Made by a program: the position numbers and the translations under genes
Shown: in pieces, positions 1 through 64,000 of the stretch
Numbering within the stretch: position 1 is the first letter of the stretch
Layout: the number at the start of each line of letters is the position of its first letter
Origin: Rhizophagus irregularis
Taxonomy: Eukaryota
Reading direction: 5' to 3'
Length of the DNA: 64,000 bases
Assembly: GCF_026210795.1 (NCBI RefSeq)
Contig: NC_089432.1
Coordinates: 4,588,001-4,652,000, forward strand
Notes under the pieces: generated by a model
Databases searched by the model: none
What the model was told of the DNA's origin: nothing
Seen by the model: the letters and a program-made list of their open reading frames with translations, nothing else

Positions 1-793
1 CCCTTTTTAAACTCCTGATGACGTCCCACCATAAGACCATGATCACGTATATGTTATAAGCAAGCTATATGATTAAGCTTAATATTGTAATAATTGTTAG
101 TATAATATTATTAAATATGTTAATTAATATTATGAAAACTATATATATAATGTTAATTTATTAGGATATTGCACTTGTTTATATATTTATAAGTTACATA
201 CTGGCGACATTTTGACATTCTTTAAATAATATGTACATTAATAATTTTGTATAATGGTAATTATAGCTGATATAATAGTACTAAAATCTGTATTAGAGAA
301 AGATGAGAGTTACGTGTTTTGATCTATTAATTTAATATAAAGCTTATGAAGGATATAAAAAAGTTTAGTTAAGATAGTCATTCTGGCTCCGTTAGATAAT
401 AATATTAGTTGTGCGTTATGCATAATGATGCACATAATAATGGTCGCTTGTTCCGATGTAATATTAATACAATTTTTAAAATGTGTACACGCAGTTCTAA
501 ATAAATCATAAAAAATCATGTGCATTGTAAAATTAAGACATTACTACAGATCACATAATTGATTAACGTTTTCATAGAATACAAATCTTTTTTTTAAAAT
601 ATGACTTGTTCAATATTACTGCGGTACTGCGGCTAATGATAGACAGCTATTTGTTTGGTGATACTGATGGCGCTGTGTGACAATCTGCATAAAATACTTA
701 AAAAGGGATTATTCTCATTAAAAAAAATTTTTTTTTTACAACAATCGTATTATGTTAAAAACTTTCCCGTAAAAATTATTATTATTATTCAAT

Positions 794-1903
794 ATGTCTT
801 CTGATAATAAGACGAATACGAACGAATGGATTAATCGGATTGAAGAAAAAACTATAATTACAAAAACAGATATAGCAGAAAATACCCAATTCTCAAGCGA
901 GCGAGGACTTAATGAGGAAACTTTATTAACTACCAATATTTCAGAATTACAAGGAAAATTATCTCAAATTTTTGACAAAATAAATATAAAAGAGATTAAT
1001 CCTATAACAGTATCAAAAGAAAGAGAGAAACTTTCATTTGAAAAAGGTTTTGACATAATAGTTGATGAAATAAATGATTTAATTTTTAAATCATTTAATG
1101 AAGGAATTGGAATTGAACCTAAATTATTAAAAAAAAAATTTATTGACCATTTTAATAATTATAATACTAATTCAAAAGAAATTTATAATTGGTTATTAAA
1201 TAATCAAAATAATTCAAATTCCATTTTTTTACTTGGATATTTAAATCGCTTTGGAATTGGAACAAGTAAAAATAATAAGAAAGCATTTAATTTATTTATC
1301 AGTGCATCAGAAAAACATCATTTTTTAGCACAAACTTTTGCTGGTGAATGTTATCAATGTGGAAATGGAATTACAAAAAATGAAAAATTAGCTTTTGATT
1401 ATTTAGAAAAACTTGCTAATAAAAATTTTGCACATGGACAATATAGAATTGGTTATTTTTATGAAAATGGAATAGGTATTAAAAAAGATTTAAAAAAGGC
1501 TTTTCATTATTATGAAAAATCTGCAAATAATGGGAACAAAATGGCTACATATATTCTTGGTTATTGTTATAAAAATGGAAAGGGTGTTGAAAAAGATTAT
1601 AATAAAGCTTTTGAATTATTTAGACAATCAGCTACAGGAGAATATTCAAATGGAATAGTAATGTTAGGATATTGTTATGAAATTGGTATTGGAATTGAAA
1701 TTGATATGCAAAAAGCATTTGAATTATATCAAAAATCAGCGGATTTAGAAAATATGGTAGCACAATATAATCTTGGTGTTATGTATGAAAATGGGAAAGA
1801 AATTACAAAAGATTTAAACAAAGCAATTTATTGGTATAAGAAATCTGCGCAACAAGGATATCAAAAAGCACATTATAGATTAAATTTACTTCAATACCAA
1901 TAA
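794..1903 (+). CDS. Sel1-like repeat (SLR) protein, intronless, paralog 1
   Basis: 369-aa ORF with tandem SLR motifs (e.g. AQYNLGVMYENGKEITKDLNKAIYWYKKSAQQG); no kinase domain. Confidence 0.9.
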   Translation: MSSDNKTNTNEWINRIEEKTIITKTDIAENTQFSSERGLNEETLLTTNISELQGKLSQIFDKINIKEINPITVSKEREKLSFEKGFDIIVDEINDLIFKSFNEGIGIEPKLLKKKFIDHFNNYNTNSKEIYNWLLNNQNNSNSIFLLGYLNRFGIGTSKNNKKAFNLFISASEKHHFLAQTFAGECYQCGNGITKNEKLAFDYLEKLANKNFAHGQYRIGYFYENGIGIKKDLKKAFHYYEKSANNGNKMATYILGYCYKNGKGVEKDYNKAFELFRQSATGEYSNGIVMLGYCYEIGIGIEIDMQKAFELYQKSADLENMVAQYNLGVMYENGKEITKDLNKAIYWYKKSAQQGYQKAHYRLNLLQYQ

Positions 1904-3141
1904 TTTGTAATAAATTCTATCTTTATTAAATTATAAAATGTAAAAATTAAATTTGCTACATTATTTTTTTTTTTAATTAACAAAATAGTAAATACAGTAC
2001 TCTGATTATTTAATTTTAATAAGACTTTTATTTATTATATTTCAATTATTCTTATAAAAGGTATTTTTTTTTTATTATTAACTATATATATATATATTTC
2101 TTTTTTATAAAATTCATGAAGATTTGAAATTATTTATTTCTTTTTTCCTTTTGAAAACTTAATTGAACTTAAAAATAATTGATACTTATTTTTCAATACT
2201 GCAGTAGTACCTTATGGAATAATTGTATGTATAAAAGAAATGGTTATAAAAGATGATCAGTATAAATGCGATAGGTGTCTTTTTTGTAAAAATACATTGT
2301 ACTCTCGTATCTCACTAATGTATCTGTCTTTCATAAGTAAAAATAAAAATAAAAATAAATAAATCAGTATTAATGCGATCCTTTTTTATCTAAAAACTGA
2401 ATTACTTAAAGCTCCATCTAACCCGCTAAAGTAATAATGATTTATCAAATTTCACACAACATTAAATATCAATAGGAGTAGACTGAGGCAACTAAAATAG
2501 AGGCATTTTTTGATATTTTAATTAATTCATTTATTGATATAAACTATTTATGAATCTGATTATTAGTAAGTGATGAAACATTCAGTCTGTTGTTCTTTAA
2601 AAAGTAATAATAAATATCCGCAAGAGCTTAAATAAATTTAACTGAAAACTGAAACTGGAAATCCAGGATCGATCTGGGATTTGAAAACATCATTAACTGA
2701 TAAAAAGCAAAATTTCGTCTTAAGCATGAAGATAAATTGGTGAATTTACTTGACTAACTCCATAATGTCATATTTAGTTTCCTCCATCAATGGTACTTTA
2801 AAAACCTATTGATATTTACAACTTGCTAGTGTGCATTAGTTTATAAAATGAAAAGCTTACGTAATTTTTTAAACAAATAATAATCTTAAAAGCTATTACC
2901 CAAGATTCACTTAAAGAATAATTGTTAACAAATTAAAGTAAATTTAGCTCGTGTAGCACAATTAAAAAAATCGCCTATTCTAATCGTTTTTTAAATTATA
3001 AGAATGCACAATAATCCAAAATTTGATGATAAGAAAATTTTATTAATGTACCATTAATATGCATCACAGTTGCTAATACATAATATTTTTGAGGTCCGTT
3101 TAATCATAAAGAATAATTCAAATGTTTTAATTAATTATATA

Positions 3142-3548
3142 CGGTCAAAGCTCGTCATAGTGAACCTTTGGTTCTAGCCATTTTTGTTCACTATAACGAA
3201 TATTCACAAAAACGAAAGATTTCTTAATAATGAACTTTATATTAATACAAAACAAAAAGTTTCTTTTAACCAAAATATTTTGAGTTTAAAGCCCTAAAAT
3301 TAGAGTTCCGATCCTATTCTTAAAGAGTCATCCGGATTCAATCCGGATCTTGACAGCCCATCCGGATTATAATCCGGTTCAACGGATTCATCCTTTATTT
3401 AGGATCCATCCGGATTAATCCCATCCGATTTTAAGGATTCATCCTTAATTTTGGATCTATCCGGATTTATCCTAATCCGAATTTTAATGGTTGGGGACTT
3501 GTTAATACATATGGTTTATGAGAAAATTTTCGAAATGGCGAAAAACTG

Positions 3549-3590
<42 letters not shown>

Positions 3591-4186
3591 CCAGATTGGC
3601 ATCCTAGGATTACCATCCGGATTCACTAACGGATCCATCCGCCTAAAAATGTAGGATGCGGATATCCGAATTCAATCCGGATTACGGATCAGAACACTAC
3701 CTAAAATTTCCCAATTCTATATCATTAAAACAATGAATTAATTTTCTAAATTCCTCGAAGCTTCTTTATTAATAATAATTTTATTTCTAAATTTTCATTC
3801 TCTTTTGTATTGTCATTTTCAGGATTTGTAATTATTATACCTATAATTTCTTTATCTGAAAATAACTGAATACTATTAGTATTTTATAACATGATTTTGT
3901 AAATTTAATTCCTTATACAAATAATTTCATTGTTGTCATTCAGTCATCAACAATGAGGTGAAGCATCAACTCCAATTTGTTGTTTAAAAGTGAATCGTGA
4001 ACGATGTATCTAATGATTTACGTGGTATATAGTAAAATTATTAAAAAGTTCACTATATCTGATATATAATATCGAGATTTTATTAGTAAGTTTACTATAA
4101 TGAGTAAAATTAATATAAGGTGAACTGGGAAAATAAAAAAAGTTTATTATAACTATAACGAGCTTCGCTGTAACGAACTTTGACTG
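3142..4186. mobile_element. Tc1/mariner(pogo)-like non-autonomous element, interrupted by a hAT-like MITE
   Basis: Imperfect TIRs: cggtcaaagctcgtcatagtgaa from 3142 and ttcgctgtaacgaactttgactg ending 4186; TA on the left flank, TG on the right. Confidence 0.6.
3301..3699. mobile_element. hAT-like MITE
   Basis: 14-bp TIRs tagagttccgatcc / ggatcagaacacta (2 mismatches); 8-bp TSD cctaaaat at 3293-3300 and 3700-3707; subterminal ATCCGGAT repeats; internal (TA)n. Confidence 0.85.
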
Positions 4187-5866
4187 TGATTAGTGAAAAT
4201 AACATCAGGTTTTACGGTCATAAAACAAATTATGATAAATATAAAAGTCATAAAATTAAAGAAGGACTGTCAAAATATTTAAACCACTCAGTGTATAAAA
4301 ATCAAAGTGCGAAACAAGAATTAACAAGAAATTTAAAATTATAATTTGAAATCAAATAGAATAAATTGTTATTAGATGAGTTGACGGTAAAGTGATGTAA
4401 TTTAAGGTTGATAATAATCTTGATTGAACAATTTCATTTTGATAAATATTCATAAGTTTACGACAAAATAGTAAATACATATGTGAACGAAATTTCAAAA
4501 ATTAAAAATGTCCTTCAAGCATTAACAATTTATAACATGTGATTTAATAGAATGTTTCGAAATTAATTCAGTTTTTTTGTCCTAATGAAACAATATAAAG
4601 AAAATTGTAATTGTACTACTTTGATATATGAAGACAATGACCTTACAGAAAAAATATTAATAGATACATTAGCCACGAAAATATTAAAATAGGATAGGTC
4701 CAGCCAAAAAAAAATTACTATTGGCTATACGCAATTGTTTCAGGGCCGGAACTATGATAGTGTCAGCCAGTTACTAAAACAAGAAATAATATTCTGGCCA
4801 ACATAAAAAATTTGGTTATGTTTTAGATTACCGTATATAAATAATTTGAATTGTGTAATATGCAAATCCGTGTTGATTACTAATAAAAATATTTTAAATT
4901 ATTTTTTAGTTTCTGGTAATTGAAGTTTTGCTAATATTAACTGTTAATAAGTAATAGACAATTAAACTTATTAAGTTAATAAATTGTAAAATTTTTAAAA
5001 ACAATATCGCTCTTCTTTTTACGATTAGTAATTTTTTTTATTTTTATTTTTTTTTAACCGTAATCAAGATTTTTTTTTTTGTAACAATAGATCCTTTCTT
5101 TCGTTTAGTAATTTTTTTATTTTTTTATTTTTTTTTTGCAATCAGAATTTTTTTCATTTAGTAATTTTTTTTTTATTAAACAATTTATTTTTTTTAACGA
5201 TAGATCATTTAGTAATTTTTTTAATTTTTTTTATCATTTTCTTTTAATAGATCATTTAGTAACTGTTTTTTATTTTCTTAATAGGTCATTTAGTTATTTT
5301 ATTATTTTTTTTTTAAAAATTTTTTTAACAACAAGTCAGATTTTTTTTTCATTAAAATATTAATTAGTAATAGTTACTTCCCTTACTTTTTTTGCTTCCT
5401 GGTAACTGGCGTCATTCTAATACTATTAAATAATAGTTCTATCGATTCTTTTAGTAATAACAATAGGCTTTGGTGATAAGAATATTGTAACAATAGATTT
5501 GATAATGGAAATTTTTTTTTGACATAAATTTTTTTTAAGTAGATTACTATGATATAATCTCTGTAATAATACATTCGTATGATGTTATTCTTGGTGATGA
5601 GAAATTTTTTTTTTTTGTAACAATTAATTATTCAGGATTGATAGTGATGAGTCTGTAAACATATAAATAAACCATAAATTCTATAATACTGCAACATTTG
5701 TTTAATATTATAATATTTGTATTAAGTTATTGTTTAATCATATTGTAAATATACCTCACATTATTGTATTGTAAATATTGTAAATATAAATTACTGTATG
5801 TTCAGTATTATACAAAAATTAAATTGTTAGTCTAATATTAAATACAAATCTACATAACTACTTCAG

Positions 5867-7560
5867 TTTTTTTTTAAATTTTTCTTAACGACCTCTCGTC
5901 ATTTTAAGAAGAAAGACATATGTTGATGATATGATTCTTGATATGTTGTTAAATCATTTGCCATGGCTTGTCGTCGGTTGAGTTTTTTAACGCTCTCGTC
6001 CCATGATATGCTGCTTTACGTTTGTATTTGTTTTCTTATTCGATTTGTTTGATTAGATCTGCTTTACGTTCTTGCTGATTAATGGCAGCTTTCGCTGCAG
6101 ATTTTACTTTTTTTTCAAGATATTTGAACCAACCAGTAGAACTGGGAGCGTAATATATTGCATCTTCGGGTGAGTAAATAGGTTGTGATGGAATGTAAGG
6201 ACGAAGACGGTTTGGTACAAAAATACTCAACTGTGTGAATCGGTGAAGAAGATCCGGTCTCATATTCTCATTAGGATTAAAGACAATAGCAATTATCTCA
6301 GATGTAGAAGCAGGTGTAGTGGTAGAAGCCTCAGGTGTAGCTATATTGAATGCGTTTACGCGCCTGTATGCTAAAAGAAAAAATAGGAACCAGGTATTGA
6401 TAATCCTGAGCATCCGGTAACTAGTCTTTTTGGAATATTTCAGATGTTTAATGGGTTTATCTATATATTGTGATTCAAGGAAAAGGAAACGATGCATCTT
6501 CGCCATGATTAATTTATCTTCAAGAGTATCAGGTGCGTTAGGGTTCCCCGAGTTTAAAAATTCTTTTACACTGGCGTTGGAATCTTTGGTATTGTTTGCG
6601 TCGAGTACGTGCATTATTACTATAAATATGTTTAAAATTGATAAATTTCTTCCTATACATAAACCGGTTGCCATGAGTGAATACATTTTAATGACCATTC
6701 GCTTGATATTTGACACTATATTCCACGCCCAAGCGTCGCGAATAAATTCGTTTTTCAGTATGTGAGCGCCAAGTATTGAACAATTTGTTTGCATGAAAAA
6801 TCTTGTTGTTCGGATGTGATTATGTAGTCGAAGTAACTTTGATATCTTTAAATATACGATACTTGAAAAAATGTTTTTGATGTTTAACGCAAGCACGTCT
6901 ATCATGTGACATTATAAATGGGCTTGGGGTGGATATCATATAAGTGTTGCAAGGAACATAAATTCCGAAATAAAATCGATAACAATTGTAAGAGAAATTA
7001 AAAAAAAATTCACGTTGATATATTTCTATTTGAATCGCTGACTGCATGTGAGATGATACGGTCCAATAATTTTGAGCGTGTTAGGTTGAAATATTTTTGT
7101 TGGGTACGTCGTGGTAAAACTTTTTGTAAAGAAAAAAAGTGAGAGTCTGGTACTAATTTGGTATTTGTGATTGGAGTATTTGCTTGTTGATTTATAACGA
7201 ATAGGTGAAGTGTTCATGTGTGTGTATCTTTAAGTGGTGTTTGTATTACGATCTGCTAACTCAATGAAGAAACTTCTTGAACGTCTAATTTCGTAGATCT
7301 TCCAGAGTGAAATGTTTTCAGGGATACGAGCAGAGGATTTTTCGAAGGAGGAAAAGTGATAGGTTTTGAAAAGGACATAATAATGAAAGTTTTGTATATA
7401 ATAAAAGTACGGTTAATATTTATATATTAAAAATTTTAAAAATATGGTCAGAAATAAGAGTAAAACTCTTTTGTCCGCACTTGGGTAGTTGGTACTAGAA
7501 GTTTTAAAATTTCTACCGCGCCATTTTATAAATTTTGAAAAATTGTGGAAAGAGTTTTTT
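5867..7560 (-). mobile_element. Degenerate non-LTR-like retro-insertion carrying a frameshifted basic ORF
   Basis: GC-richer block with broken minus-strand ORFs (6036-6905, 6820-7047, 7026-7217); T-tract near 5867 (poly(A) on minus); 5' inverted repeat aactctt...gaaagagtt similar to other elements in the window. Confidence 0.45.
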
Positions 7561-8364
7561 TTTTTCGGTAGCCCTACGTAAGATCTTTATGCAAATTCAA
7601 CATGTGACTTTCATAAAATAAGCAATCATATGACTTCAGATCAACACAGTAATTTTTTTCATGCCCTATTAACTTTTGCATATTATCATCACTACGTTAG
7701 ATGTTATATATTAATGCATTATTAGACAATCCCAATTATATGACTTTTTAAAAATTCTAACATGATATTAGCAAAAAATATCATTAATTTTACGTAAATC
7801 CAATCTCTAACTGTGGCTAAAACAGAATGTGATTAAGCAATATACAGTATTGCTTGGGGTCCTGAATGAATCTTCTACATTAATAAAACCGTTCCTATAT
7901 ATATGAATTATATGATGTAAATGATGTAAATGATGTAGATGATGTAATGATTTTAATGATTTTTAAACGACTTCATTTTAAATTGTGACGCAAATTTATA
8001 TTAGTATCGTCATAAAAAAAATGTATATATATATAATAATTTTAATAATTTTATAAATGTCTATGATATAGTTAAAAGTATACCGTAACACAGTAATCAC
8101 GCGTAAACTATATAAAATTATTCACCTCGTAATAACCGTATGCCTTCTAAAGACAATGCTGATCTTTATCACGTTTAAACAGGTAATCACTAATCAGCCG
8201 GATAATTTATAACTGACGGATTATCAAGTAATCATTAAATTAACCGTCAATCTGCGGATTATCATTCGTTCATTAAAATAAGATCAATAATAAAAATTTT
8301 TGATTGATCAACAAAATTTTTTGCCGGTTTTTTTGCTGTGAAACATTACTTGATTTATATATAA

Positions 8365-8394
8365 CTAGGTGTAACCCGTCGCGCTGCGCCGGGG
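8365..8394 (-). mobile_element. Helitron-type 3' terminus (minus strand)
   Basis: Minus strand reads a GC-rich hairpin CCCGGCGCAGCGCGACGGG, then CTAG followed by T. Confidence 0.65.
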
Positions 8395-8933
8395 ATAAAA
8401 CTTCTTAGTATTTTGATAATAAATATTTACAATATGGTAAGGTTAGACTAATAAATTTATATAATTTATATAATTCACATATTTAATTCTATTTCATCAT
8501 TTTAGGTCCTTTAGTTCTTCCAGTAAGGTTCAGTTGTTTTTCACTTTACATTTCGTTTCTTACTCATTTTTTTATTTTTTATTTTGTTTCTGTTTCATAT
8601 TTCGTTTTTCACTAATTTATTTTATTTTTTTTCAGATATTTTAGTTCTTTCAGTTCTACAATTAATAAAGGTATTTTTTTTATTTTTTTATTTTTTTTAT
8701 TTCGTTTTTATCTTATATTTCATTTCTTACTAACTTCATTTTTTGTTTACTTTATGGTTTATATTTTACTTTGTTTCCTCATGATCACTTTTTTATTTTT
8801 GTCTCTCATCATTTTTCACTTTATACTACTTCTCATTATTTGTCTCCCATTATTTTCTATTACATCTTCATTTTCCATTATTTCATTTTCTCTCCTATTT
8901 ACTTCCCATCATTTCTTTTGTCTCTCAATCACT

Positions 8934-9145
8934 AGGACCCCGAAATATATATGTAGAGGTCAGGTCCAGAAGTGGTCCAAAATACGCATTCTTTCAGGGC
9001 CGGAATTACGATAATTTCAGCCATTATCTAAATTAGGAAATATTATTTTGGCTGGGATTATCCATAAAAGGAATGATCTACATGATTTTTTGACTCAGTA
9101 TACGCAAACTCTGACCTAACCCTTTTATGTATATTTCGGGGTCCT
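8934..9145. mobile_element. MITE with 8-bp TSD
   Basis: 19-bp TIRs aggaccccgaaatatatat / atgtatatttcggggtcct; TSD caatcact at 8926-8933 and 9146-9153. Confidence 0.85.
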
Positions 9146-9149
9146 CAAT

Positions 9150-9870
9150 CACTTCTTTTCATTTCCATTACTTCTTTTCGTCTCTCATCACTCCTTTTTA
9201 TCTTTCATCATTCCTCTTTGTCTTCCATCACTTCTTTTGTCTTCCATCACTTTTTTTCGTCTCTCATCACTTTTTTTCGTCTCCCATCACTTCTTTTCGT
9301 CTCCAATTACTTCTTTTGTCTTCTATCACTTTTTTTCGTCTCCCATCAATCCTTTTCGTCTCCCATCACTCCTCTTCATCCCTCATCACTCCATTTTGTC
9401 TCTAATCACTCCTATTTGTCTCCTATCACTCCTCTTTGTCATCCATTACTCCTTTCCATCACCCATCACTCCTCTTCGTCTCCCATCACTCCTCTTCGTC
9501 TTCCATCACTTCTTTTCGTCACCTATCACTTCTTTTCGTCACCCATCACTCCTATTCGTCTCCCATCACTCCTTTTCACTTCTCTTCGTCTACAATCACT
9601 CCTTTTAGTCTTCCATAACCCCTCTTCATCTTCCCATCACTCCTCTTCATCTTCCATCACTTCTTTTCGTCACCCATCACTCCTATTCGTCACCCATCAC
9701 TCCTTTTCACTTCTCTTCGTCTACAATCACTCCTTTTAGTCTCCCATAACCCCTCTTCATCTTCCCATCACTCCTTTTCGTCTTCCATCACTCCTCTTCA
9801 TCTTCCCATCACTCCTCTTCATCTTCTTATCACTCCTCTTCGTCTCCCATCACTCTTTTTCATCATCCAT
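9150..9870. repeat. Pyrimidine-rich minisatellite (~20-bp unit, e.g. tcccatcactcctcttcgtc)
   Basis: Dozens of degenerate tandem copies, strongly strand-biased; the overlapping ORFs are low-complexity artefacts. Confidence 0.9.
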
Positions 9871-10047
9871 CATGTCCTATTTTTCCTTTTTGTTTCCTAT
9901 CACTTCTCATTACTCTTTTTTACTCCCTTTCTTCTTCTATTACTTTCCATTACTCCATTGTTATTTCATTTTTTTTATTGGCATCTTTCTCCTTGATCAT
10001 TGTCATTTACTTATCTTTTTTATTTATTTTATTCATTTTTTCAATTG

Positions 10048-13000
10048 CAGCTAAAGCATTGATATTTGCTTTAATGCGCGAAATTGCATTAATTGAAGGT
10101 AATGAACGTTCTTTGAAAGATAAAAAAAAAAAAGAATTAAATTTAACAAAATAATTTTTTACTTTTTACATAATTATTAGGACCACCTGGTACCGGTAAA
10201 ACTGTAGTTGGTATTGAAATAATGGAAGTATTATTGGCCGAAAATAATCGAGCTAGTGCTCCTACCGGGTCAGATTCAGTCAGGTTTGGAGAATATATCC
10301 GACTCGACCCGGCAAAAATAGAAATGATCCGATTTTAACCCGACCTGAGTATATTTAATTCAAATAACCCGGGTTAGACCCGAAATTTTCATTGGATAAT
10401 ATACTGTATGCTTAGTAATATATCAAAAATATTTTTTCAAATATAATTTTTTCAATAACGCAAGGTAATTGATCTACAAGATGATCATAAAGGTCACACA
10501 ACTTTTTGTTATTAAAACTAAAGCTAAGCACGAATTTAAAGATATCTTCAATTTCTGTTTATTTATTGCTTTATATTTGAACTATAAAATCGAAATTATA
10601 TCACTTGCTTTAACAGAAATTTGACTATACTTTATATCTGCCAGGACTTTAAACACATGCATGCTCTAATTGTATCTGCTTTAAGACTACATCTTTTTGC
10701 AGCTATCAAATCGGTTCCACTGGAAACTACTGGAATGCTGGTTGCTTTATTAATCATCAAAATCAACTTATTAGTTAATGTAATGTTAATAATTAAAATA
10801 ATAACATACCCAAAATTGCAAGGTGTCTTTAGCAATTTTCGCTAAGTGAGGATATACTACCTCATTCATCTAACAAAATTATATAACGTAATCAATATTA
10901 ACGTGTAATCGATATGTGATCAGTGATTTTAATGATCATCCGGGTCTAATTCGGGTCAAAACTCGAGTCAAGGAAATGAATGACCCGACCCGACGGGTCG
11001 GGTCATGCGGGTCACGGGTTATTAAAATTGTTAGTACCGACCCGATTTAAAATTCACTCAGATTGAATTATCCGGATTAGACCCGAATTTTGCGGAGCAC
11101 TAAATCGAGCAAATATTGGTCCTATCTCACCATTTGTTTTACTAATCATGCTCTTGACCAGTTCTTGGAGGTAGTTTATACTTATTTATCATTAAAAATT
11201 TTATTCATTTTATTTCATCTAATTTAATACGCATTTTTTTCTTTTTATGATTTATAGCATTTACTTGATAAAAATATAACAAAAAGTATAGTGAGATTGG
11301 GTACTCGAACAAAATCCGAAAAAATTAAAAATTTTATGCTAGGTAAAGTTAAACCTAAAAATAGTGACATCCCTATATAATTAGAAAATATTGAAGAAGA
11401 AGTTCGGGATATAAAAACATATTATAAAAGTCGCATAATATGGAATGACGTATCTGAATATCTAAAGGATACTCAGAGATTTTTATAATAAATTTAGTAA
11501 TATAACTCATATTGATTTACCTAGTTGGGTCTTGGGAGCAAATATTATTGAAGAAATTGATGAAGATTCTGAAACTGAAGATCTTCAAGAGAGTTGTGAT
11601 GAAGAATTTGATGATGAAGAAATTGATGACGAAGAAACTGATGATGAAGAAACTGATGATAAAGGTTTTCAAGATAGTAATAAAGAAAAAAATGAAGAAT
11701 CTCAGAATAAATTTATTAAGGCTCAAGGAAGGAAGATGCACGAATTTGAAAAATGGTTAATTGGGAAGATATTAAAAAGATCGAAGAGAGAAAAGATCAT
11801 TAGTTAAATAAAGAAGAAACGGATTCAGATGGTGGTGAATTTATCAATGAAGAATTACAATTTGCAAAAAATTATGAATAACCAAACACTGATCGTTCTT
11901 TGAATGAATTATTAGAGGATTGTTCAATTTGGAAAATGTCAAAAAAAGAAATACAAAAACTTCATGATTATTGGCGTGCAAAACTTGATGAAGAAAGATT
12001 ATTGAATTTACAAACTAAGCATGAAGGATGTCATCAAGAGTTGAATGATATTTATGATGGAACGCCGTCAAATATTATTAAATAGTGATGTTATTGGTAT
12101 GACAACAAGTGGTGCTGCTAAATTACAAAATTTAATTAAATATATTGATCCTAAAATCATTATTTGCGAAGAAGCTGGTGAAGTTTTATAAGCTCATATT
12201 CTTAGTGCGTTAACTCCTTCTACTCAACATTTAATATTAATAGGGGATCACAATCAGCTTCGACCTAGTGTTCAACATATTCTCTTAGTATGGAATCACA
12301 AATAGGAGAAAATTATCAATTGGATAAATCATTATTTGAAAGATTTGTTGATGGTAATATTGCAATTACAATTGAAAGAACTCGACTTTTAACTCAGAGA
12401 CGTATGAGAAATGAAACTTCTGAATTAATCACACGTACAATTTATGAAGATTTAGTAGATGGAGAAAACACTGCTAAATATCCAAATATATGTGGAGCTC
12501 AGCATAATGTATATTTTATTGATCATAATCACCCAGAAGATAGTTTTGGTGATTCAGGGACACAATCTCATGTAAATATGCATGAAGTTAAAATGGTTGT
12601 AGAAATTGTTAAATATTTTGTTAAAAATGGATATACTGGACCTGAAGATATAGCAGTGCTTACTTCTTAATCAGGACAATTGGTCAAAATCAAGGATGCT
12701 TTATCTAAATCATTTTTCGTTGAAATTGATGAGAGAGATGCAGAGAAAATTGCTGATATGAGAGAGAAAAAAATATCAAAATAATACTTCAAAACCATTA
12801 AATCAACGAGTTACTTTTAGAACTGTTGATAACTTTCAGGGTGAAGAAGCAAAAATAGTTATCATTTCATTAGTTCGTAATTGTTCTGGTAAATATAGTT
12901 CTATCGGATTTCTTAAAAGCAAAAATAAAAGTAACGTATTATTGTCACGTGCTAAGGAAGGAATGTATCTTATTGGTAATTCTAAGTTGATGGCATCAAT
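10048..13000 (+). pseudogene. ZNFX1/NFX1-type (UPF1-like SF1) helicase pseudogene fragment
   Basis: Walker A GPPGTGKT (~10181), [74 protein letters not shown]. In-frame stops, frameshifts and a MITE insertion. Confidence 0.85.
10254..11102. mobile_element. hAT-like MITE inserted in a helicase exon
   Basis: TIRs tagtgctcc / ggagcacta; 8-bp TSD aatcgagc at 10246-10253 and 11103-11110; ACCCGA subterminal repeats; the reading frame resumes after removal. Confidence 0.9.
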
Positions 13001-13069
13001 GCCATTTTCATCCCAGATGAATCCAGGGGGTTTACCCCAGACTTTTGATCAGTATGGCGGCTCATATTA

Positions 13070-13983
13070 AACTGATACATTTCCGGTTAATTAAAATTTT
13101 AACTGGATTTTTTTTATTCTAATAAATTAATACTAACAAAAAAGAGTATATTAATTGCGGTTATTACCACTCTCTTAGCTACCACAACTAACCATTTCTA
13201 TTAGATAATTTTTTTTTATTTTCGGATTTTACATCTAGCCTAGCGTTACCCCAAAAAAAGCACTGGTCACGCAACCATGTAAAAAATCATCACATCCGTA
13301 ATACTAATTAAATTTAAAATTTTACGTATGTATAAAACTTAGCAATACATGAGGGACTTAGTTTTTTTCGAGTTGATAAATTCGTCACACCTTATCTGTC
13401 ACCGCACTGTTCACGTGACAGTGCATAATGCCGGCCACCAGTGCTTTTTTTTGGGGTAAACGCTAGGGTAGTTGGTAAAAACTGAAACTACCTTTTTAAT
13501 CTTTTTTATTAATTTTTTTATCTCTTCGGCTAACTTTAACCAAAATTTTTTCTTATTCTTTTTTTATTATATTTTTATTGGGTTTTTTTAATCGGAATTT
13601 ATCAAAATTTTTGTTAACCCAAAGAATATTATTATTCTTTTTTAGTTTAGATCGGATCAAAACTATAATCAAATTAGAACTATGTCCTACAAATTTTTTG
13701 ATGTTCGATGAGATTTTTTTTAGTCAATGATATTGTTTCTGATTAATAAATTCGTGTAAAAATTTTTTTTTTAGTATCAACAAATTTTTTTTTAGTTAGT
13801 TTGTTTTTAATTATATAGATACATAACAATATTTACCTGCATATTATTTTATTTAAATTAATTTATATTTTATTACTCTCATAATCTAATTATTAATCAA
13901 AGTGAGCTTCTAATTGTGACTAAAAATTTAATATTATATAGTAATACTACTACTCCAGGTGCGAAGCAACGGGCAACTGCTAG
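13070..13983 (+). mobile_element. Non-autonomous Helitron-like element
   Basis: 3' hairpin-like ccaggtgcgaagcaacggg plus CTAG (13980-13983) followed by T; internal similarity to 48380-48830. Left boundary approximate. Confidence 0.6.
13239..13468. mobile_element. MITE with ~30-bp TIRs nested in the Helitron-like element
   Basis: cctagcgttaccccaaaaaaagcactggt / accagtgcttttttttggggtaaacgctaggg, flanked by TAG on both sides; absent from the related copy near 48540. Confidence 0.8.
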
Positions 13984-14086
13984 TTTCAAATTAAAAGAAT
14001 AAAATGATTGATAAATTTAATAAAATATTTATTTAGAGTAATGTATTTACTATTTTAAATAAAAAAAAATAATGTAAATTTACATT

Positions 14087-15196
14087 TTACAAATTATAAA
14101 AATTAAAAGATTTTAATTTATTTTGTGCTTTCTTAAATCCTTGTTTGGCAGATTTTTTATACCAATAAATTGCTTTGCCAATATCCTTTATAATTCCAAA
14201 TTCATACATAATACCAAGCTTATATTGTGCCTCACTACTTCCTAAATTTGCTGACTTTTGATATAATTCAAATGCTTTTTGCTTATCAATTTTAGTTCCA
14301 ATGCCATAATTATAACAATGTCCTAACATTGTTATTCCACCTGAACATCCTTCTTCAGCTGATTGCCTAAACAATTCAATAGCTTTATTATAATTTTTTT
14401 CAACACTAATTCCATCTTTATAAAAAAGACCAAGATTATATATAGCCATTTTGTTCCCATTATTTGCAGCTTTTTCATAATAATGAAAAGCCTTTTTTGT
14501 ATCTTTTTTAATACCTATTCCATTTTCATAAAAATAACCAATTCTTAATTGTCCATGTGTAAAATTTTTATTAGCAAGTTTTTCTAAATAATCAAAAGCT
14601 AATTTTTCATTTTTTATAGTTCCATTTCCACATTGATAACATTCACCAGCAAAAGTTTGTGCTAAAAGATGATGTTTTTCTGATGCACTGATAAATAAAT
14701 TAAATGCTTTCTTATTATTTTTACTTGTTCCAATTCCAAAGCGTTTTAAATATCCAAGTAAAAAAATGGAATTTGAATTATTTTGATTATTTATTAACCA
14801 ATCATAAATTTCTTTTGAATTAGTATTATAATTATTAAAATGTTCAATAATTTTTTTTTTTAATAATTTAGATTCAATACCAATTCCTTCATTAAATGAT
14901 TTAAAAATTAAATCATTTATTTCATCAATTATTATGTCAAAACCTTTTTCAAATAAAAGTTTCTCTCGTTCATTTGATATTGTTATAGGATTAATTTCTT
15001 TTAAATTTATTTTGTTATAACATCGGATAAGTTGAGATGACTCTTCTTGTTGTGATTCTGAATTATCATTAAATTTTTTATTACTTAAGAATTGGACATT
15101 TTCTGTTATATCTGTTGTTGTAATGATTTTTTCTTCAATCAAATTATTCCATTCATTCGTATTTTCGGTATATTGCATTTTCTTATTATCAGGCAT
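14087..15196 (-). CDS. Sel1-like repeat protein, paralog 2
   Basis: ORF with SLR repeats; start placed at MPDNKK by homology with the other paralogs. Confidence 0.9.
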   Translation of the reverse strand: MPDNKKMQYTENTNEWNNLIEEKIITTTDITENVQFLSNKKFNDNSESQQEESSQLIRCYNKINLKEINPITISNEREKLLFEKGFDIIIDEINDLIFKSFNEGIGIESKLLKKKIIEHFNNYNTNSKEIYDWLINNQNNSNSIFLLGYLKRFGIGTSKNNKKAFNLFISASEKHHLLAQTFAGECYQCGNGTIKNEKLAFDYLEKLANKNFTHGQLRIGYFYENGIGIKKDTKKAFHYYEKAANNGNKMAIYNLGLFYKDGISVEKNYNKAIELFRQSAEEGCSGGITMLGHCYNYGIGTKIDKQKAFELYQKSANLGSSEAQYKLGIMYEFGIIKDIGKAIYWYKKSAKQGFKKAQNKLKSFNFYNL

Positions 15197-15589
15197 ATTG
15201 AAATATAATAATTGGCAAAAAGTTTTAAAATGATAGGAATGAAATATCAAAGTTGTAAAATTTGTACGGTAACGAAATCAAGCTCCTTTTAACCGAATAT
15301 TGTCGCACAGCGTTAATAGTATCACCAAACAAAAAAGCTGACAATCATTAGCCGCAGTACCGCAGTATAACTTGCCGCAGAAATGTCATATACACGTGAT
15401 TTGATACCGATCAATTCACACAACCGAATTAGGCCTAAATATTTTTTGGGTTTTTAGGTTGAACGCGAATAAAAGAAAAAAGGAGCATATTTAACTTTTT
15501 TTTTGTGCATTTCTTTTACGTATTTTTTTTTAACATGCCTTCTCAGCAAATTCAAAGTTCCAAAATAACTAAACAAAATCCAAGAACGA

Positions 15590-17465
15590 ATAAAATGACA
15601 AAACCAAGTACTTCAAAACTAGAACATTTGGCCCAAAACCTTTAGCTCCAAAACCTTTAACACAATTAGTTCTAAATCCTGTACCTATTCCTCCACAAAA
15701 CCAAATGTCCTCAGGCTTTAAAATGAGTTATAGAACGGATACTTTTACACTAAACTTTCAATATCCAGAAAATTAAAACAATGAAACTAACAAAGAATTT
15801 GAATATCCTTTACATAAAAATAGTGGAATTGATAATTCATTTCATGAAAAACTATATCAGTTGACATTTTGGACACGGAAACTTAAAGTTTTAATGAGAA
15901 AGATTCAACAGTTAGTTCAAAACCTTTAGCTCCAAAACCTTTAACACAATTAGTTCTAAATCCTGTACCTATTCCTCCACAAAACCAAATGTCCTCAGGC
16001 TTTAAAATGAGTTATAGAACGGATACTTTTACACTAAACTTTCAATATCCAGAAAATTAAAACAATGAAACTAACAAAGAATTTGAATATCCTTTACATA
16101 AAAATAGTGGAATTGATAATTCATTTCATGAAAAACTATATCAGTTGACATTTTGGACACGGAAACTTAAAGTTTTAATGAGAAAGATTCAACAGTTAGT
16201 TCATATTAACGTCATTATAGTGATGCATAATTAATTGCTTTTAGAATATTAAAGAAAATGAAAAAACGTATGATGGAAGAGAAAAAATGTTGAATCTCAA
16301 GTTGTAAAAAGATGGAGTGATGAAGAAATTGACATTTTATCGTCATATTTAGAAGACAATTACGAAAAACTTCAGCAAGGTAAAAATCCATTATGTACAA
16401 TTTAATTTCTACTGAAGTTATTAAGACAAAATCAAGCAAAAGTATTAAAGGCAGGATTAAACGTTTATTGGAACATATGAAAAAGTGAAAAAACAAAATG
16501 ATAAAATAGGTCTAAAAGAATTGGTATGACAAAATGAATAGAATTACAGGTATCATAAAGCATTAATCCTTCTTATATTTCAAATGTCTCTACAAGATAT
16601 ATCAGTGATAGTGATAAAGTAGAAAAAGGAAATTAAGTCAAAAGAGATACAAGAAAGTAAAAAAATTCTATCAAATCTTTGGTTAATGTTATGAATAATA
16701 TTATTCAAGCAAAGCTCAGAATATCTGAACAAAAACTTCATTAGATCGCGAGAAAATGAAATGGAACGTGAAAGAATGAATAAAGAGTTTTAATTGCAAG
16801 TAGAAAATTTTGAAGTTGAAAAGAAAAAATGGTAATTTGTAAAAGAGTAATCATTAAAAAAATAGAATTACAGTTATCACAATGTAATAACTAATTGTTG
16901 TAGACAATTTAATCATTTTATTGATAAATTTAATCAAGAAGTACAATAAAATTTAATTTTAGAGTAGATACCTTACAATAAATTGATAAATATTACTTAT
17001 TTTAACAAAGGAAGTTTTTGTAAAAGAAATATAATTTGAATAATAAAAATCATTATTTTCAATTTATAAATTTACAGTTATAATTTAATTTTATTCTTTT
17101 CAATCATAAAACTATATCTGATTAAAAGGTTGTGAACAATTTGCTCATTATCCAATTTCTCCCGCTCCTTTTCAAGCTTTCTTTATTATCATTTGTCTTT
17201 TTAATTATTGTTATTGTTTTCACAATCTATTCATATTTCATCGTGTGATTCTAAAAATAATAGAGCAAACTATCATATTTACAGCAGTTAAAATTTTAAC
17301 AGACATTTCTTTAATTCCGCCAAACTTGTTTTTTATCCTACCAAATGAATGTTCAGCAATAATTCTGCGTGATGAAAAAATACGATTAACTCTTTATTTG
17401 GTTTACTAAAAGGTTTAATAAAGAATGGTGTTAAAGGATAAGCGCTATCTCCAATTAAGACTTTC
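15590..17465. mobile_element. PIF/Harbinger transposon relic
   Basis: Minus strand ~17280-17460 encodes LIGDSAYPLTPFFIKPF...SSRRIIAEHSFGRIKNKF, a HARBI1/DDE_Tnp_4 C-terminal motif. A decayed convergent plus-strand ORF at ~15590-16860 may be the partner gene. Confidence 0.65.
15634..16203. repeat. Direct tandem duplication with a 284-bp period
   Basis: 15634-15917 is repeated essentially identically from 15918. Confidence 0.9.
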
Positions 17466-19414
17466 GTTAATGACTAGCTGTAACCTGTTACGTTACAATA
17501 GGATTAATAAATTTAAATCAATATAATAATTGAACTTTTGAGTTAATTATAAATAAATAAAAACAATAAAAAACGAATAATAAAAAAACAAACTGTTATG
17601 AGTTATTTTTGTTAGCATTAATAATTAATGATAATTAATAATAAAAAAAAAACAATATTAAAATAAGTATTTTTTCGGCTGGATGATTTAAGAAATCTTA
17701 TTAGTTATTTATTTAAACTAAAAAAAAATCAAACAAAATATATTTATTCAATAACACAACATTTATTCCGATTATATCTCAGCACTAACCGATCAAAACC
17801 TAAAAGGTAAAAGAATAGGAAAAAAGAAATATTAAAAAAAAATAGCCAAAAAAAAATTTTATTAAAAAAATCGAGAAAAAAGGTATTTATCATAGTACCA
17901 CAGCATCGATCTAATTGCTGCTGATGAAATATCTGCCAAATAAGATTACGAATATGCACAAATAGGTTAGAAATACTTCAAAAAAAAAAAATAAATAATT
18001 TATAATAAATTCTTTCTTATTATTAAAATCGTAAAATTTAAATCAATTAAATCAATTAAATTCTCTAAATTATTTTTTTTTATAGTTGTATACTAAGATA
18101 TAATAAATAAAAGTCTTACCAATTTTTATAATCATCCTCAACCTCAAGTATTGCAAGTATTTTTTATTATTATCAAGTTAACTGAATATTTATATTTTTT
18201 CTTATAAATTAAAATGTCGTTCTAGGATTTACAAAACTCATGATTCCGAAAATTTAATTGTTTAAAATAATTGATGCTTATTTGTTGACACTGTTTTTTT
18301 GAAATGATCTTATATACAAAAAAAGTACAATGAAGTAGAGGCCCTCTATTGCATAGTACCAATATTTTCCAAATACTCTGTGACGAAACACATGGTATTT
18401 TCGACGTAGATCCACGTAGGATATAGGGAGTATGGAATTCCACATATTTCTGGATAGTAAATGATTTTTTTCTGATGTAATAAAAAATTATTCGAATGCT
18501 TTTTTAAGGTTTAATTGAATGAATACTACCTAAATAATAATAAAGTGTTGAATCCAAATTAATCATCATTTGATTTTTTATTAAACAATTATATATTTCA
18601 ATTTAAATTTATATCATGATTATTGAAATAATTTAAAATAAATTTTTTTCTTGATTTAGAACCTTTTCCTTGATACTATTTTATGTTAAAATACTATTCT
18701 CTTATTTAACACTTTGATGGTTGTATCTTTATTTTTTATAACTAAAAAATTTTGTCTGCCGTTTAGAATAGTCTCCATATAAATAATTTAACATAAAAAC
18801 CCGTGCCATAGTATGAAAACCCGTAACATATTTGCGCCCGATCTATTCCTTATTTATTATTACACTAAATTACGTAATAATTTCTTTCATTCAAACTTAT
18901 TAAACCATATATTTTTATTTAAACCTATATTTACGATCAATCATTACATCTTAAAAAAAAAAAAAAATAATTATAATTCTAGAAATTCTTCTCTTAGATA
19001 TGACTTTTTTAGTAGACGGAAATAATAAATTGGATGGTTTCTTATAATTTTTCATGTTCATTATTCGCCACGTCGTTTATTTAAAATAAATTCAATTGAA
19101 AATAACTAAATTGACTTTTCATCAATCATGTTTTTATTGATTTTTTTAAATAATATTTAAAAATAATAACAAATTAATAATTTTGCTTATAAAATTATTT
19201 GAAAATTAATAAGGATTCATTAAGTATGACAATCAAATTTGTTACAGTAATATTTTTCTTTTTTTGGTTATGAGGCGTAAAATACTACGCCCTCAAGATT
19301 ACAAAATTTATGTGGGCACAACATGAAGTTTTGATCAACAATTTGCATTTTACTAATTTATCTCGGAGTAACGAACTTAAAATAATTATTTCTTTCTTTC
19401 TTATTGATTGCATT

Positions 19415-21818
19415 ATGTCCACTCTTCGATATGAGTTAATTAATGCAACACTTAATAGAGTAACAACATTAACAGATACTAATATTTACAATGATATACA
19501 CAAACAATTTGAATTTCAAAAACAAACAGTCCTTGCTGATAAAATTCTTACAAATGATGAAAAAACTGAAGCGATGAGAGATTTAACTAAAAATTATGAT
19601 CGAAATAAAATTTTGGATGATGATGGTACAAGAAGAATTTGTGAAAATTGTAACCAAGAATGCTTAGCTACATTATATTGTGAATATTGTGTCCGAAATT
19701 ATTTACAAGAAAATTTTCCAAATTGGACATCCGGGAATGATGATATTGATAATTTAATACAGGAATGTCAAATGGAATCACTTAATCCACAAACGATTGT
19801 TGAATGGATCCCATATAGTAATTTAGAAAATATTAAATATTTAACAAAAGGTGGATTCTCAGAAATTTATTCAGCAGGCTGGATTAATGGAAATTATGAA
19901 GAATGGGATTTTGAAAAAAAACAATTAAAAAGATTTGAAGATTGCAAAGTAATATTAAAAAAATTAGAAAATGTCAAAAGTGCAAATCAAAGTTGGTTTG
20001 AAGAGGTTTGTATTATTGTATTCTATATTTCATAAAATTGTGATTTTTGTATTAGCACTAGTATTTTTACAAATTATTGTCTTTTAGGCTAAATCACATT
20101 TAACTATAAGTAATAAATGGGCAGATGTTGTTCGATGTTATGGTTTAACACAAAATCCATCAAATGGAAATTATATGCTTGTAATGAATAAAATGGATAT
20201 AGATTTAAGAAAATATTTACAACAAAATCATAATCAACTTACATGGAAAAAGAGAATTAATATTACTTTTGAAATAATTCTCGCACTTTACTATATTCAT
20301 TTTGAGGAAGCAATTCATAGAGATTTACATTCTGGAAATATATTATATTCACAATTAAATGATTCCTGGTATATTAGTGATCTTGGATTTTGTGGACCTG
20401 CTGATAAATCTTCAACAAGTATATATGGAAATCTTTCTTACATAGCACCCGAAGTTATTATTGGAAGAAAATATACTTTTGCATCTGATATTTATAGTAT
20501 TGCAATGCTTATGTGGGAAATTTCATTTGGACAACCACCATTTATGGATTATGAAGATGAACATATTCTTGTATATAATATTATTGATGGTATAAGACCA
20601 AAAATTGTACCAGGAACTCCATTAGAATATAAAAATTTAATGAAAGAATGTTGGGATGCTGATCCATTAAAAAGACCTGACATTTGTGCACTTGAGGATA
20701 GAATGTTAAGAATTAATTTAGATTATCAAAATATGTCAGATGAATTATTCAAATCAGAAATAGATAATTTAGAAATGAATAAAGTAGAAGAAAATTATAC
20801 GAGTAGCAGATTATTTACAAGTAAAATTCACAACTTTGGAAATCTACCTGAACCAAGAAATGCAACAGAAGGTATAAGTGTATAATATTTTATTAATGGA
20901 TGTATTTATTTTAAAATACATTATTAATGTTATCTTTTTATTATAATAATAGAAGAACAAGAAGGTATAAACGTATATAGAATTTTTGGTTACTATAATT
21001 ATATAGTTTTAAATACTTTATTTTACTGTTAATAGTGTTTCATAGTAAATTGTATGATTTTAACATTCCTAACAAAAGTAAGTATTTAATAACATTATAG
21101 CGTCGAATTATCATGTAATGATGTCTACTGATAATTAATTTTTATTTTAGTTAACGACTTTAATAAATCAAATGAGCAGTATAGTAAGAAATTATCAAGT
21201 ATAATTAATAAATGTTTTTAAAGGTGATTTGTTTGAAATAATAGATTAAAGATTAAAATCTATTTCTATGTTCTTAATTTTAGGTGATAGTGAAAAATTA
21301 CCCAAAGAATTTATAAATTTGCAAAATTCAAATAGTAAGTAAATAAGTAATATTCATCGTTTCAGTTTCATTTATTATATAACATGACTTTTATTTTAAA
21401 AATAATACGACGAAAAAGAAATTATTCAACAACAAATGTAAAGGAAAGATATTGATATTGATGGTAAGCAAAAAAAAGTAAAAATTATTTTGTCAATATA
21501 TTTATTTAATGTATAAACTTTAATTTAAAAATTTAGATGATGAAAAAGAAATAATTCAACAAAAAACTAAAAGGCAAAATATTGGTGATATTGATGGTAT
21601 GCGAATTTTTAATTTAATTTAATTTTTATATTATTTTTTAATTTAATTATTCATTTCTTACAGATGAAGATGAAGTATATAATAATCCAAACTTTCATTC
21701 AAAAGAACAAGATGAACTGGAAATTCCTGATGGTAAGTTCTTGAATAAATAAGATTTCTTTATAAAGCAAATAATTAATTTATAATTTGTCATTTTTTTA
21801 ACTTTAGATGGATTTTGA
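19415..21818 (+). CDS. Multi-exon protein kinase (Glomeromycotina-type expanded family), copy 1
   Basis: Exon 19415-20005 (CxxC motifs, WTSGN, KGGFS); exon 20088-20871 (HRDLHSGN, DLG, APE, DIYS); then several short acidic 3' exons, including a 12-nt one at 20953-20964. Probable premature TAA at 21439-21441 in the tail. Confidence 0.85.
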
Positions 21819-23833
21819 ATAATCATTTAACAATTTTATTTTTTATATTTTAAATTATTATCATTTATTTATTTATTTTTTTATCTTGGATTATTTAAAC
21901 ACTAATAAGACTAGAGTAGTAAATGTTTTACAAAATTCTTAGTTTGTAATTTAAATAATTTTAATAAATTTATTCAAATATTAAATGTATTTACTACCGT
22001 ATATTGATCGTAAATTTATGTCATAAACTGATAAACGTTATAAAATCATGACAGATTATTCCATTCGTTATACGTGAATTTATTAAACAAGTTGAAAGAA
22101 TAATCTTGTTAGGACTAAAAAAATTCTCAGTTAATTTATATATATATTGTAAATAATAACTAGGGATACTTTAATGAATTAAACAGGTTGCCATATCATT
22201 AAACACATCGCAGCCATTTGGTGATGAAGCTATAATTGTCTAATAACTAATATCCATACTATTACTAGTCCTAAACTAAAAATAGATAACATCCAAGGCA
22301 CTAATCCTAAGTAACCAAATTGACTTAGTAGTAATCATAGCCCGACCCTGTAGAATTTAAATTATAATACACCTCACACTATATCAACCATTATTTACCA
22401 AGGACAACAAACATAATGAAACTACAACAAAAGGGAACTTGCAATCCACTAAATCCAGCCAATATTTTTTATTTTTATTTTTACTTTTTATTACTAGGCA
22501 GGAATGTAGAAGCAATATAATTAATATAATTTCTAAGAAAATACATAAACTTCTACACTGTACAATGTGTAAACGAAGAAACAACTAGTACATATACGAA
22601 TGAATTAGATCAAAGTAAACTAGTAATGATTAATCTCTTCATGTAGCGCTACCGCCTGACTTGTTTGCTACCCCACGTGCACTTGCCCAAAACATTCACG
22701 TTATCGTAGAGAAATCCGTTGCTGGTAAGTGAGTCATAATTAGTCAATGTGAGTGAACGCTGATTTTTCTTCTACGATAATATCAAATATTCTGCTTTCT
22801 CATTTCTAACCAGTAATATTAAATTCTTATGTAGGTAATTTTCTTGATGTAGCTTCTCTGCAGAAAGGAATCGAGGATCTTGAAAAAAAAAAAAATTAGG
22901 AAGCAATATCAATATAGAATAAAAGGAAAAAAATAGCCGAAAAAGAAATAATATCGATAAGAAAAAACCAATATTTTATTCTTAGACATAAAATATCCAT
23001 CGGGAACGTACACATGACCCAACAGGCCAACCAAATTATTTTAACTATAATAAACATGGAATAGATCGGCGCCAGACATACAGTACGCATTTCCATGTTA
23101 CATAATTTAAATTATTTATACAGAGAGTAAACTAAATATTACCAAATTTTTTAATTATATAGATTACTCTACTTATAACGTAAATTAAATTCTAGATCCC
23201 GAATTTCCAGTTTCAGCTTCCAGTTAAATTCATTTCAATTCTTGCGGAACCATAGGTATTTTATCATTACTTTTTTTTAAAGACTACAGAATGGGGTTTC
23301 ATCATTTAATAATTATTCATTAATTCATTTGCCAATAATAATTAATAATGTCAATAAATCCTCCGCTGCTGATATTTAATTTTATGTGAAATTAAATAAA
23401 ACAATGAGTATTACTTTAGCGGGTTAGTTTGACCAACAGGAAATGTTTTAGACGTGACCTGCGACGGAGGAATTTCTTATGAAAAATTACGTGAACTTGT
23501 GTAAACTTACATAGAATTACGTCCAACGAATATTACATCTAAGATAGTTTCCGGATGATATTTCTTTCCCATAAAGCTTTAAGCAATTTTTTTAAAAAGG
23601 ATCGCATTAATATTTATCTTTCATAATCATTTCTTTCACACATGCAATTATTCCATATGGTAGTATTGAAAAATAAGTACCAATTATTTTTTAAAAAAAA
23701 AAAAATTTCAAATCTTCATAAAATACTTGCTATAATAATATTGATTGTTAAATTTAATAAGACCTTTATTTATTATATTTCAGAGTATACAATTTAATAA
23801 AGATAGAATTTAATATATTTAATATAAATTACA

Positions 23834-24934
23834 TTATTTTTTAAGTTTTTTCAATTTATTTTTTGCTTCCTGATAACCTTGTTTGGCAGATTTTTCATAC
23901 CAATAAATTGCTTTGTCTATATCTTTTGTAATTCCATCTCCATGTTCATACATATTACCAAGATTAAATTGTGATGTAATACTTCCTAAATTTGCTGATT
24001 GTTGATATAACTCAAATGCTTTTAGCTTATCTTCTTCAGTTCCAATACCGTTATCATAACAATAACCTAATGAAGTCATTCCACTTGCATATCCTTCTAT
24101 AGCTGATTGATTAAATAATTTAAAAGCTTTATTATAATCTTTTTTAACACCTTTTTTTCCATACTTATAGCAATTACCAAGATAATGCATAGCTATTACA
24201 TTTCCATTATTTGAAGCTTTTTCATACCAATAAAAGGCCTTTTTTATATCTTTTTTAATACCTATTCCATTTTCATAAAAATAACCAATTCTTAATTGTG
24301 CATATGCAAAATTTTCATAAGCAAATTTTTCTAAATAATCAAAAGCTAATTTTTCATTTTTTATAGTACCATAACCAAATTGATAACATTCACCAACATA
24401 AGATTGTGCTAACATATGATTTTTTTTTAATGCATCAATAAATAAATTAAATGCTTTCTCATTATTTTCTTTTGTTTCAATTCCAAAATAATTAAAATAT
24501 CCAAGTAAAAAAATGGAATTTGAATTATTTTGATTATTTAATAACCAATTATAAATTTCTTTTGAATTAGTATTATAATTATTAAAATGGTCAATAATTT
24601 GTTTTTTTAATAATTTAACATCAATTCCTTTATTAAATGATTTAAAAATTAAATCATTTATTTCATCAACTATTATATCAAAACCTTTTTCAAATGAAAT
24701 TTTTTCTCGTTCATTTGATATTGTTATAGGATTAATTTCTTTTAAATTTATTTTGTTAAAATATTGATGATTAAGTTGAAATAATTCACCTTGTGATTCT
24801 GAATTATTATCAAATTTTTTATTGCTTAAATATTGAGTATTTACTGATATATTTGTTATTGTAATGATCATTTCTTCAATCCTATTATTACATTCATTCG
24901 TATTGGTATCTTGCATTTTCTTATTATCAGACAT
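23834..24934 (-). CDS. Sel1-like repeat protein, paralog 3
   Basis: ORF with SLR repeats; start at MSDNKK by homology; downstream flank is homologous to the flank of paralog 1. Confidence 0.9.
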   Translation of the reverse strand: MSDNKKMQDTNTNECNNRIEEMIITITNISVNTQYLSNKKFDNNSESQGELFQLNHQYFNKINLKEINPITISNEREKISFEKGFDIIVDEINDLIFKSFNKGIDVKLLKKQIIDHFNNYNTNSKEIYNWLLNNQNNSNSIFLLGYFNYFGIETKENNEKAFNLFIDALKKNHMLAQSYVGECYQFGYGTIKNEKLAFDYLEKFAYENFAYAQLRIGYFYENGIGIKKDIKKAFYWYEKASNNGNVIAMHYLGNCYKYGKKGVKKDYNKAFKLFNQSAIEGYASGMTSLGYCYDNGIGTEEDKLKAFELYQQSANLGSITSQFNLGNMYEHGDGITKDIDKAIYWYEKSAKQGYQEAKNKLKKLKK

Positions 24935-27900
24935 ATTGAAATATAAATAATTGGCAAAAAGTTTCAAAATGATAGGATGACGGTAACAAAAGTAACTCCT
25001 TTTTAAGTAATTTATGCGTATTATTCTCCGAATATTGTCGCACAGCGCCATTAGCGGTCAATCATTAGCCGCAGTACCACAATTGCCATAGAAAAATGAG
25101 ATGTTTGCGTGATTTTATGCCGATCATTTCTAAAAATGTTAAGTCAAATAAGTTAAATAAGTTAATTATATCAATATTGCGTAACTCTCCATTTACGTCG
25201 ATTAATAAAAGTATTAAATTTTTGTCTTGTTGATAGATAATTCTTTTTGGGTAATGCAAATATTTGTAATTTTTATAAACTTGATAGATGATATTATTAA
25301 ATTTAAACTTTTCAATTTTTTTTTTTAAGAATTTTATCTAATTTTAAAATTTTAATTGTTTCCACTAATAAAATTGGTTATATTACTTATTTTATAAAAA
25401 TAAATTTTCATTTATAAAAAAAGAATCCATGGATAAAATTCACCAAATAATAGCGAACAATTGTGCAAATTATTATGAATAAAATAAAATTATCCAGATA
25501 TGGTATTGTAAAAAAATTGGTGAACAATACTTTTCTTCTAATAATAGAAATAAATATCTTAAGATCGATCAATTTAAAACTTAAGAAATAAAACTGAGAA
25601 AAATTTTATTAGCAATACAACGACTTAAATAAGTCTTATACTATTCACATGTAATAGTAATTTTTAAATTGTTTACAAAAGTTCTTTTGTAAATGGTTGT
25701 TTAAGACCCACATTTACTAAAATTAATCATCCAAATATATTATTTTTTTCTTTATAGTACTCGACTCTGTATCTTCACCATTTTCATGTTTAAAAAAATA
25801 AATGATCTTATTCTCATCCTTATGATAAGCAAAGGATATTGCATTATCTAAGGGCATAAGGGATGAATACATTGACGCAAAAATATAACTTTAGTTATTG
25901 ATAAATTCGCCTTAACCAAAAAAAGAAATAAATATCTTTTTTTCTAAAAAAAAAAAATTCGATATGTATATATTTTCTCATATATGCATTAAATTAGAAT
26001 AAAAATACTTTAAAAAGAGATAAATCAATAATATTTTAATTAAAAACCTTTTTAAGTAAACAAAATAATTTTAATAGTGAATAGTGTGAATTAAAATCAA
26101 TATTTGATAAATAATTAATTTATTAAAAGCTTTTATAAATCAACACTTTAACACTCAGTCATATTTTCATTAAAAAAAAAAATACATATTTACTTGCAAT
26201 TTTTTTTTTAATAAATACAAAAAATAAATTTTTATAAAATAAATAATTTTTAATCATTAGCACATTTCATTTTCTTCTCATGCAATGGGAATCCTATTCC
26301 AACATCATTTTTTTTAATATATATATAATAACTTTTACAATGTTAAAAGATTATACTATTATAATTCTGGAAAGAAATACAGTTATATAATAAAAAAAAA
26401 AGAAATAATTTTTTTTTTAATATATATATCATATATTAAAATTTATTATATTATTTAGAAGGGAACCTTTTCATGGCGATATTAAGCGTTTTTGAAAAAA
26501 AAATTCATACTTTTATATTATAAAAAAGTTAATTACTAATCCCACATATATAAGGAATAGGTTATGCACCTTCCCTTATAGTAGTTAAAATTTTATAATA
26601 TTAATATTTATATATAAATATATTAGCAATATATTGTTTATTTCAAAGTTAAATATTTTATAAAGTTAATGGAAAAGAAAACTATTCTTCCTACAGCAAG
26701 TAATATTTTATAATAGTAATTAAAAAATTAGTCCATGTGGAACAGTTCATATTAGTAATTAAAAAATTATTTATATAAATAATTTTTATACATATAAAAA
26801 ATAAGCCTAAAGGAGAAATCAGTTATGTATACTTATACATAAAATAATTGAAAAAAGCTTGTATTTTTGTATAAACTATTAACTATTTAATTAGTATTTT
26901 TTATTTATTTTGAATATACATAAAATATTCAATTATATATTTTCCTATAGTAGTTGTAAAATACACTGACAAACATTTTTAATATCATATACTGTATACA
27001 TTTTAATAAAATAATTCAACAGTTAACATCTGTCCGGTAATTACGATATATTAATTTATTTATAATTCTACTATTGTGATTTATTTAAAAAATTAAGACA
27101 GAATACATTTAACATTAACATCTAAAGTAACAAAAAGGCAACACTAGAAACTATATTCAAAGTTACTGGCTAAAAAAAAAATAATAATAATTATTGTGCA
27201 AATACAATATTAGTAAAGTTATATAATTTTATGATATCAAAAGTCAATGGTATATCTGACGATAACTATTGGATAATTATATATTTTGTAATATAAACAA
27301 CCTACAAGTTTACTCTATTTACTTATCGTAAATAATTTTCTCCAATGTTTTTTTCCGTAGATTTTATTTATATTATAATATGTAATAAAAGTAAAGTATA
27401 GATAAATTATATATAGAATTTTGTTTTTTACAAAAAACTTTCATTACATAGTAGCATAACTAAAAACTATTCCAGTATAATTTCATTATCTATTACTTAT
27501 TCTAAAATTTTTTTGACACATTATTTTTAGTCAGTACTGTAAAATCACAAATCCATTGCATTTATTTTGATACTATGACGAACTTAACCTATCACATGAT
27601 TAAATCATTGTTTACCAAAATATTAAAAGACAATACTTTCATTCCCACCATTACCAGTGATTCGCGCAGTAGGCGCAGCGTACATTACTTTTCTTTACCA
27701 CAAAACCTGAAATATAGTCTTCCTATCCTCAAAAATTGATCATTGAAAAAAAATAAAAATCCACAGTATAATGTAATCATATTTGATGATATTACAACCA
27801 ACTTTATTAGAGCAATAGAGCAATAATAATGAGATACTTAGATAAGCAAATAGTTAAAACTAAATGATTGTTTTACTTAAATCATGAATAATAAAGTTAA

Positions 27901-29282
27901 CTAATAATTAAACAACAAATTTAACATGTAAGTACTATTGCACAAAAGAAACAACAAACAATATAGACAAAATTAATAGTATAGGAGTATAGATTTAAAT
28001 TTTAGAAATTCCTTTAAATAATAAGGAATATTAGAAAGATTTTGGTTATGATAGATAACAATAATGAAAAATCTTTAATAAATTTAATAAAACATCAATA
28101 ACATCAAAGGAGTATATACAAGGATCAATTTACAGACTAAATAGTAAATAAACCGATCATTTTTATGCTCGATTAGTAAAGTTATTGAAAAATGTGGGAT
28201 TTTAGAAATAGTTAAGAAAGAAAAATTATAAATTATGGTCTAACAAAATCAGTAAAAAAAAAAAATTTTTTATGCAAAATTTCACACAAAAATGGACAAG
28301 AAAGAATTCTATATTAGAAATAAAATTTTGAATATATTTATTATATTACATATATGATCAATTCTCAAAACTAATAGGATCGATGTGAGAATGGGATAGC
28401 GAATTCTCAACATTGGAAATCATTATCCTAACTACTAATTAGTCGATAAATCGATTTTTAAAAAAAAAATTAGCAATACAACTATAATTATATAAACAAT
28501 CCCACAATTGCTATCTAAAAATAAAGATAAATATTCTTTACTTTGAATAAATTTTTTAGTGTGAATTTAAATTTTTAAAAAAATTTGTTTTGTTTACATA
28601 AAATCCTTTATGTTTTCTATTTTTATGTTGATCCCATATTTTGCAATCAGACCCTTCTAAAATTCAATTTAGTAAAGGCTAGATAATAGGCAATAAGTTT
28701 AAGCACAGCGCAGTACTATAATGAGCCATAATTATAAATGAGCCATAATTATGAACCATAATTATAAATCAGCATCAATAATATAAACTGACCAAAGAGA
28801 AATTTGTTTACATGCATGGCATAAAATGGAGATTAATATATAAAGCATTTTCACGTTATTTAAAGAAAAAATAATGTTAACTTACAGCTGACTGTTTAAA
28901 ATTATCATTCTCACTTACCATATCACCCTTAACTGCTTAGTTTGCATTTTTAATCGATGAAGCTTTGAATGTAATCAAGGCAACGAATACAATACAATAA
29001 CATAATTTCCTATCCTTGCTCCCGTCACGTTATTTATATTTATACATTAAATTTGGGAGTGAGAAATCACCCAAATGAGTAACAAATTTAATTCCATTTT
29101 TACATATTTAGCGATAGTATGCTTTTGGATGATAAATTTCTGACGATCATCTTCCATATTTATTCACTTTTTCGCTCAATATGGAATTTGTTATGCGATC
29201 TTCATACATTTTTTCATAGTTTCAGAAATGCACAACGTGAACTTTAATTGTTCAATTTTATATAGCTATGTTTTATAGTTAT

Positions 29283-29354
29283 ATAGCAATAGCAATTGCT
29301 ATTGCTATTGCTATTGCTATTGCTATTGCTATTGCTATATAGCTATAGCTATAG
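29283..29354. repeat. (ATTGCT)n microsatellite with inverted arm
   Basis: atagcaatagcaa-ttgctattgctat... forms a palindrome running into a hexamer repeat. Confidence 0.8.
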
Positions 29355-30119
29355 ACACTAAATAGCAAAAAATATTGCTTTTACCAAATTGCTTCTTTTG
29401 ATATCATTAGAATAAAATTACAAATTAAGCATTCCTGTGCCACTTTCATTGCATGTTTAATTTAGTCATCAAATAATAGGATTTCACATCAAATTTGATT
29501 TAGATGATCTTCAAAGAAATAAAGCTACGAATATTTTTTTTTCTAAGCTAAAAAAAAAACCCCAAAATATTGTGTTACATCTTTTTTTTTTTGCAGGAAA
29601 AAAAAATTGGTTGGATAAAAAAAATATTGCGTCATAAATAGATCTTGGATTTTTTTAAAAAAAATCATTTTTCTTTCTTTTTTTAGAAAGAAACATCATT
29701 TTTTTTGATTATCATTATCCAATTACAATACTTATCATTATTTAACTCCCTTTTTTTTCATTTTACTAAAAAAAAAAAAAATTTTTTCTTGGAAGGAAAC
29801 ATTTTTATTAATATTTCCTTTTATTTTGTTATGTTCAAACAAGTTTGGATAGGTGGAAAGGTGAATTTTGTAATAGTTTACTTTGTTACGAAACTTAGTA
29901 TTTTTTATTAGAGAAATTTCTAGAAAAAATTAATTTTTTAATTTTTTTATTTTTTTGTAGGGTATTTGACTCTAATAAAAATTATATAAACTTTTTAAAA
30001 ATAAAAACATTAACGTTTTTTTCTTTTTTTGTAAAGAAATCAACTGGATATTGGAATCTCAATAAGTTTCAAAATTTGAAACTTTTAAAAAAAAATGATG
30101 TTTTTCTTTATTTTTGTAG

Positions 30120-33100
30120 AGAAATTGGTTCCGATTTGGATACCAGATCTCCAATAAGTAAGTTTCGATTTGAAACTTTTAAAAAAAAATATTTTTTTTT
30201 TTTAATTTTTTTTTCTTCTATTTTGTAGATTTTGGCTCCGCGTTGGATATATGGGTGAGTTTTGAGGTGAAAGCTTCAAAAAAAAATTATTTTTAATTGT
30301 TTTGGCTTCCAGTTCCTAAGTATTGAATATAATCAATATATAGATGATAACTATGAAATTTTTTTAAAAAATTATTTAATTTTTTTTTCTTCTACTTTGT
30401 AGGTTTCAGCTTCTAGTTCTTGGACGTTAGATGGGTAAGTTTTGACTTCGGAACTTAAAAAAATTTTTTTTAATTTACTTATATTTTTTATTTATTTTGT
30501 AGGTTCAGCTTTTAGTTTTTGAACTTTGAGTATATAGGTGAGTTTTAGAACGAAAGAATTGAACCTTTTTTTTAAAAAAAAAATTTTTTTTTAATTTTTT
30601 TTTCCCTCTATTTTCTCTATTTTGTAGATCTTGGCTTTTGGTTCTTGGGTGTTAAGTATATAGATGAGTTTCAGAGTGAAAGAATCGAAGCTTTTTTTTT
30701 AAAAAAAAAATCAAATTTTTTTAAATTTTTTTCTTCTATTTTTGGCTTTTGGTTCTTAGGTGTTGAATATATAGGTGAGTTTCGGAGTGAAAGAGATGAA
30801 ACTTTTTTAAAATAAATTATTTATTTTGATTTTTTTTTTCTTCTATTTTGTAGGTTTGACTTTCGATTCTTGAGTGTTGAATATATAGGTGAGTTTCAGA
30901 GTGAAAGAGACGAAATTATTTTAAAATAAATTATTTATTTTGATTGTTTTTTTCTTCTATTTTGTAGGTTTGGCTTTCGGTTCTTGGGTGTTGAATATAT
31001 AGGTGAGTTTCGAAGCAAAAGAGCCAAAACTTTTTTAAAATAAATTATTTATTTTGATTTTTTTTTTCTTCTATTTTGTAGGTTCGGCTTTCAGTTCCTG
31101 GTATTGAATATATAGGTGAGTTTCAGAGTGAAAAAGCCGAAACTTTTTTTAAAATAAATTATTTATTTTGATTTTTTTTCTTCTATTTTGTAGATTTTGG
31201 CTATCAGTTCTCGGGCGTTTGATATTGGTGAGTTTTGAAGCGAAACCTTCAAAACTTTTTAAAAATAAATTATTTATTTTGATTTTTTTTTTCTTCTATT
31301 TTGTAGATTTCGGCTATCAGTTCTTGGGCGTTTGATATTGGTGAGTTTTGAAGCGAAACCTTCAAAACTTTTTAAAAATAAATTATTTATTTTAATTTTT
31401 TTTTTCTTCTATTTTGTAGGTTCAGCTTTCGGTTCTTGGTGTTAAATATATAGGTGAGTTTCAGAGTGAAAGAGCCGAAACTTTTTTTAAAATAAATTAT
31501 TTATTTTGATTTTTTTTTCTTCTATTTTGTAGATTTCGGCTATCAGTTTTTGGGCGTTTGATATTGGTGAGTTTTGAAGCGAAACCTTTGAAATTTTTTT
31601 AAAAAAAAATTTTTTAATTTACTTATTTTTTTTTTATTTTGTAGGTTTCGACTTTCGGTTCTTGGACGTTTGTTATTGGTGAGTTTCGAAGTGAAAAAGC
31701 CAAAACTTTTTTTAAAATAAATTAATTTATTTTAATTTTTTTTTCTTCTATTTTGTAGATTTCAGCTTTTGGTTCTTGGATGTTTGATATATAGGTGAGT
31801 TTTGGAGCGAAAGAGCCAAAATTTTTATTAAAATAAATTAATTTTTAATTTTTTTTTTCTTCTATTTTGTAGGTTTCGACTTTTGGTTCTTGGATGTTTG
31901 TTATTGGTGAGTTTCAAAGCGAAAAAGCCAAAACTTTTTTTAAAATAAATTAATTTTTTTTAATTTTTTTTTTCTTCTATTTTGTAGATTTCAGCTTTTG
32001 GTTCCTGGTGTTAAATATATAGGTGAGTTTCAGAACGAAAGAGCCAAAACTTTTTTTAAAATAAATTATTTATTTTGATTTTTTTTTCTTCTATTTTGTA
32101 GATTTCGGCTGGTGTTTGATATAGGTGAGTTTTGAAGCGAAACCTTTGAAATTTTTTAAAAAAAAAATTTTTTTTAATTTACTTATTTTTTTTTTATTTT
32201 GTAGGTTTCGACTTTCAGTTCTTGGACGTTTGTTATTGGTGAGTTTCGAAGCGAAAAAGCCAAAACTTTTTTTAAAATAAATTAATTTATTTTAATTTTT
32301 TTTTTCTTCTATTTTGTAGATTTCAGCTTTCGGTTCTTGGATGTTTGATATATAGGTGAGTTTTGAAGCGAAAGAGCCAAAATTTTTATTAAAATAAATT
32401 AATTTTAATTTTTTTTTTCTTCTATTTTGTAGGTTTCAGCTTTCGGTTCTTGGAAGTTTGATATATAAGTAAGTTTCAAAGCGAACGAGCTGAAACTTTT
32501 TTTAAAATAAATTATTTTAATTTTTTTTTCTTCTATTTTGTAGATTTCGGCTTTCAGTGAGTTTCAAAGCAAAAACTTTGAAAGTTTTTTTAAAAAAGTT
32601 TTTTAATTTACTTACTTTTTTTTATTTTGTAGATTTCAGCTTTTGGTTTAGATATATAGGTGAGTATCGGAATGAAAGAGCTGAAACTTTTTTTAAAATA
32701 AATTATTTATTTAATTTTTTTTTTCTTCTATTTTTGTAGATTTCAGCTTTCAGTTCTTATGCGTTTGATTTAAAGGTAAATTTCAAAGTTTTGTTTTCTT
32801 TTCAAAACTTTAAAAATTTTTTTTAATTTTATTTATTTGTTTTTTTATTTTGTAGTTATCGGTTGTAATATCCTTGGGCTTTGGATAGGTGAGTATTGAA
32901 GTTTTGCTTTCTTTTTGAAACTTTAAAAAAGATTTTTAATTTTATTTTATTTTATTTTATTTTATAGGTAATGGCTGCGACATCTCATTGGGCTTTGGAT
33001 CGGTAAGTTTCATTTTCTTTTCAAAACTTTTTTAATAAAAATTATTTTTTAAAATTTTCTTTTATTCTGTAGGTTTCGACTGCAATATCTCCTTAAACTT

Positions 33101-33480
33101 TGGGTCAGTGAGTTTCAAAGTTTCGTTTTTTTCAAACTTTCAGAAAAATTTATAATTTTATTTATTTTTTTTATTTTGTAGGTATCGGTTGTGATATCTT
33201 TGGGCATTGAAATGGTAAGTTTTGAAGCAAATACTTCAAAACTTCTTAATAAAAATTGTTTTTTAATTTGACTCTTTCTTTATTTTGTAGGTTTCAGCTG
33301 CGATATCTTTGGATCTGTGAGATTCAAAGAATGCTCCAGAATTTTCTTTTTAAGGAAATTGACTCCGATTTGGATACCATAAGTAAGTTTTGATTCAAAA
33401 CTTTAAAAAAAACTTTATTTTTATTATTTTTAATGTTACTTTTTCTTTTTGTAGGGAAATCGGCACCTGAATCCCAATAG
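30120..33480 (+). repeat. Tandem array of ~30 intron/short-exon units (~110-115-bp period)
   Basis: Recurring TTTTGTAG | 13-36 nt (mostly 33-36) | GTGAGT/GTAAGT. Confidence 0.85.
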
Positions 33481-33844
33481 TAGATCTTTTATAAATAATG
33501 CACGATTTTTATAGGACTTTAGCTTCTATGGAATTTCTTATCTTTATTTGTTGTCTGTTGGAATCGAACCAACTGGAACCAATATCCAAACCATTAACAA
33601 CATGTAAATTTTTAGTAAAGGTGGAATTTTAATTATTAGCATACAGTAAATTATTATTTTTTTTTTGTAAATACTTTTAATAAATGCTTTTAATAAATAT
33701 GATAATGTTAGTTGTCACTTATCATTAAATAATTTGAATCAAAAAAAAAAAAAAATTAAATTTTTTTTGTTAGAGCATTTTATAAACGCCAGTAAAATGC
33801 AATTTGATTTGATATTGACATTTCAATACACAAAATTAAACAAT

Positions 33845-33879
33845 GGGGGACGAAGTCCCCCGCAAAACGCAATTTCTAG
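33845..33879 (+). mobile_element. Helitron-type 3' terminus
   Basis: Perfect hairpin gggggac-gaa-gtccccc (33845-33861), then CTAG (33876-33879) followed by T. Confidence 0.75.
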
Positions 33880-33884
33880 TTTAA

Positions 33885-35630
33885 TATATAATATCTACGT
33901 ATAATTTTAACTAACTCAATTCTTCATTTAAAAATTATTTCATAATATAGGATGTAAGTAATTTATTTAATTCTGTTATTTCATTTTTATATAAATTTAC
34001 ATATAATTTAAACTAACTAAATCTTATTTAAAAAATTGTTAATGATATAGGGGGTAAGTTAGTTATTTAATTCCATTATTATATATAAATAAATTTAAAC
34101 TAACTAAATTCTTTATTTAAAAATTATTTAATAATATAGAGCGTAAGTTATTTATTTGATTCTATTATTACAGATTTATATGATATTTAAATATAACTTA
34201 AACTCACAAATTCTTTATTGGAAAAATTATTTAATAATATAGGGGGTAGTTATTTATTATTTATTTAATTCTATTATTACATATTTATATAATACATATT
34301 TACATATAACTTAAACTAACTAAAATTCTTTATTCTAAAAAAAACTTTTAATAATAGTATATAGACTATAGAGTGTAAGTTATTTATTTAATTCTATTAT
34401 ATATTTATATAATATTTGCATAACAATTTAAGCTATCTAAATTTGTTATTTAAAAAATTATTTTTGCAATTTCTTTCAGTTGGTAAGTTATAAGTTATTT
34501 ATTCAATTCTATTATTACATATTTGTATAATATTTACATATAACTTAACTAATTCAATTCTGTATATTAAATAACATAGAACATAAGTTATTTAATTCAG
34601 TCTTTATTTATATATTTATATAATATTTATATATAATTTAACCAAACTAAATTAATTAATTATTTAATAATAGGAGGTAAAGCTATCTATTTAAATTTAC
34701 TATTATATAAATTATGTAGTAATTTAAACTAATTAAATTCTTTATTCAAAAAATTATTTAATAATATAGAGAGTAAGTTATTTATTTAGTTATATATTTA
34801 CATGATATTTACAATAATTTACATATAATTTGAACTAAATAAATTCTTTATTTAACAGTTAGTAAGTTATAAGTTATTTATTCAGAATCTATTATTATTA
34901 TTACATATTTAAATAGCTAAATTCTTTATTTGAATAATTATTTAATCATTTATTTAATTCTATTATTACATATTTACATAACATCTACATTAATTTAAAC
35001 TAACTTCTTTATTTAAAAATTATTTAATAATATACTAGAGAGTAAGTTATTATTTAATTCTGTCATTACATATCTATATGCATAATTTAAATAACTAAAT
35101 TCTTTATTTAAAAAATTATTTTGTATTCACTTTTAGTTGGTAAGTTATAAAGTTATCTATTTTAATTCAATATTTACATATAATTTAATTTAAACTAACT
35201 AAATTCTTTATTTAAAATATTATTTAATAATATAGGGCGTAAGTTATTTAATTAATTCTATTATATAATATTTACATATAATTTAAAACTAATTAAAACC
35301 TTTATTAAATAATTATTTAATAATATAGGACGTAAGTTATTTAATTCTATTATTACATATTTATATAATATTTACATATAATTTAACTAACTAAATTCTT
35401 TATGTATAAAATTATTAATGATATAGGTCGTAAGTTATTTATTTATTGCACATTATAATATTTGTATATGATTTGAACTAACTAAATTCTTTATTTAAAA
35501 AATTATTTTGTAATTTCTTTTAGTTGGTAAGTTATAAGTTATTTATTTAATTCTATTATTATCACATATTTATATAATATTTACATATAATTTAAATTAA
35601 TTAAATTCTTTATTTAAAAAATTTATTTGT
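33885..35630 (+). repeat. Tandem array of AT-rich introns separated by 3-nt micro-exons
   Basis: Unit of ~90-130 bp: ACTAAC-like branch point ... YAG | NNN | GTAAGT; 16 occurrences. Confidence 0.85.
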
Positions 35631-35708
35631 TGTTTTATCATCATATATTTTATATAATATTTATTTGCTAACTGAATTTTTTCATTTGAAAAATATCTAT
35701 TACATTTT

Positions 35709-35907
35709 CCCTATAAAAAATTTTTATCCGAATATTTCCATTATTTCTCTGTGTCTTCCGTAAAAATTCCGTGAAAATGATACATTCACGGATATCCGTG
35801 TTAGCGAGATGAAAATTTCCATGATTTAAGGCTATAAATTCCATGAAAATGATACATTCACGGAAAAAACATGGAAAGATAAAACACGGATCAGATTTTT
35901 TACAGGG
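35709..35907. mobile_element. Small TIR element (unclassified MITE)
   Basis: ccctataaaaaa / ttttttacaggg termini with T-tracts on both flanks; internal repeat of gaaaatgatacattcacgga. Confidence 0.65.
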
Positions 35908-36077
35908 TTTAGTTGTAAGTTTGTGAATAATATATAGGTTATTACATGTATTTATACAAAAAACTAAGACTTGCATTAATATTAAATTCCTATTTAAATT
36001 TTAGAATTTTAATTTTAAACTTTATTGTAATTTATAATAAAAACTTTATTAATAATTTTAATCATTTAAATTAACAG

Positions 36078-37264
36078 AAGAAGGAGTGGAAATGCAATTC
36101 TGGATGAATTTATCTTTAAAAAGGATTTAAAATGGATTTCTTATAATCAATTTATTAATGTTGAATATCTTAATCAAGGAGGATTTGGTATTATATACAA
36201 AGCTATTTGGTTAAATGATTATAAGGATGAAGAAGTAATTCTTAAATGTCATGATAAGTTAAATGAAAATTTAAATGAATTTTTACATGAAGTATGATAT
36301 TAACATATTAGTATATTATTTTTTTTTTAATAATTATTTATACTGATTGATTATTATTTTTTTTTTTATAGTGGAAATACCATGAAAGATGTTTAGATTC
36401 AAATAATATCATTAATTTTTATAAATTTACAAAAAATCCAGATAATTTAAAATATATGGTAGTAATGGATTATGCAAACAAAGGTAATTTAAGAGAAAAT
36501 TTAGCAAGAATAATCAAAAATAATTGGAAACAAAAATTATATATGTTGTATGAGATTATTTCTGGACTTAATGAGATACATCAGCAAGATCTTATTCATT
36601 GTGATTTTCATGATGGTAATATTTTAAGTCATAATGATAGGAATGAGGATAAAATTTATATTAGTGATTTGGGATTATGTCAACCTGCAAAATCATTTTT
36701 AAAAGAGTACGTTATTTTTGGTGTTATACCATTTATGGCACCTGAAATTTTAAGAGGCAAAGCTTATACTCCTGCTAGTGATATATATAGTTTTTCTATG
36801 ATTATGTGAGAACTTACAGGATACCACCATTTAATAACAGGGCACATGATATTCAACTTAGTTTAAGTATTTGTAAGGGTGAACGTCCTGAAATTATTGA
36901 AAATACTCCACAATGTTATGTAGATTTGATGAAAAAATGTTGGAATGAAGATCCATTAAAAAGGCCATCATCTGAAAAAGTCTTAGATATTATTAAGAAA
37001 TGGATTTATCTTCCTTATGAAATGAAATTTGAAGATATTGATGAGAACTTAAAATGCAGTGTTATGGAATTTATAAATACACCAATTAAGCATAACACTC
37101 TTGTTACTGAATCTCATTCGCAAGCATGTTATACAAGTCGCTTACTTGATTTTAGTAGTAAAAACTTAAATGAAATTCTTGAAAATGAAGATTTACAAGC
37201 TAGTATGAAAGTGAATGAAATGCTAGTAAGCGAAGATTTAAATAATTGTATAATTAAGATTTGA
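36078..37264 (+). pseudogene. Protein kinase with premature stop and frameshift
   Basis: Exon 36078-36291 (SGNAILDEFI, QGGFG, VILK); exon from 36372 (HCDFHDGN, DLG, APE, DIYS). TGA at 36807-36809 where Trp is expected, followed by a frameshift. Confidence 0.8.
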
Positions 37265-38672
37265 AATCATTAGGTATGTAATATAGTATATAAAAAACTA
37301 ATCTTGTAAGTTAGTGTTTATGTGAATTAATTTTATTTAATTTAGATATTAAAACAAGATGAAAATTAACTAATTATTTGTAAAAGATTTATAATTTTTG
37401 ATAGCCAACAAAAAATTGTTCTTTATTTATAGTAAAATATTTAAAAAGATTCTTAGTTTGTAATTTAAATAATTCCTTTTTTTTTATATGTTTTATCTAA
37501 ATATTAAATGTGATTTTTTTTTTTAGAATTATTTAAACACTAAGGCTAGAGTAGTAAATATTTTACAAATTTCTTAGTTTGTAATTTATATAAATCTTTT
37601 TTTTTTTTTATAATTTTTCCAATTATTAAATATAAATTATCAAGAATAGTATAAGTATATAAAACCATTTCCAATGTATATATCAGCTGATCAATTATCC
37701 AATCATTAATTGTCAAATAAAAAAATTCTACACTAACCGTATAAATCTATTAGAGCGCAATAAAAAAACTGTTAATAAATATAATATAGTACAATAAAAA
37801 AAAACCAATATTGGATATTTCTCACCCACACTTTCCTTAAACAGTTTTTTTTAAACTAATACATATTTGAAAAATTTTGGATTAATTGGATTTTTGTATC
37901 TTTAAGTAAATTTCAATTAATCTTATAAACCAAAATTGTTATCTAACTTTTTAATTTAGAAGTAGGACATTAATATAATAATGTATATCTTTTTATCAAA
38001 TAACTTTATTCATTAACTAATTTTATTCATATGACATACAAAAGAATTTTAGGAATTCATTGTGAAATGTACTTAAATAGCATTGATTTATTTAATTTCA
38101 TAAGGAAGGTAACAATTTTTTTGGAATCTGATATGGACTAATGCACTTTAATAATATAGAAATAATAGAAATAATTGAGCTATTCTTTAACTACTAAAAA
38201 ATTATTTCCTCTGATTACTAAGTTCCAACAAGTCGCAGCATTTGCTAATATTGAAATACCTTAAAAAAAGTCAAAATGACGTTATTTAGGCCATCTATCA
38301 GAACTTTCTGTAAAAAAAAAAATTATTCATATTTTCAAACAATTGTATTATGCAAATAAGATTACAAAGATATTATAGGATACTTGTGGATACTGATGCT
38401 ATCATAATGATGCCACAGTTTACGAAAAGTCTATTTTATTGATCATGATCATATGATTTTTCCATTAGAATAATGATCATAGTTTTGCAAAAATTACATA
38501 ATTTTCATAGTGTGAAACAGTAATTTAAATATTTCCAATAATATAAATATTTAAAATTTACTTAATCAAACTTGAATTTATATTATAGGGGTTACCAACT
38601 ATAATGCTTGCCGTACCTATTGTAAGAAGGACGGCAAATTCATTGGAGAATGGTCACCTACCACTACGCCTA

Positions 38673-39075
38673 AGCCCGATCGTGAACCATGCAGTGCGCG
38701 CCATCCCTTCATACTTACCATACATAGTGTCTTTTCTTCATGAACGTTCCCTACAAATTAAAAAAGAGATTAGTTACAAAAATAACTAAGTAATATTCCG
38801 TTCAGGCTGTAACCTTGGATGCAATTGGGAAGAAACTAGCCCGATCGTGAACCCTGCAGTGCGCACCATCCCTTCATATTTACCATACATAGTGTCTTTT
38901 CTTCTTATTTTTCCTTGAGCGTTCTCTATAAATTTTAAAGAATTAAAAGAGATTAGTTACAAAAATAACTAAGTAAGACTCCGTTCAGGCTGTAACCTTG
39001 GATGCAATTGGGAAGAAACTAGCCCGATCGTGAACCCTGCAGTGCGCACCATCCCTTTGTACTTACCATACATAG
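38673..39075 (-). repeat. Three tandem units (165 and 183 bp spacing) with a GC-rich core, arranged as intron/exon units on the minus strand
   Basis: agcccgatcgtgaacc at 38673, 38838 and 39021; minus-strand ATG|GTAAGT donors and ACTAAT...TAG acceptors. Confidence 0.7.
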
Positions 39076-40515
39076 TGGCTTCTCTAATCTTTCTTCTATG
39101 TTCGATAGCCCTTGCCCGCATTTGAATATCTTATTTGCTTGACTTAAAAATGATTTCTTATTATGATATTCAAGGTCGTTCCTCCACCTATTTTTCTGAT
39201 GAAACTATCGTCAGAGCGATAGACGATCCTAAACTTCCACAGAGGTGCTCATTACACTCTTTTGTGAGTCACCATCTACACTTTTTAAACATTTCAACAA
39301 CATTTCCGCAGCCGCTAACTGGGTTCGCCCTCCTACCTCTCAACCATCCTTCACCTCCGAATTCCCTTCATCCTCATTTAACATCCTTCCTAAGTTACCT
39401 CCTATGATACATGTTCCTCTCGACTGTCATGCCTAATACCTATGCATATCGTCAATACTATAACTTGGAACCGCGTACAGCAAAAAATCCAAAAATATGT
39501 AAAATAAAATATTGCTTGCTCTTGGCCAGTTGTTAACTTACAACCGTTTCTCCTGAACACCACGTAGAGGTGGCAAGCTTCGTTCAGGGAAAAAAGAAAC
39601 CACTTACCCGTAATTTTATACAACCAGTTTATAATTAATAGGATTAAAAAAAATAATAATAATATTTGGGTTGTTAAGAATAAAAATTGAGCAGAGACGT
39701 TCGGACATATAGATATATAATATATAACATTCCCAACTTGACAAATTCTATATGTAAACTGTGTTTTTTTAGTTATGTTCTGGCCCCAGATTCAACTACT
39801 TATGCACACATGCATTAAAAACAATAAAGAAAATTATAAAAGAAAATTATTTACGTAAAAATCAAAACAAATAAAACAAATAATGCACATGTGCATCAGA
39901 ACAAGAAAGAAATTATTTTTGTAAAATCAAAAATAAGCTTTCTCATCCCCCCATCTAATTATTTGGTTTACATATATACACAATACGTACTATGTACATA
40001 CATACATAAAATACGTACGTATATATACGTAATGTGGGAAAGTCGATCGAGCAATAAACACAGGTTTCTCTACTCAACTTTATTAACAATTTGTTTAAGT
40101 ATGGCTTTAACTTTTTAAAGTGTTTAACGTGGAGTTATTCGTACCTACGGTTTAAAATGAGTCGTGGAGTTGGTTGTACCTTACCTATTACCATACTTAA
40201 CAAGAAAATAAAAATAAAAGAAAAAGAAAAGCGAGAAGGAATAAAAAGGAGAAAGGAGTTAAAGCGAATAAAAAGATAAAAGTGGCTATTTTATATATTT
40301 TAATCATGTATTACTTAACCATGATGAGTCATGTTATAAACATGTGAACTATGTAGTATAATTAATCGTAAACATGTGTTTGCAATAATTTCTCACGTAA
40401 CCTTGTATATTGATGACGTCAAATTTAATATACTATTTCAGTATTTATTGTGGGCGTGTATCATTACATCATTAACACGATTTCCGCGTAACTTAAATTA
40501 TTTCAAAAATAACAT

Positions 40516-42156
40516 TTATTTTACTAGAGCGAGGTTGAATCGGACTTTCGGTGGTTGTAACGATTTGACCGCTGTTGGTAAATAAAGCCAATTTAAACAC
40601 AAAATTATAAGAATTATAAGAATAATAAGTATAATATTTCGGGATATAATTTTGAGTACCCGTTTAATAATATTAAAACTTTTCTTAAAAATCTTTTGAA
40701 CCCTAATTAATATCAAGGTAGATAATCTATTATCAATAATAACTTGAAATACTTCATATTCCTCTATTTTAAAAGTTTCTCTATTAATGATTTTCTTTTC
40801 ATATGGGTGTTGCTTGCTTTTACCAACAATATTGTTAATAAAAGATCCTGATGATTTGATATACAAATCTTGTAAACCAAAATATGGTCTCTCCAAATGA
40901 TTGCTTCCTTTTCAAAATTGACTCAACTTAATATAGGATTAAATCGACTTGTTAATGAAAATAAAAAACTATTTAACGTTTTACATTGATAATTTTTATG
41001 ATTACGGGATCTTTCATCTGTTGGTACGACACCATTCTAATGGATTATATCCACCAATTATCTCTCTTGGGTGGCGAATTTTAAATTATAAGAATAGTTA
41101 GTCCAATGTTTATGAAATTTACCAATCCTAAAACAATCACGACTAGCACGATAAATAAGATTAAATTTCAATGGTAAATCTTTAAAATAATAAGGTGTTC
41201 CTTTTTTCTTATCGATCCAACTTGCTATTAATGCAACATCTGTAGCATTAATAATCTTGGAGTCAAATATAAATCTTGGAGGCAGAATTTGAAAAATATT
41301 GAGTAACTTCATCATCGAGATCATCAGGTAAAATATTTTTAAAATAAGTTCTAATCTTCGTGTATTCATCAGGTGACATTTGAAAAAATCGAATATGAGG
41401 GATACAACTTTGTAAAGTTTTTTTTAGATCTATGAAATTCAATGGTTTCCATGTTTTTATATCATTATTTAATATGGAATTGGTATTTTTGATTCCCTAT
41501 TTAATTAAATATTCCCAAATTTTAATTTCTTCTAATTTAAGATAATCACATCTTAAAAATTGAATAAGTTTTTTCCATTTTTAAGAAATCATCTGATTCA
41601 AAAATAACTTCGGGACTATTACACAACAAATCTTTTGCAACTTTATGTAAATTAACGAAATTATCACATTGCAAAATTTTAACAATATCTTTTGTTTTCC
41701 ATTCTAATATATTCCAAAACAAAACTTCTCAAATTGTTGATAAAGCTCAAGTAAATCAAGTTCATCAGCGGCAATTATAACATCAATAATAAGATTATAA
41801 GACTAATCTAATTATTTTCAACGGCCTGAATAAATATACCTATTCATAATAATTTGATTTTGAGGTAATTTTTTTTTCTTTTTTATTAATCATAATGGAA
41901 GTAAAATAATTACTTTATTAGAACTTGAAATATCAAAGGTGAAATGTTAGGCTTTTTAAAAATAATTATTCCATTTTCTTTTTTTGTCCATCGTAAAGAT
42001 AAAGCATTTTTAAAATAATTGAATCTAGAAGCTGAGATTGCTGAATATAGGTTCAATTATTTAATATTCTGCTCTTCATCAATTATAATTTTTACATTAT
42101 AATCAATAGGATCTTGGAGTAAATTTAAAAAAATCTACGGATAAGGTACGATTCAT
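40516..42156 (-). pseudogene. BTB/POZ-BACK-TLDc protein pseudogene
   Basis: DYNVKII...YFKNALS..W.KKENGIIIFKKPNISP (BTB); EEIKIWEYLIK (BACK); LIYRASRD, IGGYNPLEW, FKIEEYEVFQV (TLDc). Multiple stops and frameshifts. Confidence 0.8.
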
Positions 42157-42567
42157 ATTTTACAAATTTTGTAAAATAAAGGAGAAAAAAAAGGGAAATC
42201 TAGGTTTATGTAATAAAAAACCAATCATTATACATTTTAACTATTGAAATCACAAAAAAAAATCACAAAAAAAACACATGGAAGAAAATGAAGTTACCAT
42301 AAATAATAAAATGGGAATTTAAAATGCGGGTTGTGTATTTGTTTAGAACAATATATTATTATAACAATTGATAATAAAATTTGTATACTGTATTTTAATA
42401 ATAGAGACGAAAAACAATTCATATAAGATCATAGAAGTGAGTAACTGAAGGATTATTGGTGTATAATTCTTATATGTTTAATTCGACTCAATACATATGT
42501 TTTTGATTTATTTTAATATTATCATATATATATTTAATTTTTATATTTAAATCATATTTTACAAATA

Positions 42568-42764
42568 CAGTGACACCTCTATAAGTGCACCCTCTATAAG
42601 TGCACGCACTATATAAATTCTCTTTAAGTGCACGGTGGGCCTGGTCCCAACTTATAAGAGCTCTTAATATTTTACTCTCTATAAATGCACACCCTCTCTA
42701 AGTGCACATTCTACTATTTTTTTACTATGGTCCCAAGGAGGGTGCACTTAGAGAGGTGTCACTG
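42568..42764. mobile_element. Tc1/mariner-type MITE
   Basis: TIRs cagtgacacctctataagtgcaccctc / gagggtgcacttagagaggtgtcactg (1 mismatch) with TA on both sides. Confidence 0.9.
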
Positions 42765-44225
42765 TATATATTATTAATTATTTAATAAAATTAATAAATA
42801 ATCCTTGTTCTCTATTTATTGCATTATATAAAAATCACGTATTTGATCTGCAATCACATGACATATATCCAATCATTTGTGTGTTGTTAACGTCACAGAT
42901 GAATTTCATGAATTTCAATAAAATGAAACAATTATTTGGTATTTTCAAAATCAGAGACTTTAAACGATAATTCCACGTGAGGAGGGGAAACTTGAATAAA
43001 ATTATTTCAAGTAAATCTCTTGGAATTTAACGATCATAACTTATAGGAGAGGATTTTTTTAGTTTAAAAACATAAATACTGTATTACTGTAACATCTTTT
43101 TTTTTTGGACTTTTTTATAAGGATTGGTTTTTGACTCTTGTGTAAGTGAATATTATCCAGGGTGTGGATTCTTTTTTTTTCATATTAAGAATGTAACTAA
43201 CATTCTTCAAATCGATGTCATTTTATTTGTATAAATAAATACAAGATCTATTTTGGAAGTTTCTTGATGGTCCCTTTTTATATATAGAAGTATTGTTTTA
43301 AAGAGAAATTGAAAGTACTTTTATATAAAAAAATATATTTATATTATCTCATTATTAATTAACGCCATACGTTAATTTTATAAACATCTCATTAATAAAA
43401 AATGAAGATAAAAAATTGAATCTATATAGATTTAATAGATTTTAACAATTTTTAATAATAACATAATAAATATAATTTGTTTCATCATATATCTTTTTTA
43501 ATGATACATTTTTTAAATACTCAAATAAATTTTTTTTAAAAAATTAGCATTAATAGCATAATAAAATTTTATTTGATACTTTTTTTTTTGAACAACAATT
43601 TCATTTATAATGAAAGATAATTTTTTAAAAAATAATTTCATTTTTTTAAATTTTTTTGGGCCATACCACACATTTATATTTATTTATAAAAAATACAAAT
43701 ACAATATATTCAAAAAAAATGTACTAAACAGTTGATCCAACTCCCCTACGTACCCTTTCCATCTATTATCATCCACTGATCCACAACAGTTTTTGACCCA
43801 GCATAATTTCAATTAAACAGCAGTACCGCTTGATAAATCTGGAGCCAGATGTAAATATGATTTTACCAATAGTACTAAAATGAGTTAATTAATTTTGAAA
43901 AATTAAAACTAAATTTGGATGGCAAAATTCTGGTGGTGCGCTGCAGTAAATTGTGTTTTTTTTATTTTATAACAAGAGGTTATTGTAAAAAATTGAAAAC
44001 AAATTTTTTAATATAGAACGTGTGCACAATATCATGTTATACTTTCATGAGGTCATTTAATAATTTGAATAAATTTATTAAATTATTTAAATTACAAACT
44101 AAGAATTTTGTAAAACATTTACTACTCTAGTCTTAGTGTTTAAATAATCCATGATAAATTAATAAGTGATAATAATTTAAAATATAAAAAAAAAATATTG
44201 TTAATTTAATCTATCAAAAGACAAT

Positions 44226-46630
44226 TTAAAATCCATCTAAAGTTAAAAAATAACAAATTATAAATTAATTATTTGCTTTAAAAAGAAATTCAATTTATTT
44301 AAGAACTTACCATCAGGAATTTCCAGTTCATCTTGTTCTTCTGAATGAAGATTTGGATTATTATATACTTCGTCATCATCTGTAAGAAATAAATAATTAA
44401 ATTAAAAAATAACATAAAATTAAATAAAAAATTCGCATACCATCAACATCACCAATATTTTGTCTTTTCGTTCTTTGTTGAATTATTTCTTTTTCATCAT
44501 CTAAAATTTTTAAATTAAAGCTACATTAAATAAAATATATTGACAAAATAATTTTTACTTTTTTTTTGCTTACCATCAATATCAATATCTTTCCTTTTCA
44601 TTTGTTGTTGAATTATTTCTTTTTCGTCATATTATTTTTAAAATAAAAGTCACGTTATTTAATAAATGAAACTGATACAATGAATATTATTATTTCACTT
44701 ATTTACTTACTATTTGAATTTTGCAAATTTATAAATTCTTTGGGTAATTTTTCACTATCACCTAAAATTAAGAACATAGAAATAGATTTAATATTTAATT
44801 AATTATTTCAAATAAATAACCTTTAAAAAATATTTATTAATTATACTCGATAATTTCTTACTATACTGCTCATTTGATTTATTAAAGTCGTTAACTAAAA
44901 TAAAAATTAATTATTAGACATCATTACATGATAATTCAACGCTATAATGTTATTAAAAACTTACTATTGTTAAAAACGTTAAAATCATACAATTTACTAT
45001 GCAACACTATTAACAGTAAAATAAAGTATTTAAAACTAAATAATTATAGTAACCAAAAATGGTAGAAATTATTGTTATACCTTCTTGTTCTTCTATTATA
45101 ATAAAAAGATAACATTAATAATGTATTTTAAAATAAATACATCCATTAATAAAATATTATACACTTATACCTTCTGTTGCATTTCTTGGTTCAGGTAGAT
45201 TTTCAAAGTTGTGAATTTTACTTGTAAATAATCTGCTACTCGTATAATTTTCTTCTACTTTATTCACTTCTAAATTCTCTATTTCTGATTTGAATAATTC
45301 ATCTGACATACTTTGATAATCTAAATTAATTCTTTCCATTCTATCCCAAAGTGCATAAGCGTCAGGTCTTTTTAATGGATCAGCATCCCAACATTCTTTC
45401 ATTAAATTTTTATATTCTAACGGAGTTCCTGGCACAATTTTTGGTCTTATACCATCAATAATATTATATACAAGAATATGTTCATCTTCATAATCCATAA
45501 ATGGTGGTTGTCCAAATGAAATTTCCCACATAAGCATTGCAATACTATAAATATCAGATGCAAAAGTATATCCTCTTCCAACAATAACTTCGGGTGCTAT
45601 GTAAGGAAGATTTCCATATATACTTGTTGAAGATTTATTAGCAGGTCCACAAAATCCAAGATCACTAATATACCAATAATCATTTAATTGTGAATATAAT
45701 ATATTTCCAGAATGTAAATCTCTATGAATTGCTTTCTCATCATGAATATAACTAAGTGCAAGAATTATATCATAAATAATCTTAATTCTCTTTTTCCATG
45801 TAAGTTGATTATGATTTTGTTGTAAATATTTTCTTAAATCTATATCCATTTTCATCATTACGAGAAAATAATTTCCATTTGATAGATTTTGTGTTAAACC
45901 ATAACATGGAACAACTTCTGCCCGTTTATTACTTATAGTTAAATGTGATTTAGCCTAAAAGACCATAATTTGTAAAAATACTAGTGCTAATACAAAAAAT
46001 TACAACAATTTTATAAAATATAGGATACAATATACAAACCTCTTCAAACCAACTTTGATTTGCACTTCTAACATTTTCTAATTTTTTAAGCACTATAACA
46101 TGATTTCCGCGTCTCTTTAATTGTTTTTTTTCAGAATCCCATTCTTCATATCTTCCATTAATCCAGACTGCTGAATAAATTTCTGAGAATCCACCTTTTG
46201 TTAAATATTCAATATTTTCTAAATTACTATATGGGATCCATTCAACTATATCCTTTGGCTCGAGTGATTTCATTTGACATTCCTGTATTAAATTATCAAT
46301 ATCATCATTCCCGGATGTCCAATTTGGAAAATTTTCTTGTAAATAATTTCGGACACAATATTCACAATATAATGTAGCTAAGCATTCTTGGTTACAATTT
46401 TCACAAATTCTTCTTGTTCCTGAATTATAATTAATTTTATCTCGATCATAATTGTCAATTAAATATCTTATTGCTTCAATTTTTTCATCATCTGTAAGAA
46501 TTTTATCAGCAAGGACTGTTTGTTTTTGAAATTCAAATTGTTTGTGTATATCATTGTAAATATTAGTATCTGTTAATGTTGATACTCTATTAACTGTTGC
46601 ATTAATTAACTCATATCGAAGAGTGGACAT
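44226..46630 (-). CDS. Multi-exon protein kinase, copy 2 (inverted paralog of 19415-21818)
   Basis: Same exon-intron structure and highly similar sequence; HRDLHSGN, DLG and APE are intact. Confidence 0.85.
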
Positions 46631-46805
46631 AATGCAATCAATAAGAAAGAAAGAAATAATTATTTTAAGTTCATTACTTCGTTACTCCGAGATAAATTAG
46701 TAAAATGCAAATTGTTGATCAAACTTCATGTTGTGCCCACATAAATTTTGTGACCTTGAGGCGTAGTATTTTACGCCTCATAACCAAAAAAAGAAAAATA
46801 TTACT

Positions 46806-48034
46806 TTTTTTTTTTTTTTTCAAACAAAACTTTATTAATAACATGATGATCGCAGAAACTGCGCATCATGTTCTAGACGACGTGCATCTGCTAATAAAGT
46901 ATCTATCTACTAAAAACAAAAACAAAAACAAAACATACAAAGAACACTACAACTAATCGCAACATAAAAGAAAAAAGAAATTTAACACTAACTATTTATA
47001 CGCCTGATTTAACAATTTTTTTAACCAAGCGTTATCGCCAATGTTAAACCCCATCAAACTCCCCACTCATAGATACTTTATTACTAACTATCAATTTCCC
47101 TACGCATTTCACACTTCTCAACAAAAAAAGAAACAAAACAAAAAAAAACTACTCTATTTCTCCCTTTCACTCAAAACTTTCAAAAAGTTACCACAGAATT
47201 GGCTAGATCCCGCAGTGAAACGTCCATCCTTCCGAAAAGAGCGTTTTCCACCAAAGAGTTGGCTAGGCCCCGCAGTGGAGCGTCCATCTTCCCAAAAAGT
47301 GCGTTATCCATAGTTACCTTTTCCATTCACAATGACTTGCACAACGTTAGCTTTTTGTGTTTCTTTGAACAAAACAACTGTTTGTCTACATTTATTCACA
47401 TTGCTACTGTCCAAGTCAAAAATGAAAATCCAAATCATCATCCAAACTTCTCTCACGTGATTACTGCAGATATGATGGCTGATCCCTTTCTCGGATAAAT
47501 TTATTGCCGCAATTTGTCCCACAGTAAACCACCTCATTTCCCTGCGATCCAATTGGTTCCTCAAAGAACCTTTCATTACTGCTTTTGGATTCCATCTACG
47601 TGCTAAAATTTCTGCTGCGCCGACGAAAAAAAAATTTTTGCAATGAAAAATTCCCAAGAAACCAAAATTTTCAAGCTATCCAAAAAATCTCTTTACTATC
47701 CAAAGGCCGTTTTTATTTTAATTTTTTCAAGCCTCTATTATCACTTACTGACAAAACTTTATTTGGAGCAACACCTAGCTCTCCCTGGCTTTTTTTTTTG
47801 GGTCACTAACATTGAGTTGACAGTGAGAAATAAATTTTTGGTCGAAAAAATTTAAGACCTTCTAGCAGACTCATTTTAAAACTCATATCAAAATGTTCGG
47901 AAAAGACTAAATAAACAGTTGGTAATGTTGAAATGCGTAAAATAATAACTTTCTTTAAGCACTTTTGAACTCTTCCGCCTTTTTCTTTCATCCTAAAATT
48001 TTTTGGTCTGAATGATCGGCGGGAAGAGTTCCCC
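46806..48034 (-). mobile_element. Non-autonomous non-LTR retro-insertion (~1.2 kb)
   Basis: T-tract at ~46805-46820; 18-bp TSD aaaaagaaaaatattact at 46788-46805 and 48035-48052; the site is empty in the paralogous kinase upstream region (~19246-19265). Confidence 0.85.
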
Positions 48035-48369
48035 AAAAAGAAAAATATTACTACCATTTATTATTGTACTTTCTATACTTAGTATAATTTAAAATTAAAA
48101 ATTTACTTTTTTTTTATTTTTATTTTTTTTTCAGCGAATACAATTTGTGTTTAACAAGTTGATTGTCATATTTAATGAATAGATATATAGTATCCTTGAT
48201 TATTGATTAATTTGATAAACAAAATTATTAATCTATCTAATTAAAAAAATTTTGTCATATTTAGATTACCCTCTATGAACAACTTGAATGGTGTAACTTT
48301 GAAAGAGTGATATTCTTGCGTTCGATCTATTTCGTATTTATCATATCATAATTAACTGACTATGATAAC

Positions 48370-50363
48370 CAATCTTTAAACTAATACATTTCCAGTTAAT
48401 TAAAACTTTAACTTGATTTTTTTTTATTCTGATGGATTAATACTAATATAATTTTTCTTATTAATTGCATTTATTTGGGTCATTTCCGCTCTCTTAGTTA
48501 CCACGAATCAATAATAATTTTTTTTATTTTTCAGTTTTTACCGTAAAAACTGAAACTACCTTTTTAGTCTTTTTTTTTATTAATTTTTTTATCCCTCTTT
48601 TTATCATTATTGTAACTTAACCAAAATTTTTTCTTATTCTTTTTGTTTTGTTTTATTTTTATTGGTTTTTTAATCGGAATTTATCAAATTTTTTTTAACC
48701 CATAGTTTATTCTTTTTTTTTTTGGTTTTGGTCAAGACTATAGAACTATGTCCTAGTGTCCTACGGCTTTTTCGATGTTTTGTGAGATTTTTTTTAGTCA
48801 ATGATATTGTTTCTGACTAATAAATTCGTGTGAAATTTGATTTAGTAACTTAAATTTTTTTTTAAACTGATCACTGTCAAAATTATACGTTAATTAAATA
48901 AAAATAATTTATTGTATTTATTGTGAGAACTTTTTTGATTATTGAGATTTTTTTTTTCGATTTATATGTGAGAACTTTTTTTGTTTATGAGATTGTTTTT
49001 TTCAATATTATTTCCGACTAATAAATTTGTGAAAATTTTTTTTGATATTAACTGTTAACGAATATTTTTTTAGTGAGATTGGTTTTAATTATATAGATAT
49101 TCTGTAATTAAATCTACAATAAATTTTTGATAAATCTATATATCTAAAAAAACTATATAACTAAAAAAATTTGTCTGACGTTTGGATTAGTCTCTGCATA
49201 ATAATTTGAATTGTGTAACTTGAAATCCCATGCCATATAATTAAAACCGTGACATGCCTCCACCTGATCTATTTATCCGTGTACATTCCAATCAACTAAT
49301 ACAATTTCAGTTAATAAATTTTACCTTGATCGGAATTTTTTTAAGATTATTAATAAACTGAAAAAAAATTTTCTCCCTTTCTTCTTTCGGTTTAGTTTTT
49401 TTTTCAAACCCAAAAATTTGTTTTTTCTCAGTTTAGATTTATTTTTTTTTCCCAAACTGAAAAATATTTTTTTCGAATTATTGTCCTTTTTTTTTGGAAA
49501 TTTCCCTTTTTTTGTACCGATTTTTTTATATCCTTTTTCTTTCCCCCAAATTTATTTTTAAATTTTTTTTTCTTTCAATTTTTTTTATAATAACATGTAG
49601 AAAAGATTTTCAATTAAATTGAACGATGGATAAATAGTTTGATTTTCAAATTCATAAAAATCAAAAAAAAATTGATATTTTTACAATATTTTACAATTAA
49701 TTAATTAAAGAAATTGTTGATTTAATAATAGACTATTATAACCAAATCCATATCCAAAATTCTCTAAATAATCACCAGATTTTTGAATAAAAATTTTAAT
49801 ACAAATGGTTTAGTTAAATTCGAATAAAATGAGTTATCAAAAGAATAATAATAAATGAAATGAAATATTTAATTGTTCAAATATTTTTCCTTTTTTCCAT
49901 GAATGTGTTCCAAGGCCAATAATCAAGTTGATTATAAGTTTAAAATTGACGTAATATAAAATAATAATAAGAAATAATTATAAAATTTATAATTAATTAA
50001 TAAAAATATTTGTAGTATTTTCATAATATTAAAGTTTTTTCAAAAATACTTCTGAAAAATTAATCAACTTTTATTGATAATTGTTTTTTCACAATTCCTA
50101 ATTAATCCGAATTTCACTCTACACTCAAACATCAAATCATTAATATAAATAGCTACATGATTCTAAAAATAATTTATTATTTATATCATTCTAATATTAT
50201 AAATATAATTTAATACATATTTTTTGTTACCTAATTATTACCATATTAAATTCTAATTATAAACAAAAAACTTCTTTAACTTACTTAGTATCACATTATA
50301 ATACTAAACCTTTCTATTTAAAAAACTCATTGGTCCCGGTGCGAAGCAACAGGTGACAGTTAG
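48370..50363 (+). mobile_element. Non-autonomous Helitron-like element(s)
   Basis: Similar to 13070-13983; 3' end cccggtgcgaagcaacagg...TTAG followed by T. Boundaries approximate. Confidence 0.5.
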
Positions 50364-50842
50364 TTTGTTGTTATTTTTAAATCTTATTTAAAAAAATCAA
50401 TTCGAGAATTTTGAAATGATTGTTTGATCACATTTTTAAGGAGTTGATCACACGGCAGCTGCTGTGTAATAAACAGTTAATAAACAATATTAACAATATT
50501 AAGCATCTTTTTTTTTTAATGAAGATGGAACTTTTTGAAAATGAAGCGCAACAGAAGGATATTTAGATAATTTCAGTTACAATTTACGTAAAATCAAAAA
50601 ATTTTTATTTTTAAAAAATATAAAAAATATTCAAAATTACAAATAAAATTTTAAATTACATAAGATATTTTTTTTATGATACATATGATACATGTTGATA
50701 TAAAGAAATTTATAGAAATAATAGCTCCAGGCCATTTCGTAACGAATAGTCATTAGGTATAATTTTTTGGTTAAAACTGATCTTCATGTAATAACCGAAG
50801 TCGTTAAGTCGTTTGTGCCGTCCCCATAGAAGAAATTTCCGT

Positions 50843-50944
50843 TTACATTATAGAGCATGAGTTTGTAGGATTACCATCAGGTTTTTCAGTTACTTCGGAA
50901 GTAATAATAACAATTGGTTTAGAGGTAATAATTGTTGGATTCAT
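50843..50944 (-). CDS. 33-aa CAAX-terminated peptide, candidate lipopeptide (a-factor-like) pheromone precursor
   Basis: MNPTIITSKPIVIITSEVTEKPDGNPTNSCSIM*; AAAAATG start context; TATAAATA about 130 nt upstream. Confidence 0.6.
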   Translation of the reverse strand: MNPTIITSKPIVIITSEVTEKPDGNPTNSCSIM

Positions 50945-51071
50945 TTTTGATTAATTTACTAATTGAGAATTTAATATTTGTTTGATTTCTTTGATTAATT
51001 TGATTAGTTGATTATTTTTTTGTTCTTTGGACTTTTTCTTTTGATGAAATTTTACGAGGTGAAGCCAAGTG

Positions 51072-51079
51072 TATTTATA
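51072..51079 (-). promoter_or_regulatory. Putative TATA box of the CAAX peptide gene
   Basis: TATAAATA on the minus strand upstream of the ATG at 50944; weak evidence on its own in AT-rich DNA. Confidence 0.3.
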
Positions 51080-53580
51080 ATAAACTAAACAAACAAAATT
51101 TTAGGCTTTTAAAATATCTATTATCATCGTAGAAAATTAGAATTTTACATAATTTACATTGTTTTATTATTATGTAATTTATTTTTCATTGTTATTTCCT
51201 TTCCTATGTATCGTATTGTTTTCTTTTTGATATTCTCCCTTTATGTTTCAAAATTGTCTAGATCATATCGGGTATATCCTTTTTTAGAAATTATTTAAAG
51301 ATTGGTATAAAATCTATTATCTGATATAGCAATAATATTCATGCGTTACGTCGGCCATATTCCCAACAAGTAAATTGACTGTTGCACAGATTAATATTCT
51401 TGATTTGCTTACAGTCACTGTCACGATACATTTCCGTGTGATAACGATAATAATTTATTTATGATATATTTAATTAAACCTTGCAAAATGAAATCAAACC
51501 AATTATCATATATTATAATAATATGTTCAATATATTCAATAAATCTTTTTGTTAATTGATGTGTTGACACTATGTAAAAGTGAAAATCATAATATGTCTG
51601 TTTGAGAAGCTTAGCATAATATTTATTTATAAATTTGGATAAAAATGGAAAAGTAATTTTCTATCAGTGAATTATTCCAGCGGCAAGAGTTTTCACAATC
51701 ATCTTATTAAAAAAAAAATGGGTAAATAATAGATAAATAATAATATTAAAAGCAACAATGATAACTGGCCTGACAGTGATGATTGTTTGATTAATTTTAT
51801 TGTTTGAAAAATTTTTAAAAATGGGTTAATTGACTTATTTTTATTTTTTTAATTATTGAGAATGATTTGATTTATTATTATTATTCGATTACTTATTATC
51901 ATAAATTCTTAGCAATGATTCTTATTATCTATAGCTTATTTGTCTCTTGTCTTAGTGTTTAGTGTTTCATTTTACGTAAGGTAGTATAATATCACGTGAT
52001 TGATAATCATTTGTTTTTTATACCTTTTTAACACAAAAAAAGTGTGTTCTAGATCCAGGTTGTGTCACTCACGTGAGCACAATCTGATCCTGTCAAATGA
52101 CCTCTATCGAAAACAGCTCGTTATTGATAATTCTTGTTATGGAGCCAAAAATAAATAATTTTTACAGAAAATTGTGTAGCAGGTAGTACTCAAATGGGTA
52201 GTACTCATATCAGGGATAAATCTTTACGAATGTAAAGTTATTTATAAATAAATAAATATTTAGTTTATATTTAGAACAAAAACATTATTATTCTTGAAAG
52301 TTTTTTATAGAATATTTACAAATTGAAAAAATGTTCGTAAAGAAATAAAAAAAAAAGACATGTAGTACTAGTTGCCTTTTCTAGAGCGAACTTTTCTTAG
52401 TGATCATCTAAAAAAAAAACCATGATCTTTGATCTGCAACATATAAAATGATCATACCAGTATCATACCTAAAAAATTTTTTAAAAACAAGTTAAGAATA
52501 TTTTTTCTTTAACCTTTTTGCATCATTACATTCTTTTATTTATAAATTATTATTGATATGTTTTTCTATTGTAATGTATTTAAATTTTGTGGCTCTACAT
52601 AATATTCTATGAACTGTTAACAACATCACTTACGTTTATTTTTAAAAAAATTTTAGTTAAAATATTAGCAATTTTTCATTTGTTACAAGCTTAATATATA
52701 ATGTACACGCTTAACTGAAATACCTTCCTTTGAAAATTTCTCGTGATTGCTATCCAATAAATTTCGTGATCGTGACCTTTTTTTTATTAATTAATTACCG
52801 TAAGGAAAAAAATAAAAATTTTAATTAAAATATTGGCATTTTTTTCATTTGTTACAAACCTAATATATAATATAATCTTTGAAAATCACGCTTAAAATAA
52901 CGACAAGATGTAATTATTCAATCAAATATACAAAAATATGTGGTGTGAAACAAAATTATTGTATTTTAACGAAAACGTTTTGCGACGTAATTTAATAAAA
53001 CCGTTGCGAAAACGTTTTTTTAGATAGTTTAATTAAAAAAAAAACGTTCTTATTTATTTTTTATTTAAATATAAAAATATTATTTAAAATTTATATTGTA
53101 TAAATACATTTTCTAAAGTAAACTGAATTTACAATTTATAATATTAAATAATACTTATTTAAAACTATATGAAATATATTTTAAATAAAAAAACTACATA
53201 GACATATTTTACACATTTACTCACTGCTGCACAAAAACTAACAATTCTGAAGGTATGATAAAATTATTAAGATACTAAAAAATTTGCATAATTAAACTCA
53301 ATTATGGTTGAAAAATATTTATTATAAATTCAAATGTCATGATTTTATTAGAAATGAACAAGTTCAAAATAAATCACATTTCATATATTTTATATTTTAT
53401 AGTCCTAACTCCCCTTTAAACATGAACTCTTGTTAAAACCTTAGTACTAAATTAGATTTAAGCAGTATCAAAAAAAATTCGCGAGAATATTCCTTGATAC
53501 TGCTTAAATCTTTAAATTATACTAATTTAAAAATTAATTCGTAATTCGTGCAACAATCGGAGAAAATCAACCGAATTAAT

Positions 53581-53810
53581 TAGTGTCGATCGGGGATAAG
53601 AACATATGTCGTTTTATATAATAATAAACTATCGTTTTATATAATAATAAACAGAAAAACGTTAGAATCTCTTGTTTAAAGCTCCGAACGGTTCTGGTTT
53701 AACCCGAAAACCGAACCGGATCCGGGCCGAAAATCCGGTTCAATTTTACATCTGTTTTTATATTATTCGGGACAAAGTAAAATTTTGAACCTGGCATCCG
53801 ATTTGGTATT
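53581..53810 (+). repeat. Left arm of a long (>200 bp) inverted repeat
   Basis: Reverse-complement match to ~63820-64000 (e.g. gtttaaagctccgaacggttctggtttaacccgaaa); starts with TAGTG. Confidence 0.85.
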
Positions 53811-54253
53811 ATTATTTGAAATAATTGAAAGTGAAATGAAATTTAAAAATTAAATTAAAAAAAAGCTAAACTAATACTAATTTACTACTTATACATTTAA
53901 AACTTTTAAATTACTAAAAAATTAAAGATACAATAAATTAATTGCCCGTTCGGAAATTAAGGAGATGGTCGGTTGATTCAGATTCATCATGAATTTTGGA
54001 CTACCAAATATCAAAAACATGTTACATTTGACATTTCTGTTATTTCAGTTTCAACTAGTACAACTGGTTAAATTATAAAAAAAATGATCTTTTATTTTTT
54101 TTTTTAGATACAAATTGTTAATTTGAAAAATAAAAGTATAAAATTCATGTACTATTTATTTTCACTTTCAAAAAAGTACTAAATTAATAATTTTTTGAAA
54201 AAATCTGATTAACGGAAAGTTCAAAGTCAAATGAATCATGATCGCCAGCGAGA

Positions 54254-56161
54254 TTTTTTTTTTAATTAGTAACACATTTTTATTAATTATTTAAACCTTA
54301 AAAGATTACATAATTTTTCAAAATACCTAGGGATGTTCACAAAAGATCATAAACGACCCTATAACTAACCATAATGACATAATCTATCTAAACTATCTAA
54401 ACTAAAATTCTAATTGCTGAATCTAAAAGAAAATATTTGTTCGGTCGGTTACTAAACCAAAACATTTTATATATTTTTTGATTTTATAAAATTTTCCTAT
54501 GTTTTTTACGTTTTCTAATTCATTAATCACTAAACTCTACTATTCTACCGTAATTTTGTGAAATCAAAGTACATCTAATTTACGTTTTTGTTGGAAACGT
54601 ATTCGAAAATAGCCAAAAATTCTCCACTTGACTATGTGATCTGCAACCCTTTTCCAACGCAAATCAAAACAAACCTTATATTTTAATTTACTAATGTTGA
54701 ATAACTTTGATTTATTTATGCAAATTCAAAGTCACCACGGCTCCCTTGAAATATTACGACGCTCCATACTTTTATCTCCACTTGAACTTGTCGTTGCCTC
54801 GTTGGCGTTGATTTTTCCAATTCTTTCACTAAATTCGCTATTCAACTTGTTGTAATCTTCATGTTTTTCTTTGATTCTAGGTAATGTCAAAACTGCTAGT
54901 AACTTGGGACTCGCCAGTGCGCCTTCAAATTGTTCGTCTTCCACTAAAGAAGTTGCACTATCACTTGTTGAGTTCCTATACCGCAGCTTTGTAAAGACTC
55001 GTTCCTTCCTATGATCTCGTCTTGTCCTTTCATCTGCAACCCTTTACCCATTATCATTGATTTGTATATAGCCTTTAACAAATCTCGCTCATTGTTAAAA
55101 TATATTAAAATGTATTCATTTTGTTAATTTTGATAATTTTTGCAAAATGGCCCCGAATTTTTCTATATGGTCTTTAATGATTTTGAATTCTGACGCACCA
55201 CATTCCTTATCATCCAACTTTTTAACGGCTTGCCAACTGTATCGTCTCTTGATATCTTTCGTAGCGATTGTTGCGTGATTTGCGTCAAACATCCTGAAAA
55301 AATACTGACGTTCGTTTTCGTTATTGTTATATTTGACCTCAATGAAAATTTTTTCCATTTCTTTTGTTAAACGGATATCAGCTCGAACAGTCTTGTACTT
55401 GTAGTTACGTTTGACCGCCAATCTTTCCACATATCCAACCTTCTTTAGAGTCTCGTATATAATATCTTCGTCCTTGGAAAATCGTAAAGCTTAATGTCAC
55501 GTGACTTTCCAGCAAATGTTTTTCCAGAATTTTTCCATTTTGTGACTCTGAAAATCGATTTTTTTCCAGCTTTTTTCCGTCGATTTTGCCATTTAGTGTT
55601 ACGTTTATCCTTGCTATATTTAGTTGCTTGACTCGTTTGAGGTTGCTCTTTTTCAGTTACATTGATCTCCAATCTTTTTTTAGATTAATAATCTACTCCT
55701 CTTGTAGCTTTATTAAACGTGGTTTTTCTGCCACATCTTCCTCTTGTAGTTTTATTAAACGTGCTTTATTGGCCACATCTGCTTCTAACTTCTTCCCACT
55801 CACGTGATATGGAATTGTTGCGTGGCAGGGATGAGGCTTGGTCCCCAAGAAACCTGCGAAAATTTTTCCTAACAATATGGCCACTCCAGTATAGCATAAA
55901 AAAACAAATAAACTCCACTGCCAGGTTCCTAGACTTATCAAACTTGGGACTCACATAGTCACATCATTGAGCTCATTGGTATTTTTTTCTCTGTCCGTAT
56001 AAAACTCCACCATAAATTGTTCAGAAACCTCTTCCATCGCAGAATATATATATATTCTAATATTGTTGTATACAATGTAGTGACTTTGTATAATAAATTT
56101 TATTTTTTTCCTTCCGTAAAATTTTGGTTTGGAAGATCGGCGGGAAGAGTTATCAAATTCC
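54254..56161 (-). mobile_element. RT-less non-LTR retro-insertion (~1.9 kb) with decayed ORF1-like coding
   Basis: Poly(A) (T-tract at 54254-54263); TSD atcgccagcgaga at 54241-54253 and 56162-56174; broken basic ORFs at 54732-56037; no RT or endonuclease motifs seen. Confidence 0.85.
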
Positions 56162-58759
56162 ATCGCCAGCGAGATTTTCCTTACAGTAATACTGACCTAA
56201 AGGCTGATTAAATTGACTACGCAGATATTTTACTATACATATCTAGATACAAACTAAGCATTTGTTCTTATAAAAATAATAATTAATTAACACGAAGTCT
56301 AACAAAGGACTTTTTTTAACGTGAAATGACACAATGTTCCATTTATCACAATATACAGCATTTTAGACTTACCCGTTTCCGTTTTTCCAGTTTCAAGAAA
56401 TTTAAATTAACATTTAATAATATTATATGAGAGGACTAACTATTTTTTCTTATTAGTAATTAAAACGTTTCTTATAAATTAAGGCTATTTTATGAATTAA
56501 AAAAAAAAATGAAAAATCGAGTTATTTAATTTAGTGATCAAAAAATCACATTAGATGGTAGATTTCACTTGACTCGATTTCAGCCCATCATTATTTTATT
56601 TGAATTTTCGAATGTTAAGTCATTTGAATTTAATCAAAGGATATAATCTTTTGGACCATGTTATTAAATACATTTGCTAAAATTAAAAATTAAATAAATT
56701 AAAATAATACTTTTAGATGAGAATAAAAATTTTATTTTTAACTTATAGTTATGTATGATAATATATTTAATAAAAGTAAACAAATCGTTACTATTTATTG
56801 CTGACTTAACCAAGTCTTTAAAAAACTTGTTCTATATAAAAATTAATTATAATCGTTTCACCCCCCTCCCTATTGTCAAATTAATTCAAATTTTTTGTCG
56901 TGAACTCATAAATCTCGTTCACCTCCCATATCTCAATTATTCGTGATGACCGCTTTGTCCCCAGCTGCTAAACTTTTTCCTGAATTTTTGTTTTTGCCGA
57001 ATTTTGTACCACCAAAATCACCTCAGTGAATTTAATTCGTTCCTTCGAAAAGCCTCCATTACCATTTTTGGAATCTGATCGCGTGCTAAACTTTTTGCTG
57101 CGCTGACCGAACAACTGTAGCAACGAAAAAAAAATTCCAAATTCAAAGAGCAAAACTATCAACACCTATGAAAATATGTTTAGTTCTTTATTTTTTGCCG
57201 AAGTTATTTATCGCTTGCCGAAGTCTTTTTGCGTGACGAAACCTTACTACCATGTAGCGCTCTGTGCTAACCAAGGAAAATAAAAATTTGTTTTCATCAA
57301 AAAAATTAGTGAACTAATATTAAAAGTCTAATAAAGTTTATATCATAATGTTCTTGAAAGAGTGAATAATCAGTTGGTCATGATAAAATAAGTTCAAACG
57401 AACTTTTCTATATGCGCACTTTTTGAACTCTTTCACCCTTTGTTCAGTCTTAAAATTTTTGCATGATGATCGGCGGAAAAAAGTTCTTCCCTCAGTCCAT
57501 AATATCAGAAACTTTAATATGTAGTAGTACAGAATATTAATTAATGTATATGCATTAAATTTCTATTTCTAGTTTTTGTTTTATAAGAGAAAATTTAATC
57601 TTTAAAAACAGTAATGTATTTCCACCGACATTCTAATTTTACATAATAAAATACTTTAATTTTTAATACTCAATTGTATATTATCAATTTATGTACTTAT
57701 TAGTTTAAAGGTAAATAAACAAAAATATTATTCTTCCGTGTGAAACTTATACAAGTAAAATATTATTCTACATATGTAAAAGTATTGTTTTTTCTTTTGT
57801 GTGAACTGTGAAATAACTTTACAACATAATCTCCTTCATATAATGTAAATCTTTTTTTAAAAAGAATTTGTTGTTTATATAAATATTTATTTTTTCTCAC
57901 GATGAAATAATTTTTTTTTTCACTTTCCTATTTATCGTATCATTATTTTATCCCCTTCTGTATACAGATCACCAATAGGTGACGGATACTTAATAAAAAA
58001 TAAAAAATTTCCGATTTAAAGATTCAAAACAAACTGACGTCAATATTATCTAAAAAGATGTGCTGATTGTGGCGGAAAGACACGATACGTTGATACGCCC
58101 AAAAAAATAAATAAACGAGTTTAGAATAATTTGTATTGCGTTTAATTTGCTTAATTTGCTCAAGCTTGACGTGACGCAACTCTGCTTGTACTACATTTTT
58201 TTGATCATAAAAAGTCGCGTAAATAAAAATCATTTTGTAAACTTCTTTTTCTCAAAAATTTAACTTGTCGTTTTTTTCTGACTAGTTATTTTTTATTTTT
58301 TACTGACTCGACTAACTCGTCGTTTTTTTTACTGACTCGTCGTTTTTTTACTGTTGAAAGCTACTGACTGTCGTACTGTTTCAAAAGTTACTAATCATTG
58401 ATATTTTGTTCCAGAAAGTTACCGACTTGGCTGACTCGACATTACTGACTCTTCATTTCTTTCTCAAAAATTGCTGTACGTTATTTGTCATTTCTTTTCC
58501 AAAAATTACTAACACGCCATTTTTTCTCCTTACTGTACTAACTTGTCATTTATTTCCTGAAAGTTACCATACTAACTATACTAACTCGTCATTCTTTTTC
58601 AAGAAATTACTAATTCATCATGATAAATTTTAGAAACGCACGTAGTGAAATTAAAGAACGTGATGAAGATGAGCCACAGCAAGTAGGTATAACTTCTGAT
58701 ATTAAAGCCCTTCAAATTTTTAGATTGCGTTTTCAAGAATGACCTATACTGTGTCCTTG

Positions 58760-59590
58760 CCGCACTGTATTCAAGTATGCCATTTGAATAAGTTGTTTGT
58801 TCTTGCCATATTGTGTGTTAAGAATAACATTTCTCGCCACATTGTATTCAAGTATGCCATTTGAATAAGTTGTTTGTTCTTGCCATATTGTGTGTTAAGA
58901 ATAACATTTCTCGCCACATTGTATTCAAGTATGCCATTTGAATAAGTTGTTTGTTCTTGCCATATTGTGTGTTAAGAATGACATTTCTTGCCACATTGTA
59001 TTCAAGTATGCCATTTGAATAAGTTGTTTGTTCTTGCCATATTGTGTGAGATCACCTGCAAAGGTGATTTCAAGAATGATATATTCTTGTCACATGGTAT
59101 GAGGTCACCTGCAAGGGTGACTTCAAGTTCAAACCATTTGGTATTCTTGCTATATCGTGTGAAACATGTGAGAATGCCGTTCTTGCCATGGTATGAGGTC
59201 ACCTGCAAGGGTGACTTCAAGTTCAAACCATTTGGTATTCTTGCTATATCGTGTGAAACATGTGAGAATGCCGTTCTTGCCATGGTATGAGGTCACCTGC
59301 AAGGGTGACTTCAAGTTCAAACCATTTGGTATTCTTGCTATATCGTGTGAAACATGTGAGAATGCCGTTCTTGCCATGGTATGAGGCCGCCTGCAAGGGT
59401 GACTTCAAGTTCAAACCATTTGGTATTCTTGCTATATCGTGTGAGACATGTGAGAATGCCGTTCTTGCCACATGGTATGAGGCCGCCTGCAAGGGTGACT
59501 TCAAGTTCAAACCATTTGGTATTCTTGCTATATCGTGTAAGAGAATGCCATTCTTGTCACATGATATGATGTCACCTGCAAGGGTGATTC
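58760..59590. repeat. Compound minisatellite: 77-bp unit (~3.7 copies) then 94-bp unit (~5 copies)
   Basis: tgtattcaag at 58766, 58843, 58920 and 58997; gaggtcacctgcaagggtgac (later gaggccgcc...) at 59101, 59195, 59289, 59383 and 59479. Confidence 0.9.
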
Positions 59591-59729
59591 ATAAAATCAA
59601 TCTAATGAAGTTTCTTTAAGTACTTTTCTTATTGTAAAGAAACTCGGGCTTTGTTATATATATACTGATATTACTCTTAATGCATATTATCATTAACTAT
59701 CCTTTCTATTAATAGTTTCCATTATTACC

Positions 59730-61504
59730 AGAATATGAATCTGAGGATGAAATGATAATGATTGAAACAAATGGTGAATCTGAAGATGATAGAGAGGTAA
59801 TTATTAAACTTTATAAGTGTCAAAAGGTGAAGTTTGATGAGGTGATGTACAATATAACCCTAAAAATATATGAAAGTCATAATAAAATTCAGATATTCGA
59901 AAATTTTTAAATTCAGCATGTTTGATTATCTAATTTTATATGATTTACAAATGAATATTTGAATATTAGCTAATTTTTAATGGAAATTCTAGTAGCATCA
60001 ATTGAGCCTCACTAATTCCTTAACTCCATTCAGACTCAAGATTTACCGGTTGAAGAAGAAGATCTTTATGAGCCATCTGTAATTCGTATTAATGAAGACA
60101 GTTCAGAAGAAACTTTGAACTGGAATACGATAAAGGAAAAAGTAGACACATATCGAAAGCAATTGAAAAAGGGAAAATATGCTGTCGAGTAAGCTTTATT
60201 TTTGTATAATTATTGTATTTATAGCATTTTCTAACTTTTATATAACTTCATTTTTAGTACGCTATATTATTTTTTAATTGACTACTCTGGTTTTCATGGT
60301 CCAACATCAAATCTATTATCTGGCTATTTTCCAAAAATGTTGAATGCACTTCCAAAAAATATGCGGTTTTGTGTTTCAACACTTTCTGAAGAAGAAACAA
60401 AATTTTTCGATCTACTTTTGAGGGTAATCATTATTTTTTTATCGCTTGAAAACAATAAGTCAATAAAACATAATTTTTACAGAGTTTTTTATTTGTAGAC
60501 TGAAGATATTGCTGATATTAAAACGGTAACAGAAGAAGAGAAAATTCTTAAAAGGCTTGCCAATAATATGTGAGTAAAAAAAATATGAAAGATATTTATT
60601 TTCCTTTTGAATAAATCATAACTAATGATGCATTTTTTCCAGTTTTGACGCTATTACAATGCATGGGAGGGATGATTTATTTGAAGTTGAACATATGTTT
60701 CGCAATATCGTCCCTCTACTTGATGCAACAATAAGGAAGGACAACCATTATCGGGTAAAATAGTAAGTAATGCATGTGTCAATTAACTTATTATATATCA
60801 TGAGAATTATATTACATTAACATTTATTGCCCAGCGGCGAAACATTACTGGAAGCAACCGCAAATCGCCGAAATAAAGGAACTGATCCCAATGATCGTGC
60901 GCGAATTGGATATAAAGTTGATGTGATATTTGAATACCGAATCAGCTGGGCCCCCGTTATTGGATGTATGGAGGTGTCTGGTGGTCTCCCACGGTGTTCA
61001 CGTTCCAAGGAATGGGATGACACCCGAAAATTAGGCTTGGAACTCCGAGACTTATGGCTGGATGCTATGGAAAAATTAGCAGGTGCAAATGCAAATGAAA
61101 TAGTCTGGTGGGGTCTTACTGTAGTTGGTAAGTACTGCAATTTACAATTCATGGTATGCTACCTGTAAATAAATAAATGCTAAATCAAAAATGGAAAACT
61201 AGGCCTAAAGATTAGAGTATATGCACTTGCTGCCGCCGGTGGACTATTCCATTTAGTCCTAATGTATGAATGTCTTCTCCCAAGTTCTCCGGTAGATCTT
61301 GTTAATCTAGAACTTGCATATCTTGTATTGAAAGAATACAAGAAAAAACTAGATGAAACAAGAGACATTCTATGTAAACTCAATCAGGAAAGAATAAAAC
61401 TGATTACTAGGGGAAAAAGAGGATCAGACGAATTGCTCAGAGAAGTTGGAAAAAAGCCAGAAATTATAAATACGCCGGAACCAAGAAAGCGAAGTAGACA
61501 GTAA
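59730..61504 (+). CDS. Multi-exon gene (possibly decayed) with a PD-(D/E)XK nuclease-like C-terminus
   Basis: Short GT-AG exons. The terminal exons encode GYKVDVIF...IGCMEVSGG...KEWDDTRKLGLELRD...GLTVVG|LKIRVY, resembling REase-fold domains of Crinkler-related fungal families. Some splice sites look damaged; the 5' end is uncertain. Confidence 0.55.
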
Positions 61505-61574
61505 TGGTGATTATATTATTATTTATTAATCTGTTATTTTTATGTATTTATTATTGTATTAAGATATACAACAT

Positions 61575-62010
61575 TTTCCCGCTCTCTAGAACTCCTACGG
61601 CATATGATTTCATACATGGCTTCATTCTTCTGGAATTGGTCCTCATACTTTCCCACGTTTACATGCATCATGAAGCCAAGTCTTAAGGTAAGGCGTCAAG
61701 GGATTTGTCTGTAGAAAATGCGAGAAGAAAGAACCAGGCTCTTTTGGACTTAGATTTTAGAATTTTAAGAAGTAATTTTTAATACAGTTTTAGATTAGTT
61801 TATTTAGAATTTAACATGTAATTTTTAGATTTAAGTAGTAATTTTTAGATATAGTTTTTAGATTAGTTTATTTATATTTAAGTAGTAATTTTTAGATATA
61901 GTTTTTAGATTAGTTTATTACTTTGTAGTTTATTTCTTTTTTTCACTGTATTGTTACTAGTTTATGTTTGTTTATTATTATGTAATTGTATCATTTATCT
62001 AATAAAATTG
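61575..62010 (+). mobile_element. Possible 3' fragment of a LINE-like element
   Basis: Short coding-like stretch, then repetitive TTTAGATTAGTTT sequence and AATAAA, similar in style to the tail of 54254-56161. Confidence 0.4.
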
Positions 62011-63819
62011 AGCGTAAAGCTATTTTGCCCCCCAAACACGCTAAATAATTTGCAAATAATTAATAATGGTTATTATATTTAGATAGTAATTTTAATTTAA
62101 CTGTTAATATTTTTTTTTTTATTAATATTAACAAAAAAATATTAATTTTTAACTCATTTTAGTACTATTGGTAAAATCATATTTATGTCAACGCGTTTTT
62201 TTATTTAGGGTGCATTTTACCATGTCTATACGTAAAGTATTATAAATAGTGTATTTATTAATCAATTATTATATTGGTGAGGGGGTTTGCATCCATCCAA
62301 GACGTTCATATCATCTGGTTACTGATTTATCAAGCGGTATTGACTAATTAAAACTGCTGGTTGAAAGTATGCCGGGTAAAAACTGTTATGAATGATAATA
62401 GATGGAAAGGAGAATAAATTTGTATTTGTATTTTTTATAAATAAATATAATTGTGTGGTATGGTCCAAAAAAAAAAATGAAATTATTATTTAAAAAATTA
62501 TCTTTCATTAAAAAAAGATATTAAATAAAATTGTTGTTTTAAAAAGTACCAAATAAAATTTTATTATGCTGTTAATGCTAATTTTTTTAAATGTAAATTT
62601 TTATTTATCACAAGAAACAGATGTTGCAGTACTGTGAAATTTACAAATTCATTACAAAAACAATTTTGTATAAGTCGTTTATTGTTACATTGTTACAAAA
62701 AAGTCCTTTTTTTTTTTATCTTAAAAAATCCCATTTAGCATTAAAAAAAAAAATACATTCTCTAGAAAAATATATATATATATGTATCTCACTAATTATT
62801 AATATGAAAAAAAAAATCCCAGAAAAATTAATTATAATGATCTATTGGTACAAAAAATAAAATAAATAAGTAATTAATTATGTTAGTCTATTTTATTGAT
62901 TTTATTGAGCTTGATACAAAAAAATATTATTATTATTATTATTAATAAGCGAATCGGGAAAAAAGGCAATTGCCGTGGCGCTGCAACATCGATCTGATCA
63001 CCGATCCAAACCTAAATGGTGAAAGAATGTATTCGGGAAAAAAAATTCGATTTGAAAGAAATAAAGCCAAAAAATTTTCGGATTGGAGAAAAAGCCAACC
63101 GGAAAAAAAAATCGAAAAAATAAAAACGAAAAAAAAAATTTGTTGACCAAAAAGGAAAAGAAAGAAAAAATAAAAAAAAATTGAAAGAAAAAAAAAGGAT
63201 AAAGAAAGAAAATCGGGTTAAAAAAAAATAAGTACCGAAAAAAATTCCGAAAAAAAAATGTCAATAATTCGGTCCAAAAAAATTCAAAAAAAAAATTAAT
63301 AATATGGTCTAAAAAAAAAGGACCGATAAAAATAATATAAGTTTTAAAAGATTATTTAATAAAAAAAATATTATTAATTTTTCGGTTTTGGAAAAAAAAC
63401 CAAATCTAAGCGGGAAAAGAATGAAAAAAAAACAAAAAGAAAAGAAAGAGGAAAAAAACGAAAAATTTTTAAAAAAGAAAAAAAAAGGAAAAGAAAAAGG
63501 TGTTTCGAAAGAGAAAAGAGGAAATTTTTTAAAAAAAGAAAGCACTATTTGTAAAAGATCAGTTCAAGAAAAAAAAATGATTAAAAAAATGGGGACCGAA
63601 AAAATTTAGACCGGTTAGACGATTAAAAATTTCATTAACCGGAATTGGATTACATGTACAACATGACTTGCCGATCAAGCGGGTCTTAACTATAAAGAAT
63701 ACGGACCAGCAATTCAAAATTAATTTATACAGGCTAATCTAAACGTTAGTCACACAAACACCATTTTTTTTAATTATATAGGTAGATAGGTAGATTGATC
63801 TTATTTTAAAATACAAACT

Positions 63820-64000
63820 TCGATATACCGGTTCAAAATCTTACATTGTCCCGAATAATATGAAAACAGCTGTAAAACTGAACCAGATTTTCGGCCCGGA
63901 TCTGGTTCGGCTTTCGGGTTAAACCAGAACCGTTCGGAGCTTTAAACAAGATATTCTAACGTTTTTCTTTTATTATATAAAACGATATATGTTCTTATCC
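63820..64000 (-). repeat. Right arm of the long inverted repeat (cut off by the window end)
   Basis: Reverse complement of ~53594-53810. Confidence 0.85.

Follow-up and report, generated by a model that had tools for sequence, protein, structure and literature searches.

A tandem array of about thirty predicted exon-intron units next to a Helitron end in the genome of Rhizophagus irregularis

Introduction

Non-autonomous Helitrons of maize possess a CTRR 3' end followed by a T, lack a transposase, and carry exons giving rise to spliced and alternatively spliced transcripts; their cargo consists of unrelated host-gene fragments (PMC4528327). In Drosophila, a central tandem array is embedded in the Helitron family DINE-TR1 and has spread with it, its units not being described as introns in the sections of the report that deal with the array (PMC6947457). 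It is also known that, in human paralogues, internal tandem repeats located at exon-intron boundaries form new introns, the number of introns in multi-copy loci being increased when a unit that includes splice sites undergoes unequal crossing-over or slippage; these loci are mostly protein-coding and lie in segmental duplications (PMC2812944). Lastly, codon-sized microexons are known in the nank (NACHT-ankyrin) genes of Tuber melanosporum, where a run of 3-nt exons, subject to alternative splicing, occurs in an expanded fungal gene family (PMC4986451), and isolated exons of 1-3 nt have been reported in Coprinopsis (10.1101/2024.05.10.593147).

The window analyzed in this work, i.e., the whole stretch of 64,000 nucleotides of R. 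irregularis DNA to which all positions refer, has a G+C content of about 24%, and its gene content includes Sel1-repeat and protein-kinase genes. Two arrays of very short predicted exons, hereinafter array 1 and array 2, are adjacent in it. Array 1 shares with the maize elements the type of 3' end, the lack of a transposase and the exon-bearing cargo, its splicing being a prediction only, and differs from them in consisting of about 30 copies, in tandem, of a single exon-intron unit without a recognizable donor gene. It resembles DINE-TR1 in being a tandem array that has probably spread within a Helitron family, whereas its unit comprises an entire intron, the splice signals of which are conserved. 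The multiplication of a splice-site-spanning unit in a multi-copy locus recalls the human tandem repeats, but array 1 is likely the non-coding cargo of a fungal transposon. Array 2, in turn, matches the layout of the Tuber genes, except that its host would be a glomeromycete protein kinase, in a broken copy, and that its 3-nt exons are predicted. Array 1 seems to be a variation on known kinds of element, being likely a Helitron-borne tandem exon-intron array whose transcript is likely spliced and non-coding; its unusual point would be the selection acting on the splice sites of such a cargo. Literature searches disclosed no description of either array.

Results

Organization of array 1

Array 1 (30120..33454, plus strand) is composed of about 30 tandem units with a period of about 113 nt, each made up of a short exon (13-38 nt) and an intron of 68-90 nt (about 79 nt in a typical unit) that begins with GTRAGT and ends with TAG. 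Between 30120 and 33316, 28 internal exons were parsed, 27 of which are 13-38 nt long while one, of 147 nt, is fused; the 27 introns lying between them measure 68-90 nt in 26 cases and 148 nt in the remaining one. Eleven core units were also used to construct a profile, with which a search that did not require GT/AG detected 30 units from 30155 to 33361, in line with the ~30 of the initial annotation, and no other match in the window at E<1. The six exons named in that annotation were also recovered with the same coordinates and lengths. TRF assigned to the core a period of 114, 17.3 copies and 79% matches. The density of GTRAGT is 8.1 per kb in array 1 versus 0.30 per kb in the remaining plus strand, and the introns are about 80% A/T. 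The core is young and homogeneous; the units at both ends are diverged, with tree distances of 0.3-0.5.

The initial description needs to be corrected in two respects. Firstly, two units are dead. One exon (30299..30340, approximate ends), recognized by unit parsing and alignment, has lost both acceptor and donor, and in one intron (30664..30740) neither the donor (GT to AT) nor the acceptor has survived, which fuses two exons into that of 147 nt; this intron is translated as retained in the public protein models P0121 and P0129. Secondly, the models of the family described below add upstream exons. The first one (29831..29860, plus strand) has an ATG at 29831 and donors at 29853 and 29861, and 22 of 26 models begin with its translation. 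It is followed by a degenerate "type B" exon (30037..30065, plus strand), read from the sequence, with an AAG acceptor and a weak donor, which is translated in models such as P0135 and P0144. This second exon type flanks array 1 on both sides, at 30120 and at 33355: the plus-strand exon 33355..33382 has an AAG acceptor, resembles exon 30120-30157 (75% in a self-BLAST of 33347-33454 against 30113-30228), and is used by P0141, P0143 and other models.

A terminal exon is predicted at 33455..33755 (plus strand), its first codons ending 15 of the 26 models. Its presence had been recognized in the initial annotation with a start at 33454, which has to be moved to 33455 since the acceptor ends at 33454. 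It contains two AATAAA motifs (33679 and 33692), the A-tract noticed previously (a genomic A15 at 33741), and an ORF of 34 codons (33528-33632) having no match in Pfam.

A dispersed family of gene models

One genomic frame of array 1 matched one public model, P0121. When this was used as a query, 27 clusters were retrieved, 26 of them at E<1e-6 and every one named R. irregularis; a search of 1.8 billion representatives yielded 10 matches, six of which were new and likewise from R. irregularis. In both searches, homologues of the array 1 models were confined to this species, and pattern scans of viral contigs and prokaryote genomes retrieved nothing. The family models take the exons of the window in order, though in differing frames. 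They are located on three contigs with the locus prefix OCT59 (OCT59_001007/8, _024320 and _024666) and on three further contigs in the GBC/GET series; the CAB437-440 series would span eight contigs, if it represents one assembly, as is suggested solely by the decrease of contig size with increasing accession number. Since models on several contigs share the first and the last exon, array 1 belongs, judging from these sequences, to a repeat family dispersed in the R. irregularis genome.

Some consecutive accessions (P0141/P0142, P0166/P0167 and P0154/P0155) differ in exon choice alone, as isoforms do. Pipelines of the BRAKER type output such isoforms when given RNA hints. One R. irregularis annotation was produced by BRAKER with RNA-seq and long reads, as outlined in PMC10234402, and the isoform-like accessions are to be regarded as just a hint of RNA support. 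The "proteins" of the family are probably exon chains threaded by gene predictors, and the R. irregularis "hypothetical proteins" GLOIN_2v1777839 and relatives are probably an annotation artefact. P0148 and P0176 are more distant R. irregularis models, in which a 12-residue repeat is chained in one frame; together with P0178, which also has this repeat, they suggest the existence of a sister array family with 36-nt exons.

Conservation of splice signals

The conservation of the splice signals was evaluated on an alignment of 28 units, whose boundaries were set so as to place AG and GT inside the rows and which include the two dead units (the first exon and the last of the 30 units lie beyond these boundaries). 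In the three splice columns, the guanine is retained in 78/84 cells versus 486/756 for the other G/C-majority columns, and versus 309/476 once the CpG columns, to which many of the variable ones belong, are removed. On the tree, the splice guanine columns changed 1, 2 and 2 times, versus a median of 5 for the 17 non-CpG columns (p=0.007 in a rank test, an optimistic value, as are the other p-values for the array, because tandem units are not independent and convert one another). An equal degree of conservation is seen in two G/C columns outside the splice sites. Donor positions +2, +4 and +6 are invariant in 28/28 aligned units, position +3 is only A or G in the working ones, and the 29 GT donors comprise 21 GTGAGT, six GTAAGT and two others. 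GT or AG has been lost four times, in two clean pairs that correspond to one dead exon and one dead intron, thus leaving a clean splicing pattern. The presence of TAG at 28/28 acceptors is circular, the acceptors having been chosen by AG, and the branch-point-like TRAY found ahead of all 28, which lacks a null, carries little weight in DNA so rich in A/T. Three RNA runs contain 0.07-0.12 of the sampled words, which represents unplaced word sharing and no evidence of splicing.

The retention of splice signals in most units, asserted in the initial annotation, therefore holds with the exception of the two dead units, and the comparison of GT/AG with neighbouring positions that it had put forward as a check came out in favour of the splice sites: the splice signals of array 1 are conserved beyond neighbouring positions. 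The transcript of array 1 is predicted to be spliced, and it is likely that selection acts on splicing itself more than on the exon sequence.

Coding potential

Only 8/28 exons have a length that is a multiple of three, in agreement with the previous statement that most do not, and the idea that no conserved protein is encoded agrees with all the tests performed. Stop-free exon-frames are 44/81, versus 41.0 +/- 3.4 in shuffles; the codon periodicity of exon changes is absent (p=0.69); Pfam gave no match for array 1; and four diverged exons are read in two frames by the public models (16 v 5, 13 v 5, 15 v 3 and 11 v 1). If all exons are spliced together from the family ATG, 19 residues are followed by a stop. 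As the frames differ between models and the coding tests are negative, the array 1 RNA is likely non-coding. Coding on the minus strand or in unspliced form was considered and rejected, the longest stop-free stretches being of 79 residues in the genomic frames and 113 in the reverse of the spliced RNA.

Schistosoma micro-exon genes of the MEG type have symmetrical 3n micro-exons and one conserved frame throughout; array 1 has few 3n exons and no single conserved reading frame, and in the lack of a conserved ORF it is similar to spliced long non-coding RNAs. The columns of the exons undergo fewer changes than those of the 5' part of the intron (3.1 v 4.7), which suggests that the exons may not be wholly free; this, along with the 12-residue single-frame repeat of the two distant models, makes a coding ancestor conceivable.

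The Helitron 3' end

Helitrons start with TC next to a host A and terminate ahead of a host T, a GC-rich hairpin lying ~10-20 nt upstream of their 3' CTRR. As previously noticed, the block is closed by a Helitron 3' end (33845..33879, plus strand), in which a GC-rich hairpin occupies 33845-33861 and CTAG 33876-33879; a T comes next, and the window contains no other end of this kind. When the hairpin and CTAG pattern served as a query in one metagenome scan, 16 A/T-rich related loci were retrieved, in all of which (16/16) a T follows the end. Two of them (L002 and L007) are 96% alike across 2177 nt up to CTAG and different beyond it, and another one (L008) is a RepHel-coding locus, encoding Helitron_like_N and PIF1 just upstream of its Helitron end. 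The ends of these loci match those considered as Helitron-defining in PMC4528327. On the basis of these sequence features, the hairpin and CTAG of the window are a true Helitron 3' end.

The resemblance between the 16 loci and the window is limited to the last ~40-60 nt, and array 1 is present in 0/16 of them, 11 of which have at least 700 nt upstream. Beyond CTAG, the sequence begins midway through an intron that belongs to another gene, as an insertion would give. In the window, no 5' TC end of a Helitron was found and the upstream half of the interrupted intron and kinase gene is absent, which makes a simple insertion a tentative reading. Given the dispersal of the family and the mid-intron junction after CTAG, it is likely, but unproven, that array 1 is carried inside a Helitron.

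Some repeats can be recorded in this context. An ATTGCT microsatellite (29261-29354) lies about 500 nt 5' of the first exon of the family and could be near the 5' end of the element. A 20-nt tandem repeat is located upstream of a helicase fragment in L002 (27-981) and L007 (15-849), and a 20-nt tandem repeat of the window (9148-9872) looks, by eye, like its reverse. In another related locus (L010, 1529-1653), a tandem pair of Helitron-type ends is separated by about 90 nt.

CpG decay

At the six CpG sites of the array 1 units, CG occurs in 45, TG in 51 and CA in 42 of 168 cells. This decay in both directions is a mark of past methylation, and it argues against a full escape from silencing. The CpG observed/expected ratio, in turn, is 1.22 in array 1 versus 0.25-0.39 in three neighbouring genes, in favour of a partial escape or of youth. 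R. irregularis methylates CG and its Helitrons give small RNA (10.1101/2021.03.30.436303).

Discussion

The reading that we prefer is that array 1 represents a dispersed R. irregularis family, likely a non-autonomous Helitron, whose ~30 units are predicted to be spliced into a likely non-coding RNA of ~1.3 kb; taken as a whole, its chances of being right or wrong appear evenly balanced. Two-thirds of the repeats of this genome are unclassified (PMC11075540). The array has probably grown by unequal crossing-over or slippage of the whole exon-intron unit, so that each duplicated unit would arrive with functional splice sites; the finished array has probably spread later by rolling-circle copying of the Helitron, and the copy of the window would have been inserted into an intron of a kinase gene.

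The selection on splice sites in a likely non-coding cargo needs explaining, since Helitrons copy as DNA and should need no splicing. In Cryptococcus, spliceosomes stalled on transposon introns recruit RNAi (PMC6232588), which raises the possibility that clean splicing could let the element pass as self. Efficient splicing would keep its transcript mRNA-like and off the RNAi route that stalled spliceosomes trigger. Provided that the rest holds, the avoidance of this route is our preferred reason for the selection, albeit a tentative one that falls short of being probable. In its full form, this proposal ("intron camouflage") holds that some 30 copies of an optimal intron have been generated by a DNA transposon and that selection at the level of the element keeps the splice sites, because dense and clean splicing lets its transcript evade the RNA surveillance of the fungus. 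We regard it as unlikely; if true, it would be a transposon adaptation built purely from introns.

Among the alternatives, the one that survives best, though still rather unlikely, is that array 1 is the relic of a once-coding repeat-exon gene, whose ancestral symmetrical 33-/36-nt exons encoded a hydrophobic repeat of 11-12 residues and which was captured by a Helitron after or during its decay; the conservation of the splice sites would then be left over. This would account for the 12-residue repeat that P0148 and P0176 chain in one frame, for the 36-nt exons of the window that are open in that frame (3/4), for the opening of 4/5 of the most diverged 3' exons in another frame, and for the dead intron, which is stop-free if retained. 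It fits less well with the young core, where the splice signals are kept even though 34-/35-nt exons and internal exon deletions (13, 23 and 27 nt) arose there, and with the lack of any excess of open frames or of codon periodicity.

According to a second alternative, array 1 is a satellite that derives from a single ancestral exon-intron unit and is neutral, GT/AG having survived only because the units were copied recently and converted one another. The young core with its 79% matches, the CpG decay in the units, and the fact that tandem repeats are common in these Helitrons (e.g., the 20-nt repeats of L002 and L007) are all in keeping with it. Nevertheless, the diverged end units keep GTRAGT and TAG, the donor position +3 is restricted to A/G in working units, and the losses are paired, which makes this explanation quite improbable.

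It might also be that exon skipping selects in-frame subsets of exons from a combinatorial cassette, giving a variable hydrophobic peptide, as the public models assume. These models reach 334 residues, neighbouring accessions are isoform-like, and a kinase with codon-sized exons exists in the same genome region. Free exon skipping does leave 6768 paths open, the longest of 152 residues using 10 of the 30 exons, but these are 6768 of 2.7e8, and they use at most about one third of the exons; moreover, the frames differ among models and homologues occur only in R. irregularis, so that we consider a cassette of this kind very unlikely.

Scarcely to be credited is a host gene with disposable exons for intron-borne small RNAs (mirtron- or snoRNA-like), since, in spite of a layout like that of snoRNA host genes and of a short stem covering the intron 5' end in many units (z below -1 for 15/30), neither a known RNA family (no Rfam match at E<=1 in 30500-33390) nor a covarying intron structure was found, 71/500 shuffles reaching the covariation score, the changes in the stem being accounted for by CpG decay, and the introns being about 80% A/T. 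For the same lack of covariation above shuffles, the intron 5' hairpin was rejected as a selected RNA structure. Introner-like elements, which are almost identical introns each inserted alone at an unrelated site in a gene, were also rejected, as the units are in tandem with paralogous exons and no lone copy lies elsewhere in the window.

Coming back to the preferred reading of a likely spliced, Helitron-borne family, its copies with different arrays form a natural series in an extensively sequenced root symbiont for which RNA, small-RNA and methylation data exist, so that a link between splicing and silencing is directly testable.

Array 2 and the broken kinase gene

Immediately after CTAG, the flanking host DNA opens in the middle of an intron with array 2 (33880..35622, plus strand), which was absent from the initial annotation. 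It consists of 16 predicted exons of three bases each between paralogous introns of ~86-177 nt, with AG ahead of 16/16 triplets and GT after 15/16. In the main subtype (12 units), the splice guanines are kept in 23/24 cells versus 19/36 for the triplet majority (p=0.0004); in a free alignment of all 16, where four units are in another register, the difference is smaller (38/48 v 59/96, p=0.04). The G+C content is 52% in the triplets and 13% in the introns. Open frames across the 16 codons are expected by chance.

A broken protein-kinase gene follows (36079..37264, plus strand), with an in-frame stop and a frame change near 36800 and without a 5' exon in the window. Each of its blocks is 96-100% identical to the annotated R. 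irregularis model P0036, which bypasses the break by means of an intron. Array 2 likely belongs to this gene. The region between them (35690-35900) contains repeated and inverted motifs, possibly a small inserted element, and the start of P0036 is drawn from there.

Among 120 relatives of the kinase, four models (P0031, P0039, P0108 and P0113) translate an array 2 intron as coding, and eight have mosaic Gly/Ile/Leu/Met/Arg-rich stretches directly before the kinase exon. Models of this kind suggest that the layout with single-codon exons likely runs through the whole kinase clade, where it might serve arbuscular mycorrhizal fungi as a means of diversification; the literature searches disclosed no published account of such a clade. 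A kinase-helix reading of the third frame of array 2 was dropped, since a phase-0 reading fits the paralogue models better.

Other features of the window

An inverted pair of kinase genes (19246-21987 on the plus strand and 44054-46805 on the minus strand), 92% alike over 2.8 kb, bears tails of small duplicated exons. Three paralogous Sel1-repeat genes (617-2022, 13998-15367 and 23734-25081) are 78-83% alike. At 15634-16203, two perfect tandem copies of 284 nt might reflect either a recent duplication or an assembly artefact. Finally, two young tandem arrays, with periods of 77 (98%) and 94 (95%), adjoin each other at 58759-59591.

Follow-up and report, generated by a model that had tools for sequence, protein, structure and literature searches.

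A row of three-nucleotide exons, spliced mainly in order, probably supplies a segment just ahead of the kinase core in kinase mRNAs of arbuscular mycorrhizal fungi, and one gene of this kind, in a broken copy, lies in the window, the 64,000 nucleotides of Rhizophagus irregularis DNA analysed here (NC_089432.1, positions 4,588,001 to 4,652,000). More tentatively, we suggest that such genes form a large unannotated class of kinases, with some TPR and SH3 proteins, in which each exon contributes a single split codon to a recognition segment and the intron padding confers minisatellite-like dynamics. The segment would then be an immune-like specificity module under diversifying selection, and the hydrophobic N-termini in some public models of these kinases would be off-frame artefacts.

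The window array and its broken kinase gene

The array lies directly upstream of a decayed kinase gene, and the locus comprises the following features.

33845..33879, forward strand: Helitron-like 3' terminus, with a GC hairpin at 33845-33862, then CTAG, then T; adjoins the array
33951..35526, forward strand: sixteen 3-nt exons in AG/3 nt/donor units; phase 1 taken from the family
34583..34588, forward strand: dead donor after the AAC exon, AT for GT
34862..35038, forward strand: 177-nt intron, about two units long, in which the middle acceptor, exon and donor are absent
35527..35708, forward strand: one decayed unit lacking AG, followed by the 5' part of the intron that leads to the 17th unit, branch motif at 35667
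35709..35907, no strand assigned: 199-bp inverted-repeat insertion, probably MITE-like, bounded by terminal inverted repeats and flanked by TTT at either end
35913..35914, forward strand: 17th unit, a 2-nt remnant TT, found as a spacing-2 match; paralog reads have TTG before the kinase exon
36078..36291, forward strand: first large kinase exon; compared with expressed paralogs its start falls short by 4 nt
36292..36371, forward strand: 80-nt GT..AG intron, spliced in paralog reads (joint 36291 to 36372)
36372..37264, forward strand: second kinase exon, matching PF07714/PF00069 and carrying a premature TGA (36807-36809) as well as a deletion of 4 nt near 36818

The sixteen exons start at 33951, 34051, 34140, 34243, 34372, 34480, 34580, 34674, 34770, 34859, 35039, 35137, 35236, 35329, 35427 and 35524, and every triplet and coordinate agrees with an earlier note made from the letters alone. 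A perfect YAG-NNN-GTRAG is present in 13 of these 16 units. Across the whole window, YAG-N3-GTRAG occurs 15 times on the forward strand, 13 of them inside the array, and other spacings of 1 to 12 nt between YAG and GTRAG give 0-2 matches per strand; the pattern of three consecutive units has 3 matches, all within the array, and none in any of 100 shuffles. The introns measure 86-126 nt, apart from the single one of 177 nt, and an exact CTRAY branch motif stands 32-57 nt before the 3' end of 10 of the 15 internal introns, with variants in the other 5. The earlier observation that splice signals are kept while the triplet varies holds in the aligned units: the triplet columns are the least conserved part, with a majority base of 0.38-0.44 as compared to 0.44-1.0 over 20 nt on each side, in a wider parse that also allowed AAG acceptors, mis-called some start-exon ends as units, and served for the column-conservation, junction-type, window-shuffle and class B counts.

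The aberrant donors after the exons at 34243, 34580 and 34674 are exactly as first described, those at 34246 and 34677 carrying 1-nt indels that keep the GT. The 177-nt intron likely marks a lost micro-exon, and the TT at 35913-35914 is the remnant of a TTG-type terminal micro-exon. Two further units have decayed besides this damaged 17th; all three had been overlooked in the first reading, as had the 199-bp insertion and the Helitron-like 3' terminus. The 199-bp insertion contains the start codon of the public model GBC22546.1 (Rhizophagus irregularis DAOM 197198), part of which is identical to the exon at 36078. Downstream of the array, the window product has Pfam matches to PF07714/PF00069 only; this kinase subfamily gave 89 matches among 101 candidates, all 89 named Rhizophagus, which points to an expanded paralogous family.

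The window copy is a decayed pseudogene, as had been proposed: it is broken by the TGA at 36807, by deletions near 36080 and 36818 and by the AT donor at 34583. At position 36809, where the window has the last letter of TGA, 745 of 747 paralog polyA reads have G, and paralog reads have additional letters at 36818-36821. As the first kinase exon starts 4 nt short, it is out of frame with phase 1 in the window. No start exon was found upstream, and a tblastn search of eight paralog N-termini (the MGQ/EEFE start exon) against the window returned no match.

Helitron 3' ends consist of a hairpin followed by CTRR before a T, and the hairpin with CTAG-T at 33845..33879, the only hairpin+CTRR site in the whole window, resembles such an end. 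Just inside it, at 29600-33500 of the forward strand, sits a second intron-exon tandem array with a period of about 114 and 27 parsed exons of 13-38 nt; its splice sites are well preserved, its phases are mixed, and each frame holds 13-18 stops. On the grounds of these phases and stops we rejected it as the missing 5' part of the kinase gene, and it is likely a non-coding multi-exon repeat. The window also holds a perfect 284-bp tandem duplication at 15634-16203, possibly an assembly artefact, as well as three Sel1-like repeat ORFs and two CxxC-type kinase genes, labelled by eye and lacking micro-exon arrays (773-1903, 14087-15277, 23834-25057, 19274-20885 and 45157-46681).

Related arrays and their reading frame

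We scanned metagenome contigs for three consecutive units, obtained at least 117 stretches and fetched 115 loci. These were sorted into 44 class A loci (AT-rich, variable triplets), of which 43 were kept after one duplicate was dropped, and 22 class B loci (GC-richer); the remaining 49 were excluded as short-period repeats, invariant triplets or arrays of too few units. The window units align with class A units. For the class A stop, Trp and divergence counts only YAG acceptors were accepted, and GT donors were relaxed for 47 extra junctions.

The association of such arrays with kinases, raised by the earlier note for this one locus, recurs: a related kinase follows the array in 13 of the 43 class A loci among the matches listed. 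Ten are tblastn matches, among the 16 class A loci of the matches listed that have at least 250 nt behind the array, and three more are L008 (Pfam), L022 (by eye) and L078 (outside the tblastn parse); in L009, L040, L063 and L071 the array runs into unrelated sequence. In a protein search, the named relatives of the class A kinase of L010 were exclusively Glomeraceae, at 63% identity or less, which, together with the alignment of window and class A units, suggests that the class A loci stem from a related glomeromycotan source. None of the 18 inspected protein matches of L010 has a transcript-derived micro-exon N-terminus. Two class A loci have other partners: in L108 (305-804) the array continues into an SH3 start that scores below the curated cut-off, and in L037 (1-1183) a TPR-like exon, identified by eye, lies upstream of the array. 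Arrays would thus not be restricted to kinase N-termini.

The idea that the units are coding micro-exons of the kinase N-terminus, also put forward earlier, is supported by the frame of the kinase exon, by stop counts and by the TTG found ahead of the kinase exon in reads of paralogs. In all nine readable loci of the ten shown among the matches listed, the kinase exon starts in phase 1; the tenth, L060, is without that exon. Each codon should therefore span two micro-exons, with one base from the end of the first and two from the start of the second. In L002 the 52-nt ATG exon ends in phase 1, and a single open frame runs from it through 18 micro-exons into the kinase; other start exons also end in phase 1, as judged by eye. 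Read in this family frame, the window array gives WEREFEREIKIGRRL. The window array alone is not significant in a phase-1 stop test, as 30% of shuffles in the wider parse are equally stop-free.

Across the 43 class A loci among the matches listed, adjacent phase-1 junctions contain 0 stops in 280, against 10.9 +/- 2.6 under exon-order shuffles, a test whose p-values are optimistic because these loci share ancestry and few source assemblies. The same 280 junctions hold 57 stops in phase 2 and 3 in phase 0, and the 47 that came from the relaxed donor parse, absent from the first test, have 0 stops too (all among the matches listed). To blunt shared ancestry we also counted distinct junction types in the wider parse: where the left exon ends in T, AA, AG or GA follows in 0 of 53 types among the matches listed, with 20% expected. 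Trp, made by T before a junction and GG behind it, occurs at 35 of 233 junctions among the matches listed, as compared to 15.6 expected and a maximum of 26 in 5000 shuffles. The two open frames of the joined triplets translate as had been reported. The reading that begins MGAGVT, proposed for direct joining to the kinase exon with the TTG/TTA exons skipped, was rejected: it is in phase 2, the phase with 57 stops in related arrays where phase 1 has none. A phase-0 reading through the 2-nt remnant, open into the window kinase exon when followed by hand, was rejected: it requires two lesions to coincide, and both the relatives and the paralog RNA are in phase 1.

Four of the 24 listed RNA runs were aligned to the kinase exons only. 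The two polyA sets comprise 2094 and 2302 reads, nearly all paralogous; reads at least 99% alike to the window kinase stretch number 6 of 2094 and 0 of 2302. PolyA read depth is zero upstream of 36079, and in this alignment of kinase exons no reads joining the window array's own triplets were seen. Loose ends before 36085 were carried by 139 and 171 reads of the two polyA sets and by 6 contigs of a third run. Their consensus ends in TTG followed by AA TTT GGA AAA, in phase 1, and reads roughly RRHAFEFGK in the kinase frame; cut by hand in phase 1, it yields triplets such as GTC, GGC, AGA and TTG, all of which the window array has too. This supports the splicing of micro-exons in expressed paralogs, themselves known from reads alone, from a consensus that mixes many paralogs (agreement 0.73) and that longer exons could also give.

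Public gene models carry further traces. Strings of I, G, L, M, V and R precede the kinase in 8 of the 11 Rhizophagus models examined, and their composition correlates with that of class A triplets taken as codons (Spearman 0.52, p 0.02) but not with that of the phase-1 product (0.15). In two of the 8, the preceding exon is read one base off the acidic EEFE frame, as checked by hand. Gene prediction has probably picked up the micro-exons off frame. Six models that read through an intron have LE before FGK or a variant of it, which places an acceptor just before AA; four show the TTG-donor sequence as V/I-GKLF, and many current models begin at or just before FGKSGN, or have off-frame hydrophobic strings. 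The start exons are hydrophilic by eye and lead into a kinase domain. Three public models begin MGQ[R/C/Y]I, which fits the N-myristoylation pattern. A myristoylation-like start, read by the earlier note as MGxxxT in the array, is present in a separate upstream exon of paralogs, and the array frame that suggested it is wrong.

Class B arrays, with introns of about 77 nt, behave differently. Among the matches listed and in the wider parse, they have 0 stop triplets of 242 in phase 0, against 8.5 expected, and 20 stops at 170 phase-1 junctions, duplicates included. Being stop-free in phase 0 and not in phase 1, their hosts, which are other organisms and likely fungi, seem to use another phase. 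The GC-richer L020 (1412-5570) combines a Roc/MMR_HSR1-like GTPase gene with a subsequent row of about 29 3-nt exons, separated by 77-nt introns and stop-free in phase 0. In L038 and L019/L051, class B arrays lie behind short exons that resemble signal peptides by eye; these could possibly be secreted proteins made from codon-sized exons, nearer to schistosome MEGs.

The prokaryote assemblies held 12 pattern matches, namely 9 with invariant triplets, 1 periodic repeat and 2 with variable triplets, the last of which look like eukaryotic carry-over. One of them, L122 (1-1900), is filed in a Mycoplasma MAG and has about 30 variable 3-nt exons with 30-nt intron-like units between them; it is probably eukaryotic carry-over with very short introns. 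The other, L125 (1-411), comes from a Candidatus Glomeribacter assembly and has four variable 3-nt units; it is likely host fungal DNA, and hints that the arrays extend to another glomeromycotan order.

Probable splicing in order and a possible role of the segment

We propose that the 3-nt exons, each set in a complete intron unit of 85-125 nt, would be joined mainly in order and would code for the stretch that immediately precedes the kinase core, with the codons split across exons as described above. Units of about 95 bp would be gained and lost by unequal crossing-over, a turnover suggested by the lost, decayed and duplicated units, and the protein would change by single residues and yet stay non-repetitive. 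In ordinary family members this place is probably taken by a CxxC-CxxC motif: in 83 of 105 named relatives, a CxxC stands no more than 40 residues ahead of NWTSGN, and in the micro-exon genes some ten residues of the kinase exon precede NWTSGN, so that the micro-exon peptide sits where the motif would be. Our best guess is that the segment provides variable binding or specificity, possibly in non-self recognition.

The divergence between units bears on this role. We compared 55 within-locus pairs with near-identical inner flanks, the outer flanks having played no part in their selection. Triplets mismatch at 63 of 165 positions (0.38), against 266 of 1878 (0.14) in the outer flanks, in pairs that are not independent and among the matches listed; across the three positions the triplet changes number 19, 15 and 29, wobble changing least with 15 (among the matches listed). 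The segment might instead be mostly a passive linker, spliced in order, with its introns homogenised by gene conversion and its exons held apart by purifying selection. This possibility, which we regard as the less likely, shares the splicing part of our explanation and differs in function only. Near-identical intron flanks around differing triplets are what intron-confined conversion tracts predict, and the peptides are short, with many D, N, W, R and K residues; however, both codon-changing positions vary more than wobble (19 and 29 versus 15), and array length and content differ widely between related genes.

A specificity segment of this kind could also owe its diversity to splicing. The earlier note had proposed that skipping exons could diversify the N-terminus. 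On this view each transcript would include a different subset of micro-exons, itself a selected source of diversity, as in the Tuber nank genes, for which the available parts of the sources describe such splicing (PMC4986451, PMC13449251, PMC10197012). All exons being 3 nt and symmetric, skipping does keep the frame, and 17 of the 18 single skips in L002 remain open; in phase 1, however, each skip also changes a neighbouring codon. Triplet shifts separate the two loose-end consensuses from RNA, whose agreement is 0.73, but a mixture of paralogs suffices to explain the low agreement. Moreover, stops are fully depleted at adjacent junctions and match shuffles at skipped ones: skip-one junctions have 11 in 228 (null 8.9) and skip-two junctions 11 in 180 (null 7.1), among the matches listed. 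The recurrent Trp likewise requires two particular neighbours. These results suggest that selection has cleaned the in-order product only, which argues for mainly constitutive inclusion, and we consider combinatorial skipping as the selected mode to be improbable. From these junction counts, the exons are likely spliced mainly in sequence and not freely combined. In L002, 79-91% of products stay open when exons are skipped at random; alternative splicing at a moderate level would therefore show only faintly in such counts, and low-level skipping may produce minor isoforms.

That the array is an untranslated AT-rich satellite with splice-like words arising by chance can practically be dismissed. 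Tandem Repeats Finder does call it an 89-98 bp repeat, and satellites do fit the pattern: 49 of the 115 metagenome loci, among the matches listed, were excluded as satellites or for being too short, and 10 of the 12 prokaryote-assembly matches are plain repeats. In those satellites, however, the triplet is invariant or periodic, whereas here no part of the unit varies more than the triplet; stop avoidance is confined to one phase, that of the flanking exons, and paralog RNA carries TTG in place of an intron end.

Comparison with known systems

A literature search of openly available papers, supplements aside, found no report of such arrays from Glomeromycota, and the available part of the long-read R. 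irregularis annotation paper, likewise without its supplements, describes none. The available part of one source puts the number of kinase genes in R. irregularis at about 2,500 (PMC10234402). If 15-40 residues beside the catalytic core of whole subfamilies do come from 3-nt exons, current models lack the segment or mis-frame it. The arrays also offer a clean test system for a spliceosome that removes twenty introns three bases apart, and can show which process diversifies them: splicing, as has been reported for Tuber, or change in the DNA, to which the stop pattern points here.

The closest known counterpart, the codon-sized micro-exons of the Tuber melanosporum nank (NACHT-ankyrin) family, was reportedly described by Iotti et al. 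in 2012. In the portions of later papers at hand, nank genes have tens of tandem 3-bp exons that are extensively alternatively spliced (PMC4986451, PMC13449251, PMC10197012). As far as those portions go, the two systems share a fungal host, an expanded gene family, many tandem 3-bp exons and a plausible role in diversification. Tuber nank is, however, an NLR with NACHT and ankyrin domains, whereas the gene described here is a tyrosine-kinase-like kinase of Glomeromycota without an NLR domain. Here the codons are split across exons in phase 1, the Tuber comparison resting on exon size and not on phase, and the sequence signal favours in-order inclusion over the extensive alternative splicing described for nank.

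Schistosoma MEGs, in the excerpt available, have exons of 3-81 bp and introns as long as 5 kbp, and their products are secreted (10.1101/2023.06.21.545858). Runs of short frame-preserving exons are common to both, those here being 3 nt and phase 1-1; unlike the MEGs as excerpted, the present arrays have uniform 3-nt exons in intron repeat units of about 95 bp, and their product leads into a kinase domain. Coprinopsis cinerea is described, in the part of the paper at hand, as having 27 isolated 3-nt exons spread over 26 genes, and as there, fungal spliceosomes cope with exons of 1-3 nt, which break gene models (PMC12230235); that amounts to about one micro-exon per gene, whereas 16 to more than 20 stand in tandem here. 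The high-internal-conservation repeats of Podospora NWD/NLR genes, as far as the accessible text describes them, are near-identical units with hypervariable positions for which unequal crossing-over has been proposed (PMC13449251). The arrays resemble them in both the near-identity and the hypervariable positions, but the Podospora repeat is a coding WD40 unit, whereas the unit here consists almost wholly of intron and contributes a single residue. Rows of codon-sized exons were already known from Tuber nank; the present arrays, which belong neither to nank nor to the MEGs, differ in their host gene, lineage, split codons and the evidence for in-order splicing.

What the first reader, a model, noticed from the sequence alone, without database searches (positions are those of the whole stretch)
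50843..50944. Candidate farnesylated peptide pheromone precursor in a presumed AM fungus
Seen: an isolated minus-strand 33-codon ORF, MNPTIITSKPIVIITSEVTEKPDGNPTNSCSIM*, below the ORF-track cutoff, with A-rich start context and an upstream TATAAATA. Established: yeast a-factor and basidiomycete pheromone precursors are short, lack signal peptides, end in CAAX (X=M favours farnesylation), and in mushrooms are often cleaved at a charged dipeptide about 10-13 residues before the Cys. Here EK lies 10 residues before the Cys. Inference: a mature peptide like (E)KPDGNPTNSC-farnesyl could be an Ste3-type receptor ligand, relevant to cryptic sex or hyphal fusion signalling in this lineage.
Basis: partly seen in the sequence, partly recalled or inferred. 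Interest (0 to 1): 0.85.

Follow-up and report, generated by a model that had tools for sequence, protein, structure and literature searches.

The report
Missing pheromone family of mycorrhizal fungi
This 33-amino-acid gene belongs to a conserved, multi-copy, heavily transcribed family found across arbuscular mycorrhizal fungi and hidden by faulty annotation, and it likely encodes the fat-tagged signalling peptide (pheromone) that these seemingly asexual fungi were predicted to have but that we found no report of.

Summary
The ORF is real: 33 codons ending CSIM-stop. Alone it is at chance level (1 seen, 1.5 expected per 64 kb). The family around it is not. Searches returned 75 related database proteins; all 32 with a taxon name are Glomeromycotina (11 species). 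Conservation centres on TE(K/Q/R)P…N-x-CSIM (dN/dS about 0.14, search-biased), while 3' flanks are random-like and a TATA box is kept. One polyA run puts about 0.08% of its reads on this ORF (about 7,600x), with no read splicing the intron that public annotation uses to remove the CAAX. Only about 60 reads match this exact copy; most come from paralogs or alleles. 18 of 21 Diversisporales members are tandem precursors that keep an internal CAAX-like motif, as in the rhodotorucine A precursor. A 2013 paper reports STE3 and STE6 in these fungi but no pheromone gene. Best reading (0.62): an a-factor-like farnesylated peptide that signals through Ste3. Farnesylation, cleavage site, export and receptor are inferred, not shown. 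A mating-type role is unsupported: variants coexist in single DNA runs and no receptor gene was found nearby. No description found in the held literature.

The parts
50843..50944 (-). 33-codon precursor ORF with TAA stop
   Evidence: family
50846..50857 (-). CAAX box C30-S31-I32-M33 (predicted farnesylation on C30, removal of SIM, carboxymethylation)
   Evidence: 63 of 76 stored family proteins contain C[STL]I[MV] and 42 end in it; the commonest read variant in the Cys codon is synonymous; the modification is inferred
50855..50887 (-). Predicted mature peptide region E20-C30; the N-terminal cut is not determined
   Evidence: dN/dS 0.14 from TE to CSIM vs 0.44 in the pro-region; E..C length 9-13 in 84 of 84 regex-selected units
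50888..50944 (-). N-terminal pro-region M1-T19; carries a PxIxIT-like stretch here, Thr/Ser-rich in Diversisporales; no signal-peptide-length hydrophobic core
   Evidence: best 12-residue Kyte-Doolittle mean 1.53, interrupted by S-K-P
51018..51036 (-). 5' read pile-ups at 51018, 51029, 51036 (likely transcription starts of family transcripts)
   Evidence: table 6; library unstranded
51072..51079 (-). TATAAATA box conserved in the family
   Evidence: 103-146 nt above the ATG in the window and 7 of 8 loci analysed; the eighth has only 111 nt of upstream DNA; invariant columns
51244..51250 (-). TGAAACA, a Ste12/PRE-like site (significance inconclusive)
   Evidence: 5 of 8 sequences within -150..-450, but the hexamer over 500 nt gives 5 observed vs 3.9 expected
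50581..50842 (-). 3' UTR with depth falling off to about 50580, including an AT-rich element at about 50581-50660 shared by paralog contigs
   Evidence: depth and joints tables
50777..50846 (-). 70-nt 'intron' of the public gene model (GT inside ATG-TAA; AG at 50778-50777) that removes the stop and the CAAX; likely an annotation artefact
   Evidence: in-silico splice reproduces U9SPW3; none of 11 listed joints matches it, depth 1,270-2,120 at 50801-50840 inside it, acceptor G differs in 126 of 139 reads

Best explanation
This is a transcribed member of a Glomeromycotina-wide family of short CAAX-ending precursors whose product is likely farnesylated on Cys30, trimmed, exported and likely sensed by the fungus's Ste3-type receptor as an a-factor-like signal between hyphae. 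Shown: ORF, family, conservation, family-level transcription, no use of the annotated intron in the one RNA run, tandem precursors. Inferred from the yeast a-factor route (PMC2134810, abstract): Ram1/2 farnesylation (about 0.9), SIM removal and Ste14 methylation, removal of the pro-region near T19-E20 to give a lipopeptide of about 9-13 residues, Ste6 export (about 0.75), Ste3/MAPK signalling (about 0.62). The biological output is more likely hyphal recognition, fusion or density sensing, which may include cryptic mating, than a strict mating-type switch.
For: (1) Family: 11 hits at E<=1e-3 among 1.84 billion representatives; 61, 65 and 58 hits in three profile searches. Of 75 database proteins, 32 carry a taxon name and all are Glomeromycotina: Rhizophagus 10, Diversisporales 21, Entrophospora 1 (weak, E 0.17). 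(2) Selection: pooled dN/dS over the window and L001-L008 is 0.28 overall, 0.14 from TE to CSIM and 0.44 in the pro-region; the downstream 100 nt are 54% alike, as when shuffled (55%). CSIM-TAA is kept in 7 of 9 AT-rich metagenome loci. (3) Read variants: Cys30 and Thr19 synonymous; I11V, I14V, V18L conservative; the two largest ORF indels are 3-nt; one paralog's loose end reads as TGA instead of TAA. (4) RNA: 8,822 and 9,496 of 11.05 M reads; about 7,600x over the ORF against 0 at 51474-52000. (5) Tandem precursors: 18 of 21 Diversisporales members have unit-CxIM-spacer-unit with the internal motif kept (CSIM 16, CTIM 1, CLIM 1) although spacer and pro-region differ. L007 shows an uninterrupted tandem in DNA. 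The rhodotorucine A precursor has this layout (PMC3068285, passage). (6) STE3 (one copy found) and STE6 are reported in Rhizophagus/Glomus with no pheromone gene found (PMC3834313, passages). Multi-copy genes conserved in the mature region are a stated pheromone trait (bioRxiv 2021.09.28.462209, passages).
Against: No biochemical or genetic evidence. The C-terminal dN/dS is biased low because one of the two locus-search seeds was the C-terminal motif, and the pairs are not independent. Only 58-61 reads are 99% or more like the window's own copy, so this copy's expression is low or strain-confounded; there is one RNA run only, of unknown condition. The mature region is polar (GRAVY -1.86) and has no aromatic residue. 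It is highly conserved across orders, whereas mate-recognition peptides tend to diverge (recalled). No STE3 match among the window's longer ORFs. Forms with and without D23 and a third pro-region type occur in one DNA run (X10). EK/ER is in only 64 of 84 units. Tandem spacers have no dibasic site (0 of 16), so the protease is unknown. I could not check STE3, STE6, RAM1, STE14 or STE24 myself: no genome is held.
Confidence: 0.62

Rival explanations
1. An intracellular, membrane-tethered micropeptide: farnesylation anchors it and the PxIxIT-like stretch (residues 10-15; motif recalled) docks calcineurin, or it acts as a prenylation-pathway decoy.
For: The window copy and 20 of 54 non-Diversisporales proteins have PxIxI[TS] in the pro-region; high transcript level.
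Against: 0 of 21 Diversisporales members and 0 of 1 Entrophospora member have the motif. The pro-region is the least constrained part (dN/dS 0.44). Conserved internal, non-terminal CxIM copies are hard to explain without release of separate peptides.
Confidence: 0.13
2. An exported lipopeptide, made as above, whose target is not Ste3: a signal or effector aimed at plant roots, associated bacteria or another fungal receptor.
For: Found only in Glomeromycotina among named hits; conserved across orders; no receptor match in the window; several variants per DNA run.
Against: STE3 and STE6 are reported without a known ligand, and the architecture matches fungal pheromone precursors.
Confidence: 0.17
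3. The public gene models are right: the ORF is the first exon of a longer protein, spliced at the GT within ATG-TAA, so the CAAX is never C-terminal.
For: U9SPW3 (54 aa) is exactly this splice; 11 of 76 proteins show this truncation type; GTAA resembles a donor site.
Against: None of 11 listed joints matches; reads run through the intron; the acceptor is lost in 126 of 139 reads. The added tails of such models do not align with each other. Internal tandem CSIM is kept where no GT donor follows (L007). Caveat: few reads are from this exact copy.
Confidence: 0.04
4. A non-coding repeat, small mobile element or RNA gene in which the ORF is incidental.
For: Multi-copy and dispersed among kinase/Sel1-rich regions; a CAAX small ORF is expected by chance.
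Against: Synonymous excess and 3-nt indels; conservation ends at the stop codon; no Rfam match at E<=1; protein-level conservation across orders.
Confidence: 0.03

Closest known systems
Saccharomyces cerevisiae a-factor (MFA1/2) and a-type lipopeptide pheromones of Dikarya
   Same: Short precursor without a signal peptide, C-terminal CAAX, variable N-terminal extension, multi-copy, conservation concentrated at the C-terminus (PMC2134810 abstract; bioRxiv 2021.09.28.462209 passages).
   Different: No sequence similarity detected (no Dikarya name among 32 named hits; no Pfam hit). Polar mature region. No conserved Asn that would give a 5-20 residue product by the yeast Axl1 rule: the invariant N is 2 residues before Cys. 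No evidence of mating-type restriction.
Rhodotorucine A precursor (Rhodosporidium toruloides) and Tremella precursors
   Same: Tandem peptide units separated by CAAX-like spacers (PMC3068285 passage); seen in 18 of 21 Diversisporales members and in L007.
   Different: The window copy is single-unit; stored tandems show two units; spacers are 7-12 aa without dibasic sites; no sequence likeness shown.
Agaricomycete B-locus pheromones (Coprinopsis, Pleurotus)
   Same: Acidic residue 9-13 positions from the Cys, often acid-basic; mature size 9-15 aa with ER/TR sites (PMC4136793 passage).
   Different: Precursors of 57-61 aa in Pleurotus against 30-35 here; EK/ER in only 64 of 84 units; no linked STE3 match in the window.
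Trichoderma reesei HPP1 (h-type precursor)
   Same: Repeated CAAX-like motif with a polar second residue (C-S/T-V-M) and terminal Met (PMC3068285 passages).
   Different: HPP1 has three copies and Kex2 sites; here one or two copies and no dibasic sites.

Membership tests
a-type (CAAX) fungal pheromone precursors | Short ORF that is really transcribed | tested here: met
   33 aa; family-level depth about 7,600x in one polyA run, 58-61 reads at 99% or more for this copy
a-type (CAAX) fungal pheromone precursors | C-terminal CAAX followed by stop, conserved | tested here: met
   CSIM-TAA in the window and 7 of 9 AT-rich loci; 42 of 76 proteins end in C[STL]I[MV]; annotated intron not used
a-type (CAAX) fungal pheromone precursors | No N-terminal signal peptide | tested here: met
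   Hydropathy scan only, no SignalP: best 12-residue mean 1.53, broken by S-K-P; Thr/Ser-rich in Diversisporales
a-type (CAAX) fungal pheromone precursors | Multi-copy, conservation highest in the mature C-terminal region | tested here: met
   dN/dS 0.14 vs 0.44 (search-biased); 8 R. irregularis records; 9, 14 and 12 contigs with the Cys-codon variant in three DNA runs (contigs are not copy numbers)
a-type (CAAX) fungal pheromone precursors | N-terminal processing site giving a 9-15 aa mature peptide | tested here: inconclusive
   E in 83 of 84 regex-selected units, 9-13 from Cys; acid-basic in 64 of 84; cut not shown
a-type (CAAX) fungal pheromone precursors | Farnesylation, carboxymethylation and Ste6 export | not testable with these tools
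   STE6 ortholog reported (PMC3834313); no genome held
a-type (CAAX) fungal pheromone precursors | Activates an Ste3-type receptor | not testable with these tools
   STE3 ortholog reported; no receptor sequence was available
a-type (CAAX) fungal pheromone precursors | Mating-type-specific alleles or expression | tested here: inconclusive
   Variants coexist in single DNA runs; mating types of the runs unknown; one RNA run
a-type (CAAX) fungal pheromone precursors | Ste12/PRE control of the promoter | tested here: inconclusive
   TGAAACA in 5 of 8, top of 210 same-letter 7-mers, range chosen after seeing the sites; TGAAAC 5 vs 3.9 expected
Basidiomycete P/R (B) locus pheromones | Physical linkage to STE3 receptor genes | tested here: not met
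   No STE3 Pfam match in 101 window ORFs (most of the 103 of 70 aa or more, plus a few shorter) or 51 of 66 locus ORFs; shorter exons would be missed
Rhodotorucine-type tandem precursors | Tandem units with internal CAAX-like spacers | tested here: met
   Met in relatives (18 of 21 Diversisporales; L007); the window copy itself is single-unit
Calcineurin PxIxIT-docking proteins | Conserved PxIxIT motif (recalled) | tested here: not met
   0 of 21 Diversisporales, 20 of 54 others

The most novel reading that the evidence does not exclude
This family is the missing ligand of the single AM-fungal Ste3: the first peptide pheromone outside the Dikarya, conserved across Glomerales and Diversisporales and abundantly transcribed. 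It would act as a shared or autocrine lipopeptide signal for hyphal recognition and fusion, with its variable middle residues tuning who fuses or exchanges nuclei with whom. That would place the farnesyl-peptide/Ste3 system before the split of Mucoromycota and Dikarya and give a synthetic handle on cryptic sex in AM fungi.
Probability: 0.5. Interest if true: 0.93.

Novelty: new variant of a known kind. Interest (0 to 1): 0.86.

Why it matters
Whether AM fungi have sex, and how their hyphae recognise partners, is a long-standing open question. Receptor, exporter and MAPK genes were reported in 2013 without a ligand, and a 2020 co-inoculation study saw no upregulated pheromone genes. Here is a concrete candidate family that gene predictors hid by splicing at the GT inside ATG-TAA or by skipping short ORFs. 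A lipopeptide of about 11 residues can be synthesised and tested on germlings or on Ste3 in yeast, which sidesteps the lack of stable transformation in these fungi. It also lets existing RNA-seq be re-counted for the family.

Tried and rejected
The CAAX/TATA pattern as evidence in itself: chance level. No whole genome is held, so no paralog count, no check for pathway genes and no MAT linkage. The exact 33-aa sequence is not in the 15-billion collection. ESM Atlas gave no usable hit for the window peptide or a tandem member (uninformative). Pfam: none for the peptide. PDB: one hit at E 0.69, dismissed. Rfam: none. The run search listed no RNA holder; the one raw RNA run was added by species label. 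Three guessed-RNA contig runs (X15, X16, X20) were not used for expression; X15 covers all 30 bins like DNA. L010 and L011 (GC 72-73%, matching residues 4-23 only) were dropped as false hits; L009 (no ATG) was left out of the dN/dS. P0006's tandem is probably a splice artefact joining two neighbouring single genes and is not used as proof of tandem structure. PRE enrichment is inconclusive. That CSIM is also the prelamin A CAAX box is recalled; the paper checked does not print it. Five look-ups of earlier findings returned nothing. No fold or complex job was sent: a 33-aa prenyl peptide without a receptor sequence would be uninformative. Supplements were not read; Table S3 of PMC3834313 may bear on the receptor claim.

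Full report
Observation. The ORF is as described: 50843-50944 on the minus strand, 33 residues ending CSIM-TAA, closed upstream by an in-frame stop, with TATAAATA 135 nt above the ATG. On its own this is unremarkable: 60 block shuffles give 1.5 +/- 1.2 strict CAAX ORFs of 20-60 aa per window against 1 observed. The window is AT-rich with Sel1-repeat and kinase genes. No whole genome is held.

Family. phmmer against 1.84 billion representatives gave 11 hits at E<=1e-3; of 10 looked up, 6 carry taxon names, R. irregularis or Diversispora eburnea. Three profile searches gave 61, 65 and 58 hits; the last added one new protein. In all, 75 database proteins were stored; 32 carry taxon names, all Glomeromycotina (Rhizophagus irregularis, R. 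clarus, Diversispora x2, Acaulospora, Cetraspora, Gigaspora x2, Dentiscutata, Racocetra, and a weak Entrophospora hit at E 0.17). A few rows are weak (E 0.85-2.4). No Dikarya or Mucorales name appears, but these are word-seeded searches of annotated proteins, so absence is not shown. Of 76 proteins including the query, 63 contain C[STL]I[MV] and 42 end in it. The core is T-E-(K/Q/R/D)-P, a variable stretch, then N-x-C-S-I-M; E lies 9-13 residues from Cys inclusive in all 84 regex-selected units, and EK/ER makes up 64 of them.

DNA evidence. A metagenome scan gave 11 loci from 57 candidates; 9 are AT-rich and 2 GC-rich ones were dropped. Seven of the 9 keep CSIM-TAA, one has CAA in place of the stop, and one is a two-unit tandem. 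Over the window and L001-L008, pooled dN/dS is 0.28, 0.14 from TE to CSIM and 0.44 in the pro-region. Coding identity averages 78%, while the next 100 nt are no more alike than shuffles (54 vs 55%), and TATAAATA is kept in 8 of 9. One search seed was the C-terminal motif and the pairs share ancestry, so 0.14 is biased low.

Expression and the annotation artefact. In one unstranded polyA run of the same species label, 8,822 and 9,496 of 11.05 million reads lie on this stretch, peaking near 7,600x over the ORF, with zero depth at 51474-52000 and 5' pile-ups at 51018-51036, 36-54 nt below the TATA box. Most reads differ from the window and carry other UTRs; only 58-61 are 99% or more alike. So the family is abundant, and this copy's own level is not settled. 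The commonest listed variants are synonymous at Cys30 and Thr19 and conservative at 11, 14 and 18; 3,897 of 5,817 reads lack one codon (D23) in frame. The same variants occur in DNA runs, so they are paralogs or alleles and not editing. UniRef U9SPW3 is this locus spliced from the GT in ATG-TAA to an AG at 50777, which deletes the stop and the CAAX. None of the 11 joints listed matches that intron, depth inside it is 1,270-2,120, and the acceptor G differs in 126 of 139 reads. Eleven stored proteins show this type of truncation. This explains how the family escaped notice.

Tandem precursors. 18 of 21 Diversisporales members read unit, CxIM, spacer, unit; the internal motif is CSIM in 16, CTIM in 1 and CLIM in 1, although spacer and pro-region are unlike each other. 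Sixteen proteins hold two complete units (one, P0006, is probably a splice artefact), and L007 shows an uninterrupted tandem in DNA. An internal CAAX cannot be prenylated unless released (established knowledge), so its conservation points to processing into separate lipopeptides. This is the layout described for the rhodotorucine A precursor (PMC3068285, passages).

Mechanism. By analogy to a-factor (PMC2134810, abstract and outline; PMC6078402, passages): farnesylation of Cys30 (terminal Met favours it; PMC3068285), removal of SIM, methylation, N-terminal trimming near T19-E20, Ste6 export, Ste3 signalling. All of these steps are inferred. Halary et al. (PMC3834313, passages) report one STE3 copy, STE6 and the MAPK cascade in Rhizophagus and Glomus and state that no peptide pheromone gene was found. 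Mateus et al. (PMC7490403, passages) found no upregulated pheromone genes. I put the Ste3-ligand reading at 0.62.

Against a classical mating-type pheromone. No STE3 match was found in the window's longer ORFs or the loci. Several variants coexist within single DNA runs. The peptide is polar and conserved across orders. A PRE-like TGAAACA sits 249-344 nt upstream in 5 of 8 sequences, but the published hexamer consensus (PMC12997298, passages) is not enriched (5 vs 3.9). A vegetative or autocrine recognition role is at least as likely as a strictly sexual one.

Rivals. A calcineurin-docking micropeptide (0.13): the PxIxIT-like stretch is absent from all 21 Diversisporales members. An exported signal to another target (0.17): cannot be excluded. 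First exon of a longer protein (0.04) and non-coding repeat (0.03): largely refuted.

Novelty. Searches pairing AM fungi with pheromone, CAAX, farnesyl or lipopeptide terms (listings only unless named above) and a search for five family motifs (3 papers matched, the 2 listed are unrelated) found no description of this family. Passages of PMC6339444 cover only Kex2-type candidates in R. irregularis and call the pheromones of other early-diverging fungi largely unknown; PMC8778642 adds nothing; the yeast CAAX screen does not mention these fungi; PMC4136793 gave the mushroom processing rule. The library lacks most subscription journals and no supplements were read, so prior description cannot be excluded.

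Verdict. A real, mis-annotated, conserved family that works most plausibly like a-factor-type pheromones; membership is unproven until modification, export and receptor activation are shown. New variant of a known kind; interest 0.86.

Noticed in passing
P0009 and P0031 (R. irregularis gene models); window 50800-50950 plus strand: These models continue into the antisense reading of further family copies (once in P0009, twice in P0031; compare), which implies clusters of inverted paralogs. Pairs on contigs of equal length with close gene numbers (P0006/P0054, P0010/P0022) or equal contig length (P0007/P0051) also suggest local clusters.
   Followed up: partly
L007:696-863: Tandem gene whose internal unit keeps CSIM while the terminal unit has Tyr in place of Cys; either a decaying copy or a hint that internal units are released and used.
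   Followed up: no
L002:115-345 and L009:523-597: Apparently decayed copies: stop codon read as CAA in L002; ATG and 5' UTR missing right after the TATA box in L009. Suggests birth-and-death turnover.
   Followed up: no
window 50873-50878: The form lacking D23 makes up 67% of reads in the RNA run but only 2-16% of summed contig depth in three DNA runs, so paralogs may be unequally expressed; strains differ, so this is only a hint.
   Followed up: partly
window 51087-51099 and 50581-50660: A short T-rich motif just upstream of the TATA box is shared by the window and L001, L004, L005, L006; an AT-rich downstream element is shared by paralog contigs at varying distance from the stop. Possible shared promoter and 3'-end signals.
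   Followed up: partly
window 773-1903, 14087-15277, 23834-25057: Three long Sel1-repeat ORFs, with kinase exons at 20088-20885, 36372-37264 and 45157-45954; kinase or kinase-Sel1 genes also flank L003 and L006.
   Followed up: no
window 12269-13070: Two AAA_12 (helicase-type) exons.
   Followed up: no
window 58600-59620: Tandemly repeated sequence that gives near-identical ORFs on both strands.
   Followed up: no
window 50000-50400: High-copy repeat in contig runs with low RNA depth, just downstream of the transcript.
   Followed up: no
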